From NCBI GenBank assembly GCA_963666285.1, contig OY762711.1: a stretch of DNA of 64,000 nt. The stretch is one strand, 5' to 3'. Each line of letters starts with the position of its first letter. The stretch's first letter is position 1. Source of the DNA: Sedimentisphaerales bacterium. Its GTDB lineage: Bacteria > Planctomycetota > Phycisphaerae > Sedimentisphaerales > SM23-30. Position numbers and translations under genes: made by a program. Of the stretch, positions 1 to 64,000 are shown in pieces. The notes under the pieces were generated by a model. The model did not search any database. It saw only the letters and a list, made by a program, of their open reading frames with translations, and was not told the DNA's origin.

Positions 1-952
1 ATGTCGCATTTTTATATTCGCCGCCAATTATTACAGGGTTATCTGCCAGCGTAGTCGGTGGCTGCAAATCCATTGTCACATTAGTAAACGGCGTCTGAAA
101 GCCCACTCGTGTCGGTACATTGACATTAAAAATAAATTCCTGTATCGACTGCTTAACCTCATCGTAACTCAGATTATCATACCTGATAAAAGGAGCTAAC
201 AATGTATCGATATTTGAAAATGCTTGTGCTCCTGCCGCCTCACCCTGTAATGTATAAAAGAAATTCACAATCTGCCCCAAAGCCGTTCTAAAATGCTTTG
301 CTGGCTTGCTCTGTATCTTTCCAGGCACTCCACAAAATCCATTTAGCAAAAAATCCTGCAAATCCCAGCCGACACAATAAACACTCAACTGTCCCAAATC
401 GTGCAAATGAAAATCACCTTCAAGGTGGTAGTTTCTTATCTCTGGCGAATATATTTTATTTAACCAATATATCTTACTGACTTCACTTGAAATATAATTA
501 TTCAATCCCTGAAGCGAATAAGACATATTGCTGTTTTCCTGAACCTGCCAGTCAAGCTTATCCAGATAACCGTCAACCAGCTCCAACCCTGCTTTATCTA
601 CTAATTCCCGGATACGTGCATGCTGATCTCGATAGATTATATATGCCTTTGCTGTCTTTTTATAAGGGCTTGTCAGTAATACATCTTCGACCAAATCCTG
701 TATCTGTTCTACTTCCAATATACTACCAGGAGAAACAGTTTGCGCCAGGCTAAGCACTCTCAGAGTCAACTGTCCGGCAATCTTTTCTTCAAATTCACCT
801 GTAGCCTTACCCGCAGACGTTATTGCTTTATGAATCTTACTGCTATCAAACTGAACTTTCTGGCCATCTCGTTTTATTACCTGCCGGCAGCTTACGAGTT
901 CTAACTTATCGACACTACCCATACCAGCAAATGTTGTATCTTGCGTTTTCAT
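1..952 (-). CDS. nrdD: Anaerobic (class III) ribonucleoside-triphosphate reductase, N-terminal part; gene runs off the window
   Basis: Not in the ORF track; translated manually from ATG at 952: MKTQDTTF...VIKRDGQKVQFDSSKIHKAI (ATP-cone)...ENSNMSYSLQGLNNY...GDFHLHDLG...YCVGWDL...HFRTALGQIVNFFYTLQGEAAGAQAFSNIDTLLAPFI...PTRVGFQTPFTN, typical NrdD motifs. Confidence 0.93.
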   Translation of the reverse strand, partial: MKTQDTTFAGMGSVDKLELVSCRQVIKRDGQKVQFDSSKIHKAITSAGKATGEFEEKIAGQLTLRVLSLAQTVSPGSILEVEQIQDLVEDVLLTSPYKKTAKAYIIYRDQHARIRELVDKAGLELVDGYLDKLDWQVQENSNMSYSLQGLNNYISSEVSKIYWLNKIYSPEIRNYHLEGDFHLHDLGQLSVYCVGWDLQDFLLNGFCGVPGKIQSKPAKHFRTALGQIVNFFYTLQGEAAGAQAFSNIDTLLAPFIRYDNLSYDEVKQSIQEFIFNVNVPTRVGFQTPFTNVTMDLQPPTTLADNPVIIGGEYKNAT

Positions 953-1185
953 AGATATCTCCAAAAATACATTCCATTGTTAACTGAAGAGACATCTTAA
1001 CGAGCATCGATACAGGCGCACAAACTCTCTACACCTGGAGAGAACACCCGCGTGAATATCTCCAACAAAACATCTGCAATATAGAAAAATTATCCAGAAA
1101 ATACCATTAGGCACAGAATGAACCTGATAAGGCATTACCGGCTTTTCCCACGAAAGCAGACGCAATCCGCAACCTTGCGGGTCAC

Positions 1186-1348
1186 TGGCAGGTATTCGGA
1201 CTCTCAGGCACTTACAAAACCTACTGGCTGTCGCTTCCCACCTATCAAGGCAGTGCTCAATGACAGCTTTCGTTCCTGATAACCGCTGCGGGGCAGTTCC
1301 GGATTCTCACCGGATTCCCTATTGCTTTACATCTTGTGTAAACCAGCA
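1186..1348 (-). ncRNA. Cobalamin (B12) riboswitch upstream of nrdD
   Basis: Reverse complement reads AATAGGGAATCCGGTGAGAATCCGGAACTGCCCCGCAGCGGT...CACTG...GGGAAG...GAGTCCGAATACCTGCC, matching the B12-element core and B12 box; boundaries approximate. Confidence 0.93.
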
Positions 1349-1370
1349 ACACAATCAATATATATTGTGC
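1324..1370. promoter_or_regulatory. Candidate tandem NrdR boxes
   Basis: gctttACATCTTGTG and tcaaTATATATTGTG, 31 bp apart, resemble the acaCwAtATaTwGtg consensus and lie upstream of an RNR gene. Confidence 0.5.
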
Positions 1371-1385
1371 GTACAAACCCGTCAA
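1357..1385 (-). promoter_or_regulatory. sigma70-type promoter for the riboswitch-nrdD transcript
   Basis: TTGACG-17 nt-TATATT on the minus strand immediately before the riboswitch. Confidence 0.6.
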
Positions 1386-1558
1386 GTACAAAAAGTTTTT
1401 TTACGAAAGATAATTTACGACCATGCTAAACAAAAAAGGGCAACTCTTTACAAGTCACCCTTTAAATAATTAATTACAACCTCGCCGCCTGGCAAAACCT
1501 TCGCTTATGTCGAAGATTCGCCCCAGGCGGGCCTTACCCTATCTCACTTGCACCTGTA

Positions 1559-4474
1559 TTAAAGAGCCTCAAGGTTCTTTAATACATCTGCCAGCTGCTC
1601 TTTCATGTCTGCCAGCCTTGCCCGTTCGCTTTCAACAACTTCAGGCTTGGCACGACTGACAAAATTCTCATTGCCCAGCTTACCTTCTACACCCTTGATG
1701 CCCTTTTCCAGCTGTTCCTTCTGTTTTTCCAGACGTTTACGCTCGGCTTCAGTATCTACAACATCATGAACAAATATCTCGATACCCCTGCCAACAGCTA
1801 CCGCCGCATTATTCGGACGAACCGCAAGCTCTGTAAAGCAGCTCAACTGCTTAACTCCGGCAATATTACAGATCAAATCTATCTGGCTGCCGATAATACC
1901 TGCCAGCTCCTCTGACGCCTTAATAGTAACTTCAACCTTATCCTTTGGCGGAACCTGGTTCTTTGTACGCAGCTCACGAATCAAACCAATAGCATCCTGA
2001 ACGACAGCTATCTCATCTTCCGCTGCCCCGTCAAACAAACCTTCTACCGCCTGAGGCCACGCAGCGGTTACCAGAGCATCTGCCGCAGGTAAATCTGCAA
2101 TACCTGCCAGGCCGCGTTCCGGCATCAGGGAGTTCAAATGCTGGTATATTCCTTCCGTTATATACGGTAAGAACGGATGCAGCATTCTCAAACTGCAATC
2201 CAGAACATACGCTAATACACGCTGAGCCGCTCCCTTGCGGCGTTCATCCCACATACGAGGCTTGATAAGCTCCAGGTACCAGTCGCACAGTTCATTCCAG
2301 AAGAATTTATATAATGCATTTATCGGCTCACTGAACTTAAATTCATCCAGCTGCTGGGTAACTTCTGCAATTGTCTTATGTAAGCGAGATAATATCCATT
2401 TATCTTCCAGTTCCAGCTTCAACTCATCAACCGCTGCAATGTTTTCCAGGTTACCCATCGCAAATCGAGATGCGTTCCACAGCTTATTACAGAAGTTACG
2501 ACCAATATCAAACTTTGGCGAACTGTTAGCAGTTCGACCGTCAGGCAGCGTCATCTTCTCAATAGGCATACGCACATCCTGGGTCAGTGTCGTCATCTGG
2601 GCAAGGGCAAACCTCATCGCATCAGCACCGTGACTATCGATAATATCCAGCGGATCGATACCGTTTCCGAGCGATTTACTCATCTTGCGGCCCTGGCCAT
2701 CCTGAATCATAGCGTGGATAAATACATCCTCAAACGGTATATCGCCCAGGCAATACTGCCCCATCATCACCATACGGGAAACCCACAAGGTAATAATCTC
2801 GCGTGCTGTACAGAGAACACTGCCCGGATAATATTTCTCCAAAGCCTCTGTCTCGTCCGGCCAACCCAAAGTGCTAAAAGGCCACAATGCCGAGCTGAAC
2901 CAGGTATCCAGTACATCACAATCACGAACCCAGCCTTCACTCTCGATAGCTTTCTCTAGCTCTTCAAAGCCAGGTTTGACACAAAGATAGGTAACTTTGC
3001 CATTATCGGTATCCATTACCCGATGAACAGTGCCATACTCACAGCGGTTAGGATGTTCACCTTCCTTACACCATACAGGTATCTGATGCCCCCACCATAA
3101 CTGACGGCTAATCGGCCAGTCACGCAGGTTCTCCAGCCATACCTGGTAATTTTTATTATATCTGTCAGGCGTTATCCTCAGTTTACCGTCCAGCAGCGGC
3201 TTTAACGCCATGCCTGCCAGTGAATTAGCCGGTACATCAGTATCAGCCAGCAGGTCGGTACCAAATTTATCAGCCTGGTTCTCAATCGGCTTTTTAACCG
3301 CAACATACCACTGGTCAGACAGATAAGGCTCAATCGGCACGTGGCTTCGATAGCTGTGACCTACTTCATGAGCATAATCGACAACCTTTTCCAGTAATCC
3401 TTCACTCTCAAACCAGTCAACAATCGCCTTACGGGCTTCAAAACGATCCATTCCCAGGAACTGCTCGGCATCGCTGCCAACTGCATCTTCCCAGCCATAC
3501 TGGTCACTTATACTGCCATCCGGTGCCATTACATTTATCACTTCAAGGTCATGTCTCAGGCCTATTTCCCAGTCGTTCGGGTCATGGGCTGGAGTAACCT
3601 TCAGAAATCCGGTCGAAAATCTTGCTTTTTCATCTTCACTTTCAGGATCTGGTAATACCACATGCTGGTCAGCAACAATAGGTATCTCACGACCAACCAA
3701 CGGCAGACGCAGCATCTTACCTACCAGGGCGTCAGCTCTCGGGTCCGCAGGGTTCATCGCTACCGCTGTATCACCCAGCATAGTTTCTGGACGAGTCGTT
3801 GCAACCGTCACATATTGCACTGTTTCCGCATTAAGATCCACCGGCTCAACCAATGGATAACGCAGATACCAGAAAAAGCCCGGTACGGTCTTATGTTCTA
3901 CCTCATCATCCGCCAACACTGTTTGTGTCGCCGGATCCCAGTTTACCAGCCGCTTGCCGCGATAGATCAACTCATCACTAAACAGCTTGAAGAACACCTG
4001 GCGAACAGCTTTCGCACAAACCTCATCCATTGTGAAACGAACACGGTCCCAATCGCAGCTGCAGCCCATCATTTTGAGCTGATTGACGATTTTTGCCTCA
4101 TATTCATCTTTCCACTGCTGAATACGCCCGACAAATACTTCCCGCTCGAAATCAGTGCGACGTTTGCCTTCTTCTGCCAGGATTCGCTTTTCTACAACAG
4201 TCTGGGTCGCAATACCGGCATGGTCAGTACCAGGCATCCATAGCGTATTTTTACCTTGCATACGACGCATACGGATAAGGATATCCTGCAATGTATTATT
4301 CAATGCATGGCCCAGGTGTAATGCAGCGGTAACATTTGGCGGCGGAATAACTATTGTATATGAATCTCCCGGTGCCTTCGGATCAGCGGCAAAACTGCCC
4401 TTATTGGCCCATAGCTCCAAGGCCTCTTTTTCTATTTTATTAGGCTCGTAAACCTTACTCAGCTCTTGTGTCAT
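1559..4474 (-). CDS. valS: Valine--tRNA ligase
   Basis: PPPNVTAALHLGH (HIGH-type) and KMSKS motifs, PGTDHAGIATQ, C-terminal coiled coil. Confidence 0.98.
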   Translation of the reverse strand: MTQELSKVYEPNKIEKEALELWANKGSFAADPKAPGDSYTIVIPPPNVTAALHLGHALNNTLQDILIRMRRMQGKNTLWMPGTDHAGIATQTVVEKRILAEEGKRRTDFEREVFVGRIQQWKDEYEAKIVNQLKMMGCSCDWDRVRFTMDEVCAKAVRQVFFKLFSDELIYRGKRLVNWDPATQTVLADDEVEHKTVPGFFWYLRYPLVEPVDLNAETVQYVTVATTRPETMLGDTAVAMNPADPRADALVGKMLRLPLVGREIPIVADQHVVLPDPESEDEKARFSTGFLKVTPAHDPNDWEIGLRHDLEVINVMAPDGSISDQYGWEDAVGSDAEQFLGMDRFEARKAIVDWFESEGLLEKVVDYAHEVGHSYRSHVPIEPYLSDQWYVAVKKPIENQADKFGTDLLADTDVPANSLAGMALKPLLDGKLRITPDRYNKNYQVWLENLRDWPISRQLWWGHQIPVWCKEGEHPNRCEYGTVHRVMDTDNGKVTYLCVKPGFEELEKAIESEGWVRDCDVLDTWFSSALWPFSTLGWPDETEALEKYYPGSVLCTAREIITLWVSRMVMMGQYCLGDIPFEDVFIHAMIQDGQGRKMSKSLGNGIDPLDIIDSHGADAMRFALAQMTTLTQDVRMPIEKMTLPDGRTANSSPKFDIGRNFCNKLWNASRFAMGNLENIAAVDELKLELEDKWILSRLHKTIAEVTQQLDEFKFSEPINALYKFFWNELCDWYLELIKPRMWDERRKGAAQRVLAYVLDCSLRMLHPFLPYITEGIYQHLNSLMPERGLAGIADLPAADALVTAAWPQAVEGLFDGAAEDEIAVVQDAIGLIRELRTKNQVPPKDKVEVTIKASEELAGIIGSQIDLICNIAGVKQLSCFTELAVRPNNAAVAVGRGIEIFVHDVVDTEAERKRLEKQKEQLEKGIKGVEGKLGNENFVSRAKPEVVESERARLADMKEQLADVLKNLEAL

Positions 4475-4526
4475 TTCATAAGTTCCTGAAAAATATATAC
4501 TTAATCTCCAATTACAAAGATTAAAT

Positions 4527-4555
4527 ATTATAACCGGAACTCAAGGCAAGGTCAA
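4527..4555 (-). promoter_or_regulatory. sigma70-type promoter of valS
   Basis: TTGACC-17 nt-TATAAT on the minus strand ~50 nt upstream of the start codon. Confidence 0.65.
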
Positions 4556-4939
4556 GCCGCCAAAATACCCATAAAATCTAACCTCCTAGTCCTATAAATA
4601 CTCAAAGAAACATATATCAGATAATTATTTTTTTATAAAATAAATACGATTAAATATAAAGTTACATTATTGCCAGCAACAATAAAAGCCTTCTAATACC
4701 TCAAAATAAATGTTTCATTCTCTCGGCGGACTCTTAAAAATAATCACCCAATAAGATCATATTTAACCACATCTTACAATACCATTATCTTAGCTAAAGT
4801 TAAATAATCTATAGGGCGATACCCTGAACATGGGCTAATTGATATCTTTTATCGATATCACTTAAACAAATACAACATTAAAAAACATCAAAAACGACAA
4901 AAAATAACCAAATACTACTTAGTCTAAAGAGGCAACAGC

Positions 4940-7900
4940 ATGAGCACAAAAAAACTAAACCTGGAAACACTGGAAAATAGAGTACTTCTTTCTGTAGACC
5001 TGCCCGTTGAAGCAGCACTTGTTGACGGAAGCGTCTATGAAGGTGATTTTGACAGTATAAATGATACAGACAGCTTTAGTTTTCAGGCCGAAGCCGGCAA
5101 AACATATCATATTCGCTGCGAAAGCCGCGGGACAGAAAGCATCCCTGATGACGGCAGCGGACTACCGGAACTATATGAAGTTACCGGATACACCGACCCA
5201 GTACTAACTTTGTACGGCCCGGATGGAAACACAGTCATTACATCAGATGATGATTCGGGTATTGATAGCGGAGCATATATCGAATGGACAGCCGAAGCCA
5301 CAGGTACTTATTACTTCCAGGCCGAGCCCTTCCAGAACAGTTTAAAGAATTTCGAACCGGGCGAATACTCAGTCTCACTCACTGAAGGTAATGCTGACTG
5401 GACAATAATGATGTACTATAGCTACGATAACAACCTTGAACGCACACTCACTTCTGAGATTACTAACATCATCAAAGCTGTAGAAGAGGCTACCACAGGT
5501 GGTATTGTGCCATCTGTCAATATTGTCGCACTCACTGACGGTAGTGCAGATTATGACTATTCGGAATTGGAGTTTGAATTAGATGGAAACACTATCGGCC
5601 CATTCGATCTTGACTGGTACGAATCAACAATTTACTGGTCATTTTCTCCTTACCTTACCGCAGTGGATGTCGGTGAAAAAAATTGCGGTGATCCTGATAC
5701 ACTAACTGACTTCGTAGACTGGGCTATGGAACTCTATCCTGCCGACAACTACTCTTTATTCATCGGTGACCATGGAGGCCAGTATTACGGTATGTGCTGG
5801 GACGAAGGCAGCGATGACGACCACATAACAATGGACGAGGTCAGCGATCTAAGTAAACACATGCAGGACAATAATATCAATATTGATTTAATGGTAATGG
5901 AAACCTGCCTGCTGGCCGGAATAGAACCGGCATACCAGTTTGCTGAAATGACCGACTATTACCTGGCTTCAGAACCAACTACATGGGGATCTGTTTATAG
6001 CGGCCATGAATATAACGTTCACGATGTATTCTCCGATCTATTTGCTGCTCCGGCATCAACTCCCGAAGAATTAGGAAATATATTCCTTGATAATTTCATG
6101 GATATGAGCGATGAAATATATCAGGGCAACCCAATCGCACATGAGATCGAATATGCCCCAAGTGCTGTTAGTCTGGCTGACACTTCAAAACTGGATGCTC
6201 TCGTCGACACAATAGATGTTTTCAGTGACTATATGCTTAACGATGCCGATGACAACGACTGGCTTGCTATCGATACAGCCAGAAGAGACGCCCTGCAATT
6301 GGAAGATATGGTATTTTATAATCGATTCTGCGACCTTGGAGACCTGATGGAAAAAGTTCAGGAATATTCAGACAATCCTGAACTTATAACAATTGCCGGC
6401 AGTATTTCCGACGCAATCGATGACGCAATTGTCAATATTATATATGACCGTCATGCCAAGGACGCTACCGGTCTGACCATCTCAATGCCATTGCCGGAGC
6501 AATTAGATAGTTACACAACCATAAGTGACTTATATTCTTTGATCACAATCAAGGAATATGACAATACCATCGATTTTCTACAGGAAACCAGCTGGGACAG
6601 ATTCCTCTACAACTATCTGACTCGCGACTTCTCCTCTTTAGCTGATTCATACGCCGATTCCATTGAGACTGCCGCTGTATTAGCAACTCCGGGGCGTATC
6701 ACAGGATCTATTGACACAATTACAGACAAGGATTTCTACGAATTTACTGCGGTTTCTGGTATTCAGTATTCTATCCGCTGCGATAGTATTGGCGACGGAT
6801 TAAATTCATCACAGACAAATCTGGAATACCTGCATACTATTTTCGGTACAACAGATCCACAAATTACAATATACGATTCTTATGGCAATATTCTGGCTTC
6901 CGATGACGATTCCGGCGTGGACCTGAACGCAATGCTTTCGTGGACCGCTCCTGAAGATGGTACTTACTATATCTGCGTCGATACTTATCAGCAAACCATG
7001 TCACCTTTTGCCGCAGGTGAATACACACTGACAGTCAAAGAGGAACAGGCTAACTGGACCGTTATGCTCTACATGGCTGTCGATAATAACCTGTCCGATG
7101 CTATCAACGAAGAAATATACGCATTACTGGACGCATACCAGGAAACTCTTAGTACAGATATCTGGGATAACATTAACATTGTAGCATTTACTGACGGTTA
7201 CGGCTCCGAGGAAAACAGCTTTACTAACTCTATCTACTGGCAGATTGCACCTGCTCTAGCCGGTGAGGATATGGGCGAGCTGGATAGCGGCGATCCTGTG
7301 ACATTTGTTGATTTTGTCGAATGGGCTGAAACCAACTATCCTGCCGATAATTATCTGTTAATCGACTATAATCATGGCGGCAATCTCACCGGTATGGATT
7401 GGGACGACACCTCAGATTCGAATATTTCTCCGGCTGATTTCACCTATATCAGCGAACAGATCCAGGAACGCGGACTGAAAATTGATGTTTTTGATTTCTC
7501 AATGTGCGTAATGGCTGGCGTTGAAATTGCCTATCAGGGACGAGACATTGCTGACTATCTGGTAGCTGCCGAGCCGCCTACTTTGTCAAACGATTATATC
7601 GGAGCCTGTGATAATATCTATGGTCAGGTGAGTGCAATAGCCGACAATATCAACATAACTCCATATGACCTGGCAAAAACACTCGTCGATCTATACAGAG
7701 AAGATACTCCATATGTTAATAATGAACTTAATTTTTTACCTGACTCAACCAGTATGATAGACACTTCAAACATTGAATCACTGGTTGAGGCGATTGATTC
7801 TTTCAGCAAATATATAATGACCGAAGCTAAGGAATCTGACTGGCAGGCGATCAATGAAGCCAGAAATAATGCCATCAACTTTTACCCCGGTGAAGACTGG

Positions 7901-8992
7901 TACTATAACGCAATGATCGACCTGGGCCAATTTGTCTCTACTATCAGCCAGACAACAAATAATACTGAATTGAAACAGTTGGCAGACAATATTCTGGATG
8001 CACACCAATTGGCGGTACCATATAACGCAACAGACGCAAACGTTAAAGACGCATGGGGACTAACCATTTACCTGCCGGAGCAGGATGCAGAGTTCACCTC
8101 TATTTATTATGATTATGCTACAAATTACGTTGTCAAAGCTGAACTGGATTTCAGTTACGATACATCCTGGGACAACTTTGTAACATATTATGCTACCTTC
8201 GGTTCGATTGCTCCGGCTTGCTCACTGGTTGATATCCCAACCGGAGGAGTTACTTTCTTTGACTCTGACGGAACCAAAGTTAATATTAAGCTGAATAAAG
8301 GTGATGGCTTCATTTATTTCAATGGAGATATCGAAGAAATAAGTAATACCGGATCAAAAATCACCGTATCTGGTTCTGACCTGATGATGAACGAGATTAT
8401 TTTGAAAGAAACCACTCCAAAAAGTACATTAAAAATATCCACTTCGGGAGGTACAGAGAACGGAACTGAGCTCAGCGGAATTAATGACGATTATGCTTAT
8501 GTCGAAGGATCATCTCTAAAGAGTATCTCTGCACCTGGAGTTAACCTTACCGGCGATATTGATATCGATGGATGGCTTGGCTCTGTTAAATTGAATTCTA
8601 TAGGAGACGGAGCCTCAATTCTTTCCGGCAATAATGTTGACAAGCTGCCTAATAAACCTGTTAGCAGTATAAATATTAACAATATAGGTAACGACGTCAC
8701 AATCGATTTGTACGGCATACTAAAATCTCTTACCGCCAACGAATGCCATGCTTCACGCATTGCTGCTTATGATATTGGCACAGTGAAAATCGCTAACAGC
8801 GGCCTAACTGCAAACATTTATAGTTACATAGGTGATATCCAGAAAGTTATTGCTAACGGCGATATCTCAGGACAGATTTTTGCTTACGATGAAATTGGCC
8901 GCATTATTAATCGTTCCGGTAAATTCACCGGTTCTGCCCGCGGAAATATTGGACTAAGCCAGTATAACTTTACCGACCAGGAAATCGAGTAA
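4940..8992 (+). CDS. Large acidic extracellular protein: LEPR-XLL motif plus two tandem [PPC-like + clostripain C11 peptidase] modules
   Basis: N-terminal LETLENRVLLS; repeated DP.LTLY..DG...TSDDDSG (PPC-like); WT.MMY...DNNL, DHGG/NHGG and METCLLA/FSMCVMA clostripain His/Cys motifs twice. Confidence 0.8.
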   Translation: MSTKKLNLETLENRVLLSVDLPVEAALVDGSVYEGDFDSINDTDSFSFQAEAGKTYHIRCESRGTESIPDDGSGLPELYEVTGYTDPVLTLYGPDGNTVITSDDDSGIDSGAYIEWTAEATGTYYFQAEPFQNSLKNFEPGEYSVSLTEGNADWTIMMYYSYDNNLERTLTSEITNIIKAVEEATTGGIVPSVNIVALTDGSADYDYSELEFELDGNTIGPFDLDWYESTIYWSFSPYLTAVDVGEKNCGDPDTLTDFVDWAMELYPADNYSLFIGDHGGQYYGMCWDEGSDDDHITMDEVSDLSKHMQDNNINIDLMVMETCLLAGIEPAYQFAEMTDYYLASEPTTWGSVYSGHEYNVHDVFSDLFAAPASTPEELGNIFLDNFMDMSDEIYQGNPIAHEIEYAPSAVSLADTSKLDALVDTIDVFSDYMLNDADDNDWLAIDTARRDALQLEDMVFYNRFCDLGDLMEKVQEYSDNPELITIAGSISDAIDDAIVNIIYDRHAKDATGLTISMPLPEQLDSYTTISDLYSLITIKEYDNTIDFLQETSWDRFLYNYLTRDFSSLADSYADSIETAAVLATPGRITGSIDTITDKDFYEFTAVSGIQYSIRCDSIGDGLNSSQTNLEYLHTIFGTTDPQITIYDSYGNILASDDDSGVDLNAMLSWTAPEDGTYYICVDTYQQTMSPFAAGEYTLTVKEEQANWTVMLYMAVDNNLSDAINEEIYALLDAYQETLSTDIWDNINIVAFTDGYGSEENSFTNSIYWQIAPALAGEDMGELDSGDPVTFVDFVEWAETNYPADNYLLIDYNHGGNLTGMDWDDTSDSNISPADFTYISEQIQERGLKIDVFDFSMCVMAGVEIAYQGRDIADYLVAAEPPTLSNDYIGACDNIYGQVSAIADNINITPYDLAKTLVDLYREDTPYVNNELNFLPDSTSMIDTSNIESLVEAIDSFSKYIMTEAKESDWQAINEARNNAINFYPGEDWYYNAMIDLGQFVSTISQTTNNTELKQLADNILDAHQLAVPYNATDANVKDAWGLTIYLPEQDAEFTSIYYDYATNYVVKAELDFSYDTSWDNFVTYYATFGSIAPACSLVDIPTGGVTFFDSDGTKVNIKLNKGDGFIYFNGDIEEISNTGSKITVSGSDLMMNEIILKETTPKSTLKISTSGGTENGTELSGINDDYAYVEGSSLKSISAPGVNLTGDIDIDGWLGSVKLNSIGDGASILSGNNVDKLPNKPVSSININNIGNDVTIDLYGILKSLTANECHASRIAAYDIGTVKIANSGLTANIYSYIGDIQKVIANGDISGQIFAYDEIGRIINRSGKFTGSARGNIGLSQYNFTDQEIE

Positions 8993-9179
8993 TAAATATC
9001 ATAATTCCGACGGTTGTACAAAATCTGTAAATTGTATATGTGTAACCCAATATGCATTTTCTGTATATAATTAATAGAAGTACAGAAAAACAAAGGAAGA
9101 CACAGGCAAGCAAAAACATTGCAAACTCATTGTTTGCCGAATGTTACGCTTGCTGCAATTTATTACAGGAAGTACAACC

Positions 9180-9422
9180 ATGACACTCGACCAAACAACA
9201 GAACTATTCAAATGGATGACAATCATAAATATTGGAATTATGATATTAAGCTCAATTGTAGTCATTTTCATCAAAGATTATATTGGCAAAATGCATGGTA
9301 AAATGTTCGGCATAAAGCCGGAAAATATTTCAATCGCTGTTTATGGTTACCTGGGCATAAGTAAAGCCCTGATCATAATCTTCAACATTGTTCCTTATAT
9401 AGCTTTGAGCATAATTTCATAA
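9180..9422 (+). CDS. Small two-TM membrane protein (DUF6868-like)
   Basis: LFKWMTIINIGI...KMHGKMFGI...K.LIIIFNIVPYIAL pattern; ATG at 9180 preferred over the ORF-track start. Confidence 0.65.
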   Translation: MTLDQTTELFKWMTIINIGIMILSSIVVIFIKDYIGKMHGKMFGIKPENISIAVYGYLGISKALIIIFNIVPYIALSIIS

Positions 9423-9466
9423 ACTGCCATACGCTAAAAATATATGGAACATGTAGGTGGTATCAA

Positions 9467-11815
9467 TTACTCCGCTATTGCCCTACTGCGCCACTCGTTC
9501 AGTATTTCCCTGTCCGGACCCTCTGGAAATACCTCAATCTCACCCAACATATTGGCATAAGCCTGGGCATCTTCACTCTCAGGATCGTCAAAACCATCTA
9601 ACAGCATATTATCCGGCTCAACTTCCACCCATCCTTCAAATTCATCCAGAACTTTCTCTGAAACCAGTTTGCCATCTTCAAAGATACATAATGTATCCTG
9701 CTCACCACGCCAGTACCTCTTCCACTCGCCAACTTTCAACCCTCTATCCCATTGGCCCTCCCAAAGCAAATCGCCCAGCCAGTATTTTTTGTGATTACCG
9801 TGAAAAAGCTTACCATCATCAGTCAATTCAATTTCCTGGCAGATATGATTTTTGTTATTATAACAGTAACCCCTCATTTTTAACCCTGTACCACCATCAT
9901 CTTTCTCATACTCTACTATCTCATTTTTGGTAAATACAGACTCCAGTAAACCGGCAGAAGCTATGCCGCCGACCAATAAGCCGCACCATCCAACAATAAA
10001 TGTCAACAGCCATATTCCCAGCGTAGCAAATATACCTGTCGGCCTGGTCGATATCCTGTCCCAAAGGCCAAGAGCTTCAGATGCTATCGTATCATGTGCC
10101 CGCAATTTTCGACTTTCAGATAAAAAGTCGGCAAGACTGGCCAGCTGTTTACGCGGAATTTCGATTAAACCACCATCCTGAGATATCATACCTTCGACTT
10201 CCTCGTCGGCAATTTCTCTTTTCATTTGTTTAACAAACCTGGAATCTATATATGCCCTTTTGATGCTGACAAAATTTATAAATGCCAGTAAAAATAAAAA
10301 AAAGTCACCCGAAGAAAATGCCAGTAAAGCGAATATACATGCCGCAACTACCCGCATCCCCACTTCCAGAATCGGAAATCGACTATACAGGGTATGATGC
10401 ATAACCCAGCCGCCATCCAGCGGCATAAACGGCAGCAGGTTAAAACCATTCAAAAACAATAGCAGGAATGCCAGTTTTCGGCACATTTCATTATCGTATG
10501 CAAGCCAGAACCATATCATCACCAGGCCAAGCACTATTCCCGGCAGCGGCCCTGCCAGTGATACAAGCACTTTTTTGTATGTCGCTACGTTATGACCATA
10601 GCCGGACACTGCAGCGCCAAGAAGCGGGATAAAAAACATCTTCAAATTACGATAGCCAAACAGCCGCATCGCCAGGTAATGGCCCATCTCATGGATAAAC
10701 AATACAACAATAATATATCCAACAAAATCCAATCCCCAGCTGAACCAGCCGAGATTGAAAAAGATTACCAGCGATATCACAAGTGTTATCAGGGCATTCC
10801 ATGGATTTGGTTTTTTCTTTTGTGCCAGTTCGACCTGCTCGGCGATACTGGTTAGCCGGTCTTTCGGCACAGGTACCTCAGCTGATACACGCTCTGATAC
10901 CGTTTCTCCTGATGGAACAACTTCTGCATTATCACTATCGTCTATCTCTGCAATCAACTCTGCTCCCTGCGACTGATCTTGCTCTATTAAATTGCCATTA
11001 TTATCAAAATACCAATACCCTCTCCTTTTCTGCTCCGTCACACAAGCCTTCCAGAGTCTTTCTACATTTATATTAGGTAAACTTTCAGCAAATTTAGCTA
11101 CCTCCGAGTAACTAATTATGCATCCCTTTTCAGGTATAGCATTTCTCTTCAACTCCCTTTCTTTTGTCGTTACATAAACCAAATCATCATAAGTGGTGAT
11201 AGGTATAACAGATACTTCAGGATTTTCTTTTAGGTAATTATCGATTCTATCTTTATGTATTTCGATAAGCTCTTCAATTGTTTCAACATCAGGAATATGT
11301 TTCTTTATAACTTGTTCAATTAGAAAAAAATTATTATCATACTTTTTAGGAATTGTATCTAAAATAATATCATTTGAAAACAAGGTACTAAGGCTCACAG
11401 TTTTACAACTTGAAATAATCTTCCCGTTTATATCTTTCGTTACAATATCCGCAAAAACAGCATTCATCCAACCTTTTTCGTCACACATTGCACGACCAAA
11501 ACCTTTAGTATTAGGGAATAAATTAACAGAAGGTTCTTCGTAAAAATCTGATATTAAATCGAAATTATTTCTTTTAAAATCGTTTTCTATTTTGATATAA
11601 AATTCAAGGTCAGCATCTGAAAAATCATTATCATCCGGTATACTAATGACAAATTCTCCAAAATAAATCATTTCGCAACTATCAAGAAGAACTTTAGCTA
11701 TATTGAACAGCCTTCCTAATTTTATAAAGTAAATCAATAAAGAAATTACGCCAAGAACAAATAAAATCCAATATAAATTATCACGCAAAAAATCAATAAA
11801 TGCCAACATAGACAA
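9467..11815 (-). CDS. Site-2 (M50) intramembrane metalloprotease with long N- and C-terminal extensions
   Basis: HEMGH, SLAGP and NLLPFMPLDGG motifs among TM segments; start may be 11809. Confidence 0.88.
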   Translation of the reverse strand: MSMLAFIDFLRDNLYWILFVLGVISLLIYFIKLGRLFNIAKVLLDSCEMIYFGEFVISIPDDNDFSDADLEFYIKIENDFKRNNFDLISDFYEEPSVNLFPNTKGFGRAMCDEKGWMNAVFADIVTKDINGKIISSCKTVSLSTLFSNDIILDTIPKKYDNNFFLIEQVIKKHIPDVETIEELIEIHKDRIDNYLKENPEVSVIPITTYDDLVYVTTKERELKRNAIPEKGCIISYSEVAKFAESLPNINVERLWKACVTEQKRRGYWYFDNNGNLIEQDQSQGAELIAEIDDSDNAEVVPSGETVSERVSAEVPVPKDRLTSIAEQVELAQKKKPNPWNALITLVISLVIFFNLGWFSWGLDFVGYIIVVLFIHEMGHYLAMRLFGYRNLKMFFIPLLGAAVSGYGHNVATYKKVLVSLAGPLPGIVLGLVMIWFWLAYDNEMCRKLAFLLLFLNGFNLLPFMPLDGGWVMHHTLYSRFPILEVGMRVVAACIFALLAFSSGDFFLFLLAFINFVSIKRAYIDSRFVKQMKREIADEEVEGMISQDGGLIEIPRKQLASLADFLSESRKLRAHDTIASEALGLWDRISTRPTGIFATLGIWLLTFIVGWCGLLVGGIASAGLLESVFTKNEIVEYEKDDGGTGLKMRGYCYNNKNHICQEIELTDDGKLFHGNHKKYWLGDLLWEGQWDRGLKVGEWKRYWRGEQDTLCIFEDGKLVSEKVLDEFEGWVEVEPDNMLLDGFDDPESEDAQAYANMLGEIEVFPEGPDREILNEWRSRAIAE

Positions 11816-12035
11816 CTCCCTAAATCAATTCTTAATCCTCAATTTACGCTCAAATTCAATTTCCACAATTATAAAACTTGATATGATTATATAAATATTT
11901 TGATATTAGTCAATCCAAATGAAATTGAAAGTCGAAAACTGATTTTTCTTTCCTGTTTTGGTTTTACATCATTCAATTATGATGTATAATGTTTGCTGAT
12001 AATCAGTTATTCATTTTAATCATATAATAAAATAG

Positions 12036-15000
12036 GTGAATCAGATGCAGCATCTCAAAAAAACTATCGGAATATTGTTTTTATTTATTGTACTTCTTCA
12101 TAGCGATATATACGGAGAAGATACCTTGACACCTTCCGGATACAATTCGATCGTTTCAGCCTTCAAAACGCCAACCAATGACAACCATCTCTGGTGCTAC
12201 TGGTACTGGATAAATGATGACATATCAAAGGAAGGTATAACCAAAGACCTGACCGCGATGAAAGAAGCCGGTATAGGAACCGCCCTGATCGGTAATATAA
12301 ATCCACCTGAACAAGACGGTAAAGTGCCACTTTTCAGCGATCTATGGTGGGATTGCATGGTCCATGCCGTAAACGAAGGGAAACGGCTTGGAGTAGATAT
12401 TGGTACATTTAACTGCCCCGGATGGAGCCAGTCAGGTGGACCATGGGTAAAACCGGAAATGGCAATGAGATACCTGACATATTCCGAAACGATCGTTCAA
12501 GGGCCGGGCAAAATAACGCAAAAACTGCCAAAGCCAAAGAATGAATTCCAGGATATATACGTACTGGCATTCCCAGATCAGCATGATTATACATGCTTAA
12601 ACCTGGATAATACAACAATCAAAGTATCACCTGCTGTAGAAAACTCCAATAACTGGATTGATAATAACATGTCAACATCAGCAGCTTTTGAGGCCAAAGC
12701 ACAAAGCAGCTACTCGGTTGAATTTGACAGCCAAAAAACAATCTCTGCACGCAGCTTGACTATTTACCCGGACGTCCAGCCGCTGGCTGCTAATTGTGAA
12801 GTATTTGCTTTTATAAATGACAATTACAAACTCATCAAAACCTTCCGTTATGAACGAAGCAATCACAGCGTTAATGTTGGCCCTATTCCCCTGGGGCCGG
12901 TTGCGATAGGTCTCCCGGAAACTACTTCTAACAAATTCAAACTCATCTGGCATAACCTAAATATTCCTCAAGGCAAATCCGGTTTAAAACAAATCGTAAT
13001 TGGCGAAGAACCGGTACTGGAAAGCTACATTGAAAAGCAGCTGGGCAAAATGTTCCCTACCCCACTGCCTATGTGGGGCAGCTATTTATGGGCTGACCAG
13101 CCCCCTGTTTCAGATAATCTTACTCTGCCTGTTGAAAAAGTGATTGACATCAGCAGTAAAATGGATAAAAACGGCAATCTCAACTGGAATGCTCCCGAAG
13201 GAAAATGGACCGTCCTGCGTATAGGTATGACACCAACCGGAACCATGAATTCTCCTGCCGCACCCCAGGGTAAAGGTTATGAAATAGATAAAGCCAATGA
13301 AGAACTAATCCGCTTCCATTTCAGCCAATACGTAGGTAAACTGCTCGATAGAATACCTCCAGAAAATAGAGACGCCCTGAAATATATTGTTATGGACAGT
13401 TACGAAATGGGCTCACAAAACTGGACAGATAATTTTGAAAAAAGCTTCGAAGAACGTTATGGGTATAATCCCAAAAAGTGGCTGCCGGTATTGTCCGGTA
13501 TAATTATCGGCAGTGTCGAAGAATCTGACCGATTCCTCTGGGACCTGCGTCGTGCCGTAGCAGACGATGTGGCATATGAATATGTTGGCGGCTTAAAGAA
13601 AATATGTAACGAATACGGTCTCCAGACATGGCTGGAAAATTATGGCCATTGGGGATTTCCTTCTGAATTTCTCATGTACGGCGGCCAGTCAGACCTGGTC
13701 AGCGGAGAATTCTGGAACGAAGGAACTCTGGGTAATATAGAATGCAAAGCCGCCTCTTCCTGTGTCCATATTTATGGTAAACAGAGATGTTTTGCGGAAG
13801 CGTTTACGTCAGCCGGCAATCATTTCATCCGCCACCCGGCAATGCTAAAGAAACGAGGAGACTGGAGTTTTACCGAAGGCGTAAACCAGTTCGTATTACA
13901 TCTATACATTCAGCAGCCAGACAATAATCGCATCCCGGGCATAAACGCATGGTTTGCTACTGAATTTAACCGTCACAATACATGGTTCAAACAATCAAAA
14001 CATTGGATGGATTACAATCGTCGCTGTCAGCATATGCTTCAGCAGGGTTCTTATGCTGCTGATGTGTGCTATTTCATAAGCGAAAATACTCCCAAGATGA
14101 CAGGTGTTCGAGTGCCGGAGCTGCCGCAGGGATATTCTTATGATTATATAAATGCAGAAGTAATTTTGAATGACATGTCAGTCAAAAATGGTAAGCTTGT
14201 CTTACCTTGCGGGTCTGCTTACAGCTTAATGATACTACCTCCACTTGACACCATGCGACCAGCTGTAGTTGAAAAACTGGAATCGCTTGTACGGCAAGGA
14301 GGAATTATATATGGCCCTAAGCCTGTCAAGTCGCCAAGCCTGCAAAACTACCCGATTTGTGATCAGAAAGTGAAAACTGCTGCCGACAATTTATGGGGAA
14401 CAGAATACTCAACTGGTGAACTATCACACAACTTCGGGAAAGGAAAGGTATATAACGAAATAAGTATCGAAACAGTATTACATGAACTTGGCATTAGAAA
14501 AGATTTAACTATCCAGAATGGTTCGGTGCTTTGGACACATCGCAAGATGCCGGGAATGGACGTATATTTTCTAACAAATCAATCAGATAACAGGATATCA
14601 ATTCAACCCCAGTTCAGGGTAAAAACCGGCACACCGCAATTGTGGGATGCAGTAACAGGCGAAATCAGAATATTGAACGATTTCCAGAAATCTGTAAATG
14701 GTATCACTATTCCGCTCGTCATGGAACCGGCACAAAGCCAATTTATTGTCTTCTCTGAAGAATTGCCTGAAAAGATCGACAAAGGCTACGCCGACAACTT
14801 CCCGGAAAGAAAAATACTGCAAGCTGTAGAAGGTCCATGGAATGTACAATTTAACAATCCGATCATTAACATCAACGAAAAGAGAACATTCGATAAGCTG
14901 ATCGACTGGACAAATTCCAGTGATAATACAATTAAATACTACTCTGGAACAGCCGTTTACACAACCGAATTTATAATTGATAAAATATCCGCGGATAAAG

Positions 15001-15299
15001 ACTATTTCATTGATTTAGGAAAAGTCGGCATTATGGCCGAGGTCACAATTAACGGCAAATTTGTCGGCGGCACATGGATTGCACCAAATATTCTCAGAAT
15101 TAATGACTTTATCAAACAAGGTAAGAACACCCTAAAGATAGAAGTAGTTAACCAATGGCGTAATTACCTGGTTAAAGAAAATGGATTACCGCAAGAACAA
15201 CGAAAAACCAGGATATTGGTTGACGATACCAGAAAGGACGAACCACTTCAAGCCGCAGGACTTTCAGGGCCTGTTACCATCCAGACCATAAACAAATAA
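12036..15299 (+). CDS. Secreted glycoside hydrolase, GH106 (alpha-L-rhamnosidase-like)
   Basis: Signal peptide; WCYWYWINDDISKEGITKDL, PGWSQSGGPWV, DSYEMG, AEAFTS motifs; C-terminal beta-sandwich. Confidence 0.85.
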   Translation: MNQMQHLKKTIGILFLFIVLLHSDIYGEDTLTPSGYNSIVSAFKTPTNDNHLWCYWYWINDDISKEGITKDLTAMKEAGIGTALIGNINPPEQDGKVPLFSDLWWDCMVHAVNEGKRLGVDIGTFNCPGWSQSGGPWVKPEMAMRYLTYSETIVQGPGKITQKLPKPKNEFQDIYVLAFPDQHDYTCLNLDNTTIKVSPAVENSNNWIDNNMSTSAAFEAKAQSSYSVEFDSQKTISARSLTIYPDVQPLAANCEVFAFINDNYKLIKTFRYERSNHSVNVGPIPLGPVAIGLPETTSNKFKLIWHNLNIPQGKSGLKQIVIGEEPVLESYIEKQLGKMFPTPLPMWGSYLWADQPPVSDNLTLPVEKVIDISSKMDKNGNLNWNAPEGKWTVLRIGMTPTGTMNSPAAPQGKGYEIDKANEELIRFHFSQYVGKLLDRIPPENRDALKYIVMDSYEMGSQNWTDNFEKSFEERYGYNPKKWLPVLSGIIIGSVEESDRFLWDLRRAVADDVAYEYVGGLKKICNEYGLQTWLENYGHWGFPSEFLMYGGQSDLVSGEFWNEGTLGNIECKAASSCVHIYGKQRCFAEAFTSAGNHFIRHPAMLKKRGDWSFTEGVNQFVLHLYIQQPDNNRIPGINAWFATEFNRHNTWFKQSKHWMDYNRRCQHMLQQGSYAADVCYFISENTPKMTGVRVPELPQGYSYDYINAEVILNDMSVKNGKLVLPCGSAYSLMILPPLDTMRPAVVEKLESLVRQGGIIYGPKPVKSPSLQNYPICDQKVKTAADNLWGTEYSTGELSHNFGKGKVYNEISIETVLHELGIRKDLTIQNGSVLWTHRKMPGMDVYFLTNQSDNRISIQPQFRVKTGTPQLWDAVTGEIRILNDFQKSVNGITIPLVMEPAQSQFIVFSEELPEKIDKGYADNFPERKILQAVEGPWNVQFNNPIININEKRTFDKLIDWTNSSDNTIKYYSGTAVYTTEFIIDKISADKDYFIDLGKVGIMAEVTINGKFVGGTWIAPNILRINDFIKQGKNTLKIEVVNQWRNYLVKENGLPQEQRKTRILVDDTRKDEPLQAAGLSGPVTIQTINK

Positions 15300-15527
15300 T
15301 GGATTTATAATATTTTCAAGCTTACAGACAAAGAATGGTTTGGTACTCCCAAATCATTCTTTGTCCATTTTATGGAATGAGCTAACAAAACCCATAACTC
15401 ATTTCTAATTATACACACTTTGAACACACGTACATTTTTCTCACATATTAACATACATTCTTTGCACAATCTTCTATAAAACAATATTTCAATCATCTTT
15501 CTTAGCACCTCAATCCGGTTTTACAAT

Positions 15528-15544
15528 TTGGCATAGGAATTGCT
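15528..15544 (+). promoter_or_regulatory. sigma54 (-24/-12) promoter of the radical-SAM/GH3 operon
   Basis: TTGGCATAGGAATTGCT: exact GG-N10-GC spacing, ~70 nt before the ATG at 15614. Confidence 0.7.
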
Positions 15545-15613
15545 TTTAGCTAATCATTATATTTATGTATAATTATGCTTCTGTTAATGGAAAAATAGGA
15601 GACTTATGTACCA

Positions 15614-16984
15614 ATGAATATTCTGCTGATTATGCCGGATGCAAAAATGCACAAACTTAAAATCGGTCCATTGGTCCGATCAATGAGGGAAGCTCCACTT
15701 TCACTTGCAGTACTAGCTGCCCTGGCACCTTCGGAGCTTGACATTAATTTTCAGCTTATCGACGGCAGTATAGACAAAATCCCATACGATTCCAAACCTG
15801 ACCTGGTGGGTATCAGCGTCCTCACCGGCACAGCTAACCGGGCATACCAGATCGCCGATCATTTCAGAAGACGCAATATACCAGTTGTACTAGGCGGAGT
15901 ACACCCGACAATAATGCCGGATGAAGCTAGATTACATGCCGACAGCATCGTAATTGGCATGGCTGAAAATTCCTGGCCGCAGCTCCTGCAAGACTTTTAC
16001 GCCGGAAAACTAAAGACTACATACCGGGAATCTTCACCACCAGGTTCATGGCTGCTAAACATTCCTTCACCAAGAATGGACCTCATTAGAAAAACAGGAT
16101 ATATGCTGCCTAATAGTGCTCATGCAACCCGCGGATGCAGCAAAACATGCGATTTCTGCTCTGTACCTACAGTATGGAACAGGTTCCAGAAAAGACCTGT
16201 CAGCGATGTAGTTCGAGACATTAAACAGTTAAACTCAAAATATATTGCTTTTGGCGATGTTAATCTGATAGACGATATCGAATATGCCAAAGAACTTTTT
16301 ACCGCCCTGATAAAATTAAACATCAAATGGGGAGGTCTGGCTACAACAGAGGTAACCAAAGACCCAGAACTGTTTGAGCTTATGGTACAAAGCGGATGCA
16401 AATTCCTGCTGATAGGTTTCGAATCTGTAAACCAGCAGGCACTAAATTCAATCGCAAAAGGCTTCAACCATAATAAACAGTACCAGGAACTTATAAACCA
16501 ACTTCACTCAGCAGGAATCTCTATACAAGGATGCTTTGTCTTTGGCTTCGACCATGATGACACTTCTGTTTTTACTAACACCGTCGAAAGTGTTCAACAG
16601 CTAAAAATTGACATCCCCAGATATTCCATCTATACACCATATCCCGGTACAAGGCTATTTAACAGGCTTATGACCCAAAATCGCATTTTGAGCCTTAACT
16701 GGGAAGACTACGATACTATGCATGTGGTTTATCAACCAGAAAGAATGTCTCCTGAAGAGCTATACCATGGTTTCAAGTGGGCCTACAAAGAAACTTTCAA
16801 GCTTAGCCGCATAATCCGTCGTACAGCATCATTTAGCATTTCGTGCCCAATAAATTTCTTTGGCAACCTTACCTACAAGATATTTGTTAACAGGCTATAT
16901 AACGACCAGCGATTTGCCTTACCATTCACCAGGCAGACAAATATTGACTCAGGCAAAATGAATCTGGAGAAAAATAATGGCTGA
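15614..16984 (+). CDS. B12-binding radical SAM enzyme
   Basis: N-terminal B12-binding Rossmann domain (DLVGIS...VVLGGVHPT); RGCSKTCDFC; IGFES; TPYPGT. Confidence 0.92.
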   Translation: MNILLIMPDAKMHKLKIGPLVRSMREAPLSLAVLAALAPSELDINFQLIDGSIDKIPYDSKPDLVGISVLTGTANRAYQIADHFRRRNIPVVLGGVHPTIMPDEARLHADSIVIGMAENSWPQLLQDFYAGKLKTTYRESSPPGSWLLNIPSPRMDLIRKTGYMLPNSAHATRGCSKTCDFCSVPTVWNRFQKRPVSDVVRDIKQLNSKYIAFGDVNLIDDIEYAKELFTALIKLNIKWGGLATTEVTKDPELFELMVQSGCKFLLIGFESVNQQALNSIAKGFNHNKQYQELINQLHSAGISIQGCFVFGFDHDDTSVFTNTVESVQQLKIDIPRYSIYTPYPGTRLFNRLMTQNRILSLNWEDYDTMHVVYQPERMSPEELYHGFKWAYKETFKLSRIIRRTASFSISCPINFFGNLTYKIFVNRLYNDQRFALPFTRQTNIDSGKMNLEKNNG

Positions 16985-18323
16985 TATTACTTTTATATAT
17001 CCGTGCATGGGTAGATTTACCGACACAAAATATGTCAAATCCTGGCAAATGCAGCCGTTATCTATTGCTGTTCTTTCCGGCCTCACTCCCGCAGACTGGA
17101 CAAAAACTTTTTTTGATGACCGGCTCGAAGATATTAACTACAACCGGCCAACCGACCTGGTCGCTATATCTGTTGAAACCTATAACTCAAAGCGAGCCTA
17201 CCAGATCGCTGCCGAATATCGCCAACAGAATATACCAGTGATCATGGGCGGGTTCCACCCAACTTTCTGCCCGGAAGAAACACTCGAACATGCAAATGCT
17301 ATCTGTATTGGTGAAGCTGAACCAATTTGGCAACAGGTTCTGGAAGACTTCTCAGCAGGCAATCTGCAGCAAATATATCAGGGACAAGCACCGGAAACCA
17401 TCAGCACTGTATTCGATCGCTCAATATTTTCCGGTAAGAAATACCTCGATATCGAACTGGTAGAATACGGCCGCGGCTGTAAGTTCAAATGCAATTTCTG
17501 CTCTATTACCGCGTTCCATAATGCAACATACAAACAAAGAAACCTGGATGATATCATCTGCGAACTAAAAAAACTCAAAGGGGAAAATATATTCTTTGTT
17601 GATGACAATATAGTCGCCGACATCCCCAGACTCAAACATATGCTCCGCGCTATTATACCGCTAAAACTCACATGGGTCAGTCAGGGAAGCATAAATATGG
17701 CATCAGATAATGAATTGCTGGAACTAATGGTCCAAAGCGGATGTGCCGGGGTATTAATTGGATTCGAATCTCTCGACCACACCAACATGAAACTCATGAA
17801 TAAAGGTGTTAACCAGATTGATGGTTTCCCAACAGCCCTGGACAAACTGCGTAAAGCCGGGCTGAGAATCTACGGAACATTTATATTTGGCTACCCCAAT
17901 GATTCCGACGAGCTTGTCAAACAAACACTGAAATTCTCCAGGCAGCAAAAACTATTCATGGCAGCCTTTAACCATCTTGTCATTTTTCCGGGCACAAAGT
18001 TATACGAACAAGTCAACTCTTCAGGTAATCTGACAAATCCAAAATGGTGGCTCGATGAAAATTATCGTTTTGGCGATGTAGTGTACCAGCCGGAAAGCTC
18101 TTTCAGTGCCGAAAAAATCGAACAAACATGCATGGAGCTAAGACGCAAATATTACAGCCTCCCTTCGATACTTAAACGAAGCCTGGATTTCAAAGCCAAC
18201 TGCCGTACATTTAAATCAGCGGTTACATACTGGGGACTAAACCTGATGCTGAAACGAGAAATTGACCAGAAATTCGGGCTGCCGCTGGGACTTAGAAATC
18301 ATAACCAGGCAAAAAGGAACTAA
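16977..18323 (+). CDS. B12-binding radical SAM enzyme (second paralog)
   Basis: DLVAIS...VIMGGFHPT; RGCKFKCNFC; FFVDDN; IGFES; overlaps previous stop. Confidence 0.92.
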   Translation: MADITFIYPCMGRFTDTKYVKSWQMQPLSIAVLSGLTPADWTKTFFDDRLEDINYNRPTDLVAISVETYNSKRAYQIAAEYRQQNIPVIMGGFHPTFCPEETLEHANAICIGEAEPIWQQVLEDFSAGNLQQIYQGQAPETISTVFDRSIFSGKKYLDIELVEYGRGCKFKCNFCSITAFHNATYKQRNLDDIICELKKLKGENIFFVDDNIVADIPRLKHMLRAIIPLKLTWVSQGSINMASDNELLELMVQSGCAGVLIGFESLDHTNMKLMNKGVNQIDGFPTALDKLRKAGLRIYGTFIFGYPNDSDELVKQTLKFSRQQKLFMAAFNHLVIFPGTKLYEQVNSSGNLTNPKWWLDENYRFGDVVYQPESSFSAEKIEQTCMELRRKYYSLPSILKRSLDFKANCRTFKSAVTYWGLNLMLKREIDQKFGLPLGLRNHNQAKRN

Positions 18324-18324
18324 A

Positions 18325-19431
18325 ATGCCTCTTGTTTACTCTATAGCAGAAAAAGCAGATGAACCTCAGCTGCGTCAGCTAATGAGGAACTGCACGATGA
18401 AAGGAGCTGTTGAACTGGCTTTCCTCCAGGAGCCGGACTTCATTAAAGCTCAGCAGGTACATGGTCGTTTTGTTGAAACATATGTAGCACATGAATCGGA
18501 AAATAATACAATAGTAGGCATGGGTACCAGAGCTGTTAAACCCGCATACATCAATGGTAAACTTGACAATATTGGGTATCTATGTAATTTGAGACTGTTA
18601 AGCGAATATCAAAAAGGAACCGCCCTCGCCCGGGGTTATAAGATGTTCCGTCACGGCCATAACGACTCCAGAACAAACTTATACCTGTCAACGATCATCG
18701 AGGACAATATCAAAGCTCGCACAATCCTGGAATCAGGCCGTGCCGCACTACCTGTTTACACAGATATCGGCAGATTTCGCTCTTTCGTTTTCAGTCTAAG
18801 GCAAAAAGTTAAGCAGGCAAGAAACAAAAGCATTGCCATAAAAAGAGCTTCAAAAGATAATGTTGATGAAATCGTAAAATTCCTCAATACCGAAGGGGCG
18901 AACAAACAGTTTTTCCCTCAATATTTTCATGCAGACCTGACCGGTAATAACGGGATACTTCCCAATCTGAACCTCAGAGATATCTACCTGGCTTATAGCA
19001 ACAGCAAGCTTATAGGGATTACTGCAGCCTGGGACCAGACTCAATTCAGACAAAACCTAATAGTTGGATATGATCGCACAATTAAACATATCAGACCCAT
19101 CATAAATTTCGGGCTGGGTATTGCCGGGTACCCTACCTTTCCAAAACCAGGCACAATCCTGAAATGCTTTACACTAGGCCTGATATGCATAAAGAACAAC
19201 GAACCGAAAATTTTTTCAATTCTGATAGATAGCATTATTTCTGATCGCAAAAACACATATTCGCTCATGATCGCCGGACTGCATGAGAATGACTCACTAT
19301 TGAAAGTACTGACAAAACAAAAAGGGATCGCTTATAACAGCAGGTTATACGCTGTCTGCTGGGACAAAGATAAAAAGATGTTAGACAAACTAGATAATAA
19401 GATACCATATTTAGAATTGGGGGCACTATAA
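18325..19431 (+). CDS. Hypothetical protein, probable tandem GNAT-fold acyltransferase
   Basis: IGYLCNLRLLSEYQKGTALARGY resembles GNAT motif A; ATG at 18325 follows an AAGGA RBS. Confidence 0.6.
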   Translation: MPLVYSIAEKADEPQLRQLMRNCTMKGAVELAFLQEPDFIKAQQVHGRFVETYVAHESENNTIVGMGTRAVKPAYINGKLDNIGYLCNLRLLSEYQKGTALARGYKMFRHGHNDSRTNLYLSTIIEDNIKARTILESGRAALPVYTDIGRFRSFVFSLRQKVKQARNKSIAIKRASKDNVDEIVKFLNTEGANKQFFPQYFHADLTGNNGILPNLNLRDIYLAYSNSKLIGITAAWDQTQFRQNLIVGYDRTIKHIRPIINFGLGIAGYPTFPKPGTILKCFTLGLICIKNNEPKIFSILIDSIISDRKNTYSLMIAGLHENDSLLKVLTKQKGIAYNSRLYAVCWDKDKKMLDKLDNKIPYLELGAL

Positions 19432-20198
19432 TGAACCTTACCGGTAAAGTAGTTAATGTGAATAAACTTGGCGACGAAACCGTAAAACAGATGTTCAACC
19501 TGATGAAAAAGCATTATGACAATGTTGACTGGCATGTCTTTGTTGAAGATTTATACGAAAAAGACTGGGTGATACTATTGAATAATAATTTCGCATTGAA
19601 AGGCTTTTCCACGCAAATGCTAATAGAATATCGCCTGAATGGAGAAAAAGTAAACGTTGTATTCTCTGGCGACACTATAATCGACAAAGACTATTGGGGA
19701 TCAATAGCTTTACCGGTTACTTTCGGCAAAATGATGTTAGAAATTAAAACACAATCCGCAGGCAAAAAACTGTTCTGGTTCCTCATCAGTAAAGGATTTC
19801 GAACGTACAGATTTCTGCCTGTGTTTTTTAAAACTTACTACCCGGGAACAGACAGCAACACAGATAATTTCGCCCTTCAGCTATTACATAAAATAGCAGC
19901 AGAGCGTTATGGCGATAAATACAACCCCCGATCCAGTGTTATTAGTGTTGACAGGTTCTCCCAGAAGGTCAAACCGGGCCTGTGTGACATAACTGAAACA
20001 AATAGGAAAAACAAACACATAGCATTCTTTGAGCAGACCAATCCCGGCTATATCCTAGGAGAAGAGCTAGCCTGTATAGCACGCTTTGACCATGAAAACC
20101 TTACACCATTTATTCTCAAACGGATCATGCCTGGTCAGACAATTATCGAAAATAACATCAAAAGTTGTCATAATAAAAAAAGTTTTGCAATCCACTAG
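19431..20198 (+). CDS. Conserved hypothetical protein, GNAT-like fold
   Basis: FSGDTIIDKDYWG and WFLISKGFRTYRFLPVFF motifs; TAATG-coupled to previous gene. Confidence 0.55.
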   Translation: MNLTGKVVNVNKLGDETVKQMFNLMKKHYDNVDWHVFVEDLYEKDWVILLNNNFALKGFSTQMLIEYRLNGEKVNVVFSGDTIIDKDYWGSIALPVTFGKMMLEIKTQSAGKKLFWFLISKGFRTYRFLPVFFKTYYPGTDSNTDNFALQLLHKIAAERYGDKYNPRSSVISVDRFSQKVKPGLCDITETNRKNKHIAFFEQTNPGYILGEELACIARFDHENLTPFILKRIMPGQTIIENNIKSCHNKKSFAIH

Positions 20199-20204
20199 AC
20201 AATT

Positions 20205-21821
20205 ATGAAATATTTTAACAATATATCTTCTGTAACATGCCGAATGGCCAATCGTATCTGGATAGCTTCTATGAGAAAAGGCTATCACCGGTTTTGCCGT
20301 TCACTTAGAAATACTCAGGAAACGCAGGAGACATACCTTGCCGGCCTGATAAAAAACAACAGCAATACCCAATACGGTATCATGCACGATTTTGGAAAGA
20401 TCAGGTCCGCCAGGGATTTTCAAAATCAACTACCACTAACAAAGTATGATGACTATCTACCGTATATTGAGCAGATCAAAAATGGTAATAACAATATTCT
20501 TACCGGCGATAACATCATATTACTAGAACCATCAAGCGGCAGCACTTCAGCCTCTAAACTCATTCCATACACAAAATCGCTTAAAGATGATTTTAACGCA
20601 GGCATTCATCCATGGATGTACAATCTCTACAGAAACAATCCCAGGCTGTTTAATGGCAAATCATTCTGGTCTATATCTCCTGCTATGCCCGGAGTGCAAA
20701 CAGATTCTAAAGTTAAAATTGGTTTCGATAATGACTCCGAATACCTGGGCACAATCGGCAGATTCTTTTACAACAGGATATCAGCGGTACCTGACGATAT
20801 CGCTTCCATACAAAACCTGGAAATCATGCGTATTAAAACACTAGCTCACTTGCTGCTTGCCGAAGATCTGGTCCTGATATCGGTCTGGAACCCTACCTAT
20901 ATGACTCTCATGCTGGGCCATTTACATACTCACAAGGTTGAAATTTTTAACGAGCTTACAAAGCTGTCAACAAAAGAAAATATCCATAGAATCCGAAAGA
21001 TTGAAACATTATTTGGAAATAAAAATTCATCTTTCCTCGATATCTGGCCGAATCTTGCCATTATAAGCTGCTGGACCGACGGTACGTGCAATCTCTACGT
21101 AGAACAACTCAAAAGCCGATTCCCCGGCATAAAAATCCAGCCTAAGGGGCTTATCGCAACCGAAGCTTTTGTCTCGCTGCCATTCATCGAAGGCTGCGAC
21201 CCTGTACTTGCGGTCAACTCGCACTTTTTTGAATTTATCGACGAAACAAACGGTGAAATCCTTCTCGCTCATCAACTTAAAACCGGTAGAACTTATTCCG
21301 TTATCATTTCCACTGCAGGAGGATTGTACCGGTACCAGCTCGAAGATATTATTGAGGTCACAGGCCATTTGGAAACTGCACCTACTTTCCGCTTTATTTC
21401 CAAAGCAAACCACATCTCCGATCAATTCGGCGAAAAACTCAACGAACACCATGTACAAACCTGCCTTAATACTATTATCCAGAAATATAAACTCAATCCA
21501 GAGTTTTATATGCTGGCACCACATCATGATGAATATAAAAGAACCTTCTATTGTTTATATTTGCAGGATAATAATTATAATACAGATCATAACAAAAAAA
21601 TGATTAACAGTCTTGATATACTCCTCAGGGAGAATTTTCATTATGACTATTGCCGAAGACTTAACCAACTTCAGAGTCCGGAATTATTTATTATCCCGTC
21701 AAACGCAGTTAATATATATCAAAAAGAAATGCTCAATCGTAACATCCGTTGCGGCAACATAAAACCAACCTGTCTCGATAAAACCGCTAATTGGCATCAC
21801 GTTTTCAACAAATCAGAATAG
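20205..21821 (+). CDS. GH3 (auxin-responsive promoter family) adenylate-forming acyl-amido synthetase-like protein
   Basis: EPSSGSTSASKLIP, ATEAF, FFEFI, GGLYRYQLED, GEKLNE motifs. Confidence 0.88.
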   Translation: MKYFNNISSVTCRMANRIWIASMRKGYHRFCRSLRNTQETQETYLAGLIKNNSNTQYGIMHDFGKIRSARDFQNQLPLTKYDDYLPYIEQIKNGNNNILTGDNIILLEPSSGSTSASKLIPYTKSLKDDFNAGIHPWMYNLYRNNPRLFNGKSFWSISPAMPGVQTDSKVKIGFDNDSEYLGTIGRFFYNRISAVPDDIASIQNLEIMRIKTLAHLLLAEDLVLISVWNPTYMTLMLGHLHTHKVEIFNELTKLSTKENIHRIRKIETLFGNKNSSFLDIWPNLAIISCWTDGTCNLYVEQLKSRFPGIKIQPKGLIATEAFVSLPFIEGCDPVLAVNSHFFEFIDETNGEILLAHQLKTGRTYSVIISTAGGLYRYQLEDIIEVTGHLETAPTFRFISKANHISDQFGEKLNEHHVQTCLNTIIQKYKLNPEFYMLAPHHDEYKRTFYCLYLQDNNYNTDHNKKMINSLDILLRENFHYDYCRRLNQLQSPELFIIPSNAVNIYQKEMLNRNIRCGNIKPTCLDKTANWHHVFNKSE

Positions 21822-22073
21822 ATTTCTTGCCCCCGCCATGCAAATACTATAAAGATGCAATAATATTAGCTAACCATACAACACATCACAACACCCTTAA
21901 TTACAATAGGTTATAAATCTCCAAAACCGTCTCCCTATAATCACAGTAGAAAAAAGTAAAAAAACTTAATTTTTCATGCCACCAATCTTGAATAGCACCC
22001 ACTAACATATTGAAAGCCAACAGTAACAGCTTAACCCTCGATAATAAAACTGTTGAACTGTAATATAAAAAGT

Positions 22074-23415
22074 GGTTCACATCCCAAAAAGTTGGTAAAT
22101 TGACAAATAAATAAAGGACATTACACTTTCTTTTTTGATAAATTTTCACCACAAAAATTATTAGAAAAGGAAAAGTCCAATGTCCAGCCTTAGTATATCA
22201 AATTACTTTCCATTTATGCGAGTAAAAATTACAGAACAATCAGTTTATAGTGAAGAATCACCTTCTTCGATCATAAAGCTTTCTCCTGACAAGAGATATA
22301 AGCCATTGTGCCATGAGTGTGGTTCAGAAGCAGCTACAGTTCATTCTAATAATCACCTTAGGATGTTACGTGACTTAAATATAGCTGATTCCCAAACTTG
22401 GCTTCAGGTTAATTACCGTAAAATATGGTGTGATCATTGCGGCGGTGTCAGGGTAGAACAGCTAAGCTTTGCAGATGCATCAAAGCGAGTTACCCGGCGG
22501 CTGGCTCAGTATATATATGATTTATGTAAGATAATGACAGTCCAGGATGTTGCAGATCATTTGGACTTAAATCCTAAAACTGTCAAGAGCATTGATAAAA
22601 CCTTTCTAGAAAAGGAATATGGTGTCACTGATTGTGATAATTTGCGAATATTAGCTATTGATGAAATAGCAACTCGCAAAGGTCACAATTACATGACCGT
22701 CGTAATGGATTATATGACAGGCAGGGTTATCTGGATGGGTGAAAACCGTAATAAGGAAACCCTTGATGCCTTTTTTGCAGAGATGACCGATGAACAGAAG
22801 AATGCCATTGAAGCTGTTGCAATAGATATGTGGGATCCATTTATCAATCGAGTTAAGCACCATATTCCCGATGCCAAAATAGTATTTGACTTTTTCCATG
22901 TGGTACAAGCATTTGGACGGGTAATTGATGAGGTTCGCAGGCAGGAATACGCAAAAGCCACAGATCAGGAAAAAGAAATACTCAAAGGCAGTAAATATCT
23001 GTTACTAAAGAACGAAGAAAACCTCAAGGATAGTCAAAAAGAGCATTTAGAGAAAGTCTTGGAGCTTAACTCAACGCTGAGTACTCTCTATATTCTAAAA
23101 GATTATCTAAAACTTGTGTATTTTTATAGCGACCGTGATATTGTCAAGGAAACATTAGACCAATGGTGCCAAATGGCAGAAACACTGGATAACGCAACAG
23201 TTAATGCCTTTGTAAGAAAGCTAAGGAATCACGAATACGGTATACTTGAGCATGCTGACTACCCTATAGGAACAAGTATTCTTGAAGGAGTTAACAATAA
23301 AATCAAGGTCATAAAGCGGAAAGCCTATGGCTTCCATGATATGGATTACTTTACGTTAAAAGTGAAACAGGCGTTTGCCGCCTGAAATATTTACCAACTT
23401 TTTGGGATGAGAACC
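22074..23415 (+). mobile_element. Intact ISL3-family insertion sequence (1342 bp)
   Basis: 27-bp terminal inverted repeats GGTTC(A/T)CATCCCAAAAAGTTGGTAAAT with one mismatch; 8-bp direct repeat TAAAAAGT at 22066-22073 and 23416-23423. Confidence 0.95.
22180..23385 (+). CDS. ISL3 transposase
   Basis: CHECG/CDHCG zinc finger, AIDE, AIDMW, FDFFHV, EGVNNKIKVIKRKAYGF. Confidence 0.96.
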   Translation: MSSLSISNYFPFMRVKITEQSVYSEESPSSIIKLSPDKRYKPLCHECGSEAATVHSNNHLRMLRDLNIADSQTWLQVNYRKIWCDHCGGVRVEQLSFADASKRVTRRLAQYIYDLCKIMTVQDVADHLDLNPKTVKSIDKTFLEKEYGVTDCDNLRILAIDEIATRKGHNYMTVVMDYMTGRVIWMGENRNKETLDAFFAEMTDEQKNAIEAVAIDMWDPFINRVKHHIPDAKIVFDFFHVVQAFGRVIDEVRRQEYAKATDQEKEILKGSKYLLLKNEENLKDSQKEHLEKVLELNSTLSTLYILKDYLKLVYFYSDRDIVKETLDQWCQMAETLDNATVNAFVRKLRNHEYGILEHADYPIGTSILEGVNNKIKVIKRKAYGFHDMDYFTLKVKQAFAA

Positions 23416-23500
23416 TAAAAAGTATTATTTACGGCAACTTCGATATAAAACGATAAAATGTCGAGTTGACCTTTTATATAAATGGCAATAGAATAAATAC

Positions 23501-24064
23501 GTGAATAATGAAGATTGGAACGACATTAAAACCTGCCTTACGGGTAACACAGACGCTTACAAGCATCTTGTGGAGCGGTACGAGGAACCTGTCACCAGGC
23601 TTATGTGGCGTTTTTCCTCAGACAGGAATATTTGCGAAATGCTCGTCCAGGATGTCTTCATTGAAGCTTACTATAGTTTAAAAACATATAAAGGCAATGC
23701 CCCGTTTCTACATTGGCTAAAAAAAATTGGAACAAGAACAGGATACAGATTCTGGAAGCAGCGTGAAAAAGAAAATCGTTTTCTGCCAATTCAGGATTTT
23801 GATTTTATAGAAAATGTCGAAGTTGACTCTATCGATCATGATCAGGCAGCTGAAATCTTAAACGCCCTGCTCAGCCGATTACCTGCAGATGACAGACTCG
23901 TACTTACCTTAATGTATTTTGAAAACTGCAGCATAAAAGAAATATCAAAACAAACCGGTTGGTCTGAATCTGCTGTAAAATCCAGGGCAATGCGGGCCAG
24001 AAATAAGATTAAAGCTATCGCCGAAAAAGAAAACATCTTGGAGAAATTAGGATGGACACTTTAG
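23501..24064 (+). CDS. ECF RNA polymerase sigma factor
   Basis: Region 2 (LVQDVFIEAY...FLHWL) and region 4 (SIKEIS..TGWSESAVKSRAMRAR). Confidence 0.9.
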   Translation: MNNEDWNDIKTCLTGNTDAYKHLVERYEEPVTRLMWRFSSDRNICEMLVQDVFIEAYYSLKTYKGNAPFLHWLKKIGTRTGYRFWKQREKENRFLPIQDFDFIENVEVDSIDHDQAAEILNALLSRLPADDRLVLTLMYFENCSIKEISKQTGWSESAVKSRAMRARNKIKAIAEKENILEKLGWTL

Positions 24065-24312
24065 AAGGAATTAAAATACTTGCCGACAAATCACAAAACC
24101 AGAAGCTGCCGTTATTTGGTATCTCCGAAAATGTCATAGCCCAGTTGAACGACGAACCAGCTCCTGTCAGCTTTGCCGCTTTCGACATTTCAGCCGGATT
24201 GTTTGCAGCAGCGGCATTTGTACTTATGTATATAGGTATCAATTCCTGGCTTAACTATATAGACCCAATTTCCCATTTCTTCTCACCTCTACAGGAGGCT
24301 AGATTATGGTAG
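24052..24312 (+). CDS. Small single-TM protein, probable anti-sigma factor
   Basis: Overlaps the ECF stop; one hydrophobic helix. Confidence 0.55.
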   Translation: MDTLEGIKILADKSQNQKLPLFGISENVIAQLNDEPAPVSFAAFDISAGLFAAAAFVLMYIGINSWLNYIDPISHFFSPLQEARLW

Positions 24313-24719
24313 AAAATACCGGCAAACAAATTATACGCAGACGTAATACTACACAAATTATTGCCGCTCTGGTCATTTTCGCTTCAGGGATAATTGTAGG
24401 CTCTGGCGCTACTATTTACACCCTGAAAGCTAAAGGCATACTCAGACCTATGACTCCCCCTTCTGCCGCTGAGATTGCTGACAGAATCGGTAAGGACCAC
24501 AAACTTACAAAAGAACAAATTCTGGAAGTAGAAAAAATATTTGAAGATGCCGGGAACTATTTAGAAGAAATTCGCACTGATTTTGATAATAAGATTGAAG
24601 CAAAAAAAGATATTATCATCAAAGAAATGCAAGCCGTTCTGCCACCGGATAAATTTGAAGAATGGCAGGAACATTTTAATTCCCACCACAACAAACGGCA
24701 CCCGGCACCAATGCCATAA
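24306..24719 (+). CDS. Membrane-anchored periplasmic helical protein (CpxP/Spy/heavy-metal-sensor-like)
   Basis: IFASGIIVG TM segment, LTKEQ motif, VLPPDKFEEW, His-rich tail. Confidence 0.6.
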   Translation: MVENTGKQIIRRRNTTQIIAALVIFASGIIVGSGATIYTLKAKGILRPMTPPSAAEIADRIGKDHKLTKEQILEVEKIFEDAGNYLEEIRTDFDNKIEAKKDIIIKEMQAVLPPDKFEEWQEHFNSHHNKRHPAPMP

Positions 24720-24914
24720 CCGCACGGTTTACATGCCTGCAAATACTACAGCCATAAATTAGTTTACTAATTAACCCTCCACGAAAGTCAGCCCATACTT
24801 AATATGAAGTGTTAGGCTCTGCGTCTACACAAAAATCAATACACACCAAGGACTACAAATGAACCAGAATTATTTAAAATTCCATTTATGTGCCGGTAAC
24901 AAGGAGAATATAAA

Positions 24915-26360
24915 ATGAAGTATATTCTTATGTCTCTGTTAACTGCAATATTCTTACCTGTTATCGGTTGTACTGTCGGGCCTGATTACACTTCACCCGC
25001 TCCGGATACAACTGATTCCTGGCATACCAGGCTGGATAAAGGACTGTCTGCTGAACAGGCTGATCCAAACTCTCTGTCTGACTGGTGGAATAATTTCAAT
25101 GACGACATACTTACCTCACTAATCGAAAGAGCCATTAATCAGAACCTGGATATAAAAGACGCTCTTGCCAGGCTCAAACAGGCTCGGATTGCTCGCGGAT
25201 TGGCTGAAACTGATAAGTTCCCTACCCTGGACTTATCCGCCAGTGCAAACTGGAGCCGCAATGGCACCAGCCCCACAACTGAATTGTATTCTACTGCATT
25301 TGATGCTGGCTGGGAAATCGATATATTTGGTGGTATTAATCGTTCAATTGAAGCTGCAACCGCAGAACTGGAAGCTTCCAGTGAAAACCTGAATGATGTT
25401 CTTGTTAGTCTATCGTCTGAAATTGCCATCAGTTATGTCGAACTAAGAATATACCAGACACAGCTCGGCATAATTGAACAAAATTTAGAATCACAGACTG
25501 AAACTTATCAGTTGGTTCAATGGGAATATGAAGCTGGTTTAAGTGATGAACTCGCTGGCCAACAGGCCCGGTACAACCTCGAAAGCACTCGATCCGAAAT
25601 CCCCGGAACTAAAACATCAATCAATGAAGCCATGAATCGTATCGCCGTTCTTCTGGGCGAAAAACCCGGCAGTATACATAATGAACTGGAAAAACCTTTG
25701 CCGGTTCCCGTGGCATCTCCGGAAATTGCTATTGGCGTTCCCGCAGATATATTGCGACGAAGACCTGATATACGTATGGCTGAACGTGAACTGGCCGCAC
25801 AAACCGCTCAGGTTGGTGTTGCAACCGCCGACCTGTACCCCAAACTGAGTCTGCATGGTTCAATTGGCATACAGGCTTCTAATCTAAGCAGACTTTCCAG
25901 CAACATCACCACAACAGACAGCTGGGTTCTAAGCGGTGGCCCTCAAATCAGCTGGGCAATTTTTGACGCTGGGGCTATACGAAAAAATATAGAAATCCAG
26001 TCGACTCTTCAGGAGCAGGCTCTAATTAACTATGAAAACACTGTTCTGCTTGCCCTGGAAGAAATCGAAAATGCTTTAACAGCATATATAAATGAGCAAA
26101 ACAGGATTGTTAATTTGAAAAAAGCTGCCGAAGCAGCTGAAAAAGCTGACGTACTGGCAAAATATAACTACAGTGCCGGCCTTTCAGATTTTAACGATGT
26201 ATTGGAATCGCAGCGGTCACTTCTGTCTTTCCAGAACCAGGTTGCTCAAAGTAACGGTACAATTACTTCTAATCTTATTCGCCTGTACAAAGCATTAGGG
26301 GGCGGATGGAATTCATCAACTGCCGAAAAAAGAATCGCTAGATATTATCAGGAGAAATAA
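24915..26360 (+). CDS. Outer-membrane efflux lipoprotein, NodT/TolC family
   Basis: Lipobox IGC-TVGPDY; WEIDIFG; LRRRPDIR.AER; LYKALGGGW. Confidence 0.93.
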   Translation: MKYILMSLLTAIFLPVIGCTVGPDYTSPAPDTTDSWHTRLDKGLSAEQADPNSLSDWWNNFNDDILTSLIERAINQNLDIKDALARLKQARIARGLAETDKFPTLDLSASANWSRNGTSPTTELYSTAFDAGWEIDIFGGINRSIEAATAELEASSENLNDVLVSLSSEIAISYVELRIYQTQLGIIEQNLESQTETYQLVQWEYEAGLSDELAGQQARYNLESTRSEIPGTKTSINEAMNRIAVLLGEKPGSIHNELEKPLPVPVASPEIAIGVPADILRRRPDIRMAERELAAQTAQVGVATADLYPKLSLHGSIGIQASNLSRLSSNITTTDSWVLSGGPQISWAIFDAGAIRKNIEIQSTLQEQALINYENTVLLALEEIENALTAYINEQNRIVNLKKAAEAAEKADVLAKYNYSAGLSDFNDVLESQRSLLSFQNQVAQSNGTITSNLIRLYKALGGGWNSSTAEKRIARYYQEK

Positions 26361-27646
26361 TGAAAACAAATAATAAACAAAAAGTAGATATTGAACAAAT
26401 TATCAATAATAAGCAATCTTCAACATCCAAAAGATGGTTTAAACGATTGATTATTGTTCTTATTCTTTTAGCTATCGTAACTGCTGTTGCCTTTAATAAG
26501 AAAGGTTCTGCATCTTCCGACATGCAATTCAAAACTGAAAAGATAAATAAAGGAGACCTGACCATACTCGTTACTGCTACCGGCTCTCTGGAACCTACAA
26601 ATGAAGTGGAAGTAGGCAGCGAAATCTCTGGTCGAATAGAAAGTGTAGAAGTTGATTTCAACGACAAGGTTACCATCGGCCAGGTACTAGCCAGGATAGA
26701 TACTACCAAACTTAAGGCTCAGGTCACTCAATCAAAAGCTTCACTTGAAGCTGCCAAAGCCACTGTACTGCAAGCTCAGGCCACACTTCAGGAAGCAGAA
26801 AGCAAACTCAAACAATACGAAAAAGTCCGCAAACTAAGTGAAAACAAAGTGCCTTCCCAAACTGAATTTGATTCTGCTAAAGCTGCGTATGCACGGGCAA
26901 ATGCCGATGTTGCCAGTGCGAAAGCAACCGTAGCCCAGGCAGAAGCTACCCTCCAAGCCAACGAAACCGACTTTTCAAAAGCTGTAATAAAATCTCCTAT
27001 TAATGGCGTTGTACTAACCAGGGAAATAGAAACTGGCCAGACTGTTGCCGCATCATTTGAAACACCTGTCCTTTTTACTCTTGCCGAAGACCTGACTCAA
27101 ATGGAACTACACGTCGATGTGGACGAAGCTGATATCGGCCAGGTCAAAGATGGGCAACTGGCAACATTTACTGTCGATGCCTACCCTGACCGCACTTTTA
27201 ACGCTGCAATTAAACAGATACGATATGGCGGAGAAACCGTTGACGGTGTTGTAACTTACGAAACTGTACTTAAAGTAGACAATAGCGAGCAGCTTCTCAG
27301 ACCCGGAATGACAGCTACCGCCGATATTATTGTTTTGCAGATAGAGAAAACTTTACTTATTTCCAATGCCGCACTGAGATTTGAAATGCCCGAGAACACC
27401 GGCAAATCAAATGGCGGCGGTATAATGGACAGTTTACTGCCTCACCCGCCAAGGAGAGAAACCGAACAAAAGCAAAGTGCAATAAAACGTAACAGCCAAC
27501 ACAAGATCTGGCTACTGAAAGATAATCATCCTGAACCAGTAACTATTACAGTTGGTGAAACGAATGGAGTTTTGACTCAAATTGTTGAGGGGGCGGTAAA
27601 AGAAAATTCCGAGCTAATAGTTGATACATTCAGCGGAGTAAAATAA
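26360..27646 (+). CDS. MacA-type periplasmic adaptor subunit
   Basis: TATGSLEP..EVEVGSEISG; IKSPINGVV; GQTVAASF; VDEADIG; LRPGMTA. Confidence 0.92.
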   Translation: MKTNNKQKVDIEQIINNKQSSTSKRWFKRLIIVLILLAIVTAVAFNKKGSASSDMQFKTEKINKGDLTILVTATGSLEPTNEVEVGSEISGRIESVEVDFNDKVTIGQVLARIDTTKLKAQVTQSKASLEAAKATVLQAQATLQEAESKLKQYEKVRKLSENKVPSQTEFDSAKAAYARANADVASAKATVAQAEATLQANETDFSKAVIKSPINGVVLTREIETGQTVAASFETPVLFTLAEDLTQMELHVDVDEADIGQVKDGQLATFTVDAYPDRTFNAAIKQIRYGGETVDGVVTYETVLKVDNSEQLLRPGMTATADIIVLQIEKTLLISNAALRFEMPENTGKSNGGGIMDSLLPHPPRRETEQKQSAIKRNSQHKIWLLKDNHPEPVTITVGETNGVLTQIVEGAVKENSELIVDTFSGVK

Positions 27647-27836
27647 TGCAATGCGGATATAAAAATACGCCCGTAATAGAAATAATGCAATGCGGATATA
27701 AAAATACGCCCGAAATATAAATAATGCAATGCGGATATAAAAATACGCCCGTAATAGAAATGATGCAAGACGAACACAAAAATACGCCCGTAATAGAAAT
27801 AATGCAATGCGAACACAAAATACACCCGTAATAGAA
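27642..27836 (+). repeat. Five tandem 39-bp units at the adaptor/ATPase gene junction
   Basis: Unit AATAATGCAATGCGGATATAAAAATACGCCCGTAATAGA; units 4-5 diverged, unit 5 is one base shorter and contains the ATPase start. Confidence 0.95.
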
Positions 27837-28517
27837 CTGAATAAGATCAAAAAGATCTACGGAACCGGTCAGGCCGCCGTACATGCTCTGAGAGGTATTG
27901 ACTTACGGATAGAAAGAGGAGATTTTGTCTCCATTATGGGCCCAAGCGGCTCAGGAAAATCCACCTGCCTGAATATTCTCGGATGTCTTGATACCCCAAC
28001 TGACGGACACTATCTTTTTGAAGGTGCACGAATTGACGGTTTCAGCAGAAATCAGCTGGCTATGCTAAGAAGACATTTTCTCGGATTTGTCTTTCAGGGT
28101 TTTAACCTGCTCAGCAGGACCTCGGCATTGGAAAATGTGGAACTACCACTGATATACCGAGGGGTACCCGTTAAAGAGAGAAAGACCAAAGCAGCGCAAG
28201 CACTTGATGCCGTAGGACTTAAAGGCTGGGAAACACACACTCCCGCCGAACTGTCCGGCGGTCAGCAGCAGCGAGTAGCTATCGCGAGGGCTATTGTAAC
28301 CCAACCGGATGTACTTATGGCTGACGAACCAACCGGAAACCTTGACACAGTACGCAGTCATGAAACCATGGAACTGCTGGTCGAACTCAATACCCAACAT
28401 GGTATTACCATTGTGATGGTAACCCATGAACCGGAAATGACAGCTTACACGAAACGTACAATCCATTTTCGTGACGGCCATATCGAATCAGATAAAACAA
28501 ACGGAGATAGAATATAA
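27807..28517 (+). CDS. ABC transporter ATP-binding protein (MacB/LolD type)
   Basis: GPSGSGKST, LSGGQQQRVAIARA, DEPTGNLD. Confidence 0.95.
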   Translation: MRTQNTPVIELNKIKKIYGTGQAAVHALRGIDLRIERGDFVSIMGPSGSGKSTCLNILGCLDTPTDGHYLFEGARIDGFSRNQLAMLRRHFLGFVFQGFNLLSRTSALENVELPLIYRGVPVKERKTKAAQALDAVGLKGWETHTPAELSGGQQQRVAIARAIVTQPDVLMADEPTGNLDTVRSHETMELLVELNTQHGITIVMVTHEPEMTAYTKRTIHFRDGHIESDKTNGDRI

Positions 28518-29722
28518 TGTTGTGGGACACTCTAATTCTGGCAATTCGCGAAATAAAAAGACACGTTTTACGGTCTTTATTAACTATGCTAGGTATTGTT
28601 ATTGGGGTGGCCTCGGTGATTACAATGGTAACTCTTGGTAACGGCGCTACCGTTCAGGTCACAGACCAGATCGCTAGCCTCGGCAGCAATCTTCTAATGG
28701 TTCGACCAGGCATGAGACTCGGGCCTGGTCGCGACTCTACCGCTGCCCCCTTCAAACTGGCCGATGCTGAAGCGATTGCAAGAGATATACCATCGATAGC
28801 CGCGGTCGCCCCTTCTGCCGGCTCCGGAGCAACAGCAATTTACGGTAATGAAAACTGGTCAACGACCATAACCGGAACCACCAATGAATATTTCAAGGTC
28901 AGAAACTGGGATATTGACACAGGCAGAGAATTCAACGACTCAGAGATTAAAGCCGGCGGAGCGGTATGTATTATAGGAGATACTATCAGAAGAGAACTCT
29001 TTGACCAGGTAGACCCGATCGGTAAACGCTTGAGACTAGGAGCGTTATCGTTCCAGGTAATCGGTATATTAGAATCAAAAGGCCAGAGTACAATGGGTAC
29101 CGACCAGGATGATATAGTGATAATTCCTTTGCGGGCGCTGCAGCGGCGAATAGCTGGAAATCGAGATATCAGCTTGATCCAGGTATCGGTTGAGGACGGT
29201 GCTTCTACAGAAAACGTCAAACAAAAGATCCAGGAGCTCTTTAGGGAGCGACGTCATATCGCCGCCAACGAAGACGATAACTTTGACGTTATGGACATGA
29301 AAGAGATCGCCAATATGCTAACTGGTACCACCCAGGTGCTGACGGCGCTGCTAAGTGCGGTTGCCGCGGTAAGTTTAATAGTAGGCGGAATAGGAATAAT
29401 GAATATTATGCTGGTTTCAGTAACCGAACGAACGCGTGAAATCGGTATCCGGCTGGCAATCGGAGCTCTTGAAAAAGAAGTACTTACGCAATTCCTGGTA
29501 GAAGCGGTAGTTTTATCCTCATCTGGCGGAGTAATAGGGATATTGTTGGGTCTGTCAGCATGCTGGGGTTTGAAGGATATCCTGCAGGTACCGTTTATTT
29601 TTAACCCTGGAATTGTTGTACTGGCGTTTCTGTTTTCAGCGGCAGTAGGCGTAATCTTCGGCTATTTTCCAGCGTTAAAAGCGGCCAGTCTCGACCCGAT
29701 AGATGCTTTACGACATGAATAA
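28517..29722 (+). CDS. MacB-type ABC transporter permease
   Basis: RSLLTMLGIVIGV; GGIGIMNIMLVSVTERTREIGIR; LDPIDALRHE. Confidence 0.95.
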   Translation: MLWDTLILAIREIKRHVLRSLLTMLGIVIGVASVITMVTLGNGATVQVTDQIASLGSNLLMVRPGMRLGPGRDSTAAPFKLADAEAIARDIPSIAAVAPSAGSGATAIYGNENWSTTITGTTNEYFKVRNWDIDTGREFNDSEIKAGGAVCIIGDTIRRELFDQVDPIGKRLRLGALSFQVIGILESKGQSTMGTDQDDIVIIPLRALQRRIAGNRDISLIQVSVEDGASTENVKQKIQELFRERRHIAANEDDNFDVMDMKEIANMLTGTTQVLTALLSAVAAVSLIVGGIGIMNIMLVSVTERTREIGIRLAIGALEKEVLTQFLVEAVVLSSSGGVIGILLGLSACWGLKDILQVPFIFNPGIVVLAFLFSAAVGVIFGYFPALKAASLDPIDALRHE

Positions 29723-29761
29723 GACACACTTTCTCATTTTCCAAATCTTCCATATTATTTA

Positions 29762-29803
29762 GATCAGGGCGCAGCCAGATATAATGGCTGTGCCCTAATC
29801 TTT
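29762..29803. terminator. Hairpin between convergent genes
   Basis: GATCAGGGCGCAGCCA-loop-TGGCTGTGCCCTAATC followed by TTT. Confidence 0.6.
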
Positions 29804-29849
29804 AATTGCCTGTAAACCGCTAACCATTGGCTAATAAAAGCTTTATAGT

Positions 29850-31031
29850 TTATAGAAACATTTTTCTCTTTTGATAATTTTTCATCAGCCTGTCTTTGAG
29901 TTTATTTTCAGCGTCAAAAGATACCACTTCCTGAGAGACGGCAGCTAACAGCTCCACCAATGAGCTCATATCACTGATAGTAATTTTTTCAGGAGCTATT
30001 TTGTCAGTCCCCATATTATGATAATTACCAAGAGGCAGACAAACGGCACAAGTATGGTAGCCCATGAGTGCCATTAAGGTTGATTCGGTACTACCACCGG
30101 GCATAAGAGCCGCATTATAAGCAAAACCATCCCCTTTTTTGGCAAGTATCTTATTTGACCGAGAAGCTAATACATTATCAGCTACTCGACGCAGTACCAT
30201 CGTTAAGCCAGGTTCAAACATACTCATTTTATCACCGAGCCTGATAACAGCCCCCTTGCCAAGCGGTGCCGCAGGCTGTGCCTTTGAAGTTTCGATCCCA
30301 ATAATTGGGCAGTCCTTTTTGACAAGCCCGGATTTACATGCAGCTACGGCACCGACAAAACCAGTTTCTTCGGCGCGGGTAAGCAGCCCCATCGGCATTC
30401 GTTTTGCCCGCCTGCTTTTTAGCCGGCTAAGAGTAAGCAATACTGCAGCCGCCCCGCCCAGATCGTCAGCGGCCCGTAACGACAGATTATTATTATTTTG
30501 TTTCCAAACATTCAGATCCCACATGCCGAGAGTTCGGGCAGGCATCTCAACGGCCTTTTGAAGCCTGATCGAGCAAATAAGGAACCCGGTAGCTTTATCC
30601 TTAACGGCTGATTTAACGACACCTCTGACCGGTGCGATGCCAGTATCGGCAACAGGAATAAAAATCATTTTTGAGCCGGTAAAGTATTTTTTATCTACCC
30701 CGCCCCTAAACCATGCCTTAGCCGTTGTGCCCTTACACGCGATGAGTTCAAAGCCCGGATGGTCCATATGGGCCTGGAGTACCCATGGCGCCTTGGCGGA
30801 CACTTTGGCAGGATTGCTGTTTTTGCCGGAAGCAAGCCCAGATCCACTCCAAGAGCGAATCTGTTGTGGAGTGCCAATCAGCAAATTACCGACTTTATCT
30901 TCGATACAGTCAAAATTATTATTCTTTGACCAGTTTCTAACATAATCCTGGACCGCGAGCTCGCAAAAAGGAGCGGCCGGCAAACTTACTACTTCACGTA
31001 AAAGAGTAATCTCTTTTTCGGACAAAGCCAT
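29850..31031 (-). CDS. M20/M28/M42-family metallopeptidase
   Basis: AHMDHPG, ADDLGG, RAEETG and C-terminal YHN metal ligands. Confidence 0.8.
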   Translation of the reverse strand: MALSEKEITLLREVVSLPAAPFCELAVQDYVRNWSKNNNFDCIEDKVGNLLIGTPQQIRSWSGSGLASGKNSNPAKVSAKAPWVLQAHMDHPGFELIACKGTTAKAWFRGGVDKKYFTGSKMIFIPVADTGIAPVRGVVKSAVKDKATGFLICSIRLQKAVEMPARTLGMWDLNVWKQNNNNLSLRAADDLGGAAAVLLTLSRLKSRRAKRMPMGLLTRAEETGFVGAVAACKSGLVKKDCPIIGIETSKAQPAAPLGKGAVIRLGDKMSMFEPGLTMVLRRVADNVLASRSNKILAKKGDGFAYNAALMPGGSTESTLMALMGYHTCAVCLPLGNYHNMGTDKIAPEKITISDMSSLVELLAAVSQEVVSFDAENKLKDRLMKNYQKRKMFL

Positions 31032-31189
31032 AATCTTTACACCTCATATAAGAATCAATTGTGAACCGTTTACGTAAACAGCGTTAAGCCTGACTAATAT
31101 TTTTTATTGAAGTTTCGGCTTATCGCCATTAGAATTATTCGGCTGGAATAAACATAAAACATTAACTCATTATCAACAAAGGTTTAACC

Positions 31190-32083
31190 ATGACTGAATC
31201 AAATGTTATAATGAAAACTGAAATTGCCGGTTACGAGCCCAAACGAGGCAAAGTCCGTGACATCTATGACTTAGGTAACAAACTGCTGTTTGTAGCATCT
31301 GATCGCATAAGTGCTTTTGACGTTATCATGGCCAATGGAATCCCTGACAAAGGGAAGGTACTGGCAAAGATATCTCTTTTCTGGTTTGACTGGTTAAAAG
31401 ATACGGTAAAAAACCATTTAATCTCCGCAGATGTAAAGGATTACCCTGAACCGTTCTGCTTCTGTGAAAGCCAGCTGAAAGACCGCAGTATGCTGGTGAA
31501 AAAGACCAAAGTGCTGCCGGTTGAATGTATTGTCCGCGGTTATATAACCGGGTCCGGCTGGAAAGAATATGTCAAGAATGGCACCGTATGTGACATAAAA
31601 CTGCCTGAAGGACTCAAACAGTGCGATAAGCTGCCAGAGCCGCTGTTTACCCCATCTACCAAGGCTGAACAGGGTCTGCATGACGAGAATATCAGCCCGG
31701 AAAAGGCGGCAGATATTATAGGCAAAGAAGCGGCAGACTATGTAGCATCGAAGAGTATCGAGATCTACACCAAGGCGGCTGAATATGCCGCTGAACGTGG
31801 GATAATCCTGGCAGATACCAAGTTTGAATGGGGTTACGACGTCGACGATATCATCCTGATCGATGAAGTTCTGACACCGGATTCCAGTCGATTCTGGCCG
31901 GCAGATGATTACGAACCGGGCCGCGACCAGGACAGTTACGACAAGCAGTTTGTGCGTAATTACCTGGAAGAGATCAACTTCTGCAAACAGCCGCCTGGAC
32001 CGGAACTGCCGGAAGATGTGATTAAAGGAACGCGAGATAAATATATCGAAGCTTACGAAAAGTTGAGCGGACACGAATTTTAA
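31190..32083 (+). CDS. purC: Phosphoribosylaminoimidazole-succinocarboxamide (SAICAR) synthase
   Basis: GKVRDIY, SDRISAFD, ECIVRGY, FTPSTKA, ADTKFE, DEVLTPDSSRFW, DKQFVR. Confidence 0.98.
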   Translation: MTESNVIMKTEIAGYEPKRGKVRDIYDLGNKLLFVASDRISAFDVIMANGIPDKGKVLAKISLFWFDWLKDTVKNHLISADVKDYPEPFCFCESQLKDRSMLVKKTKVLPVECIVRGYITGSGWKEYVKNGTVCDIKLPEGLKQCDKLPEPLFTPSTKAEQGLHDENISPEKAADIIGKEAADYVASKSIEIYTKAAEYAAERGIILADTKFEWGYDVDDIILIDEVLTPDSSRFWPADDYEPGRDQDSYDKQFVRNYLEEINFCKQPPGPELPEDVIKGTRDKYIEAYEKLSGHEF

Positions 32084-32192
32084 TTTATACTTAGCGGTTT
32101 GCCGCTAAGTATAAAAGTGAAGAGTGAAGAACGAAGAGTGAAGAATTTCGGTGTTGCTGCGCAACCTTGTTTTAAATAAATACAGATATAAC

Positions 32193-32227
32193 AAAAGCCT
32201 CGGATGGTAATACCACCGGGGCTTTTT
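32193..32227. terminator. Bidirectional intrinsic terminator
   Basis: AAAAGCCTCGG...CCGGGGCTTTTT between convergent purC and the rnr unit. Confidence 0.7.
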
Positions 32228-32249
32228 CATATTAATTTATTAGGAAAAC

Positions 32250-32609
32250 TTACTTGGAAACATCAGGTGGGTAAACATTAAACATGATTACCATCGAGAT
32301 TATAAAAGCTACCAAAGCTACAACATACCCCAAACATAGACTTTTGAAAAATTGCCAGCCGGTTATATTATCTAATACCCGTCTCACAGCATAAATCACT
32401 GGTGTTATTGCATATAAAGACCAATACTGGATAATTGCAAAATCATCTCCTAAATCGTTAAAATATGCAATTATTGTAATACAATAGGTTACTACAACTA
32501 TCGATAATACCGCCAACTTAAACCCGAATTTAACTTTATAAAAAGTAAAACATCCGTAATAAACCATAAATGGAAAATGTAATATTATAAAAATGCCGAT
32601 ATCTTCCAT
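32250..32609 (-). CDS. Hypothetical AT-rich multi-TM membrane protein directly after rnr
   Basis: Start 4 nt after rnr stop; about four hydrophobic segments. Confidence 0.6.
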   Translation of the reverse strand: MEDIGIFIILHFPFMVYYGCFTFYKVKFGFKLAVLSIVVVTYCITIIAYFNDLGDDFAIIQYWSLYAITPVIYAVRRVLDNITGWQFFKSLCLGYVVALVAFIISMVIMFNVYPPDVSK

Positions 32610-32612
32610 AAC

Positions 32613-34808
32613 TTATGCCTCGACGATGTCCATTTCGAGCTTTCTGGCATGCGGGTGGACATCAACGATACGTACTTTCATACGTCTGCCGAGCTTAAAC
32701 GGACAAGTTTCAGAGAATTTGGCCTTTGCAGCGTTGCGGTCCTTTTTGCGATCTTTTCGATTTTTCTTTTTCTTAGGAGCTCCGCCCTTCTTGCGGGCCT
32801 GTGCCATAGCATAATTCTGGACGACTTTTGCCTCTAAGAACCCGTCCACCATATACTTATCGAGCTCGATAAATATTCCCTTATCGATAATAGATATAAC
32901 TATGCCGGGCAGATCTTCTCCGATATGCTTTTCGAGCAGCTGCATGAGCATAAACTCTTTGAGGTCGTTTTCGGCGGCCTCCGCGTTGCGTTCGCGTTCG
33001 GAGCAATGGATGCCCATAGGGTCAAGCTGATCGTAGCTCGGATAGTCTGAGGCATTATCTTTGGTGAGTTTGCCGGTGATATAGTCATTGAGCAGGCGAT
33101 GCACCATAAGGTCCGGGTAGCGTCTGATCGGGCTGGTAAAGTGGCAGTAGTTTTCACTGGCAAGAGCGTAATGGCCGATATGGGCCGGCCTGTATTCAGC
33201 CTTTTGCATGGATCGCAGAACAGCAATATTGATAATCTTGCCTTCAGGTTTGCCTTCGATACTTTCCAGAAGCTGTTGTAAGCCGAAGCGGTCAATACTC
33301 TTAGGAACATCATAGCCGCAATCTCGCAGTACCTGTACCATGCGTCCAGATGTAAGTGTATCCGGTTCGGGGTGGATACGCCGCAGAAACTCGACATTTA
33401 TGCCATCGAACAGGCGGGCGACTGCCTCGTTGGCCTCTAGCATGAACATCTCGATAACCGTATGCGAGAAAGTCGAGCTTTCGGGCCTGGCATCGATGGG
33501 CCGCCCTGTATCAGAAAGGACCACTTCCGATTTTGGTATATCCAGCCGCAGCATACCCTGCTCGTGTCGTCGTTTATCGATAATGCGAGCGAGCTTAGTC
33601 ATATTTTTGACTAGTTTTACCGCTTCCGGAGCGAGGTCGGGTGTGTCCAGACCGTCGATAATACGGTCGGCATCTTCGTATGTCAGCCGCTGCATGGACC
33701 GCATAACGCTATTGGCAAAGCGTGTCTTTACCGGATGGCCCATAGAGTTTAGCTCGATATAAACACTTTTTGCGAATCGATCCTGGTTGGGCTGGAGCGA
33801 ACACAGGCCGTTACTGAGCAGCTCAGGCAACATCGGTACGACATGGCCGGGCAGATAAACACTGGTAGCGCGGGCGTATGCCTGTTCGTCGAGTTTCGTG
33901 CCATCTTTGACAAAAGTACTTACGTCGGCAATGTGTACACCTAGCAGCCAATGGCCGTGCTCGAGCTGCTTGAGACTGATGGCATCGTCGAAATCGCGTG
34001 CATCTTCGGGGTCGATGGTGATGATAATTTCGTTGCGGATATCCTCACGTCGTCCCTGGTCGATCTCTTCCTGAGGATCGAAGTTACTAACCGCTTCACG
34101 GGCATCATTCATCGCTTTTTTGGAGAATTTATCTTCGATTTCGAATCTGGCAAGCGTGCTTTTGAGCTCGGCTGACGGTGTTCCGCTGCGACCGAGTTTT
34201 TTTAGGATAACGCCGTAAGCAAAGAAAGTATGGTCGCCATAATCAACAATCTCAACCTGTACCTTATCGCCTGGTTTGCAGTTTTTGGCACCCGGATCGT
34301 CAACGGTAATAAGTTCGTTATCTCTTGCACCATCAGGCTTTACAAACCAGTATTTTCCTCGTTTTTCGAGCGTGCCGGCTGTCTGGCGGGTAGCTCTCTG
34401 CAGGATATCGACAATCTGGCCGATATACCTTGGCTTGCCGTCGGCACGTCGTCCGCGTATGTTTACTGTGACGACAACCCTGTCGCCATGAGCGGCGTCC
34501 ATGGCACTGGAAAGTGGTACGAATACATCGCCGGCAGCGGTGCGAGTGTCGGGCCGTACAAACCCGAAGTCCTGGCGGGTAGTTTCGAATCTGCCGGTAA
34601 GCCGTTTTGGATGTAGAGGCGGGACAATGGTTTTATGTTCGGAAATGCTGATGGCCTGATCCTTTTCCAGCAGGTCTATTGCCTGGTGGAAGATGTCCAT
34701 CTCCTGCTCGGATACTTTTAGTATTTTAGCAAGCGATTTGGCGGAACTAGGTCTGTAATCATCCCTGGATACAACTTTTACGATTCTATCGAAAAAACGC
34801 TGAGGCAT
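32613..34808 (-). CDS. rnr: Ribonuclease R
   Basis: Cold-shock domains, TIDPEDARDFDDA, HIADVS, MLEANE, YCHFTSPIRRYPDL, S1 domain. Confidence 0.95.
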   Translation of the reverse strand: MPQRFFDRIVKVVSRDDYRPSSAKSLAKILKVSEQEMDIFHQAIDLLEKDQAISISEHKTIVPPLHPKRLTGRFETTRQDFGFVRPDTRTAAGDVFVPLSSAMDAAHGDRVVVTVNIRGRRADGKPRYIGQIVDILQRATRQTAGTLEKRGKYWFVKPDGARDNELITVDDPGAKNCKPGDKVQVEIVDYGDHTFFAYGVILKKLGRSGTPSAELKSTLARFEIEDKFSKKAMNDAREAVSNFDPQEEIDQGRREDIRNEIIITIDPEDARDFDDAISLKQLEHGHWLLGVHIADVSTFVKDGTKLDEQAYARATSVYLPGHVVPMLPELLSNGLCSLQPNQDRFAKSVYIELNSMGHPVKTRFANSVMRSMQRLTYEDADRIIDGLDTPDLAPEAVKLVKNMTKLARIIDKRRHEQGMLRLDIPKSEVVLSDTGRPIDARPESSTFSHTVIEMFMLEANEAVARLFDGINVEFLRRIHPEPDTLTSGRMVQVLRDCGYDVPKSIDRFGLQQLLESIEGKPEGKIINIAVLRSMQKAEYRPAHIGHYALASENYCHFTSPIRRYPDLMVHRLLNDYITGKLTKDNASDYPSYDQLDPMGIHCSERERNAEAAENDLKEFMLMQLLEKHIGEDLPGIVISIIDKGIFIELDKYMVDGFLEAKVVQNYAMAQARKKGGAPKKKKNRKDRKKDRNAAKAKFSETCPFKLGRRMKVRIVDVHPHARKLEMDIVEA

Positions 34809-34996
34809 TTATAATTCTCCCATAAATGGCGTATTAACAGTACTCTTACAGTACATTTCAGATTTATTTTAAACGGTATGCCCTAACCAAGCAATAAGAA
34901 TATTGGTAATACCTAATGCAGTTTGATTTGGTTCACAGATATTGATATCCCAATAGATATAGATCAGTTTTTTATATGCATGTTGCAGGATGTTAT

Positions 34997-35026
34997 ATTA
35001 TAGCATGATATACGAGGTGTTGGCAA
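34997..35026 (-). promoter_or_regulatory. Candidate extended -10 sigma70 promoter for rnr
   Basis: TTGCCA-18 nt-TATAAT with TG at the extended -10 position on the minus strand. Confidence 0.55.
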
Positions 35027-35042
35027 AAAAATAATGCACTAA

Positions 35043-35345
35043 TGGACACGGCGGGTGAACGGAAACGCACGGCAAGATAACGGCGGATAGAGGAACGATA
35101 ACGCAGCCATCTCGCAGCAGCGCGGCGGGAAGAAGAGCTGAAACCGGCTGAGTCGGGCAGCGGCGACGGACGGTATTAAGGCGAACGCAAACGGAACCTA
35201 TGCGGCGGGCAGCGGCGGGCAGCGGCGGGCAACGGCGGTAAGAAGAGCTCTTGTGGTATAACGGCTGGTATGCAGAGCCATCGCGGCGATAGTGCGGCGG
35301 CCAACGGAAGGTGCGCGGCGGGCCACGGAGCCATAGCGGCAGGAA
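35043..35345. repeat. GC/purine-rich degenerate ~10.5-bp periodic tract
   Basis: CGG at 35049, 35060, 35070, 35081; 35193-35233 every 10; 35284, 35295, 35305, 35316, 35326, 35337; includes (GCGGCGGGCA)x3. Confidence 0.75.
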
Positions 35346-35690
35346 ACAGCTCTGAACAAATTTACCCGATTTTCACCGCTGGGCAGACCAGATAATTGAG
35401 TGAAGAGTGAAGAACGAAGAGTGAAGAATTGAGGTGTTCGCCTATCGGCTCACAACTAATTTTAAAGCTGACGCGTGAGTAAAGTTTATGTCAAAATTTC
35501 AGTATCTGTCTGAAGTCTGAAAATTAAGAGGAGCGGCGAGCTTCGCTAAATTAAAAATTAAAAGTGAAAAGTGAAAAGTGAAAAATTCCGGTGTCCTGAT
35601 GTACGTTGACATCAGGAATAATTCGCTGCGGCTCACGACTTGTTTAAAGCTGACGTGAGGGAAAGTTTTTCTCGAAAATGTGATAAATGG

Positions 35691-35801
35691 ATGAAGTATG
35701 AAGTATGAAGTATGAAGTATGAAGTATGAAGTATGAAGTATGAAGTATGAAGTATGAAGTATGAAGTATGAAGTATGAAGTATGAAGTATGAAGTATGAA
35801 G
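35691..35801 (+). repeat. Perfect heptamer microsatellite (ATGAAGT) x ~16
   Basis: Directly visible. Confidence 0.99.
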
Positions 35802-35934
35802 GAAGGTGGAGGATAAAAAAAAGCACTTTGGTTTTGCCCAAAGTGCGTTGACCCCTTTTTCATAATATCGTATTGGGACAGCGATATTATTCCGGCCTAC
35901 GCCCTGCCACAAACAGCCGGGAGTAAACCGGAAA

Positions 35935-36243
35935 CTACGAGCTGAAGTTGTTTCTGTCAGACAGCTTTGAAGCCAGGTGTGATCTGGTGTCTGATTCTCC
36001 CATAAGGTGGTGTATAATGCCATATGATAATTTTCCTGTCCCGTCTTCATCTTCATAAAGGCAATTTTCAGTTTGATTGCTGTTTGACATGCCTACAGTT
36101 TCAAAAGTCCAGATAACAGTGGTATCGGACCAGTTTTCAAGGTCTTTAGGATTGGAAGTATCGATTAAAACGGGGGTTGCGATAGTAACCTTACAGGCCA
36201 TAACTATCAAAAGCAAAATAACATGATTTAGATTACTAACCAT
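35935..36243 (-). pseudogene. Short signal-peptide ORF, possibly a truncated secreted protein
   Basis: AAGGAA RBS, signal-like N-terminus, ends after 102 aa; downstream hairpin plus T-run at ~35815-35848 (minus strand). Confidence 0.4.
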
Positions 36244-36405
36244 ATAGTTTTCCTTTAGCGATTAGAATACTATAAGTCTCTATTGAATTATTCAATATTT
36301 TCCGGGGAAAAGCAAGGAGAGTAAAAGAAAAGGCGGCGGCGAATAGAACTAAGAGTTTATAACAGATACTAATAGTAAGGTTTATGCTATGCATCATATG
36401 CATGG

Positions 36406-36596
36406 CGCACTTTTGACTGTTCAACGTTATACGCAAAGGCCGGAACAGGACCAATTAAGTGAAAAATTAAGGTGTCCTGATGTACGTTGACATCAGGAGT
36501 AATTCGCTATCGTCTCACGCTTTGTTTAAAACATAAGCGTTGCAGAAAGGCCCTTTTAGGCGATTTATGCAACTTAAAAACTGCGAAAGTAAACTA
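36406..36596 (+). repeat. Four-hairpin dispersed element, copy A (middle replaced by another repeat at ~36453-36534)
   Basis: CGCACTTTTGACTGTTCAAC...GCAAAGGCCGGAACAGG and AAGCGTTGCAG...GCAACTTAAAAACTGCGAAAGTAAAC match copies B and D. Confidence 0.85.
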
Positions 36597-36603
36597 AGAT
36601 ATA

Positions 36604-36766
36604 AGGGCACCTCTAAAAAATCATTTTTAGCGAAAGATGGATTTTTTGCTTGCTGGTCTGCGTCAGATAAAACCGCGAATATAGCCCAATATGCAAGATT
36701 TTATCTTTCTTGCCGGCAAATAAAACTCCTCACTTTCGCAACAAAAGCAATTTCTAGAAGTACCCA
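36604..36766. mobile_element. Putative MITE (long imperfect palindrome with terminal inverted repeats)
   Basis: Ends AGGGCACCTCTAAAAA / TTTCTAGAAGTACCCA, TA on both flanks, internal arms GCGAAAG/CTTTCGC and GATAAAA/TTTTATC. Confidence 0.6.
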
Positions 36767-36874
36767 TAAGTAAAAAGAAATAAGCTAAGGTGTCGCTTAT
36801 CGCGACCTATTTAATAGCTCCGCTAAATACAGATTCTGACGCAAATAACGCACCTGTGAATGCTTACAAGTAAT

Positions 36875-36918
36875 AAAAAACACCGACATAGCGTTCGGGG
36901 GAAATCGCTATATCGGTG
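36875..36918 (-). terminator. Intrinsic terminator after hydA
   Basis: CACCGATATAGCG...CGCTATGTCGGTG followed by TTTTTT on the minus strand. Confidence 0.7.
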
Positions 36919-37013
36919 CAGCTTAAAGTTGATAAGTCTTCAGTAAAAATGTAAAGTGTAAATTTCAGGTATTACCAAAGGTACTACGTTACACTTCATT
37001 CATTTTTTATGTA

Positions 37014-39020
37014 CTACTTTGATTTTGCCAGATGGTTGTTAAGTTCAGCCATCAGCTTATCGATATTACAGGCACTAATAACCTTGTCATTTATCCTCAC
37101 GTTCGGGCCGGAATCGCATTTTTCAAAGCAGAATGTAGCTTTGACATCGACATCGGTAATATTTTCCGCTTCCAGCCGGTCGAGCAGCTCGTGCATAAGC
37201 TTTTGTGAGCCTTTGAGGTAGCAGCTGGTACCAACACAAACCCTGACCTTGACGGCAGCTTCAGAATTACTCTCAGTAACAGAGAAATCCATATCGCTCA
37301 TGCGTTTGCGGCTGCTGTATCCGGTGTGTAAGGTATGGTGAGCCTTATGGCCGCCGATTTCGCCGTCGAAACAATCATCGTAGCACTTGGTGAGGAACGG
37401 ATTGTCCTGGCTCTTGTGCAGCTGCAGCTGTTTATCGTTGCGATAGATGCCAGCGGTACGCTTGGCGGTAGTTTCGGTAGTCCAACCTTCCGGCTGACCG
37501 GCACCTGAAACACAACCACCCGGACAGCTCATAACCTCTACGATATCGTAGTCACATTTTCCGGCACGAATCTCTTCGGCGATCTTTTTGGCGTTTGCCA
37601 GTCCGTGGACGATTGCGAGTTTCAATTTGACCTCGCCAACTTCGAGTTCGGCAATCTTGGTATTTTCCGGACCGCGTACTTCGTGGAAGTCACATTCGTC
37701 CAGAGTCTTGCCGGTAACTTTTTCGGCGGCATAACGGAGTACAGCTTCGCTGACACCGCCGGTAACGCCGAAGATTACGCCTGCACCGGTCTTGAAGCCA
37801 AGCGGCATATCAAGAGCTTCCGGTTCGATATTTTCGAAATCTATACCGGCTTCGCGGATCATCTGGCCGAGCTCCTTGGTAGTCAGAACCGCCTGAACAT
37901 CGGGCAGCCCGTCGACAGCAAATTCGCCACGGCCAGCCTCGAACTTCTTGGCGGTACAAGGCATGATTGAAACAGTATAGATATCTTCGTTAGAGACACC
38001 AAGCTGTTCCGGCAATATCTTTCGAGATACGGCCCCGAACATCTGCTGAGGGCTCTTACATGTTGACAGATGGTTGAGCAGGTCAGGGAAATACTGCTCG
38101 GCATACTTGACCCATGCCGGGCAGCAAGAAGTCATAATCGGGAGGTTTTCGCCCTTGGCCTTGCGTTCGAGGAACTCGTTGGCCTCTTCCAGTACAGTCA
38201 TGTCAGCGGCGAAAGAAGTGTCAAACACCCTGTCAAAACCTATCCGATTCAAGGCCGCAACAATTTTGCCGGTAGTAACTTCGCCGGACGGGATATTGAA
38301 CATTTCACCGATTGCAACGCGAACAGCGGGAGCAATCTGGGCGATAACCTTTTTCTTAGGATCGTTGACAGCTTTCCATACCTGTTCAACGTCATTTTTG
38401 ACGGTGATAGCACCAGTCGGGCAGACGTTGGCACACAGGCCACAGTATACACACTCGACCTTGTCGAGATTTTTGCCGAAGGCAGGCTGAACAATAGTCT
38501 TTGCGCCACGGTTAGCAAAATCGATAGCCCCTATGCCCTGCAGTTCGGCACAGGCACGAACACAGTCGCCACATAGAATACATTTATCCGGGTCGCGAAC
38601 AATAGACGGGTTGCTGTTGTCAACCGGGTAGTGAGTCTTGGAACGTTTGAACCGAACATCCTTAACGCCCATCTTGCTGGCCAGTTCCTGAAGTCTGCAA
38701 TGAGTGCTTTTGGCACAGGTAGTACAGTCGGTATGGTTATTAGCCAGCAGCAGTTCCATGAAAACCTTACGCATTTCACGGAGCTGACCGGTATGGGTTT
38801 TAACTTTCATGCCGGCTTTGGGTGTGATAGAGCAAGAAGCCTGGATGCCCATTTTTTCGATTTCAACGATACAAAGGCGGCAAGCGCCGTATACGCTAAG
38901 CTCAGAATGGTAACAGAAGGTCGGCAGCTCGATCTTAGCCTTTCGAATAACTTCCAGAAGATTCTTCTCGCCTTCGAGCAGAACGTTTTTTCCGTTTATA
39001 TTTACATATTCTTTATTCAT
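37014..39020 (-). CDS. hydA: [FeFe]-hydrogenase catalytic subunit of a trimeric electron-bifurcating enzyme (group A3)
   Basis: H-cluster motifs TSCCPAW, MPCTAKKFE, EVMSCPGGC; N-terminal 2Fe-2S and 4Fe-4S clusters; C-terminal thioredoxin-like 2Fe-2S domain. Confidence 0.95.
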   Translation of the reverse strand: MNKEYVNINGKNVLLEGEKNLLEVIRKAKIELPTFCYHSELSVYGACRLCIVEIEKMGIQASCSITPKAGMKVKTHTGQLREMRKVFMELLLANNHTDCTTCAKSTHCRLQELASKMGVKDVRFKRSKTHYPVDNSNPSIVRDPDKCILCGDCVRACAELQGIGAIDFANRGAKTIVQPAFGKNLDKVECVYCGLCANVCPTGAITVKNDVEQVWKAVNDPKKKVIAQIAPAVRVAIGEMFNIPSGEVTTGKIVAALNRIGFDRVFDTSFAADMTVLEEANEFLERKAKGENLPIMTSCCPAWVKYAEQYFPDLLNHLSTCKSPQQMFGAVSRKILPEQLGVSNEDIYTVSIMPCTAKKFEAGRGEFAVDGLPDVQAVLTTKELGQMIREAGIDFENIEPEALDMPLGFKTGAGVIFGVTGGVSEAVLRYAAEKVTGKTLDECDFHEVRGPENTKIAELEVGEVKLKLAIVHGLANAKKIAEEIRAGKCDYDIVEVMSCPGGCVSGAGQPEGWTTETTAKRTAGIYRNDKQLQLHKSQDNPFLTKCYDDCFDGEIGGHKAHHTLHTGYSSRKRMSDMDFSVTESNSEAAVKVRVCVGTSCYLKGSQKLMHELLDRLEAENITDVDVKATFCFEKCDSGPNVRINDKVISACNIDKLMAELNNHLAKSK

Positions 39021-39058
39021 TGTATATTAAACCTCGTTTAGAGTTTTTCTTATAACTT

Positions 39059-40957
39059 CTATTTAACACCGACAATCGCATCGAACTTACAAACGTCAGC
39101 ACATGTTCCACATTTGATACATTTATCAACATCAATCTTATATGGTTTCTTGATCTCGCCGCTGATAGCATCAACCGGGCATTTTTTGGCACATGCGGAA
39201 CAGCCTTTACACAGTTCAGCGATAATTTCCGGTTTGGCCAAAGCCTTGCACTGACCTGCGGGGCAGTATCCATCGATGACATGAGCATCGTACTCATCCC
39301 TGAAGAGCTGCAAGGTTGTTAATACAGGGTTTGGAGCGGTCTTGCCGAGCCCGCAGAGCGAGCCGAACTTGACTGAACGTGCGAGGACTTCAAGTTTTTC
39401 AATTGTCTGCATGTCGGCTCTGCCCTCGATAATATCTTCGAGCAGCATAAGCATCTGCCTGGTACCTTCACGACAAGGGACACACTTTCCACAAGATTCG
39501 TTCTGGGCGAACTGCATGAAGAAATGTGCGATTTTGATCATACAGGTGTTTTTGTTCATAACAACCAGTCCGCCGGAACCTACCATAGCGCCAATGCTCT
39601 GGAGCGAGTCGAAATCGAGCGGCAGGTCGAGGTGGTCTTTGGTCAGACATCCGCCAGAAGGACCGCCAACCTGTACGGCTTTGAAGCCATCTTCCATGAT
39701 ATTACCGGAATCGTCGGTAATACCGCCGCCAATATCAAAGACAATTTCACGTAGCTTGGTGCCGAAAGGAACCTCGATCAGTCCGGCGTTAGCGACATGG
39801 CCTGTCAGAGCGAATGTCTTGGTGCCGGGAGAGGTTTCGGTACCAACGCTGCGGAAAGTTTCTGCACCGTTGGAGATTATGTATGGAATAGTGGCAAGAG
39901 TTTCGACATTATTGATAACGGTAGGTTTGTCCCATAGCCCTTTTTGAGCCGGGAACGGAGGTTTTGGTCTCGGCATGCCACGCTGACCTTCGATAGAAGC
40001 GATAAGAGCGGTTTCCTCGCCGCAAACGAACGCACCAGCACCTTCCATAACAGTACATTTAATACTCTTGCCGGTGCCGAAGATATCGTCGCCGAATATG
40101 CCTTTCGCCTCGGCGTCAACAGCAGCCTTGCGAACTCGCTGAACCGCAAGCGGATATTCAGCACGCACATAGATATAAATCTCATCGGCTTCGATAGCAC
40201 GCGCGGCAATCATACAGCCTTCGAGTACGCGGTGCGGGTTACCTTCCATAAGAGAGCGGTCCATAAACGCACCTGGGTCACCTTCGTCACCATTACAGAT
40301 AACATATTTCTTTTCGTTCTTTTCGACCAGAGTCAGATTCCATTTGAGCCCGGTGAGGAACCCACCGCCGCCACGGCCGCGCAGCCCTGATTTCTGGACC
40401 TCGTCGCATACTTCCTTCGGAGTCATTTCAGTGTATGCCTTGCAAGCAGCCTGATAACCACCGATAGCGAAATATTCTCCGATATCTTCAGGGTCGATCT
40501 GGCCGCATTCGCCGAGAATAAGGCGATTTTGACGGGCATAGAAAACGACATCGTCAGTAGTTTCCTTTTTCTCACGAGTTGCCGGGTCAACATAAAGTAA
40601 TCTTTCTACAGGTTTGCCGTTGATTACGGTTTCAGTAACAATCTCGGCAGCATCTTCGGCTTTGACATGGGTATAGAAGAATCCTTCAGGGTAGACAGTC
40701 ACAAGCGGACCGACCTGGCAGAATCCCTGGCAACCACTGCCAGAGACATGTACAGTTCCATCCTCACAAGGCTTGAACTCAACCATAGCCTTAACGCCAT
40801 TAGCCTCGATAGCCTTTACCAGTGCATCTCTGACCTCATTAGAACCGTTGGCGACACATCCGGTACCGGCACAGACTACTATTCGCTTACCAACCTTTGC
40901 CGCAGCATCGGTATAGCTCTGGCAGGCTTTTTTCAAATCATCTATCGTCTTTATCAT
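39059..40957 (-). CDS. hydB: NuoF-like NADH/FMN-binding hydrogenase subunit
   Basis: SGLRGRGGGGF, CNGDEGDPGAFMDR, GAGAFVCGEETAL, ESCGKCVPCREG, 2x4Fe-4S tail. Confidence 0.95.
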   Translation of the reverse strand: MIKTIDDLKKACQSYTDAAAKVGKRIVVCAGTGCVANGSNEVRDALVKAIEANGVKAMVEFKPCEDGTVHVSGSGCQGFCQVGPLVTVYPEGFFYTHVKAEDAAEIVTETVINGKPVERLLYVDPATREKKETTDDVVFYARQNRLILGECGQIDPEDIGEYFAIGGYQAACKAYTEMTPKEVCDEVQKSGLRGRGGGGFLTGLKWNLTLVEKNEKKYVICNGDEGDPGAFMDRSLMEGNPHRVLEGCMIAARAIEADEIYIYVRAEYPLAVQRVRKAAVDAEAKGIFGDDIFGTGKSIKCTVMEGAGAFVCGEETALIASIEGQRGMPRPKPPFPAQKGLWDKPTVINNVETLATIPYIISNGAETFRSVGTETSPGTKTFALTGHVANAGLIEVPFGTKLREIVFDIGGGITDDSGNIMEDGFKAVQVGGPSGGCLTKDHLDLPLDFDSLQSIGAMVGSGGLVVMNKNTCMIKIAHFFMQFAQNESCGKCVPCREGTRQMLMLLEDIIEGRADMQTIEKLEVLARSVKFGSLCGLGKTAPNPVLTTLQLFRDEYDAHVIDGYCPAGQCKALAKPEIIAELCKGCSACAKKCPVDAISGEIKKPYKIDVDKCIKCGTCADVCKFDAIVGVK

Positions 40958-41039
40958 TTTATCAGCTCTCCGCTTTATAATAGGTAATAGGTATTAGGTT
41001 TCAGGACAGTTTACGCCTGACGGCGAAACAGCCCCCATA

Positions 41040-41555
41040 TTATCCCTGCTCCTTAGCAATAATTTCATCAACCAGAGCCACAGCTTTGTCTTCGGTCAAT
41101 AAACCATGCACCTTATCATTTATCGTAATAACAGGTGCCAGCCCACAGGCCCCAAGACAGGATACTGTTTCGACAGTAAACATCATGTCGTCAGTAGTTG
41201 TCTTTTCGTCAGAAAGCTCGAGCCTTTTTCGTATAGCTACCAGTAAGTTTTCAGTGCCTTTGACATGACAGGCAGTACCATCACACAGGCGGATAACATA
41301 CTTACCCTTGGGCTCGAGAGCGAAATGACCATAGAAGCTGGCGACGCCATATACCTTGGCCGGCGGCAGGTCGAGCGAGGTTGCAACGTATGCCAAGACT
41401 TCCTGAGGCAGATAGCCGTACTCTTTCTGCACTTCCTGCAGGATAGGTATCAGCTTGGAAGGTTTATTACCATTTGCCTTGATAATTTCACATACCTTAT
41501 CATACTTTCTGATTTTTTCTTTTTCATTTGCACAATTACATTTGCACTGTTCCAT
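41040..41555 (-). CDS. hydC: NuoE-like 2Fe-2S hydrogenase subunit
   Basis: CDGTACHVKG and CLGACGLAP. Confidence 0.95.
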   Translation of the reverse strand: MEQCKCNCANEKEKIRKYDKVCEIIKANGNKPSKLIPILQEVQKEYGYLPQEVLAYVATSLDLPPAKVYGVASFYGHFALEPKGKYVIRLCDGTACHVKGTENLLVAIRKRLELSDEKTTTDDMMFTVETVSCLGACGLAPVITINDKVHGLLTEDKAVALVDEIIAKEQG

Positions 41556-41718
41556 TTCTACGGTCTCCTACCAGAAGTAATCTGGACTTTCCCCAGCCAA
41601 TCAAGCGGCCGGATGACTTATCAATTGTAAACTTCATGCACAAACCATAAAGGTTTGCCGATACTATAATTGAGGCTACTCTATAGGTACCCTTAAATAT
41701 TTACATGTAAAAATTTTG

Positions 41719-42915
41719 CTATATTAGTTTATAACTGGCTAATTTGAGGTACTTATCCTTTAAGACATTAACCAGCTGCTTTATCAGGTTACGCCGGATA
41801 TCAAGCTCAACCGGCAAGTTCGGGTTCTGGTGAGCATTGTTAATCCTGGTGCCAACAATGAACTCGATAATATCACTTTCCAACAGGTACTTTGCCAGGC
41901 AATCGGCAGCATCTTCCTTACGCTTCTCGGTAAACTTATCATCCTCAAGCAGTTTTAACACTTTGTTAAGTGTGATAGTGCCTTCGGTAACAAGGTCGAC
42001 GCCTGAAATGCGGCTGGCAGGCGGTACATCATCGCTCATAAGGCTGAGGTCAACCTCTATCTGTCTGCCCAGTTCCCGGGCAACTATGTTGGCGGTTGTA
42101 CCGCCACAGATAATCTTTCTACCTTTATACTTATCAAGCATTTGTGCCATATGTCCGTCAACTTCCTGCTGATATGGCGGGCCGGTCATTACAATGGTCT
42201 TTCGCGGCCTACGGAAGTTAATAACGGCACAGGTTGTATCGTCATGCGGATGGTCGGTATCGCATTTGACCGCCCTATCCACCACCATACGTGACAGCTG
42301 TCGGGCAGAAATATCAGTATTTTCAGCACAAGCTTTTTCTACCAGTTCTCTGAGCCCGGTATCGCCCCAGCCAAGCGGGGTATCAGATCTGCCCATGCCG
42401 GCCTGAGTTACGCCGTCGCTAACCAGTACAAGCCTTTCTCGTTCCTGGGCCTTGAAGCTGCTAAAGTATAATTTTCTAGAAAGCTCTGCCTTACTGTCGA
42501 AGACAATCTCAGTCTTTTGCAGTTCGACACAACGGTTACCGTTAACCAGGACAAAAGGCGGATTGTCATATTCGATCATATTGACAACACCGTCGGTCCG
42601 GATATCGGCAATAGTAAAGGTTGAATAGCCTATTTTTCTAACGCTGCAAACCGGTAAAGTAGAGGTAATAATCTCCGCAGCTTTTTTTATATCCACGTTG
42701 CTGCTGACAAACTTCATCGCCATGGTAGCTGTGAGGGTAGCCAGTACACCGGCTTTTACGCCGCTGCCAAGCCCGTCGGCCAGAACGCAAACAATATGAC
42801 CATCTTCGCCACGGTGAGAAACGAAAATATCTCCGGGCGTACGATAGCCATATTTACATTGCTGATAATGGCCAACCTCGATAAAAGGTTTCTTATTGTC
42901 AACTAACCATTCCAT
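41719..42915 (-). CDS. SpoIIE/PP2C-type Ser/Thr phosphatase (HfsC-like)
   Basis: LADGLGSGVKA, SDGVTQAG, DDTT; position after the sensory hydrogenase. Confidence 0.88.
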   Translation of the reverse strand: MEWLVDNKKPFIEVGHYQQCKYGYRTPGDIFVSHRGEDGHIVCVLADGLGSGVKAGVLATLTATMAMKFVSSNVDIKKAAEIITSTLPVCSVRKIGYSTFTIADIRTDGVVNMIEYDNPPFVLVNGNRCVELQKTEIVFDSKAELSRKLYFSSFKAQERERLVLVSDGVTQAGMGRSDTPLGWGDTGLRELVEKACAENTDISARQLSRMVVDRAVKCDTDHPHDDTTCAVINFRRPRKTIVMTGPPYQQEVDGHMAQMLDKYKGRKIICGGTTANIVARELGRQIEVDLSLMSDDVPPASRISGVDLVTEGTITLNKVLKLLEDDKFTEKRKEDAADCLAKYLLESDIIEFIVGTRINNAHQNPNLPVELDIRRNLIKQLVNVLKDKYLKLASYKLI

Positions 42916-42941
42916 AAGGCCTTGCCTTAAAATAACCTACT

Positions 42942-43122
42942 GTGCGGTATCGCACTCTTGACTGTTCAACATTACACGCAAAGTCCGGAACAGGGCCTTG
43001 TGAATGAAAAACTTTTCATTTATTGTATTTTCGAGCTAACTCTCGAAAGTATTTTTAATTCCAAGCGTTGCAGGAAGGCCCTTTCAGGCGATTTTTGCAA
43101 CTTAAAAACTGTGAAAGTAAAC
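42942..43122 (+). repeat. Four-hairpin dispersed element, copy B (full length)
   Basis: Fills most of the hydS-phosphatase intergenic space; aligns end to end with 49734-49916. Confidence 0.92.
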
Positions 43123-44820
43123 TTACTTAAACATATTTTTAATAGAGTCCAGAATAACCTCAGAATCAGCGGCATTTTCGCCTAGCAGAAATGCGATCTT
43201 CTGTACTGTTTCAAGGTTTTTATCAATAACTTCCTGAGCCTTTGCCAGGATCTGCTCTTTCTGGACCACAGGTTCAGTGACATCTTTAACAATGGCACCA
43301 ACCAGCATTTTCGGTTCAACGGTGAAAATTGTAATGTCAAGCACCTTGCCATTATGCCTGATATTCTTTTGCAGCTTTTCCAGTTCCCGTTCGAAAACAA
43401 TCTTGAACGGTTCATAGAACGGAACAATTTTTTCGAGTCTTGCACCGGCAAGTCCGGGACAGTTCTGAAAAATAATTTCAACATCTTCGCCGAGCAGCTC
43501 GGCAAATTTCCGGTTACTATCGACCACACATAAATCGTGGTCAACAATAACAACTCCGCTGGGCATAGTACTTATCAGCGCATCAACTTTCTTGTCTGCC
43601 AGTTTTCGCATGTAGCCAACACACATAGTTTTTTCAGCTTTACCAGCCAACAGAGCACGGGCAAAGGCACGACAAGAATCGTAACCGCAACCGCCGCAAT
43701 TGAGTTCATCCTGTATGGTTGTCTTGCCAACCCTGGCAAGTGCTTTCCTGATATCGTCTTCAGAAAATCGCAATTCCCTGACAACAGGAGCAGTATAAAG
43801 ACAGCTTATATCCATTCCAGGTTTACGAGGGATCTCAGCGGTATCTGTAGTAGCACTGTCAAGTACCTTATGACGTTTGATGACAGTATGTTCACAATTG
43901 GCAGAACCGGGTCCGTTAACACAACCGCCCTCACAGGCAAGCAGTTCGACCAGAACAGATCTGTCAAATTGTTTTCCAGCCAAACCGGCCAAAGCGTGCA
44001 TAACAGCTTTCAGCCCGGAAAAGGCCATGAAGTCGGTATTACTTACAGAACAGTCGGCTTTGATACCAGCGATCATACCGCCGTCAACGGGATACAGAGC
44101 GCCCTCGGCGGCATCGCGAGGGACGAACTTATCATCCTCGCCAGGTTCGATCTTAGCGGGGTCAATACCTTCAACCTGCCACCATTGTCTTAACGACTCA
44201 AAAGTGAGAGCGACATTGAGTAAATCCTTATTTTCGTCAGATTCGTTTTTCTTGGCAATACAAGGGCCAATAAAAACGATACCAATATCATTACCATATT
44301 CCTGCCTTAACATTTTGCTATGCGCCAGCAGCGGAGAATATACATTGGTAATATTATCTTTAAGCTCCGGATAGTACTTCTGGACCAGATCGGTAATAAC
44401 CGGACAGGCCGAAGAGAGATACAAACCGGGCTTTTTATTGATCATTTCTGCAACAGAGGCAGAAACTTCCTGGGCACCAAGAGCAGTAAGAGAAACCCCG
44501 GCAAAGCCCATAGCTTTCAGGGCAGCAATAATCTGGCCGTTGCTGTATTCCGGGAATTCGGCAATATAACTGGGCGCCAGAGAAACAAAAGTACGTTTTT
44601 TGAGTTTTAGCAGAAGCCTGACACGTTCCAGGTCATTGCGTACCTTTTTGGCCTTAACCGGGCAGATTCTGACGCAGTGTCCACACTGGATACATGCTTC
44701 CGGAATAATCCTGGCATGCCCATCCTGTATGCAGATAGCTTTAACCTTACACTCACGCAGGCATTTGTAGCAATCCTGACATTCAGCAATCTCGGTATAT
44801 ACAGGTTGTAATAAATCCAC
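43123..44820 (-). CDS. Putative sensory [FeFe]-hydrogenase with PAS domain (HydS/HfsB, group C)
   Basis: 2x4Fe-4S; variant H-cluster motifs SSACP, GPCIAKKNE, ELLACEGGC; CGGCGYDSC FeS; C-terminal PAS. Confidence 0.9.
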   Translation of the reverse strand: MDLLQPVYTEIAECQDCYKCLRECKVKAICIQDGHARIIPEACIQCGHCVRICPVKAKKVRNDLERVRLLLKLKKRTFVSLAPSYIAEFPEYSNGQIIAALKAMGFAGVSLTALGAQEVSASVAEMINKKPGLYLSSACPVITDLVQKYYPELKDNITNVYSPLLAHSKMLRQEYGNDIGIVFIGPCIAKKNESDENKDLLNVALTFESLRQWWQVEGIDPAKIEPGEDDKFVPRDAAEGALYPVDGGMIAGIKADCSVSNTDFMAFSGLKAVMHALAGLAGKQFDRSVLVELLACEGGCVNGPGSANCEHTVIKRHKVLDSATTDTAEIPRKPGMDISCLYTAPVVRELRFSEDDIRKALARVGKTTIQDELNCGGCGYDSCRAFARALLAGKAEKTMCVGYMRKLADKKVDALISTMPSGVVIVDHDLCVVDSNRKFAELLGEDVEIIFQNCPGLAGARLEKIVPFYEPFKIVFERELEKLQKNIRHNGKVLDITIFTVEPKMLVGAIVKDVTEPVVQKEQILAKAQEVIDKNLETVQKIAFLLGENAADSEVILDSIKNMFK

Positions 44821-45166
44821 CTGAGCACCTCTGGTGTAAAACCCTGCCAGTTTACAGGCAAGGCGACACTATCGTCTGTTAACGTTTCATCAGCCTGATA
44901 TAATGACCAGGCAAAACAGTCAGCGCGCGGAATCTCCGCACAACTTCTATTCTATACTTAACACAAAAAATAATTACGACAGGTCCATATCTACTTACTC
45001 TATCTAATTACTTATCGGAGCCTATCTAATTTCTACTATCTCTATCCACTTATCAATAATTGTATGTTATATGGCTATAAAATTTTTAATTACAACCATT
45101 TAATAAAAAAATCAATAACTGAGGCATAAGTGACATCCCCAATGTCGCGCCCCATATTCAAGCTAT

Positions 45167-45445
45167 TTAACCACTTGCCTTATCGTCTTTATTAACATAG
45201 TACTTTACCAGGTCAATAAGAACACCAGGAGTAATACCTTTATGTCTTTCATTGTTTATAATAACATTTGGCCCATCCTGACAGTTACCTTCGCAGAGAC
45301 TTCCAGAAATATCAACAATATCATCAAGGTTATTGTTTTTAACATATTCCTGTAATACTTTGAGGGCCTCTTTACTACCCCTTGAAAAACAGGAGCTGCC
45401 AAGGCAAATACAAACTTTAATTTTACCTGGGTGTTTATTGTTCAA
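45167..45445 (-). CDS. Thioredoxin-like (2Fe-2S) ferredoxin (HfsA-like)
   Basis: ICLGSSCFSRG...LCEGNCQDGPNV. Confidence 0.85.
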   Translation of the reverse strand: MNNKHPGKIKVCICLGSSCFSRGSKEALKVLQEYVKNNNLDDIVDISGSLCEGNCQDGPNVIINNERHKGITPGVLIDLVKYYVNKDDKASG

Positions 45446-46100
45446 GTTCTATCGCTCTCTGTTTTAACAGCTTCGATGTTTTCCTGGACAAAACCGCCAG
45501 CGACGCAGCCAGGTCAACTCTTTCAACAATTACATTGTCCGGTAAATTCAGGTTAACCGGCGTAAAATTCCAAATACCAACAATACCACTTTCAACCATA
45601 CACTCGGCAACTTTCTGGGCCGCCTTTTGAGGTACAGCAAGCACCCCGATATGTATATTCATTCGCCTGGTAAGTTCTCCAAGTTTATCAATATGAAAAA
45701 CTTCAACTCCATTTATCTGTGACCCGATCCAAAGCGGATCGATATCAAAACCAGCGATAATTTTCAGTCCGTAGCTCTCAAAACCACGGTAGCCCATAAG
45801 TGCCCTGCCAAGATGGCCAACACCGATAATGAAAGCTTCATTATCATTGTCCCAGTTAAGGAAACTTTCGATAGCGGCAATAAGTTCAATAAGTTTATAG
45901 CCAACTCTCGGCTGCCCTTTAATGCCAAGGACCTCAATATCCTTTCTAACCTGGATGGCCTCCAGCCCCAGCTCAGCGGCAATGACCGTAGAGCTGATAG
46001 TTTCATCTCGCTTGTTGTGATACTTCTTAACTACCTGCAGATATTGAGGCAATCTCCTTATCGTAGGCATTGACACCTTTATCACAGTTTTGTCTTTCAT
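45435..46100 (-). CDS. rex: Redox-sensing transcriptional repressor Rex
   Basis: PTIRRLPQY, QVRKD, IGVGHLGRAL, GIWNFTP; ATG at 46100 with AGGTGA RBS. Confidence 0.95.
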   Translation of the reverse strand: MKDKTVIKVSMPTIRRLPQYLQVVKKYHNKRDETISSTVIAAELGLEAIQVRKDIEVLGIKGQPRVGYKLIELIAAIESFLNWDNDNEAFIIGVGHLGRALMGYRGFESYGLKIIAGFDIDPLWIGSQINGVEVFHIDKLGELTRRMNIHIGVLAVPQKAAQKVAECMVESGIVGIWNFTPVNLNLPDNVIVERVDLAASLAVLSRKTSKLLKQRAIELEQ

Positions 46101-46175
46101 AGCATTCACCTTTTTAACGGTTAAGGTTAAAGAAGTATGATGCAAATACGCCAGCACCACCTCAATCGATACCCT

Positions 46176-46204
46176 ATTATCGATAATATTTTATCTATTG
46201 TCAA
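46176..46204 (-). promoter_or_regulatory. sigma70-type promoter of rex
   Basis: TTGACA-17 nt-GATAAT. Confidence 0.65.
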
Positions 46205-46437
46205 GTTTTATTAGGTATTTTTTTATCGATTGAACTGGAGTTCTTATTACCACGAGCCGCAAATTCAATATATCAACTTGCATTATATGGACTTACAGAC
46301 ATTTCTACAAAAATACAATTTTGCCCTAATAGTGAAAATATTAATTACACCCTTGTGAAATATAAGACAATTAGAGTGTGAAATAGAAGAAAAACGGCCA
46401 GTTAGGACAAACAAAAGACAGCACGAGGTACATATTA

Positions 46438-47754
46438 TCATTTCAACCTGGCTTTGAGAGTAATATAACAGCCGATCATGCCGGCAGCAAAAATCACCAG
46501 CCAGCCAATACTATAATTATAACACTCAACATTATTCGAAGTACTACAGCCAAAAGCTTTCACAATAATCGCTACAGCATTGCCCATAACAAATGTTGTA
46601 ATGCCGGAAATAAACAGAAGCCCGGCGTTGACCGTCCCCCTTTTCCTGGAAGGCACAAACTCGAAAATAAGAGGCCATAAAGTAATAAAGCCAATATGTT
46701 CTGACGCTGCGTTAACAACCTGGAAGCAGACAATTTCCAAAATTTTTGGCGTCGGATTGATAAAATTTACATATATCCAAAAAGCCAGCGGATGCAAAGT
46801 AGATATTATTATACAGATGAGAAAAAGCCGCCATCGATTTATACGATTGACAAGAACGGCCGCAAAAGGCAAAGTAATGGCAAGAGTAGTAATCATTGTA
46901 AGTGAATGAATATTACCCAAGGCCTGCTTTGACAGATGAAACTGCTCAGTTACCATAAGCGGCCAGATACAGCCGAGCTTCACCCGCATAAGAGATGATG
47001 CCAATATCAGCAAGTATAGATTTTTATATTCTTTTTTGGCAAACAAAGACGAGAAAATGTTTTTGAATTTTAATTTATTGAGTTTCTTTTTAAATTTAGG
47101 CTCTTCCTTGATAAACATTAGCAGGAAAACAGTGCCAATTGCGAAAAAAGCAGCCAAATAGTAGATAAGCTGTTCGCCGGTCAGCCCGGAGATGAATGAC
47201 TTACCGGTCATAAACGCATCTTTACCACCACCTTTGCCTTTCATGCCTTTGTCGAACTGGCCGATAAGGAAATACATAAAGAACAACCTAGCCAAAATCG
47301 AGGTATAGCGATTGATTATCATACCATATTGCCTTTTTTTGTCCGGGACAATATCGGCGTACAAAGGCTGCCATAAACTGCTGAACCCAACATCTACACT
47401 CAACTGATAGAAAATGATTACTACAATAGTAAGTGCCAGAGTATTGGTATTGGGCAGAATAAACAGGCATATCGCCAGCAGACAGAGTCCGGGCAGCATG
47501 AAAGGCTTTCGCCGACATCCAATACTATCACTAAGATAAGAAACAACAGGGGCAAGTAAAATGCCAAATAAAACATTTATACTTGTGACCAGTGCAATAG
47601 TGAGCGGATCATGAGTAAATTTTTTCAGAGTAAAAACAAGTGCAGTACCGCTGCACTTTTCGATAAACGCGTACATTCCGGGAGGGTAGGCCATAATGAC
47701 CACCCAGCTCCACGGAATGTTATCGCGATTTGGTAAGAGCTTAGCCATAATCAA
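46438..47754 (-). CDS. MFS transporter
   Basis: ~12 TM; SYLSDSIGCRRKPF loop motif; start 47754 or 47748. Confidence 0.85.
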   Translation of the reverse strand: MIMAKLLPNRDNIPWSWVVIMAYPPGMYAFIEKCSGTALVFTLKKFTHDPLTIALVTSINVLFGILLAPVVSYLSDSIGCRRKPFMLPGLCLLAICLFILPNTNTLALTIVVIIFYQLSVDVGFSSLWQPLYADIVPDKKRQYGMIINRYTSILARLFFMYFLIGQFDKGMKGKGGGKDAFMTGKSFISGLTGEQLIYYLAAFFAIGTVFLLMFIKEEPKFKKKLNKLKFKNIFSSLFAKKEYKNLYLLILASSLMRVKLGCIWPLMVTEQFHLSKQALGNIHSLTMITTLAITLPFAAVLVNRINRWRLFLICIIISTLHPLAFWIYVNFINPTPKILEIVCFQVVNAASEHIGFITLWPLIFEFVPSRKRGTVNAGLLFISGITTFVMGNAVAIIVKAFGCSTSNNVECYNYSIGWLVIFAAGMIGCYITLKARLK

Positions 47755-47859
47755 AAACTTTATAAGATAGAAAATAGAAGTCAGATCGACGCAATATAGC
47801 TATATGTGAGGAGAATTACACAGTGATATATATTACGCTTAAGGCAAAGGAGATTCATA

Positions 47860-48693
47860 TTAACTCACACGAACCCTGTTTTTCCTGATCATGACAAGCC
47901 CGGAAAAAGTTAACAAACACATAACAGACGGTTCAGGTACAACAACATCCAATATTGCTCCCTGGTCACGATATTTATTTTTTGACGGGTCTGCATTATG
48001 CTGAACATATGAAGTAAAATTGAAACACACCTCATCATCTTCCGGCAACAGAAGCAGAGACAGTTCCTGACCGGAATAAAGAACATCAATCAGATCCTGG
48101 TTGGTTAGAGATAATGAAAAAGAATAGAGTTCTGGGCTACCGTATGGATTAGCAGCATCATAATAAAAAGTATCAAGCAGCGTCGGTTCATTATCAGCTA
48201 ATATATCCTGCAAGCTGTTATAAGTAACACCAACCGTTGAAGTCGCGTCAGAGGAAGGTGTGCCGGAACCGATCTCCCAGTCACTGGTCATAAGGTAGAC
48301 ACCAAAATCACCACTATGCCCAAGATAATTAAAAATATCAAAGGCGCTTCTGTTACCATTAGATATATTCAAAGTTAGAGTCAGCTCACTAACATTCATG
48401 CCGGCAATAGCTGAAGTATCAAACTTCAAAATAGAGTCGAATTCACCTTTGGGTTCATCGTCGATTCCCTCAGAGACACTGTATGCACTGGCAGAAGCAG
48501 CAGAAACACATCTAGAGCCGGAACCACCGTAGTTATGGTCAGCGGCATTGGAAAAAGAGTTTCCACTACCCGGATTGAGAACGAAAGTCTCAGCAACCGG
48601 TCTTAATTCAATAGAGGTACAACGAGCAACCTCAGCTACTGATAATAACAAAGAAACAGCAGCTATACTTGTAATAAAAATATTCTTTCTCAT
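47860..48693 (-). CDS. PEP-CTERM secreted protein (DNRLRE-like beta domain)
   Basis: Signal peptide; C-terminal VPEPSVMCLLTFSGLVMIRKNR. Confidence 0.85.
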   Translation of the reverse strand: MRKNIFITSIAAVSLLLSVAEVARCTSIELRPVAETFVLNPGSGNSFSNAADHNYGGSGSRCVSAASASAYSVSEGIDDEPKGEFDSILKFDTSAIAGMNVSELTLTLNISNGNRSAFDIFNYLGHSGDFGVYLMTSDWEIGSGTPSSDATSTVGVTYNSLQDILADNEPTLLDTFYYDAANPYGSPELYSFSLSLTNQDLIDVLYSGQELSLLLLPEDDEVCFNFTSYVQHNADPSKNKYRDQGAILDVVVPEPSVMCLLTFSGLVMIRKNRVRVS

Positions 48694-48710
48694 GATTCCA
48701 CCTGCCTTTC

Positions 48711-48788
48711 AGTGCGATATCGCACTTTTGACTGTTCAACATTCCCCACAAAGGCCGGGACATGGCCTCGTGAATGAAAACCTACATC
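48711..48788 (+). repeat. Four-hairpin dispersed element, copy C (first two hairpins only)
   Basis: AGTGCGATATCGCACTTTTGACTGTTCAAC...CACAAAGGCCGGGACATGGCCTCGTGAATGAAAAC. Confidence 0.88.
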
Positions 48789-49715
48789 TTAATTATATTT
48801 TGGTCGGACAACACGACTGCCGCCTTTTATGCTGTATATCATCTTTCCCCACTGGAAAGTTTTAACGGTATCAAAAATAGTATTTTCCTCAACATGGCAA
48901 TCAGCATAGGCAAAACAAGACAGCTCTTTATCAGCGCCATGATTTCTGCCGACCCAATCGAGCCTGCTGGGCTTTATCCTATTTGGAGTTGGAACTTCTG
49001 AAAGAGCAGCAGTTGTAACCTGTCGGAATAATCCGTTTTTGAGGCAAACCTTTTCACTATCCTGCCGGACAAGATTGAGATCGTAACGGTTGTTACTGCC
49101 GGTACTGATTCCACAGAAGCCATGAACGGGCAAGTAACTACGGCAATTACCGTCCTTATCGAGAAATCTCCAGTCCGGATTCCACTCGGTAAGGGTAATT
49201 GTCATAGAAGTTGACTTTACTCTACCGGCAGCGACATACCTGGAAGGACTGGCGGTTCCGTTAAGTCCATAAGTAAAATTATCTTCAGGGAAGATAGCCT
49301 GATTGACAGTATAGCTGCATCTTTCGGCCTGAAGATCAATAATATCCTGAGATTTGGCGATCTGGCCTTCTTCAAGATTATTATAATCGGTATTCATTGG
49401 CGGCAACCCGCCGGATGGTATGGACGGACAATGAAAAACATTATCATTAAAGCCCGTTTTTGCCAGTATGCCAGAAAAATGTGTAATCTGACCAGTGCCA
49501 GAATTATTCAGATATGCCGGAGGATAATAGCTATGTTCCGCAGTATAAGCAGAAACACTCTGCATAATGCCATAAAGATTAGTTTTACACACAAGCCTCC
49601 TGGAAGCTTCCCTGATATTTGCCAGCACAGGCATCAGGATAGACAGCAACAGTGCTATAATAGATATGACTACCAGAAGTTCAATTAGTGTAAATGCCTT
49701 GTCTCTACTTTTCAT
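48789..49715 (-). CDS. Prepilin-type N-terminal / DUF1559-like protein
   Basis: AFTLIELLVVISIIALLLSILMP; FHCPS; C-terminal NH...AYADCHVE (variant of the H-X9-DG motif). Confidence 0.88.
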   Translation of the reverse strand: MKSRDKAFTLIELLVVISIIALLLSILMPVLANIREASRRLVCKTNLYGIMQSVSAYTAEHSYYPPAYLNNSGTGQITHFSGILAKTGFNDNVFHCPSIPSGGLPPMNTDYNNLEEGQIAKSQDIIDLQAERCSYTVNQAIFPEDNFTYGLNGTASPSRYVAAGRVKSTSMTITLTEWNPDWRFLDKDGNCRSYLPVHGFCGISTGSNNRYDLNLVRQDSEKVCLKNGLFRQVTTAALSEVPTPNRIKPSRLDWVGRNHGADKELSCFAYADCHVEENTIFDTVKTFQWGKMIYSIKGGSRVVRPKYN

Positions 49716-49733
49716 TTTATATCTCTCTCATTT

Positions 49734-49916
49734 AGTGCGGTTTCGCACTTTTGACTGTCCAACACTACACGCAAAGGCCAGAACAGGGCCTTGTGAATGA
49801 AAAACTTTATATTTAAATGTATTTCCGAGCTATTTCTCGAAAGTATATTTAATTCAAAACGCTGTAGGAAGGCCCTTTTAGGCGATTTTTGCATCTTAAA
49901 AACTGCGAAAGTAAAC
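49734..49916 (+). repeat. Four-hairpin dispersed element, copy D (full length)
   Basis: Aligns with 42942-43122; ends 19 nt from the ATG at 49715. Confidence 0.92.
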
Positions 49917-50264
49917 GGTTATAATTTACGTTTCAGTATGATTACTAAAAACAAGAAAGATGCCAAAAATACCAAGAAAAGAAATATTTAGATATTCGGC
50001 GGGAGGCGAAAAGCCGTCATTCAACATAAATACTTTATTAGCAGCAACTTAAAGAGATAGACACTAAGATAACAATTAATAATAAAAATATAAATGACGA
50101 ATTGGCGAAAAACGAGCAGAAGACGCTACAGGAAGTTTATTTCTTATAAGCTCAATGCAATAGATGAGACACCGCCAACAAAAACCACTTAAAGCTTTTA
50201 TTGACAACACATTACACTAGACAGAAATTTATGTAATATAATTTGACCAACTTTATCATTATGC

Positions 50265-51830
50265 CTATGATTTTCGTTTACGAGGAATCTTGATTTTCCA
50301 GTCTTTAACTTTGTAGTTAAGCATCCGGGCAGTAATTCCAAGTGATTTTGCGGCAGATTCGATATGATAATCATTGGCCGCTAACGAATTCAAGACGATA
50401 TCCTGCTCAAACAGCCTCATCCTTTCCTTGAGGGCGATATTCACTTTGTCATTATTACCGGATGATTTTTGGCTACTATCGGGCAGATTGCCCGCTTCAA
50501 CAGTATTGCCCCTGCAAGTCAGAACAGCGTATTCGATCCAGTTCTGAAGTTCCCTGATATTGCCGCTCCATTTGTGGCTTAACAAAATATCAACAGCCTG
50601 GGGACTGAATCCCGAAATATTTTTGGCACAACTTTGGCAAAATCCAGTAAGGAAATAATTAGCCAGCGGGAGTATATCTTCTACCCTCTCACTTAAAGAC
50701 GGGATCGAGATACAGAAGCTATTGATACGATACCAAAGATCTTCGCGGAATTTACCGGATTTTACCATAGCTTCAATGTCAAGATTAGTAGCAAAAATAA
50801 ACCTGACATCAGCATTCATTAGTTTATTACTACCGACTTTCTGATATTGCCTTTCCTGGAAAAACCGCAGAAGTTTGACCTGAATTTCAGGCGAGAAATC
50901 ACCGATCTCGTCAAAAAACAGAGTGCCACCTTCTGCCCTGGCAATATAGCCATCATGCTCATTATCTGCTCCGGTGAATGCTCCTTTGACGTGTCCGAAC
51001 AGTTCACTTTCAAACAGAGTGCCGGTAATAGCAGTACAGTTAATTTTGACAATCGGCTTATCTGATCTACTGCTATGATGATGAATAGCTTCAGCAATTA
51101 GCTCCTTGCCAGTGCCAGATTCGCCGAGGAGCAGAACGTTTGTGTCATAGCCAGCGACCTGGCGTACCATATCCAGCACTTGCCTGATAGCAAGAGAATT
51201 GCCGATTATAACCAATTTTCCAGCTTGGTGTTCCAGTTGAGAACGAAGGCTATCGTTTTCATTGGCAAGCTGCTGCTTTTCCATGATAAGCTCTCTTTTT
51301 GAACTGACAATATTGGCAATTAAACCAGCGATAATGCTGAGAGTGTTTTGCTCAATAGTGAAATCACTGGCCGGATTATCATCAAACATAGAACTGAGCG
51401 TTCCGATACAACGGCCATTATAAATAATCGGAACACAGATCAAAGTAGAGCTTTGGTGATCTTTGATGTAATTACTCATCCTGCGGCATTTGCTGTAAAC
51501 CGAATTAGTATTTATGCCGGTAATAATTTCAGGTTGTCCGGAAGTGCGTACTTTCCTGGAGATTCCAGGGCCTTTGCTATGATCTTTTTCAGTTTTATTA
51601 TTGGCAACAGAATTAAGCTCTTCGCAACAGGCGACGACAATATCGGAATCCTTTTCACCGGATAAAATTATCCGGGTGGCGTATACCCCAAGCCTCTGTT
51701 CCATAATGTAAATCACATCAGAAAGGACATCCTTTTCGGGCCTGTTAAAATTACAGATACATTCCGAGATGTCACGAATAGCGGCAAAGAGTCGGGTTTG
51801 AAATACTTTGGTACTACAAAAATCAGTCAT
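50265..51830 (-). CDS. sigma54-dependent enhancer-binding protein, GAF-AAA+-HTH (NifA-like architecture)
   Basis: GESGTGKE, ELFGHVKGAFTGA, FFDEIG, FREDLWYR, WSGNIREL; ATG at 51830 preferred. Confidence 0.92.
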   Translation of the reverse strand: MTDFCSTKVFQTRLFAAIRDISECICNFNRPEKDVLSDVIYIMEQRLGVYATRIILSGEKDSDIVVACCEELNSVANNKTEKDHSKGPGISRKVRTSGQPEIITGINTNSVYSKCRRMSNYIKDHQSSTLICVPIIYNGRCIGTLSSMFDDNPASDFTIEQNTLSIIAGLIANIVSSKRELIMEKQQLANENDSLRSQLEHQAGKLVIIGNSLAIRQVLDMVRQVAGYDTNVLLLGESGTGKELIAEAIHHHSSRSDKPIVKINCTAITGTLFESELFGHVKGAFTGADNEHDGYIARAEGGTLFFDEIGDFSPEIQVKLLRFFQERQYQKVGSNKLMNADVRFIFATNLDIEAMVKSGKFREDLWYRINSFCISIPSLSERVEDILPLANYFLTGFCQSCAKNISGFSPQAVDILLSHKWSGNIRELQNWIEYAVLTCRGNTVEAGNLPDSSQKSSGNNDKVNIALKERMRLFEQDIVLNSLAANDYHIESAAKSLGITARMLNYKVKDWKIKIPRKRKS

Positions 51831-52293
51831 TTTATACCTTTTTCTTTCAATCAGAAAACTAATCAAACTTAGGGCGTACAAGCCGCACCTAAGAAAGTGT
51901 AAAGTGTAAAATAAAAATTGTAAAGGAGGTGTCGCTAACGCGACCTTGTTTTAAAAGCTGACGCATATGTCGGCTCCTTTTATAATGATTGCAATTATGT
52001 ATATTGTAATATTTTATGAACGTTATAAATATAAACGACACATAAAACACAATGTTTTGAATGATAGTCGTATATATCAGTATGCACATATTACAATAAA
52101 CCGGAATACCCCCGAAATAATTCCCAAAACATGGAATATGGATTTAGGATACATACATTCACCTGAAATAGCAAAAGAAAAAATGCAATAAGTCCAATAA
52201 CTAATCCCCCCGTTAATTCATCAGTGAACAAAAAAAGCGGCACTGAAATATATTCAGCACCGCTTTTGAAATCATTATAAAAAATAATTTTTA

Positions 52294-52812
52294 TTATTTT
52301 CTTCTGCAAATAAGGCTTAAACCACCGGCAGCCAAAGTAGCAATAGTCATCGGTTCCGGCACAGAGGCGTTACTAAGTTCTGACAGGAATATATCGTTTC
52401 CACCCATAATTTTAACGCCATAAGCGAAATCGCCGATACCGGCAAAACCATTTATATCAGAAACTGAAAGCGTAGCGTATTCGCCGGGGGCAAGTGTTTC
52501 AATTAAAGATGAAGCAATAACAGCACCTTCATCAATTACAACTAATGAATAATTAAAAGAATCGTTCGCATCGATATTTTTCACATCGATTTTGAAGGAA
52601 TAGAAGTCGGTTGCAGAAGAGTTAAGCTCTTCACCAACTATAACATAGCCATCATCACCGGCATTTACGCCGCGAACAGTAACCTGAATGGAATCACCAT
52701 CAACTGTCCATAAACCCGAATAGGCACCATAAGAATCAAGCTCTGTAAAATCAACAAGACCGGCGTTACAAATCCCAGCGACCAATAACAATAAAATTGA
52801 CATATATTTCAT
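52294..52812 (-). CDS. PEP-CTERM secreted protein
   Basis: Signal peptide; VPEPMTIATLAAGGLSLICRRK. Confidence 0.88.
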   Translation of the reverse strand: MKYMSILLLLVAGICNAGLVDFTELDSYGAYSGLWTVDGDSIQVTVRGVNAGDDGYVIVGEELNSSATDFYSFKIDVKNIDANDSFNYSLVVIDEGAVIASSLIETLAPGEYATLSVSDINGFAGIGDFAYGVKIMGGNDIFLSELSNASVPEPMTIATLAAGGLSLICRRK

Positions 52813-53048
52813 AGTAATAATCCTCTCTGTTCCTATGACAAAAGTTATTCTACAAATTCTACTAATCTCTTATTTTAACAGTACGTAGAAACGCCTGTAC
52901 CTCAATATACAATATGAAATATACGAGAGGCTAATTGCTGAGAGGAAAAAAAGTGATATTTTGAAAAATACCAAGATGATTCATTTGAAAAAACTGCATA
53001 ACCGTAATAAACAGCCATAAAATGCCTATATTAGCACTGCCGGGAGTG

Positions 53049-53696
53049 TTATTCCAGTAATGAAATATCGAAATCAGCAAGCGAACCGAGAACAAGATCG
53101 GCGGCGGAGGCATCCTGATGAGGCACCCCTTCAAGTACGAGAGCGACACATTTCATGCCAGCCTGTTTAGCGGCGTATATGCCTGCGGTTGAGTCTTCGA
53201 AGACGCAGCAATTTTCATATGGCAGGCCCAGTTTATCAGCTGCCATAACGTAGCAGGTTGGATCAGGCTTGCCAATATGATAGTCATCGCAGCTAAGCGA
53301 AAATGCCAGCTTATCATGCAGACCCATTTGCTCGATCGCGTTGTCGAGGTCTCTGCGAGAGCTGCCGGTGACAATGGCGACCGGATAGCCCTGGTCGGCT
53401 AGTTTTTTTAGGAGAGCTACCGACTCTGGGATAATTGTATCTCTTTCTGAAGAAAGCTTAACGAAATGTTCGTAGAGAGCATTATCCATGTCATATACAT
53501 CTTTAAAAGCATCCGGAAATTTTTCCAGAACAGCATAATAAATGTCTGTAAGTGCCCTGCCTATAACGAGTTCAGTAGCCTCGGCCATATTCATTTCAAG
53601 GCCGCGGGCGCCGGCAGCCTCTTTCATAGCCTCAATCCACAAAATTTCAGTGCTGAGCAATGTGCCGTCTAAATCAAAAAAGTAAGCTTCAATCAT
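53049..53696 (-). CDS. HAD-family phosphatase (beta-PGM/CbbY-like)
   Basis: FDLDGTL, VTGS, KPDP, FEDS..G..AA..AGM. Confidence 0.92.
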   Translation of the reverse strand: MIEAYFFDLDGTLLSTEILWIEAMKEAAGARGLEMNMAEATELVIGRALTDIYYAVLEKFPDAFKDVYDMDNALYEHFVKLSSERDTIIPESVALLKKLADQGYPVAIVTGSSRRDLDNAIEQMGLHDKLAFSLSCDDYHIGKPDPTCYVMAADKLGLPYENCCVFEDSTAGIYAAKQAGMKCVALVLEGVPHQDASAADLVLGSLADFDISLLE

Positions 53697-53858
53697 AAAT
53701 CAATACCCTGTTTTCAATTCTACTCTGTCCTAATCCTGATAAAAATAACATTTTACATAAAAAATGCTTGCATATCATCAATATTATCAGTAAATTGTTA
53801 TGTCTTGACGCAGATTAGGTTTAGATTATATTTTGCATCGAGAAACAATGAAATAACC

Positions 53859-53948
53859 GGAGAGATGGCAGAGCGGCTGAATGCAACGGTTTGCTAAACC
53901 GTCGTGTGGGAAATTCCCGCACCGCGGGTTCGAATCCCGCTCTCTCCG
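53859..53948 (+). tRNA. tRNA-Ser (GCT)
   Basis: GGAGAGA/TCTCTCC acceptor stem, ACGGT-TTGCTAA-ACCGT anticodon arm, long variable arm, GGTTCGAATCC; CCA not encoded. Confidence 0.97.
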
Positions 53949-54299
53949 TTACCAATCCTTGTTTTTAGCTTAAAAATAAGGATTTTTTTATTTTAAAAAC
54001 ACTCAAAGTCTATTGGAAAGTCTATAAAATTAGTTTCATAAGTCTTTATTTTTAACTAGTTTATAAATTGATAGATTTTAGAAATATTCAGAATAAATAT
54101 TTTTTTTATTTTCCCTGAGAAAATCACACGCAAAAAAAGATGATTAAGGTTGTGGTGATCAGGGAACAGGGTTTTTAAGATGTCGAGGGGGCTGGGTATA
54201 AGTAGTGGTAATTAACAACCTGAATTAAACTCTGTCCCTGTCGGACTACTTTTTATATATACAGATGAAACAAAAAATGTAGACCTTGAAACTGAAACC

Positions 54300-54557
54300 T
54301 TGTTAGCAGCTGAGCAAGTTACAGACTATGTAATAGCACATTATTATAAATATTGGGAGGGTTTTAAAACTATATTAAAAGAGCCTGAGTATTCGGAATT
54401 AGAGTCTATATACTCAAAAATTAAAAAGTGGATAGATAGTGAATGGAATTTGCGTTTGGTACAAAAACAACTAGGACATTCGAAGATTACAACCACCCAG
54501 GTTTATGCAGATGTAATGCAACCTGAGATACTAAGTACCATGAATAGAATGGCTTAG
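54300..54557 (+). pseudogene. Fragment carrying the C-terminal motif of a tyrosine recombinase
   Basis: LRLVQKQLGHSKITTTQVYA (box II with catalytic Tyr); rest of the integrase absent. Confidence 0.8.
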
Positions 54558-54711
54558 ATTGAATTTTGACAATATTATACTTGAAAACAACATAATATAG
54601 ATGATAATTGTATGTAAGCTAATATTTAGCTTGCTGGGTTAGAAAAAGAGTGCAGACTGAGTGTTCTTGGTCAGCCAAATGAGAAGTGTTTATATTTTAA
54701 GGAGTTACGTA

Positions 54712-57700
54712 ATGAAATTTGGGAAGTCTTCTTTAGTTAAGTTAATTGCTATTATTTTTATTTTTTCCTTTGTTTCGTCGTTAAAAGCCGATTTTTCAAT
54801 TGAGGTTGCAGGGAATCAATTCAAGGAAATTACAGAGGTTGATTATCTGGATGACATACAATTGTCTATTGTAGCTTCAGATAAGTCAGACCTAAAAGAG
54901 GATTTTGCACTTATCTTGTCATCTAATGACGGAACTTTTGGACCTGACTGTGAAGCTATGATTCTTATTACTCCTAAAACTATCAAGAAATATTCTCCTA
55001 TTTCTTTTAACTATAAGAGTACTAGCGGGATGGGCCTTATTAGACTACAAGCTGCCAAGGAAATGACTGTAACCTATAACGATGAACAGATTTCAGTTCC
55101 GCCAACAACTGAAATCTTCCAAATAGCAGTTTTTGATATGACCCTTGATGTTGCCAAAGAAGCAGACCCGACAAGAACATATGAAGCTATAACTTTCTCT
55201 TCCAACTATAATGCTTTAAATTATGTACCTCCAGTGAAAATAACAAAACCTACTTCCCTTACTAAAGCATCAGAGCCAATACTTTTAAACGAGACAATTG
55301 ATGAAGAAGTCGAAGAGACATTAAAGGCATATTTATCTAGTGAAAAGTCTGTTAGTTTCAGTCAGGACGAATGGGCAAGGATGTCTAATTATGATGCTCA
55401 AAATAACGCTTTCACTTTAGGGGATTTGGATAAGGTCGAGCCAGTTGCTTATGACATTAAAATTACAAAAGAAGATATTAAAACATTACCTGCTTTAGAT
55501 ATTTACACAAAGCTTGATTCGAGTATTGAAGTTTCTACAGCCAAATTAAACAATCTGACGCAGACAGATATATATTCTGAATATGTATCAAATAAGAAAG
55601 TAGTCTTAGAAAGCACTACCTCTTTAGATGAGTCCTTCGATTTATACATGCAAAGTCCGATTGCTACTTTATCAAGCGAAACTACTCTGCCACCTTATGA
55701 TGATTGGAGTTGGAATATAGACCCCAATTATTGTGTATATATTACAGAGAGGGACCTATCTGAATCACAGGTTTGGGACCCTAATAATATTTATATTATT
55801 ACCGACCCTCCACTTATAATTTCTGATGCAAAGTCTCTTAAAATCCCCTCTGGAACTCAGATATATTATACTATCAACCTTGAAGAATGGGTAAATGTGT
55901 TTGAAGTTGAAAATGGGGGAATTTTGGAAACAGACTATGAGGTTTCAGATAACCCTAAAAAGAACGATCCTGTTTCAATTCTACCTTTAACGGATGATGA
56001 TGTAATAGATGAGTCAGTGATGAATAATATGAGTATATTGATCAAAACATCAGCTTCACCTGATTGTCGAATCAAAAATGTAATAACGTATAAATGTAGA
56101 TATGGTATCTATAATGCAGCTGAACTTAATACAAGTATTTCAGACAATTATGTATATTATTGTGAATTTGGTATCACTTCAGGTGGCAATAATATTATAT
56201 CCAATAATTTATGTTATGGGTGTGGAATCCAAGGCGAAGATGGCTATGATGATTATGGCTGGGGCATTTATATGGTTCCCGTTATTGTTCCAGAGGATAC
56301 AGATGTATCAGAGCTGAACATTAATTCAATTGAATATGGCATATACAATAACACTATACTGCATACATTTGGACATGCCATCAAAGCTAGTGGTATGATC
56401 CCCGAATATCAAGCAGCTGGACTGCCAATTCCTAATATTTATATAGAAAAGAATTACACAGCATTTTCATCTGTGTATTCTTATAATTTATTCAATACTT
56501 TCAACCTCAGCGGAATATATTGGGCGGGATTATCTTATGAGCCCGTTACGCCAATTAATATTACTGCTATGCCTTTTTACTGTCCGGTTGTGCAGAATAC
56601 AGGTTATGTACTAGACGAAGAAGGGAGTTGGAATATATATTTGAATCCAAGTTCAGACTTTGTACACCAGGTAAGATATGATGATTATTTGAATGTAATA
56701 AATCTTGTTAAAACAGATTATTATAATATATATTCATCGTCGGCAATCGAAGGTGATGTACCCTCTAGGTGTGGTGCTATTGGCAGACACTATTACACTG
56801 ATTTTACCGGAACTATCAAGGCCACATCATGTGATATTGCTCCGGCAATACGAGATTACGTGGTAGATCAGCAAGATTTAGACTTTTTAATGTCTTATTA
56901 TTCCCAGGTTGTGCCAACATACACTGAAATCGATTACGAAAAAGCCGATCCTAATGTTTTGGGTAATTTTGTAAAAGACTATAATATTGATTTGCAAGAC
57001 TTCGCACTATTTTCTAGTCACTGGCAATGCAGTGCTGATCCAAATATTATTTCAGAGCCAAATGAGGCTGATTATGACCTTGATGGTGATCTGTGGGTAG
57101 ATTTAGATGACCTATCTATATTTGTAACTAATTTTGGGTATGAAATACCAACTAAAACATTTATTCATGATTACGCAGACCCAAATTTGGTAAGGGCAGA
57201 TATAAATGGTGACTTCGTTGTTGATGATCTTGATAGAGATTTGCTGATTGCCGAAATGGGACAAGGATTAGTGTCGTCGGAAGTCCCAAATATAACAGCA
57301 AGTTTTAGAAGTTTGACAGAACCAAATTATCCTGATGACTTATTAAGTTGGAGCAATTTAAAGGGTTCTGTTGAGGTCGAAATTGAACCCATAAGTGATG
57401 TACATACAATTGAAGTGATGTTGCAAAGAAATCGTATTGGAAAAATTTCTTATTTTGATGATGGAGAGCATTTCAATAAATTTAGGATTAAAACACAAAA
57501 CTACAAACCAGGAGAGTATGAATTAGAATTTAGCCTTCACTACAATGACGGTTCTATTTCACAAATTAAGCAAGTAGTTAATTTTACTAACAATAAGCTT
57601 CATTCTATTGATATTCCAACTGTCTTAGACGAAGATACCTATCGTCTTCAGTTTTGTAACGGGACCGAAAGTACTTTGCTACAAGTATTTGATTTGCAAA

Positions 57701-58767
57701 CACAAGAACTCCTACATGAGAATATTTATGAGGGTTATAATGTAGATGTTTTGCTTGATCCTGATTTTAACGGGGCAGATAGGGTTGTATTCCATCTAGA
57801 AGCGTTAGATCCTGAACCCATTGAAACAATGCTTCTGGAAGGGGTAACAACAATGAGTTCTTCGGGGAACTACAAAGATCCTGATACAGAAAAGGATACA
57901 AGAAAGAAACGGAAGAAAAGGAAAAAAAGAGAAGGCGAAGATGACGACAACTTTGAATTACTAATCTCGATTCCAGATGAAAGCCTTGAAAGGTTTGTTG
58001 ATGATATTATGGAATTTATTATTGATGCATGTTATATCGGAGACGACCCTAATGAAGCTAATTGTGTTGTGCCATATGTAATTTACGATGGTGTAGAGTT
58101 TAACTGGGACGATTTTGAAGAGGGTGTAAAAAGCAATGATATGAAATACTGGATAAACTTTTCACACGGAGAATACGATGAGGTTCGAGGGAGGACGTAT
58201 ACTGTAATATGGAAAAACATACCAGGGACTGAAGAGTATTATCCTACAAGACTGTATTCTTTCCGCTTCCCAACAAATTCCATGACAGATGCTTTATTAG
58301 CAGAAAAATACTGTTATATGTCTGATCTTGGGCTTGAAAACTCACCAAAGCTACAATTTATCTATAACTTTGCATGTAAATCAGGAAAAACCCTTCATCA
58401 GTATGGCAACAACTATAACGATTTTGCTGATGCTTGCGGCGTATATTCAACGTATTATAGTAATTATCAAGCCTATTTTGGTTTTAATGATAATTTTGTT
58501 GCTTATGATGGAATAGGAGACTATATTGAACTTTTGACTAGAGCTGAAGAATTCCATAAAAGATTCTTTATTAACCTGAAACTTAGAGTCTCATTTAATT
58601 CTGCTCTTGGCTTAACAGTTGGGGATTCAGGTAAAGCTGTAAGAGAATTAATACAGGGCTACGATATAGAATGGGATTTTCCGTATGATGAAAGTAAAGA
58701 CCCTATCTATCAAGATAGCCTAAGAATATATCCTTGGACTGATTTGAATATGATTCATTTCAACTAA
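54712..58767 (+). CDS. Large secreted multidomain protein: beta-helix-like region, dockerin/EF-hand-like repeats, putative clan-CD peptidase C-terminus
   Basis: AAGGAG RBS before ATG 54712; signal peptide; DYNIDLQDFALFSSHW, DYDLDGDLWVDLDDL, ADINGDFVVDDLD; WINFSHG...IYNFACKSG. Confidence 0.7.
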   Translation: MKFGKSSLVKLIAIIFIFSFVSSLKADFSIEVAGNQFKEITEVDYLDDIQLSIVASDKSDLKEDFALILSSNDGTFGPDCEAMILITPKTIKKYSPISFNYKSTSGMGLIRLQAAKEMTVTYNDEQISVPPTTEIFQIAVFDMTLDVAKEADPTRTYEAITFSSNYNALNYVPPVKITKPTSLTKASEPILLNETIDEEVEETLKAYLSSEKSVSFSQDEWARMSNYDAQNNAFTLGDLDKVEPVAYDIKITKEDIKTLPALDIYTKLDSSIEVSTAKLNNLTQTDIYSEYVSNKKVVLESTTSLDESFDLYMQSPIATLSSETTLPPYDDWSWNIDPNYCVYITERDLSESQVWDPNNIYIITDPPLIISDAKSLKIPSGTQIYYTINLEEWVNVFEVENGGILETDYEVSDNPKKNDPVSILPLTDDDVIDESVMNNMSILIKTSASPDCRIKNVITYKCRYGIYNAAELNTSISDNYVYYCEFGITSGGNNIISNNLCYGCGIQGEDGYDDYGWGIYMVPVIVPEDTDVSELNINSIEYGIYNNTILHTFGHAIKASGMIPEYQAAGLPIPNIYIEKNYTAFSSVYSYNLFNTFNLSGIYWAGLSYEPVTPINITAMPFYCPVVQNTGYVLDEEGSWNIYLNPSSDFVHQVRYDDYLNVINLVKTDYYNIYSSSAIEGDVPSRCGAIGRHYYTDFTGTIKATSCDIAPAIRDYVVDQQDLDFLMSYYSQVVPTYTEIDYEKADPNVLGNFVKDYNIDLQDFALFSSHWQCSADPNIISEPNEADYDLDGDLWVDLDDLSIFVTNFGYEIPTKTFIHDYADPNLVRADINGDFVVDDLDRDLLIAEMGQGLVSSEVPNITASFRSLTEPNYPDDLLSWSNLKGSVEVEIEPISDVHTIEVMLQRNRIGKISYFDDGEHFNKFRIKTQNYKPGEYELEFSLHYNDGSISQIKQVVNFTNNKLHSIDIPTVLDEDTYRLQFCNGTESTLLQVFDLQTQELLHENIYEGYNVDVLLDPDFNGADRVVFHLEALDPEPIETMLLEGVTTMSSSGNYKDPDTEKDTRKKRKKRKKREGEDDDNFELLISIPDESLERFVDDIMEFIIDACYIGDDPNEANCVVPYVIYDGVEFNWDDFEEGVKSNDMKYWINFSHGEYDEVRGRTYTVIWKNIPGTEEYYPTRLYSFRFPTNSMTDALLAEKYCYMSDLGLENSPKLQFIYNFACKSGKTLHQYGNNYNDFADACGVYSTYYSNYQAYFGFNDNFVAYDGIGDYIELLTRAEEFHKRFFINLKLRVSFNSALGLTVGDSGKAVRELIQGYDIEWDFPYDESKDPIYQDSLRIYPWTDLNMIHFN

Positions 58768-58792
58768 TATAATTATTAGGAGCTTATTAGCT

Positions 58793-59614
58793 ATGAATAT
58801 TAAAATTTTTATAGTCGTTGCTATTGCGTTGGCTTTACTCTGTGGTTTTGGATTAGGTTATATATCTCGTACGCCCGATAGTAAAGAGGCTCAAAAAAAC
58901 CGAAAAGAACTAGAACAGCTTAAAGAATATGCAGAATTTTCAGGTGAATTTGAAATCAAGAAGGTTTCAAATGTAAAAAAAAGAGAATTACCAAAACTTG
59001 AAAAAGATATAATTATTTACTCTGAAAATGAGGATTTCTTTCCATTATCTGTTTATTACTGGATTGGTAGTGGATGGGGAATCGATACTGTAAATGAGGT
59101 ATACTCTGCTAAATTTCGTGGAGCATTTAACCTTATTGATGTTTACCCTACTTCTATAACTTATTTTAAAAAAGATATGCCGTCACTAAATTCAGACTTT
59201 GAAACATATTCCAAAGTTAAAATATTTAGAAACCAAGAAGAAATAAAATCTATTGCCGACAAACTTGAGAATCCTGGAATTTATTACGACCCCTCCGATT
59301 ATGAAGGCTGGAGTCAGGATCGGAAAGATCGCATTCGTGGTAGAAATAAGCCTGAAGATGATACTGACTATGGTAGAGAAATTCTAACGGATTTATCCAA
59401 ACGCAACGATATATTAATATTGGATTATGGTTACATTAAAGTTGCAGTTTCTTTTATTAGTAAAGAAGTTTTTGATAGAGCCACAAAACAAACAGATATA
59501 GACATTATTTCATATCATGGAAGTTCTAATGAATTATGCGAATTACTTAAAATATATGGGGAATCTCCTGATATTTTGTGGAAAAAAGAATATAAAATAG
59601 GAATAGGGCATTAG
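58793..59614 (+). CDS. Hypothetical membrane-anchored protein
   Basis: AGGAG RBS; N-terminal TM helix; 25 nt after the previous gene. Confidence 0.7.
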   Translation: MNIKIFIVVAIALALLCGFGLGYISRTPDSKEAQKNRKELEQLKEYAEFSGEFEIKKVSNVKKRELPKLEKDIIIYSENEDFFPLSVYYWIGSGWGIDTVNEVYSAKFRGAFNLIDVYPTSITYFKKDMPSLNSDFETYSKVKIFRNQEEIKSIADKLENPGIYYDPSDYEGWSQDRKDRIRGRNKPEDDTDYGREILTDLSKRNDILILDYGYIKVAVSFISKEVFDRATKQTDIDIISYHGSSNELCELLKIYGESPDILWKKEYKIGIGH

Positions 59615-59730
59615 CGTTTTAATTCCTATCTAATTTCTACGCATGAAAGTTTGATAGCATTTATACAATTACATTGTATGTAAGGCAATGAAATAAAAGA
59701 TGTAAATATAATAATTGAAGGGAATATAAT

Positions 59731-60681
59731 ATGAGAAATACTACTATTTTGCTTTTTATATTATTCATAGCACACCAAGCTAAGTGTTATTCAATAGAGG
59801 GGTATTTTGGTTTACATAACAGTCAATATATTTCAGTTAACCTTGAAAACAACCAAGAGTCTATAGGTATCCTTGGGCCAAAAACAAATTCAGACCCAAC
59901 AGTATCGTCATACTCTTCGATAACGCTTGACTCCTCCGGGAACGTATATTGTATCGATAATGAGACGTTTGATATCTGTAAAATAGATGATTTATCATCG
60001 GGGCATTCTACAATAGTTGCTAATATCCCTGGTATCAAAAATATTGAAGTTGCAAATGGTGCAATCTATGGTCACACTTCATCTGCATTATACACAATTC
60101 AGGCAAACTCAATTTCTAAATTGTGTGACCTTGATAACTTTCAGGATATAGCTGTAAGTGAAAACGGAAGAATAATTGGTATAAAATATCTTGTTATTGA
60201 CGACCCGCTTACATTGCTAACAGGTGGCCCCAAGGATTCTGGTTTGTACGAAATTGATCAACATACTGGTCTAGCGTCAAGGATTTCTGAGTATGTAGAA
60301 ACGGCAGAAAACTCTATATTTACATCAGAACTGCTTGTGTCAGATTCAGAGAGCGTATTTATAGATAAAATTAACGCATCGGGAGATATATGTTTTTCAA
60401 ATGATGGAGGGTTTTGGCTAAGATACTCAGGTGGAATTTATAATGTAGATATAGATAACTTAGAAAACTTTAAGGGTGATTATAAATCATATGCTGTTCC
60501 TCCATGGTCTACAGTTACTCCTAAATACGGAGAATTTGAATACTATCCGTCGACTGAATATCCTTTAGATACCACTAACTTTGATTCATTTGTCGATTCT
60601 TTTGATGTGTATGTAACTCCTGAACCATTATCACTATTAACCTTAGGTTTTGGAGCGATACTTTTGAATAGACGTAAATAA
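59731..60681 (+). CDS. PEP-CTERM protein, beta-propeller-like
   Basis: Signal peptide; ITLDSSGNVY/DIAVSENG repeats; TPEPLSLLTLGFGAILLNRRK. Confidence 0.82.
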   Translation: MRNTTILLFILFIAHQAKCYSIEGYFGLHNSQYISVNLENNQESIGILGPKTNSDPTVSSYSSITLDSSGNVYCIDNETFDICKIDDLSSGHSTIVANIPGIKNIEVANGAIYGHTSSALYTIQANSISKLCDLDNFQDIAVSENGRIIGIKYLVIDDPLTLLTGGPKDSGLYEIDQHTGLASRISEYVETAENSIFTSELLVSDSESVFIDKINASGDICFSNDGGFWLRYSGGIYNVDIDNLENFKGDYKSYAVPPWSTVTPKYGEFEYYPSTEYPLDTTNFDSFVDSFDVYVTPEPLSLLTLGFGAILLNRRK

Positions 60682-60800
60682 TTAAGACACTCAATTTTGG
60701 CTGGTGCGGTTTTGTCCTGAATTTTTCCCTTCTGAATCCCGACCATAACATCATAAGGGCAGGATCGTACCGGCTTTTTTTGTAAACCGATTTATAAGTT

Positions 60801-61580
60801 ATGATCAAGAATAAAGAGCAGAAGATATCGCCTATTAAGACAAAACCTTTAAGGATGCCAGGACAATCTCTTGAAGAACAAATCAGAAAAATTAATGATG
60901 ACAAGATCACTCCGTATATCGCTTATTCCGCATGCCTTCTAGCAATAACTTTTCTTGAATGGTACTATTGGTTACTCAAAACTCCTCGTTCACCCTTTTT
61001 AACTACTTTAATAGCACTAATTGTGATCACATTCTGTTTCAGAAAAATCTTAAAGCAGTCAAAACAAGTAAGGTTGCTTAAACTAGCCAGAGAGGGTGAA
61101 ATCGCAGTAGGTCAAGAACTCGAATTGCTTAGAGAAAAAGGTTATATAATATACCATGACCTGCTTGGGGAGAACTTTAACATAGATCATGCAATTATAT
61201 CAGAACGAGGGATATTTGTAATTGAAACCAAGACCCTTTCCAAACCAGTTAAAGGTAATGCCCAAATTACATTTGATGGCAAAGAAATATCTATTGATGG
61301 TTATAAAACCACTAAACCGATCACACAAGCAAAAGCAGAGGCAAGTTGGGTTCGCAAGATCATAAAAGAATCAACAGGAAAAAGTGTTTCGGTTAAACCA
61401 ATAGTAGTTTACCCCGGTTGGTATATAAAAATCACCAAAAGCAATACTAACGAGGTGTGGGTATTAAACCCCAAAGCTGTTAAGGATTACATTGAGAACA
61501 CTCCAGCAACTCTTCCCAAAGAAGATATGATGTTGATATCTTATCATATATCCATGTACATTCGAGCTAATTATAAGTAA
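60801..61580 (+). CDS. Membrane-anchored NERD (nuclease-related domain) protein
   Basis: Two TM helices then GEIAVG..L, YHDL, NIDHAII..RGIFVIETK. Confidence 0.85.
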   Translation: MIKNKEQKISPIKTKPLRMPGQSLEEQIRKINDDKITPYIAYSACLLAITFLEWYYWLLKTPRSPFLTTLIALIVITFCFRKILKQSKQVRLLKLAREGEIAVGQELELLREKGYIIYHDLLGENFNIDHAIISERGIFVIETKTLSKPVKGNAQITFDGKEISIDGYKTTKPITQAKAEASWVRKIIKESTGKSVSVKPIVVYPGWYIKITKSNTNEVWVLNPKAVKDYIENTPATLPKEDMMLISYHISMYIRANYK

Positions 61581-61847
61581 ACTGTTTTCCCGACCCTATA
61601 CTGGATACTGGATACTGGAAAATTGAAGCTCTACTAATAGGACTAGAACCAGCAACCGAGTGATTACATAGTATGTTTCTGTCCTCAATCTGTCTCAAAA
61701 TGGCTATAAAGATAGTAAAAAACCGTGGTCAGATAGTAAGGCAATAAGAGAATCTAAATCTTTACCATCTCTGGAGTTAAGAGCTAAGTGCAGTTTATTT
61801 ATGAGCTTACAAAATTCAGGAAGCGAGAATCCCGCTCTCTCCGCTTT

Positions 61848-61888
61848 AAGAAACCTTCGTCCAAATGGGCGGAGGTTTTTTTGTTTTG
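61848..61888 (+). terminator. Intrinsic terminator after the right att copy (likely the original tRNA terminator)
   Basis: AAACCTTCGTCC-AAAT-GGGCGGAGGTTTTTT. Confidence 0.7.
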
Positions 61889-61964
61889 AAATGAAAATGA
61901 AACCTGCTTGGTCCTTCTATCAAAATTTAGTACAATAGTAGCAATCATAGATAAATAGGAGGAT

Positions 61965-63572
61965 ATGATGAAAAGCAGATATATAATCCTTGTTTTTATT
62001 ATCAGCGTACTGGCCGGTGCGCATGTTCCGGCAAAAGAATTCATTCGAGGAGTCGATATATCAATACAAACCCGTCAGGAAGCCGGAGATTCATATTCAG
62101 ATGGTGTAGTTTACCATGAATATGGAGAGGCAAAGGATGTATTAGATATTTTTGTCAATCATGACATTAACTGGACCCGGATACGACTGTTTCATGCCCC
62201 TTCCGGCTCAGAGTATGGTGTTTGCCAGGATCTTGACTATGTGACAAATCTGGCCCAGCGGGTAAAAAGCAAAGGAATGAAGTTTTTACTGGATATTCAT
62301 TATTCAGACACCTGGGCAGACCCAAGCCATCAAACACTACCAAACGCATGGGCGAATTTTTCGCATCAGGAGCTGGTCGATGCTGTTTTCAGTTATTCAT
62401 ACGAAGTAATAACTCACCTTCAGGCAAATAACGCAATGCCTGACATGGTTCAGATAGGAAACGAGACAACCTGCGGCATGTTATGGCCGGACGGAAATAC
62501 CTGCACAAACAGCGAAGGCTGGGATAATTATGCCGAACTGGTCCGGTCAGCTTATGACGGCATTGCCGCGGCCTGCGAAAACGGGGCAATGTCTATGCCT
62601 GAGATAATGATCCACACAGACCAGGGCGGAGACAAGTCACACGCTCAATGGTATTTCAACGAATTAATAACGCGAAACGTACCTTTTGATATAATTGGAT
62701 TGTCGTTTTACCCGGAATGGCATGGAACAATAGCAGATTTACGGGAAAACGTGGAAAACCTGGCCCAGTTATTTAATAAGGATATCTGCCTGGCCGAAAT
62801 CGGAAACTATTATACAAGTTCAGGCAATTCCCCGGAATCTCAAAAAGAATTTATAGAAGAAGTACTAATTGTGCTACAGGAATTACCAAACGAAAAAGGT
62901 AGAGGATTATTCTACTGGGAGCCTACCTGGGTATGGAGTTCGCCCAGCGGCTATAGAGCCCTATTTGCACCAATCAACAACGTATGGGACAGAGTTGATA
63001 TGCTCATGGCTGTAGAAGCGTTTAATATTTCAGAAAGATTTTCAACATATTCAGATACAATATCAGGCAGTAGTTCCGGCAGCATAATGGACGGCCATAA
63101 CAGTGATAATAAGTACGAAGCCCTAACAGAATCATATACAGGCTCAGGTAATTACAGCTATTTGGAACATAAATGGACAATTAATAATATTACAGACAAT
63201 GCCGTATTCATGCTGGAAGCATTTAAGACAGATAACAGCGGAGAAGATAATTTTATATTTTCCTGGTCGACAGATGCCATAAATTACACTGATATGTTTG
63301 CAGTATTCAAGACAAGTGACGATAACACCATATTGAGCTATGATCTGCCCGACGGAATCGATGGTGCAGTATATATAAAGGTGAAAGATACTAATCGTTC
63401 ATCCGGCAGTAATATCCTAGATACATTGTATATAGACAATATGTATATCCAAGTTGCCACGGAAGAAGAATGCGGAGTATCAGGCTTTTCCGAGGTCGAT
63501 CTTTACCCTGACTGCAAAATAGACCTAAAGGATTTCGCGATATTTGCTGAACAGTGGCTGGCAAGCCAATGA
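61965..63572 (+). CDS. GH53 endo-beta-1,4-galactanase with C-terminal beta domain and dockerin-like tail
   Basis: RGVDIS, DIHYSDTWADP, VQIGNE, IIGLSFYPEW, FYWEP; tail DLYPDCKIDLKDFAIFAEQWL. Confidence 0.92.
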   Translation: MMKSRYIILVFIISVLAGAHVPAKEFIRGVDISIQTRQEAGDSYSDGVVYHEYGEAKDVLDIFVNHDINWTRIRLFHAPSGSEYGVCQDLDYVTNLAQRVKSKGMKFLLDIHYSDTWADPSHQTLPNAWANFSHQELVDAVFSYSYEVITHLQANNAMPDMVQIGNETTCGMLWPDGNTCTNSEGWDNYAELVRSAYDGIAAACENGAMSMPEIMIHTDQGGDKSHAQWYFNELITRNVPFDIIGLSFYPEWHGTIADLRENVENLAQLFNKDICLAEIGNYYTSSGNSPESQKEFIEEVLIVLQELPNEKGRGLFYWEPTWVWSSPSGYRALFAPINNVWDRVDMLMAVEAFNISERFSTYSDTISGSSSGSIMDGHNSDNKYEALTESYTGSGNYSYLEHKWTINNITDNAVFMLEAFKTDNSGEDNFIFSWSTDAINYTDMFAVFKTSDDNTILSYDLPDGIDGAVYIKVKDTNRSSGSNILDTLYIDNMYIQVATEEECGVSGFSEVDLYPDCKIDLKDFAIFAEQWLASQ

Positions 63573-64000
63573 GAGACATAGACCGGAAACAGAAAATATT
63601 ATAGTGCTCTAAAGCTCCGCAAACACAGAATCTGACGCAAATGACGCATCTGTGAAAGCTTAAACAATAAATAGTATATGATTTAAACCGATCGTCCGGA
63701 AGGTAAATAACTCAAACTGACCGATGGCCAGTTTGAGAGGTATTAGTTATTTGGTATTAGGGAAGGTTTGCCGCAAAGCGGCAGACTAATTAAATCATTA
63801 ATGTAACAATTTGCATTGAATTGTGTTACAGCAATAAATAATGGAAAATCGGTCACTTTGAGTAAATAATTATAATGTAACTATTCACGCCGCGTCCGAA
63901 CGGGCATAAAAAAACAGTTACGAGTATAGAAATCTATCTATAAGATTCACCAGCGAATGAGTAAATATGTACTCAGATGCATGGAATCATACACATCAGA

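Follow-up and report, generated by a model that had tools for sequence, protein, structure and literature searches.

The five genes between positions 15614 and 21821 of the window (the whole stretch of DNA analysed, 64 kb) are an operon and a real gene set, and we lean, on balance, towards a soluble, oxygen-independent pathway whose product would be a fatty-acyl compound with an amide linkage and further tailoring, most likely an amino lipid. This cassette is real, widespread and, as far as the literature was searched, uncharacterised. From the domains, folds, motifs, synteny, fusions and the fixed C-terminus of one protein, all of which are directly seen, we infer reactions grouped in two modules: D and E would build an N-acyl amino-acid lipid, and A, B and C would tailor it in an oxygen-free manner. 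The relevant features are the following:

15327..15365, + strand: 17-bp terminator-like hairpin at the end of the upstream rhamnosidase gene, from the sequence.
15529..15543, + strand: sigma54 (-24/-12) promoter-like site TGGCATAGGAATTGC, TGGCAT-N5-TTGC, with one consensus mismatch and a predicted start at about 15555.
15614..16984, + strand: A, B12-binding radical SAM (B12-rSAM) enzyme of clade A, 456 aa (Pfam PF02310 and PF04055; under all NCBIfam cut-offs).
16977..18323, + strand: B, B12-rSAM enzyme of clade B, 448 aa (Pfam B12-binding and Radical_SAM; under all NCBIfam cut-offs).
18325..19431, + strand: C, putative tandem GNAT acyltransferase, NMT/Eis-like, with a C-terminal Leu, 368 aa (fold of the predicted model).
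19431..20198, + strand: D, predicted single GNAT-fold protein of a family without a Pfam model, 255 aa (fold of the predicted model).
20205..21821, + strand: E, GH3-family adenylating amide synthetase, 538 aa (Pfam GH3, GH3_M and GH3_C, and motifs).

The five ORFs are co-directional (+) and tightly packed. A and B overlap by 8 nt, B and C are separated by 1 nt, C and D share a TAATG overlap, and a 6-nt gap lies between D and E; these coordinates and junctions bear out the five overlapping or abutting genes described in the initial annotation. The hairpin sets the rhamnosidase gene apart from the operon, and this gene was rejected as a member of the cassette. An ISL3 element constitutes the downstream boundary; the ECF, TolC and MacAB genes further downstream were also rejected. 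No stretch hydrophobic enough to suggest a membrane helix occurs in any of the five proteins. The GC content of the cassette is 41.3%, versus 41.1% for the genome.

The cassette recurs far beyond this host. A scan with the D sequence alone as query gave no matches, but an alignment of D retrieved at least 587 confirmed stretches, of which the best 80, many of them cut by contig ends, were kept; at 50% clustering, 2356 representatives match the D family. Among these best 80 of at least 587 loci, E is present in 71, C in 69, C and E in 67 (C, D and E being found together in 67) and at least one B12-rSAM enzyme in 62. The order rSAM-rSAM-C-D-E on the same strand is found in 44 of the 80, a count that allows intervening genes and leaves out L001-L005. 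The co-occurrence in other genomes on which the first description of the operon depended is therefore established. The tree-distance correlations among the five genes are all positive (0.23-0.57), although kinship inflates all of them and the B-D value falls within the permutation maximum. More than ten phyla carry the cassette, namely Planctomycetota, Verrucomicrobiota, Acidobacteriota, Desulfobacterota, Myxococcota, Bacillota, Omnitrophota, Riflebacteria, Calditrichota, Spirochaetota, Armatimonadota, Sumerlaeota and Gemmatimonadota.

The composition of the locus varies among bacteria. Cyanobacterial loci keep D, and also E where the locus reaches it (3/7), together with Rieske and diiron enzymes, and lack C and B12-rSAM enzymes. 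Burkholderia carries D, C, a desaturase, E and a Rieske enzyme, with no B12-rSAM in the stretch examined. A Citrobacter plasmid harbours D-E-A-B-C plus three more rSAM enzymes, PAP2, SnoaL and a desaturase. In Acinetobacter, the order is EmrA-MFS-D-E-outer membrane factor-C, an efflux operon, again without B12-rSAM in the stretch examined. Among the relatives of the host the distribution is patchy: the cassette is present in 5 of 401 genomes of the order, in none of three congeners and in 18 of 401 genomes of the phylum.

This patchiness fits a specialised metabolite equally well and, with the Acinetobacter efflux context, counts against an amide lipid. An exported small acyl-amide, such as a signal or an antimicrobial, instead of a membrane constituent would agree with both observations, with EmrA, the MFS protein and the outer membrane factor standing beside D, GH3 and C, and also with the conditional sigma54 control predicted in the host and with the match of D to the AHL synthase LasI (Z 12.1, tied with other GNATs). 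However, no transporter is conserved across the best 80 of the at least 587 loci, the MacAB-TolC-like genes of the window are found beyond the IS and matched in few loci, and the accessories PAP2, PLD and membrane-anchored SnoaL indicate a membrane destination. We thus regard an exported product as rather unlikely.

As for the building module, no other pair of the cassette is as constant as D and E. D is fused to GH3 in five proteins, and two pairs of these align over their whole length at 54% and 66% identity, which makes an assembly artefact less likely. Other fusions of D involve JmjC (five proteins) and MMPL (one protein). A complex prediction for D and E scored 0.00 and carries no weight either way. 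D has no match in Pfam or NCBIfam. Its AlphaFold2 model (pLDDT 93.0) corresponds to a single GNAT domain (Foldseek E 5e-7), and the best VIA Z values, of about 12, are tied among NatD (12.2), LasI (12.1) and AAC(2') (11.8), so the donor is not named by the fold matches. On the basis of this fold, D may add a second acyl group taken from host acyl-ACP or acyl-CoA.

E scores 154, 67 and 30 bits on GH3, GH3_M and GH3_C (Pfam cut-off 23.6). The motifs SSGSTSASK, GLIATE and GGLYRYQLED are conserved across 60 homologues, in which residues S111, G112 and K118, G315, T319 and E320, and G372, G373, R376 and D381 are at least 90% conserved; they correspond to the three GH3 nucleotide-binding motifs as defined in the accessible text of PMC12493201. 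The three domains and three motifs confirm that the last gene carries GH3 motifs, as had been noticed from the sequence alone. The same text describes OlsH, a bacterial GH3 that produces N-acyl ornithine from a free fatty acid, ATP and ornithine without ACP, and this is the only characterised bacterial GH3 that was found. By analogy, E would activate a free carboxylic acid with ATP and join it to an amino acid or another amine. The cassette would work like OlsH, yet E lies outside the OlsH family, with 45 bits on NF052613 against a cut-off of 620, and none of the five genes encodes an alpha/beta-hydrolase partner such as OlsI. One family that looks hydrolase-like by eye only is present in 13 of the best 80 of at least 587 loci. 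A Xanthomonas paper on "GH3" was rejected as a relevant match, since GH3 stands there for glycoside hydrolases.

The distance between E and OlsH and the fact that GH3 enzymes also accept aromatic acids are points against an amide lipid. Solved GH3 relatives use indole-acetate, benzoates and jasmonate, and Rieske oxygenases accompany 21 of the best 80 of at least 587 loci, as might be expected if E activated an aromatic or other non-fatty acid to give a cofactor-like compound or an aromatic amide. We find this quite improbable, given the associations with desaturase, PAP2, PLD, Tes-like and MMPL proteins and the lack of recurring aromatic precursor genes in these 80 loci.

C, like D, has no match in Pfam or NCBIfam. 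Its AlphaFold2 model (pLDDT 94.7) is a tandem GNAT whose best Foldseek matches are N-myristoyltransferases (NMT; E 3e-14), with VIA Z values of 21-23 that are common to other tandem GNATs. A profile comparison between C and D was not significant (probability 9.6%). The GNAT folds proposed at first for both middle proteins are thus supported by Foldseek and VIA on predicted models. The nearest homologues of C are mostly 367-368 aa long, which supports the ATG at 18325. The other extreme of the protein is strikingly constant: in all 69 loci that contain C, among the best 80 of at least 587, its end deviates by at most one residue from a common position, and Leu is the last residue in 65 of these 69, whereas D and E end at varying positions. 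The structural alignments of the model stop at residue 368, opposite yeast NMT residue 455 and Eis residue 402, as read from the ends of the aligned ranges. The C-terminal carboxylate of NMT and Eis is the base that deprotonates the amine acceptor, according to the accessible parts of PMC7048800 and PMC8556138. Since the fixed end of C is aligned with this catalytic carboxylate, C likely acylates a primary amine; the free amine would be acylated with the C-terminal carboxylate of C itself acting as base.

The resemblance of C to NMT in fold and C-terminal register could also mean that C lipidates the N-terminus of a peptide while A and B methylate it, as B12-rSAM enzymes of other systems use peptides and the ApyD and RiPP models match weakly. 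Nevertheless, Eis has the same C-terminal base and acts on small amines (PMC8556138, accessible part), no recurring protease or peptide exporter was found in the best 80 of at least 587 loci, and no short ORF is conserved in 81 loci. The search covered 2772 ATG-started ORFs of 25-100 aa and yielded neither a conserved precursor peptide nor an ACP-like gene, extending to these 81 loci the absence of both that had been noted for the operon. Modification of a peptide or protein is, in our opinion, very unlikely.

Conjugation by GNAT and GH3 enzymes serves elsewhere to inactivate small molecules, and the structural searches matched AAC(2') and Eis; the operon might accordingly detoxify an external compound, or modify it in connection with its uptake, and not carry out a biosynthesis. 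A set of up to five B12-rSAM paralogues (four clades) and lipid tailoring accessories seems too costly for that task, which we consider scarcely credible.

A and B share 33% identity and both exceed the Pfam cut-offs for B12-binding and Radical_SAM. The sequences of the best 80 of at least 587 loci fall in clade A (n=59), clade B (n=59) and two accessory clades (n=16 and n=13), only 4 of 151 being outside the four clades, and CxxxCxxC is conserved in 147 of 147 clade members; individual loci contain up to five paralogues from these conserved clades. The B12 domains and CxxxCxxC motif attributed to both paralogues at the outset are therefore correct. Named B12-rSAM equivalogs (BchE, HpnJ, HpnR, PhpK and the ladderane rSAM) give at best 100-104 bits against cut-offs of 481-578, matches to the NCBIfam ApyD and RiPP models are weak, and the nearest solved structures are distant. 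The cofactor motifs of A and B are seen, and their reaction and order can be proposed by analogy: like GrsA and GrsB on tetraether lipids, the two enzymes may work at separate positions, each methylating or cyclising an unactivated carbon.

Accessory genes also suggest a fatty-acyl product. Lipid-type accessories, which comprise the desaturase, PAP2, PLD, Tes-like rSAM, Pls-domain-like and SnoaL families, are present in 46 of the best 80 of at least 587 loci. In these 80, SnoaL is found in 24 loci, Rieske in 21, non-B12 rSAM in 17, desaturase in 16, PAP2 in 14, a Pls-domain-like membrane protein in 12, DUF4345 in 12, Tes-like rSAM in 9 and PLD in 5. Of 20 SnoaL proteins checked, 18 carry a membrane anchor at the C-terminus, and the Tes-like rSAM scores 111 bits on the Tes model (cut-off 450). 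Oxygen-dependent accessories occur in 27 loci and extra non-B12 rSAM enzymes, some of them Tes-like, in 20, but both never coincide (Fisher p 7e-5, too strong a value given that related loci are not independent). This exclusion suggests that one type of tailoring is reached by an aerobic route in some bacteria and by an anaerobic one in others. In the host genome none of the accessory families is present, save weak generic rSAM matches; the lipid proposal thus draws on loci of other bacteria, which counts against it.

Synteny, the D-GH3 and D-MMPL fusions, the C-terminus of C, the lipid-type accessories and the OlsH precedent thus support the acyl-amide or aminolipid pathway proposed in the initial annotation, which is also favoured by the co-occurrence, the GNAT folds and the lack of a characterised match; its product and the chemistry of A and B stand as inferred. 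A bolder proposal, which we judge doubtful, is a new class of bacterial amide lipids in which A and B would methylate or cyclise the tails, loci with Tes-like enzymes would cross-link two tails into a membrane-spanning amino lipid, and oxygenases would replace the extra radical enzymes in aerobes. Archaeal tetraether chemistry would in that case have a counterpart based on amides.

The host genome (97% completeness) has three cobalamin riboswitches and lacks a match to CobS, so the host probably imports B12. [FeFe]-hydrogenase genes are located within the window. These genes, together with the nearest named relatives of the cassette, which are Sedimentisphaerales, indicate that the host is probably an anaerobic planctomycete.

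The site at 15529-15543 is a credible sigma54 promoter: it shows GG-N10-GC, is intergenic and upstream of the operon, and the genome possesses rpoN as well as 17 activator-domain matches, 10 of them strong. Within the 64-kb window, a relaxed sigma54 pattern gives 6 matches versus 3.6 expected, which is not above chance. Of the 28 sites on the main contig that have the correct 5-nt spacer, 14 fall between genes and no more than 300 nt upstream of an ORF; for seven wrong spacers the figure is 7 of 139. In genome G009, the rearranged operon of L005, with GH3 first, carries TTTGGCAT-N5-TTGCT just 5' of the first gene. L004, L086 and L087 have no sigma54 site immediately 5' of the operon, so this control appears to be local (2/5), and a cassette-wide role was rejected because only two of the five order-level genomes have the site. 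The promoter claimed initially is consequently upheld for the host operon by the spacer test, rpoN and the L005 motif, but not as a general feature of the cassette. A site in L044 was discarded as part of an upstream operon, and no tie could be made between the sigma54 activator encoded in the window (50265-51881) and the site at 15529-15543. In the host, a sigma54 activator would turn the operon on conditionally.

No report of this gene set as a characterised pathway was found in the literature searched, which comprised main texts, with few subscription papers among them; a search by presumed locus tags of the Acinetobacter operon also yielded nothing. A 2026 amino-lipid review contains neither radical SAM nor GNAT in its accessible text (PMC12971839), GH3, amide and GNAT are all absent from that of a radical-SAM lipid review (PMC13459092), and the Acinetobacter GH3 gene is mentioned, in the accessible part of PMC5997985, only for its predicted interaction with an efflux protein. 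The supplementary GH3 tree of the OlsH paper may hold members of the family of E. The initial statement that no characterised product is known for this combination agrees with these searches, but it had missed OlsH, the closest known system.

A five-enzyme set is therefore present in hundreds of genomes without an assigned product in the literature searched. If the product is an amino lipid, the cassette would be a further route besides the three that are described for ornithine lipids, would be of value for environmental lipid biomarkers, and would join a very short list of systems in which radical-SAM enzymes act on fatty-acyl lipids. The only such lipids named in the accessible text of the 2026 radical-SAM review are ladderanes and the Jaw5 product (PMC13459092), a scarcity that counts against the amide-lipid proposal. 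Two features, the last residue (Leu) of C and the fusion of D to E, lend themselves to sharp and cheap tests. The host locus consists of the minimal five genes and its genome contains no accessory, so it is a clean choice for reconstitution.

Four groups of known systems can be compared with the cassette. GrsA/GrsB, HpnP/HpnR, HpnJ and Gmm share the B12-binding and radical-SAM architecture of A and B, and GrsA/GrsB-type systems also share the side-by-side paralogue pair; however, their substrates are isoprenoid lipids and the accessible review text links them to neither GH3 nor GNAT (PMC13459092). On the corresponding models, the scores of A and B stay at or below about 100 bits, where the cut-offs are 250-775. 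NMT and Eis resemble C in the tandem GNAT fold and the fixed C-terminus, with the last residue aligned, but identity is about 10% and the N-terminal extension of NMT is absent from C, as is the third domain of Eis. The plant GH3 acyl-acid amido synthetases JAR1 and GH3.12 share fold and adenylation motifs with E, at low identity, whereas E belongs to a bacterial operon. The closest parallel is the OlsH/OlsI pathway of Singulisphaera acidiphila, which, in the accessible text of PMC12493201, shares with the cassette a bacterial GH3 carrying the three nucleotide-binding motifs, an acyltransferase as partner, independence from an ACP gene and a planctomycete host group. The partner is there the alpha/beta-hydrolase OlsI, while the cassette has two predicted GNATs and, in addition, two B12-rSAM enzymes.

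Around the five-gene cassette, the window carries the following features:

1170-1362, (-): cobalamin riboswitch, matching RF00174 at 98 bits
22074-23415: ISL3 element, present as a single copy; it has terminal inverted repeats of 27 nt and a transposase
23501-29722: genes for an ECF sigma factor, for two small proteins of membrane/periplasmic type and for an exporter of the TolC-MacA-MacB type
37014-46160, (-): multi-subunit [FeFe]-hydrogenase cluster
50265-51881, (-): sigma54-dependent activator
54661-60681, (+): three ORFs, 1368, 273 and 316 aa long, within DNA of 31-36% GC

The ISL3 transposase (401 aa) is intact, and the ECF and exporter genes that follow it are not conserved together with the cassette. 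The sigma54-dependent activator lies 29 kb from the five-gene operon. The hydrogenase cluster includes a sensory-type hydrogenase, a SpoIIE phosphatase and a Rex-like regulator. The ORF downstream of the riboswitch was judged by eye to be anaerobic ribonucleotide reductase-like, an ordinary arrangement. The three low-GC ORFs gave no Pfam matches at 1e-6 and are followed by a NERD-domain gene; this stretch is possibly an acquired island.

The family of the single-GNAT protein D is also found in other settings. Among the fusion proteins P0317-P0319, P0321-P0323 and P0325, the D-family domain is joined to JmjC in five, to MMPL in one and to FG-GAP/ASPIC repeats in one. The Azospirillum homologue (L091, 7277-14035) lies next to a reductase-domain protein, an ABC exporter, a band-7 protein and a porin, with no GH3 match in that stretch, and is a distinct gene context for the family. 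An alpha-2-macroglobulin operon adjoins the cassette copy on the Citrobacter plasmid (L088, 137-7188).

In cyanobacteria (loci L061, L067, L073, L076, L077, L084 and L085), D is clustered with multiple Rieske enzymes, with diiron proteins of ferritin-like and AurF-like type, and with a ferredoxin, an Mpo1-like protein, a fatty-acid hydroxylase and GH3; we found no description of this cluster's product in the literature. Acinetobacter baumannii carries D in another operon:

L089, 9150-18583: efflux operon with EmrA, MFS and outer membrane factor genes

Since D, GH3 and the tandem-GNAT gene C are interspersed among these efflux genes, their arrangement suggests that the pump exports a home-made substrate.
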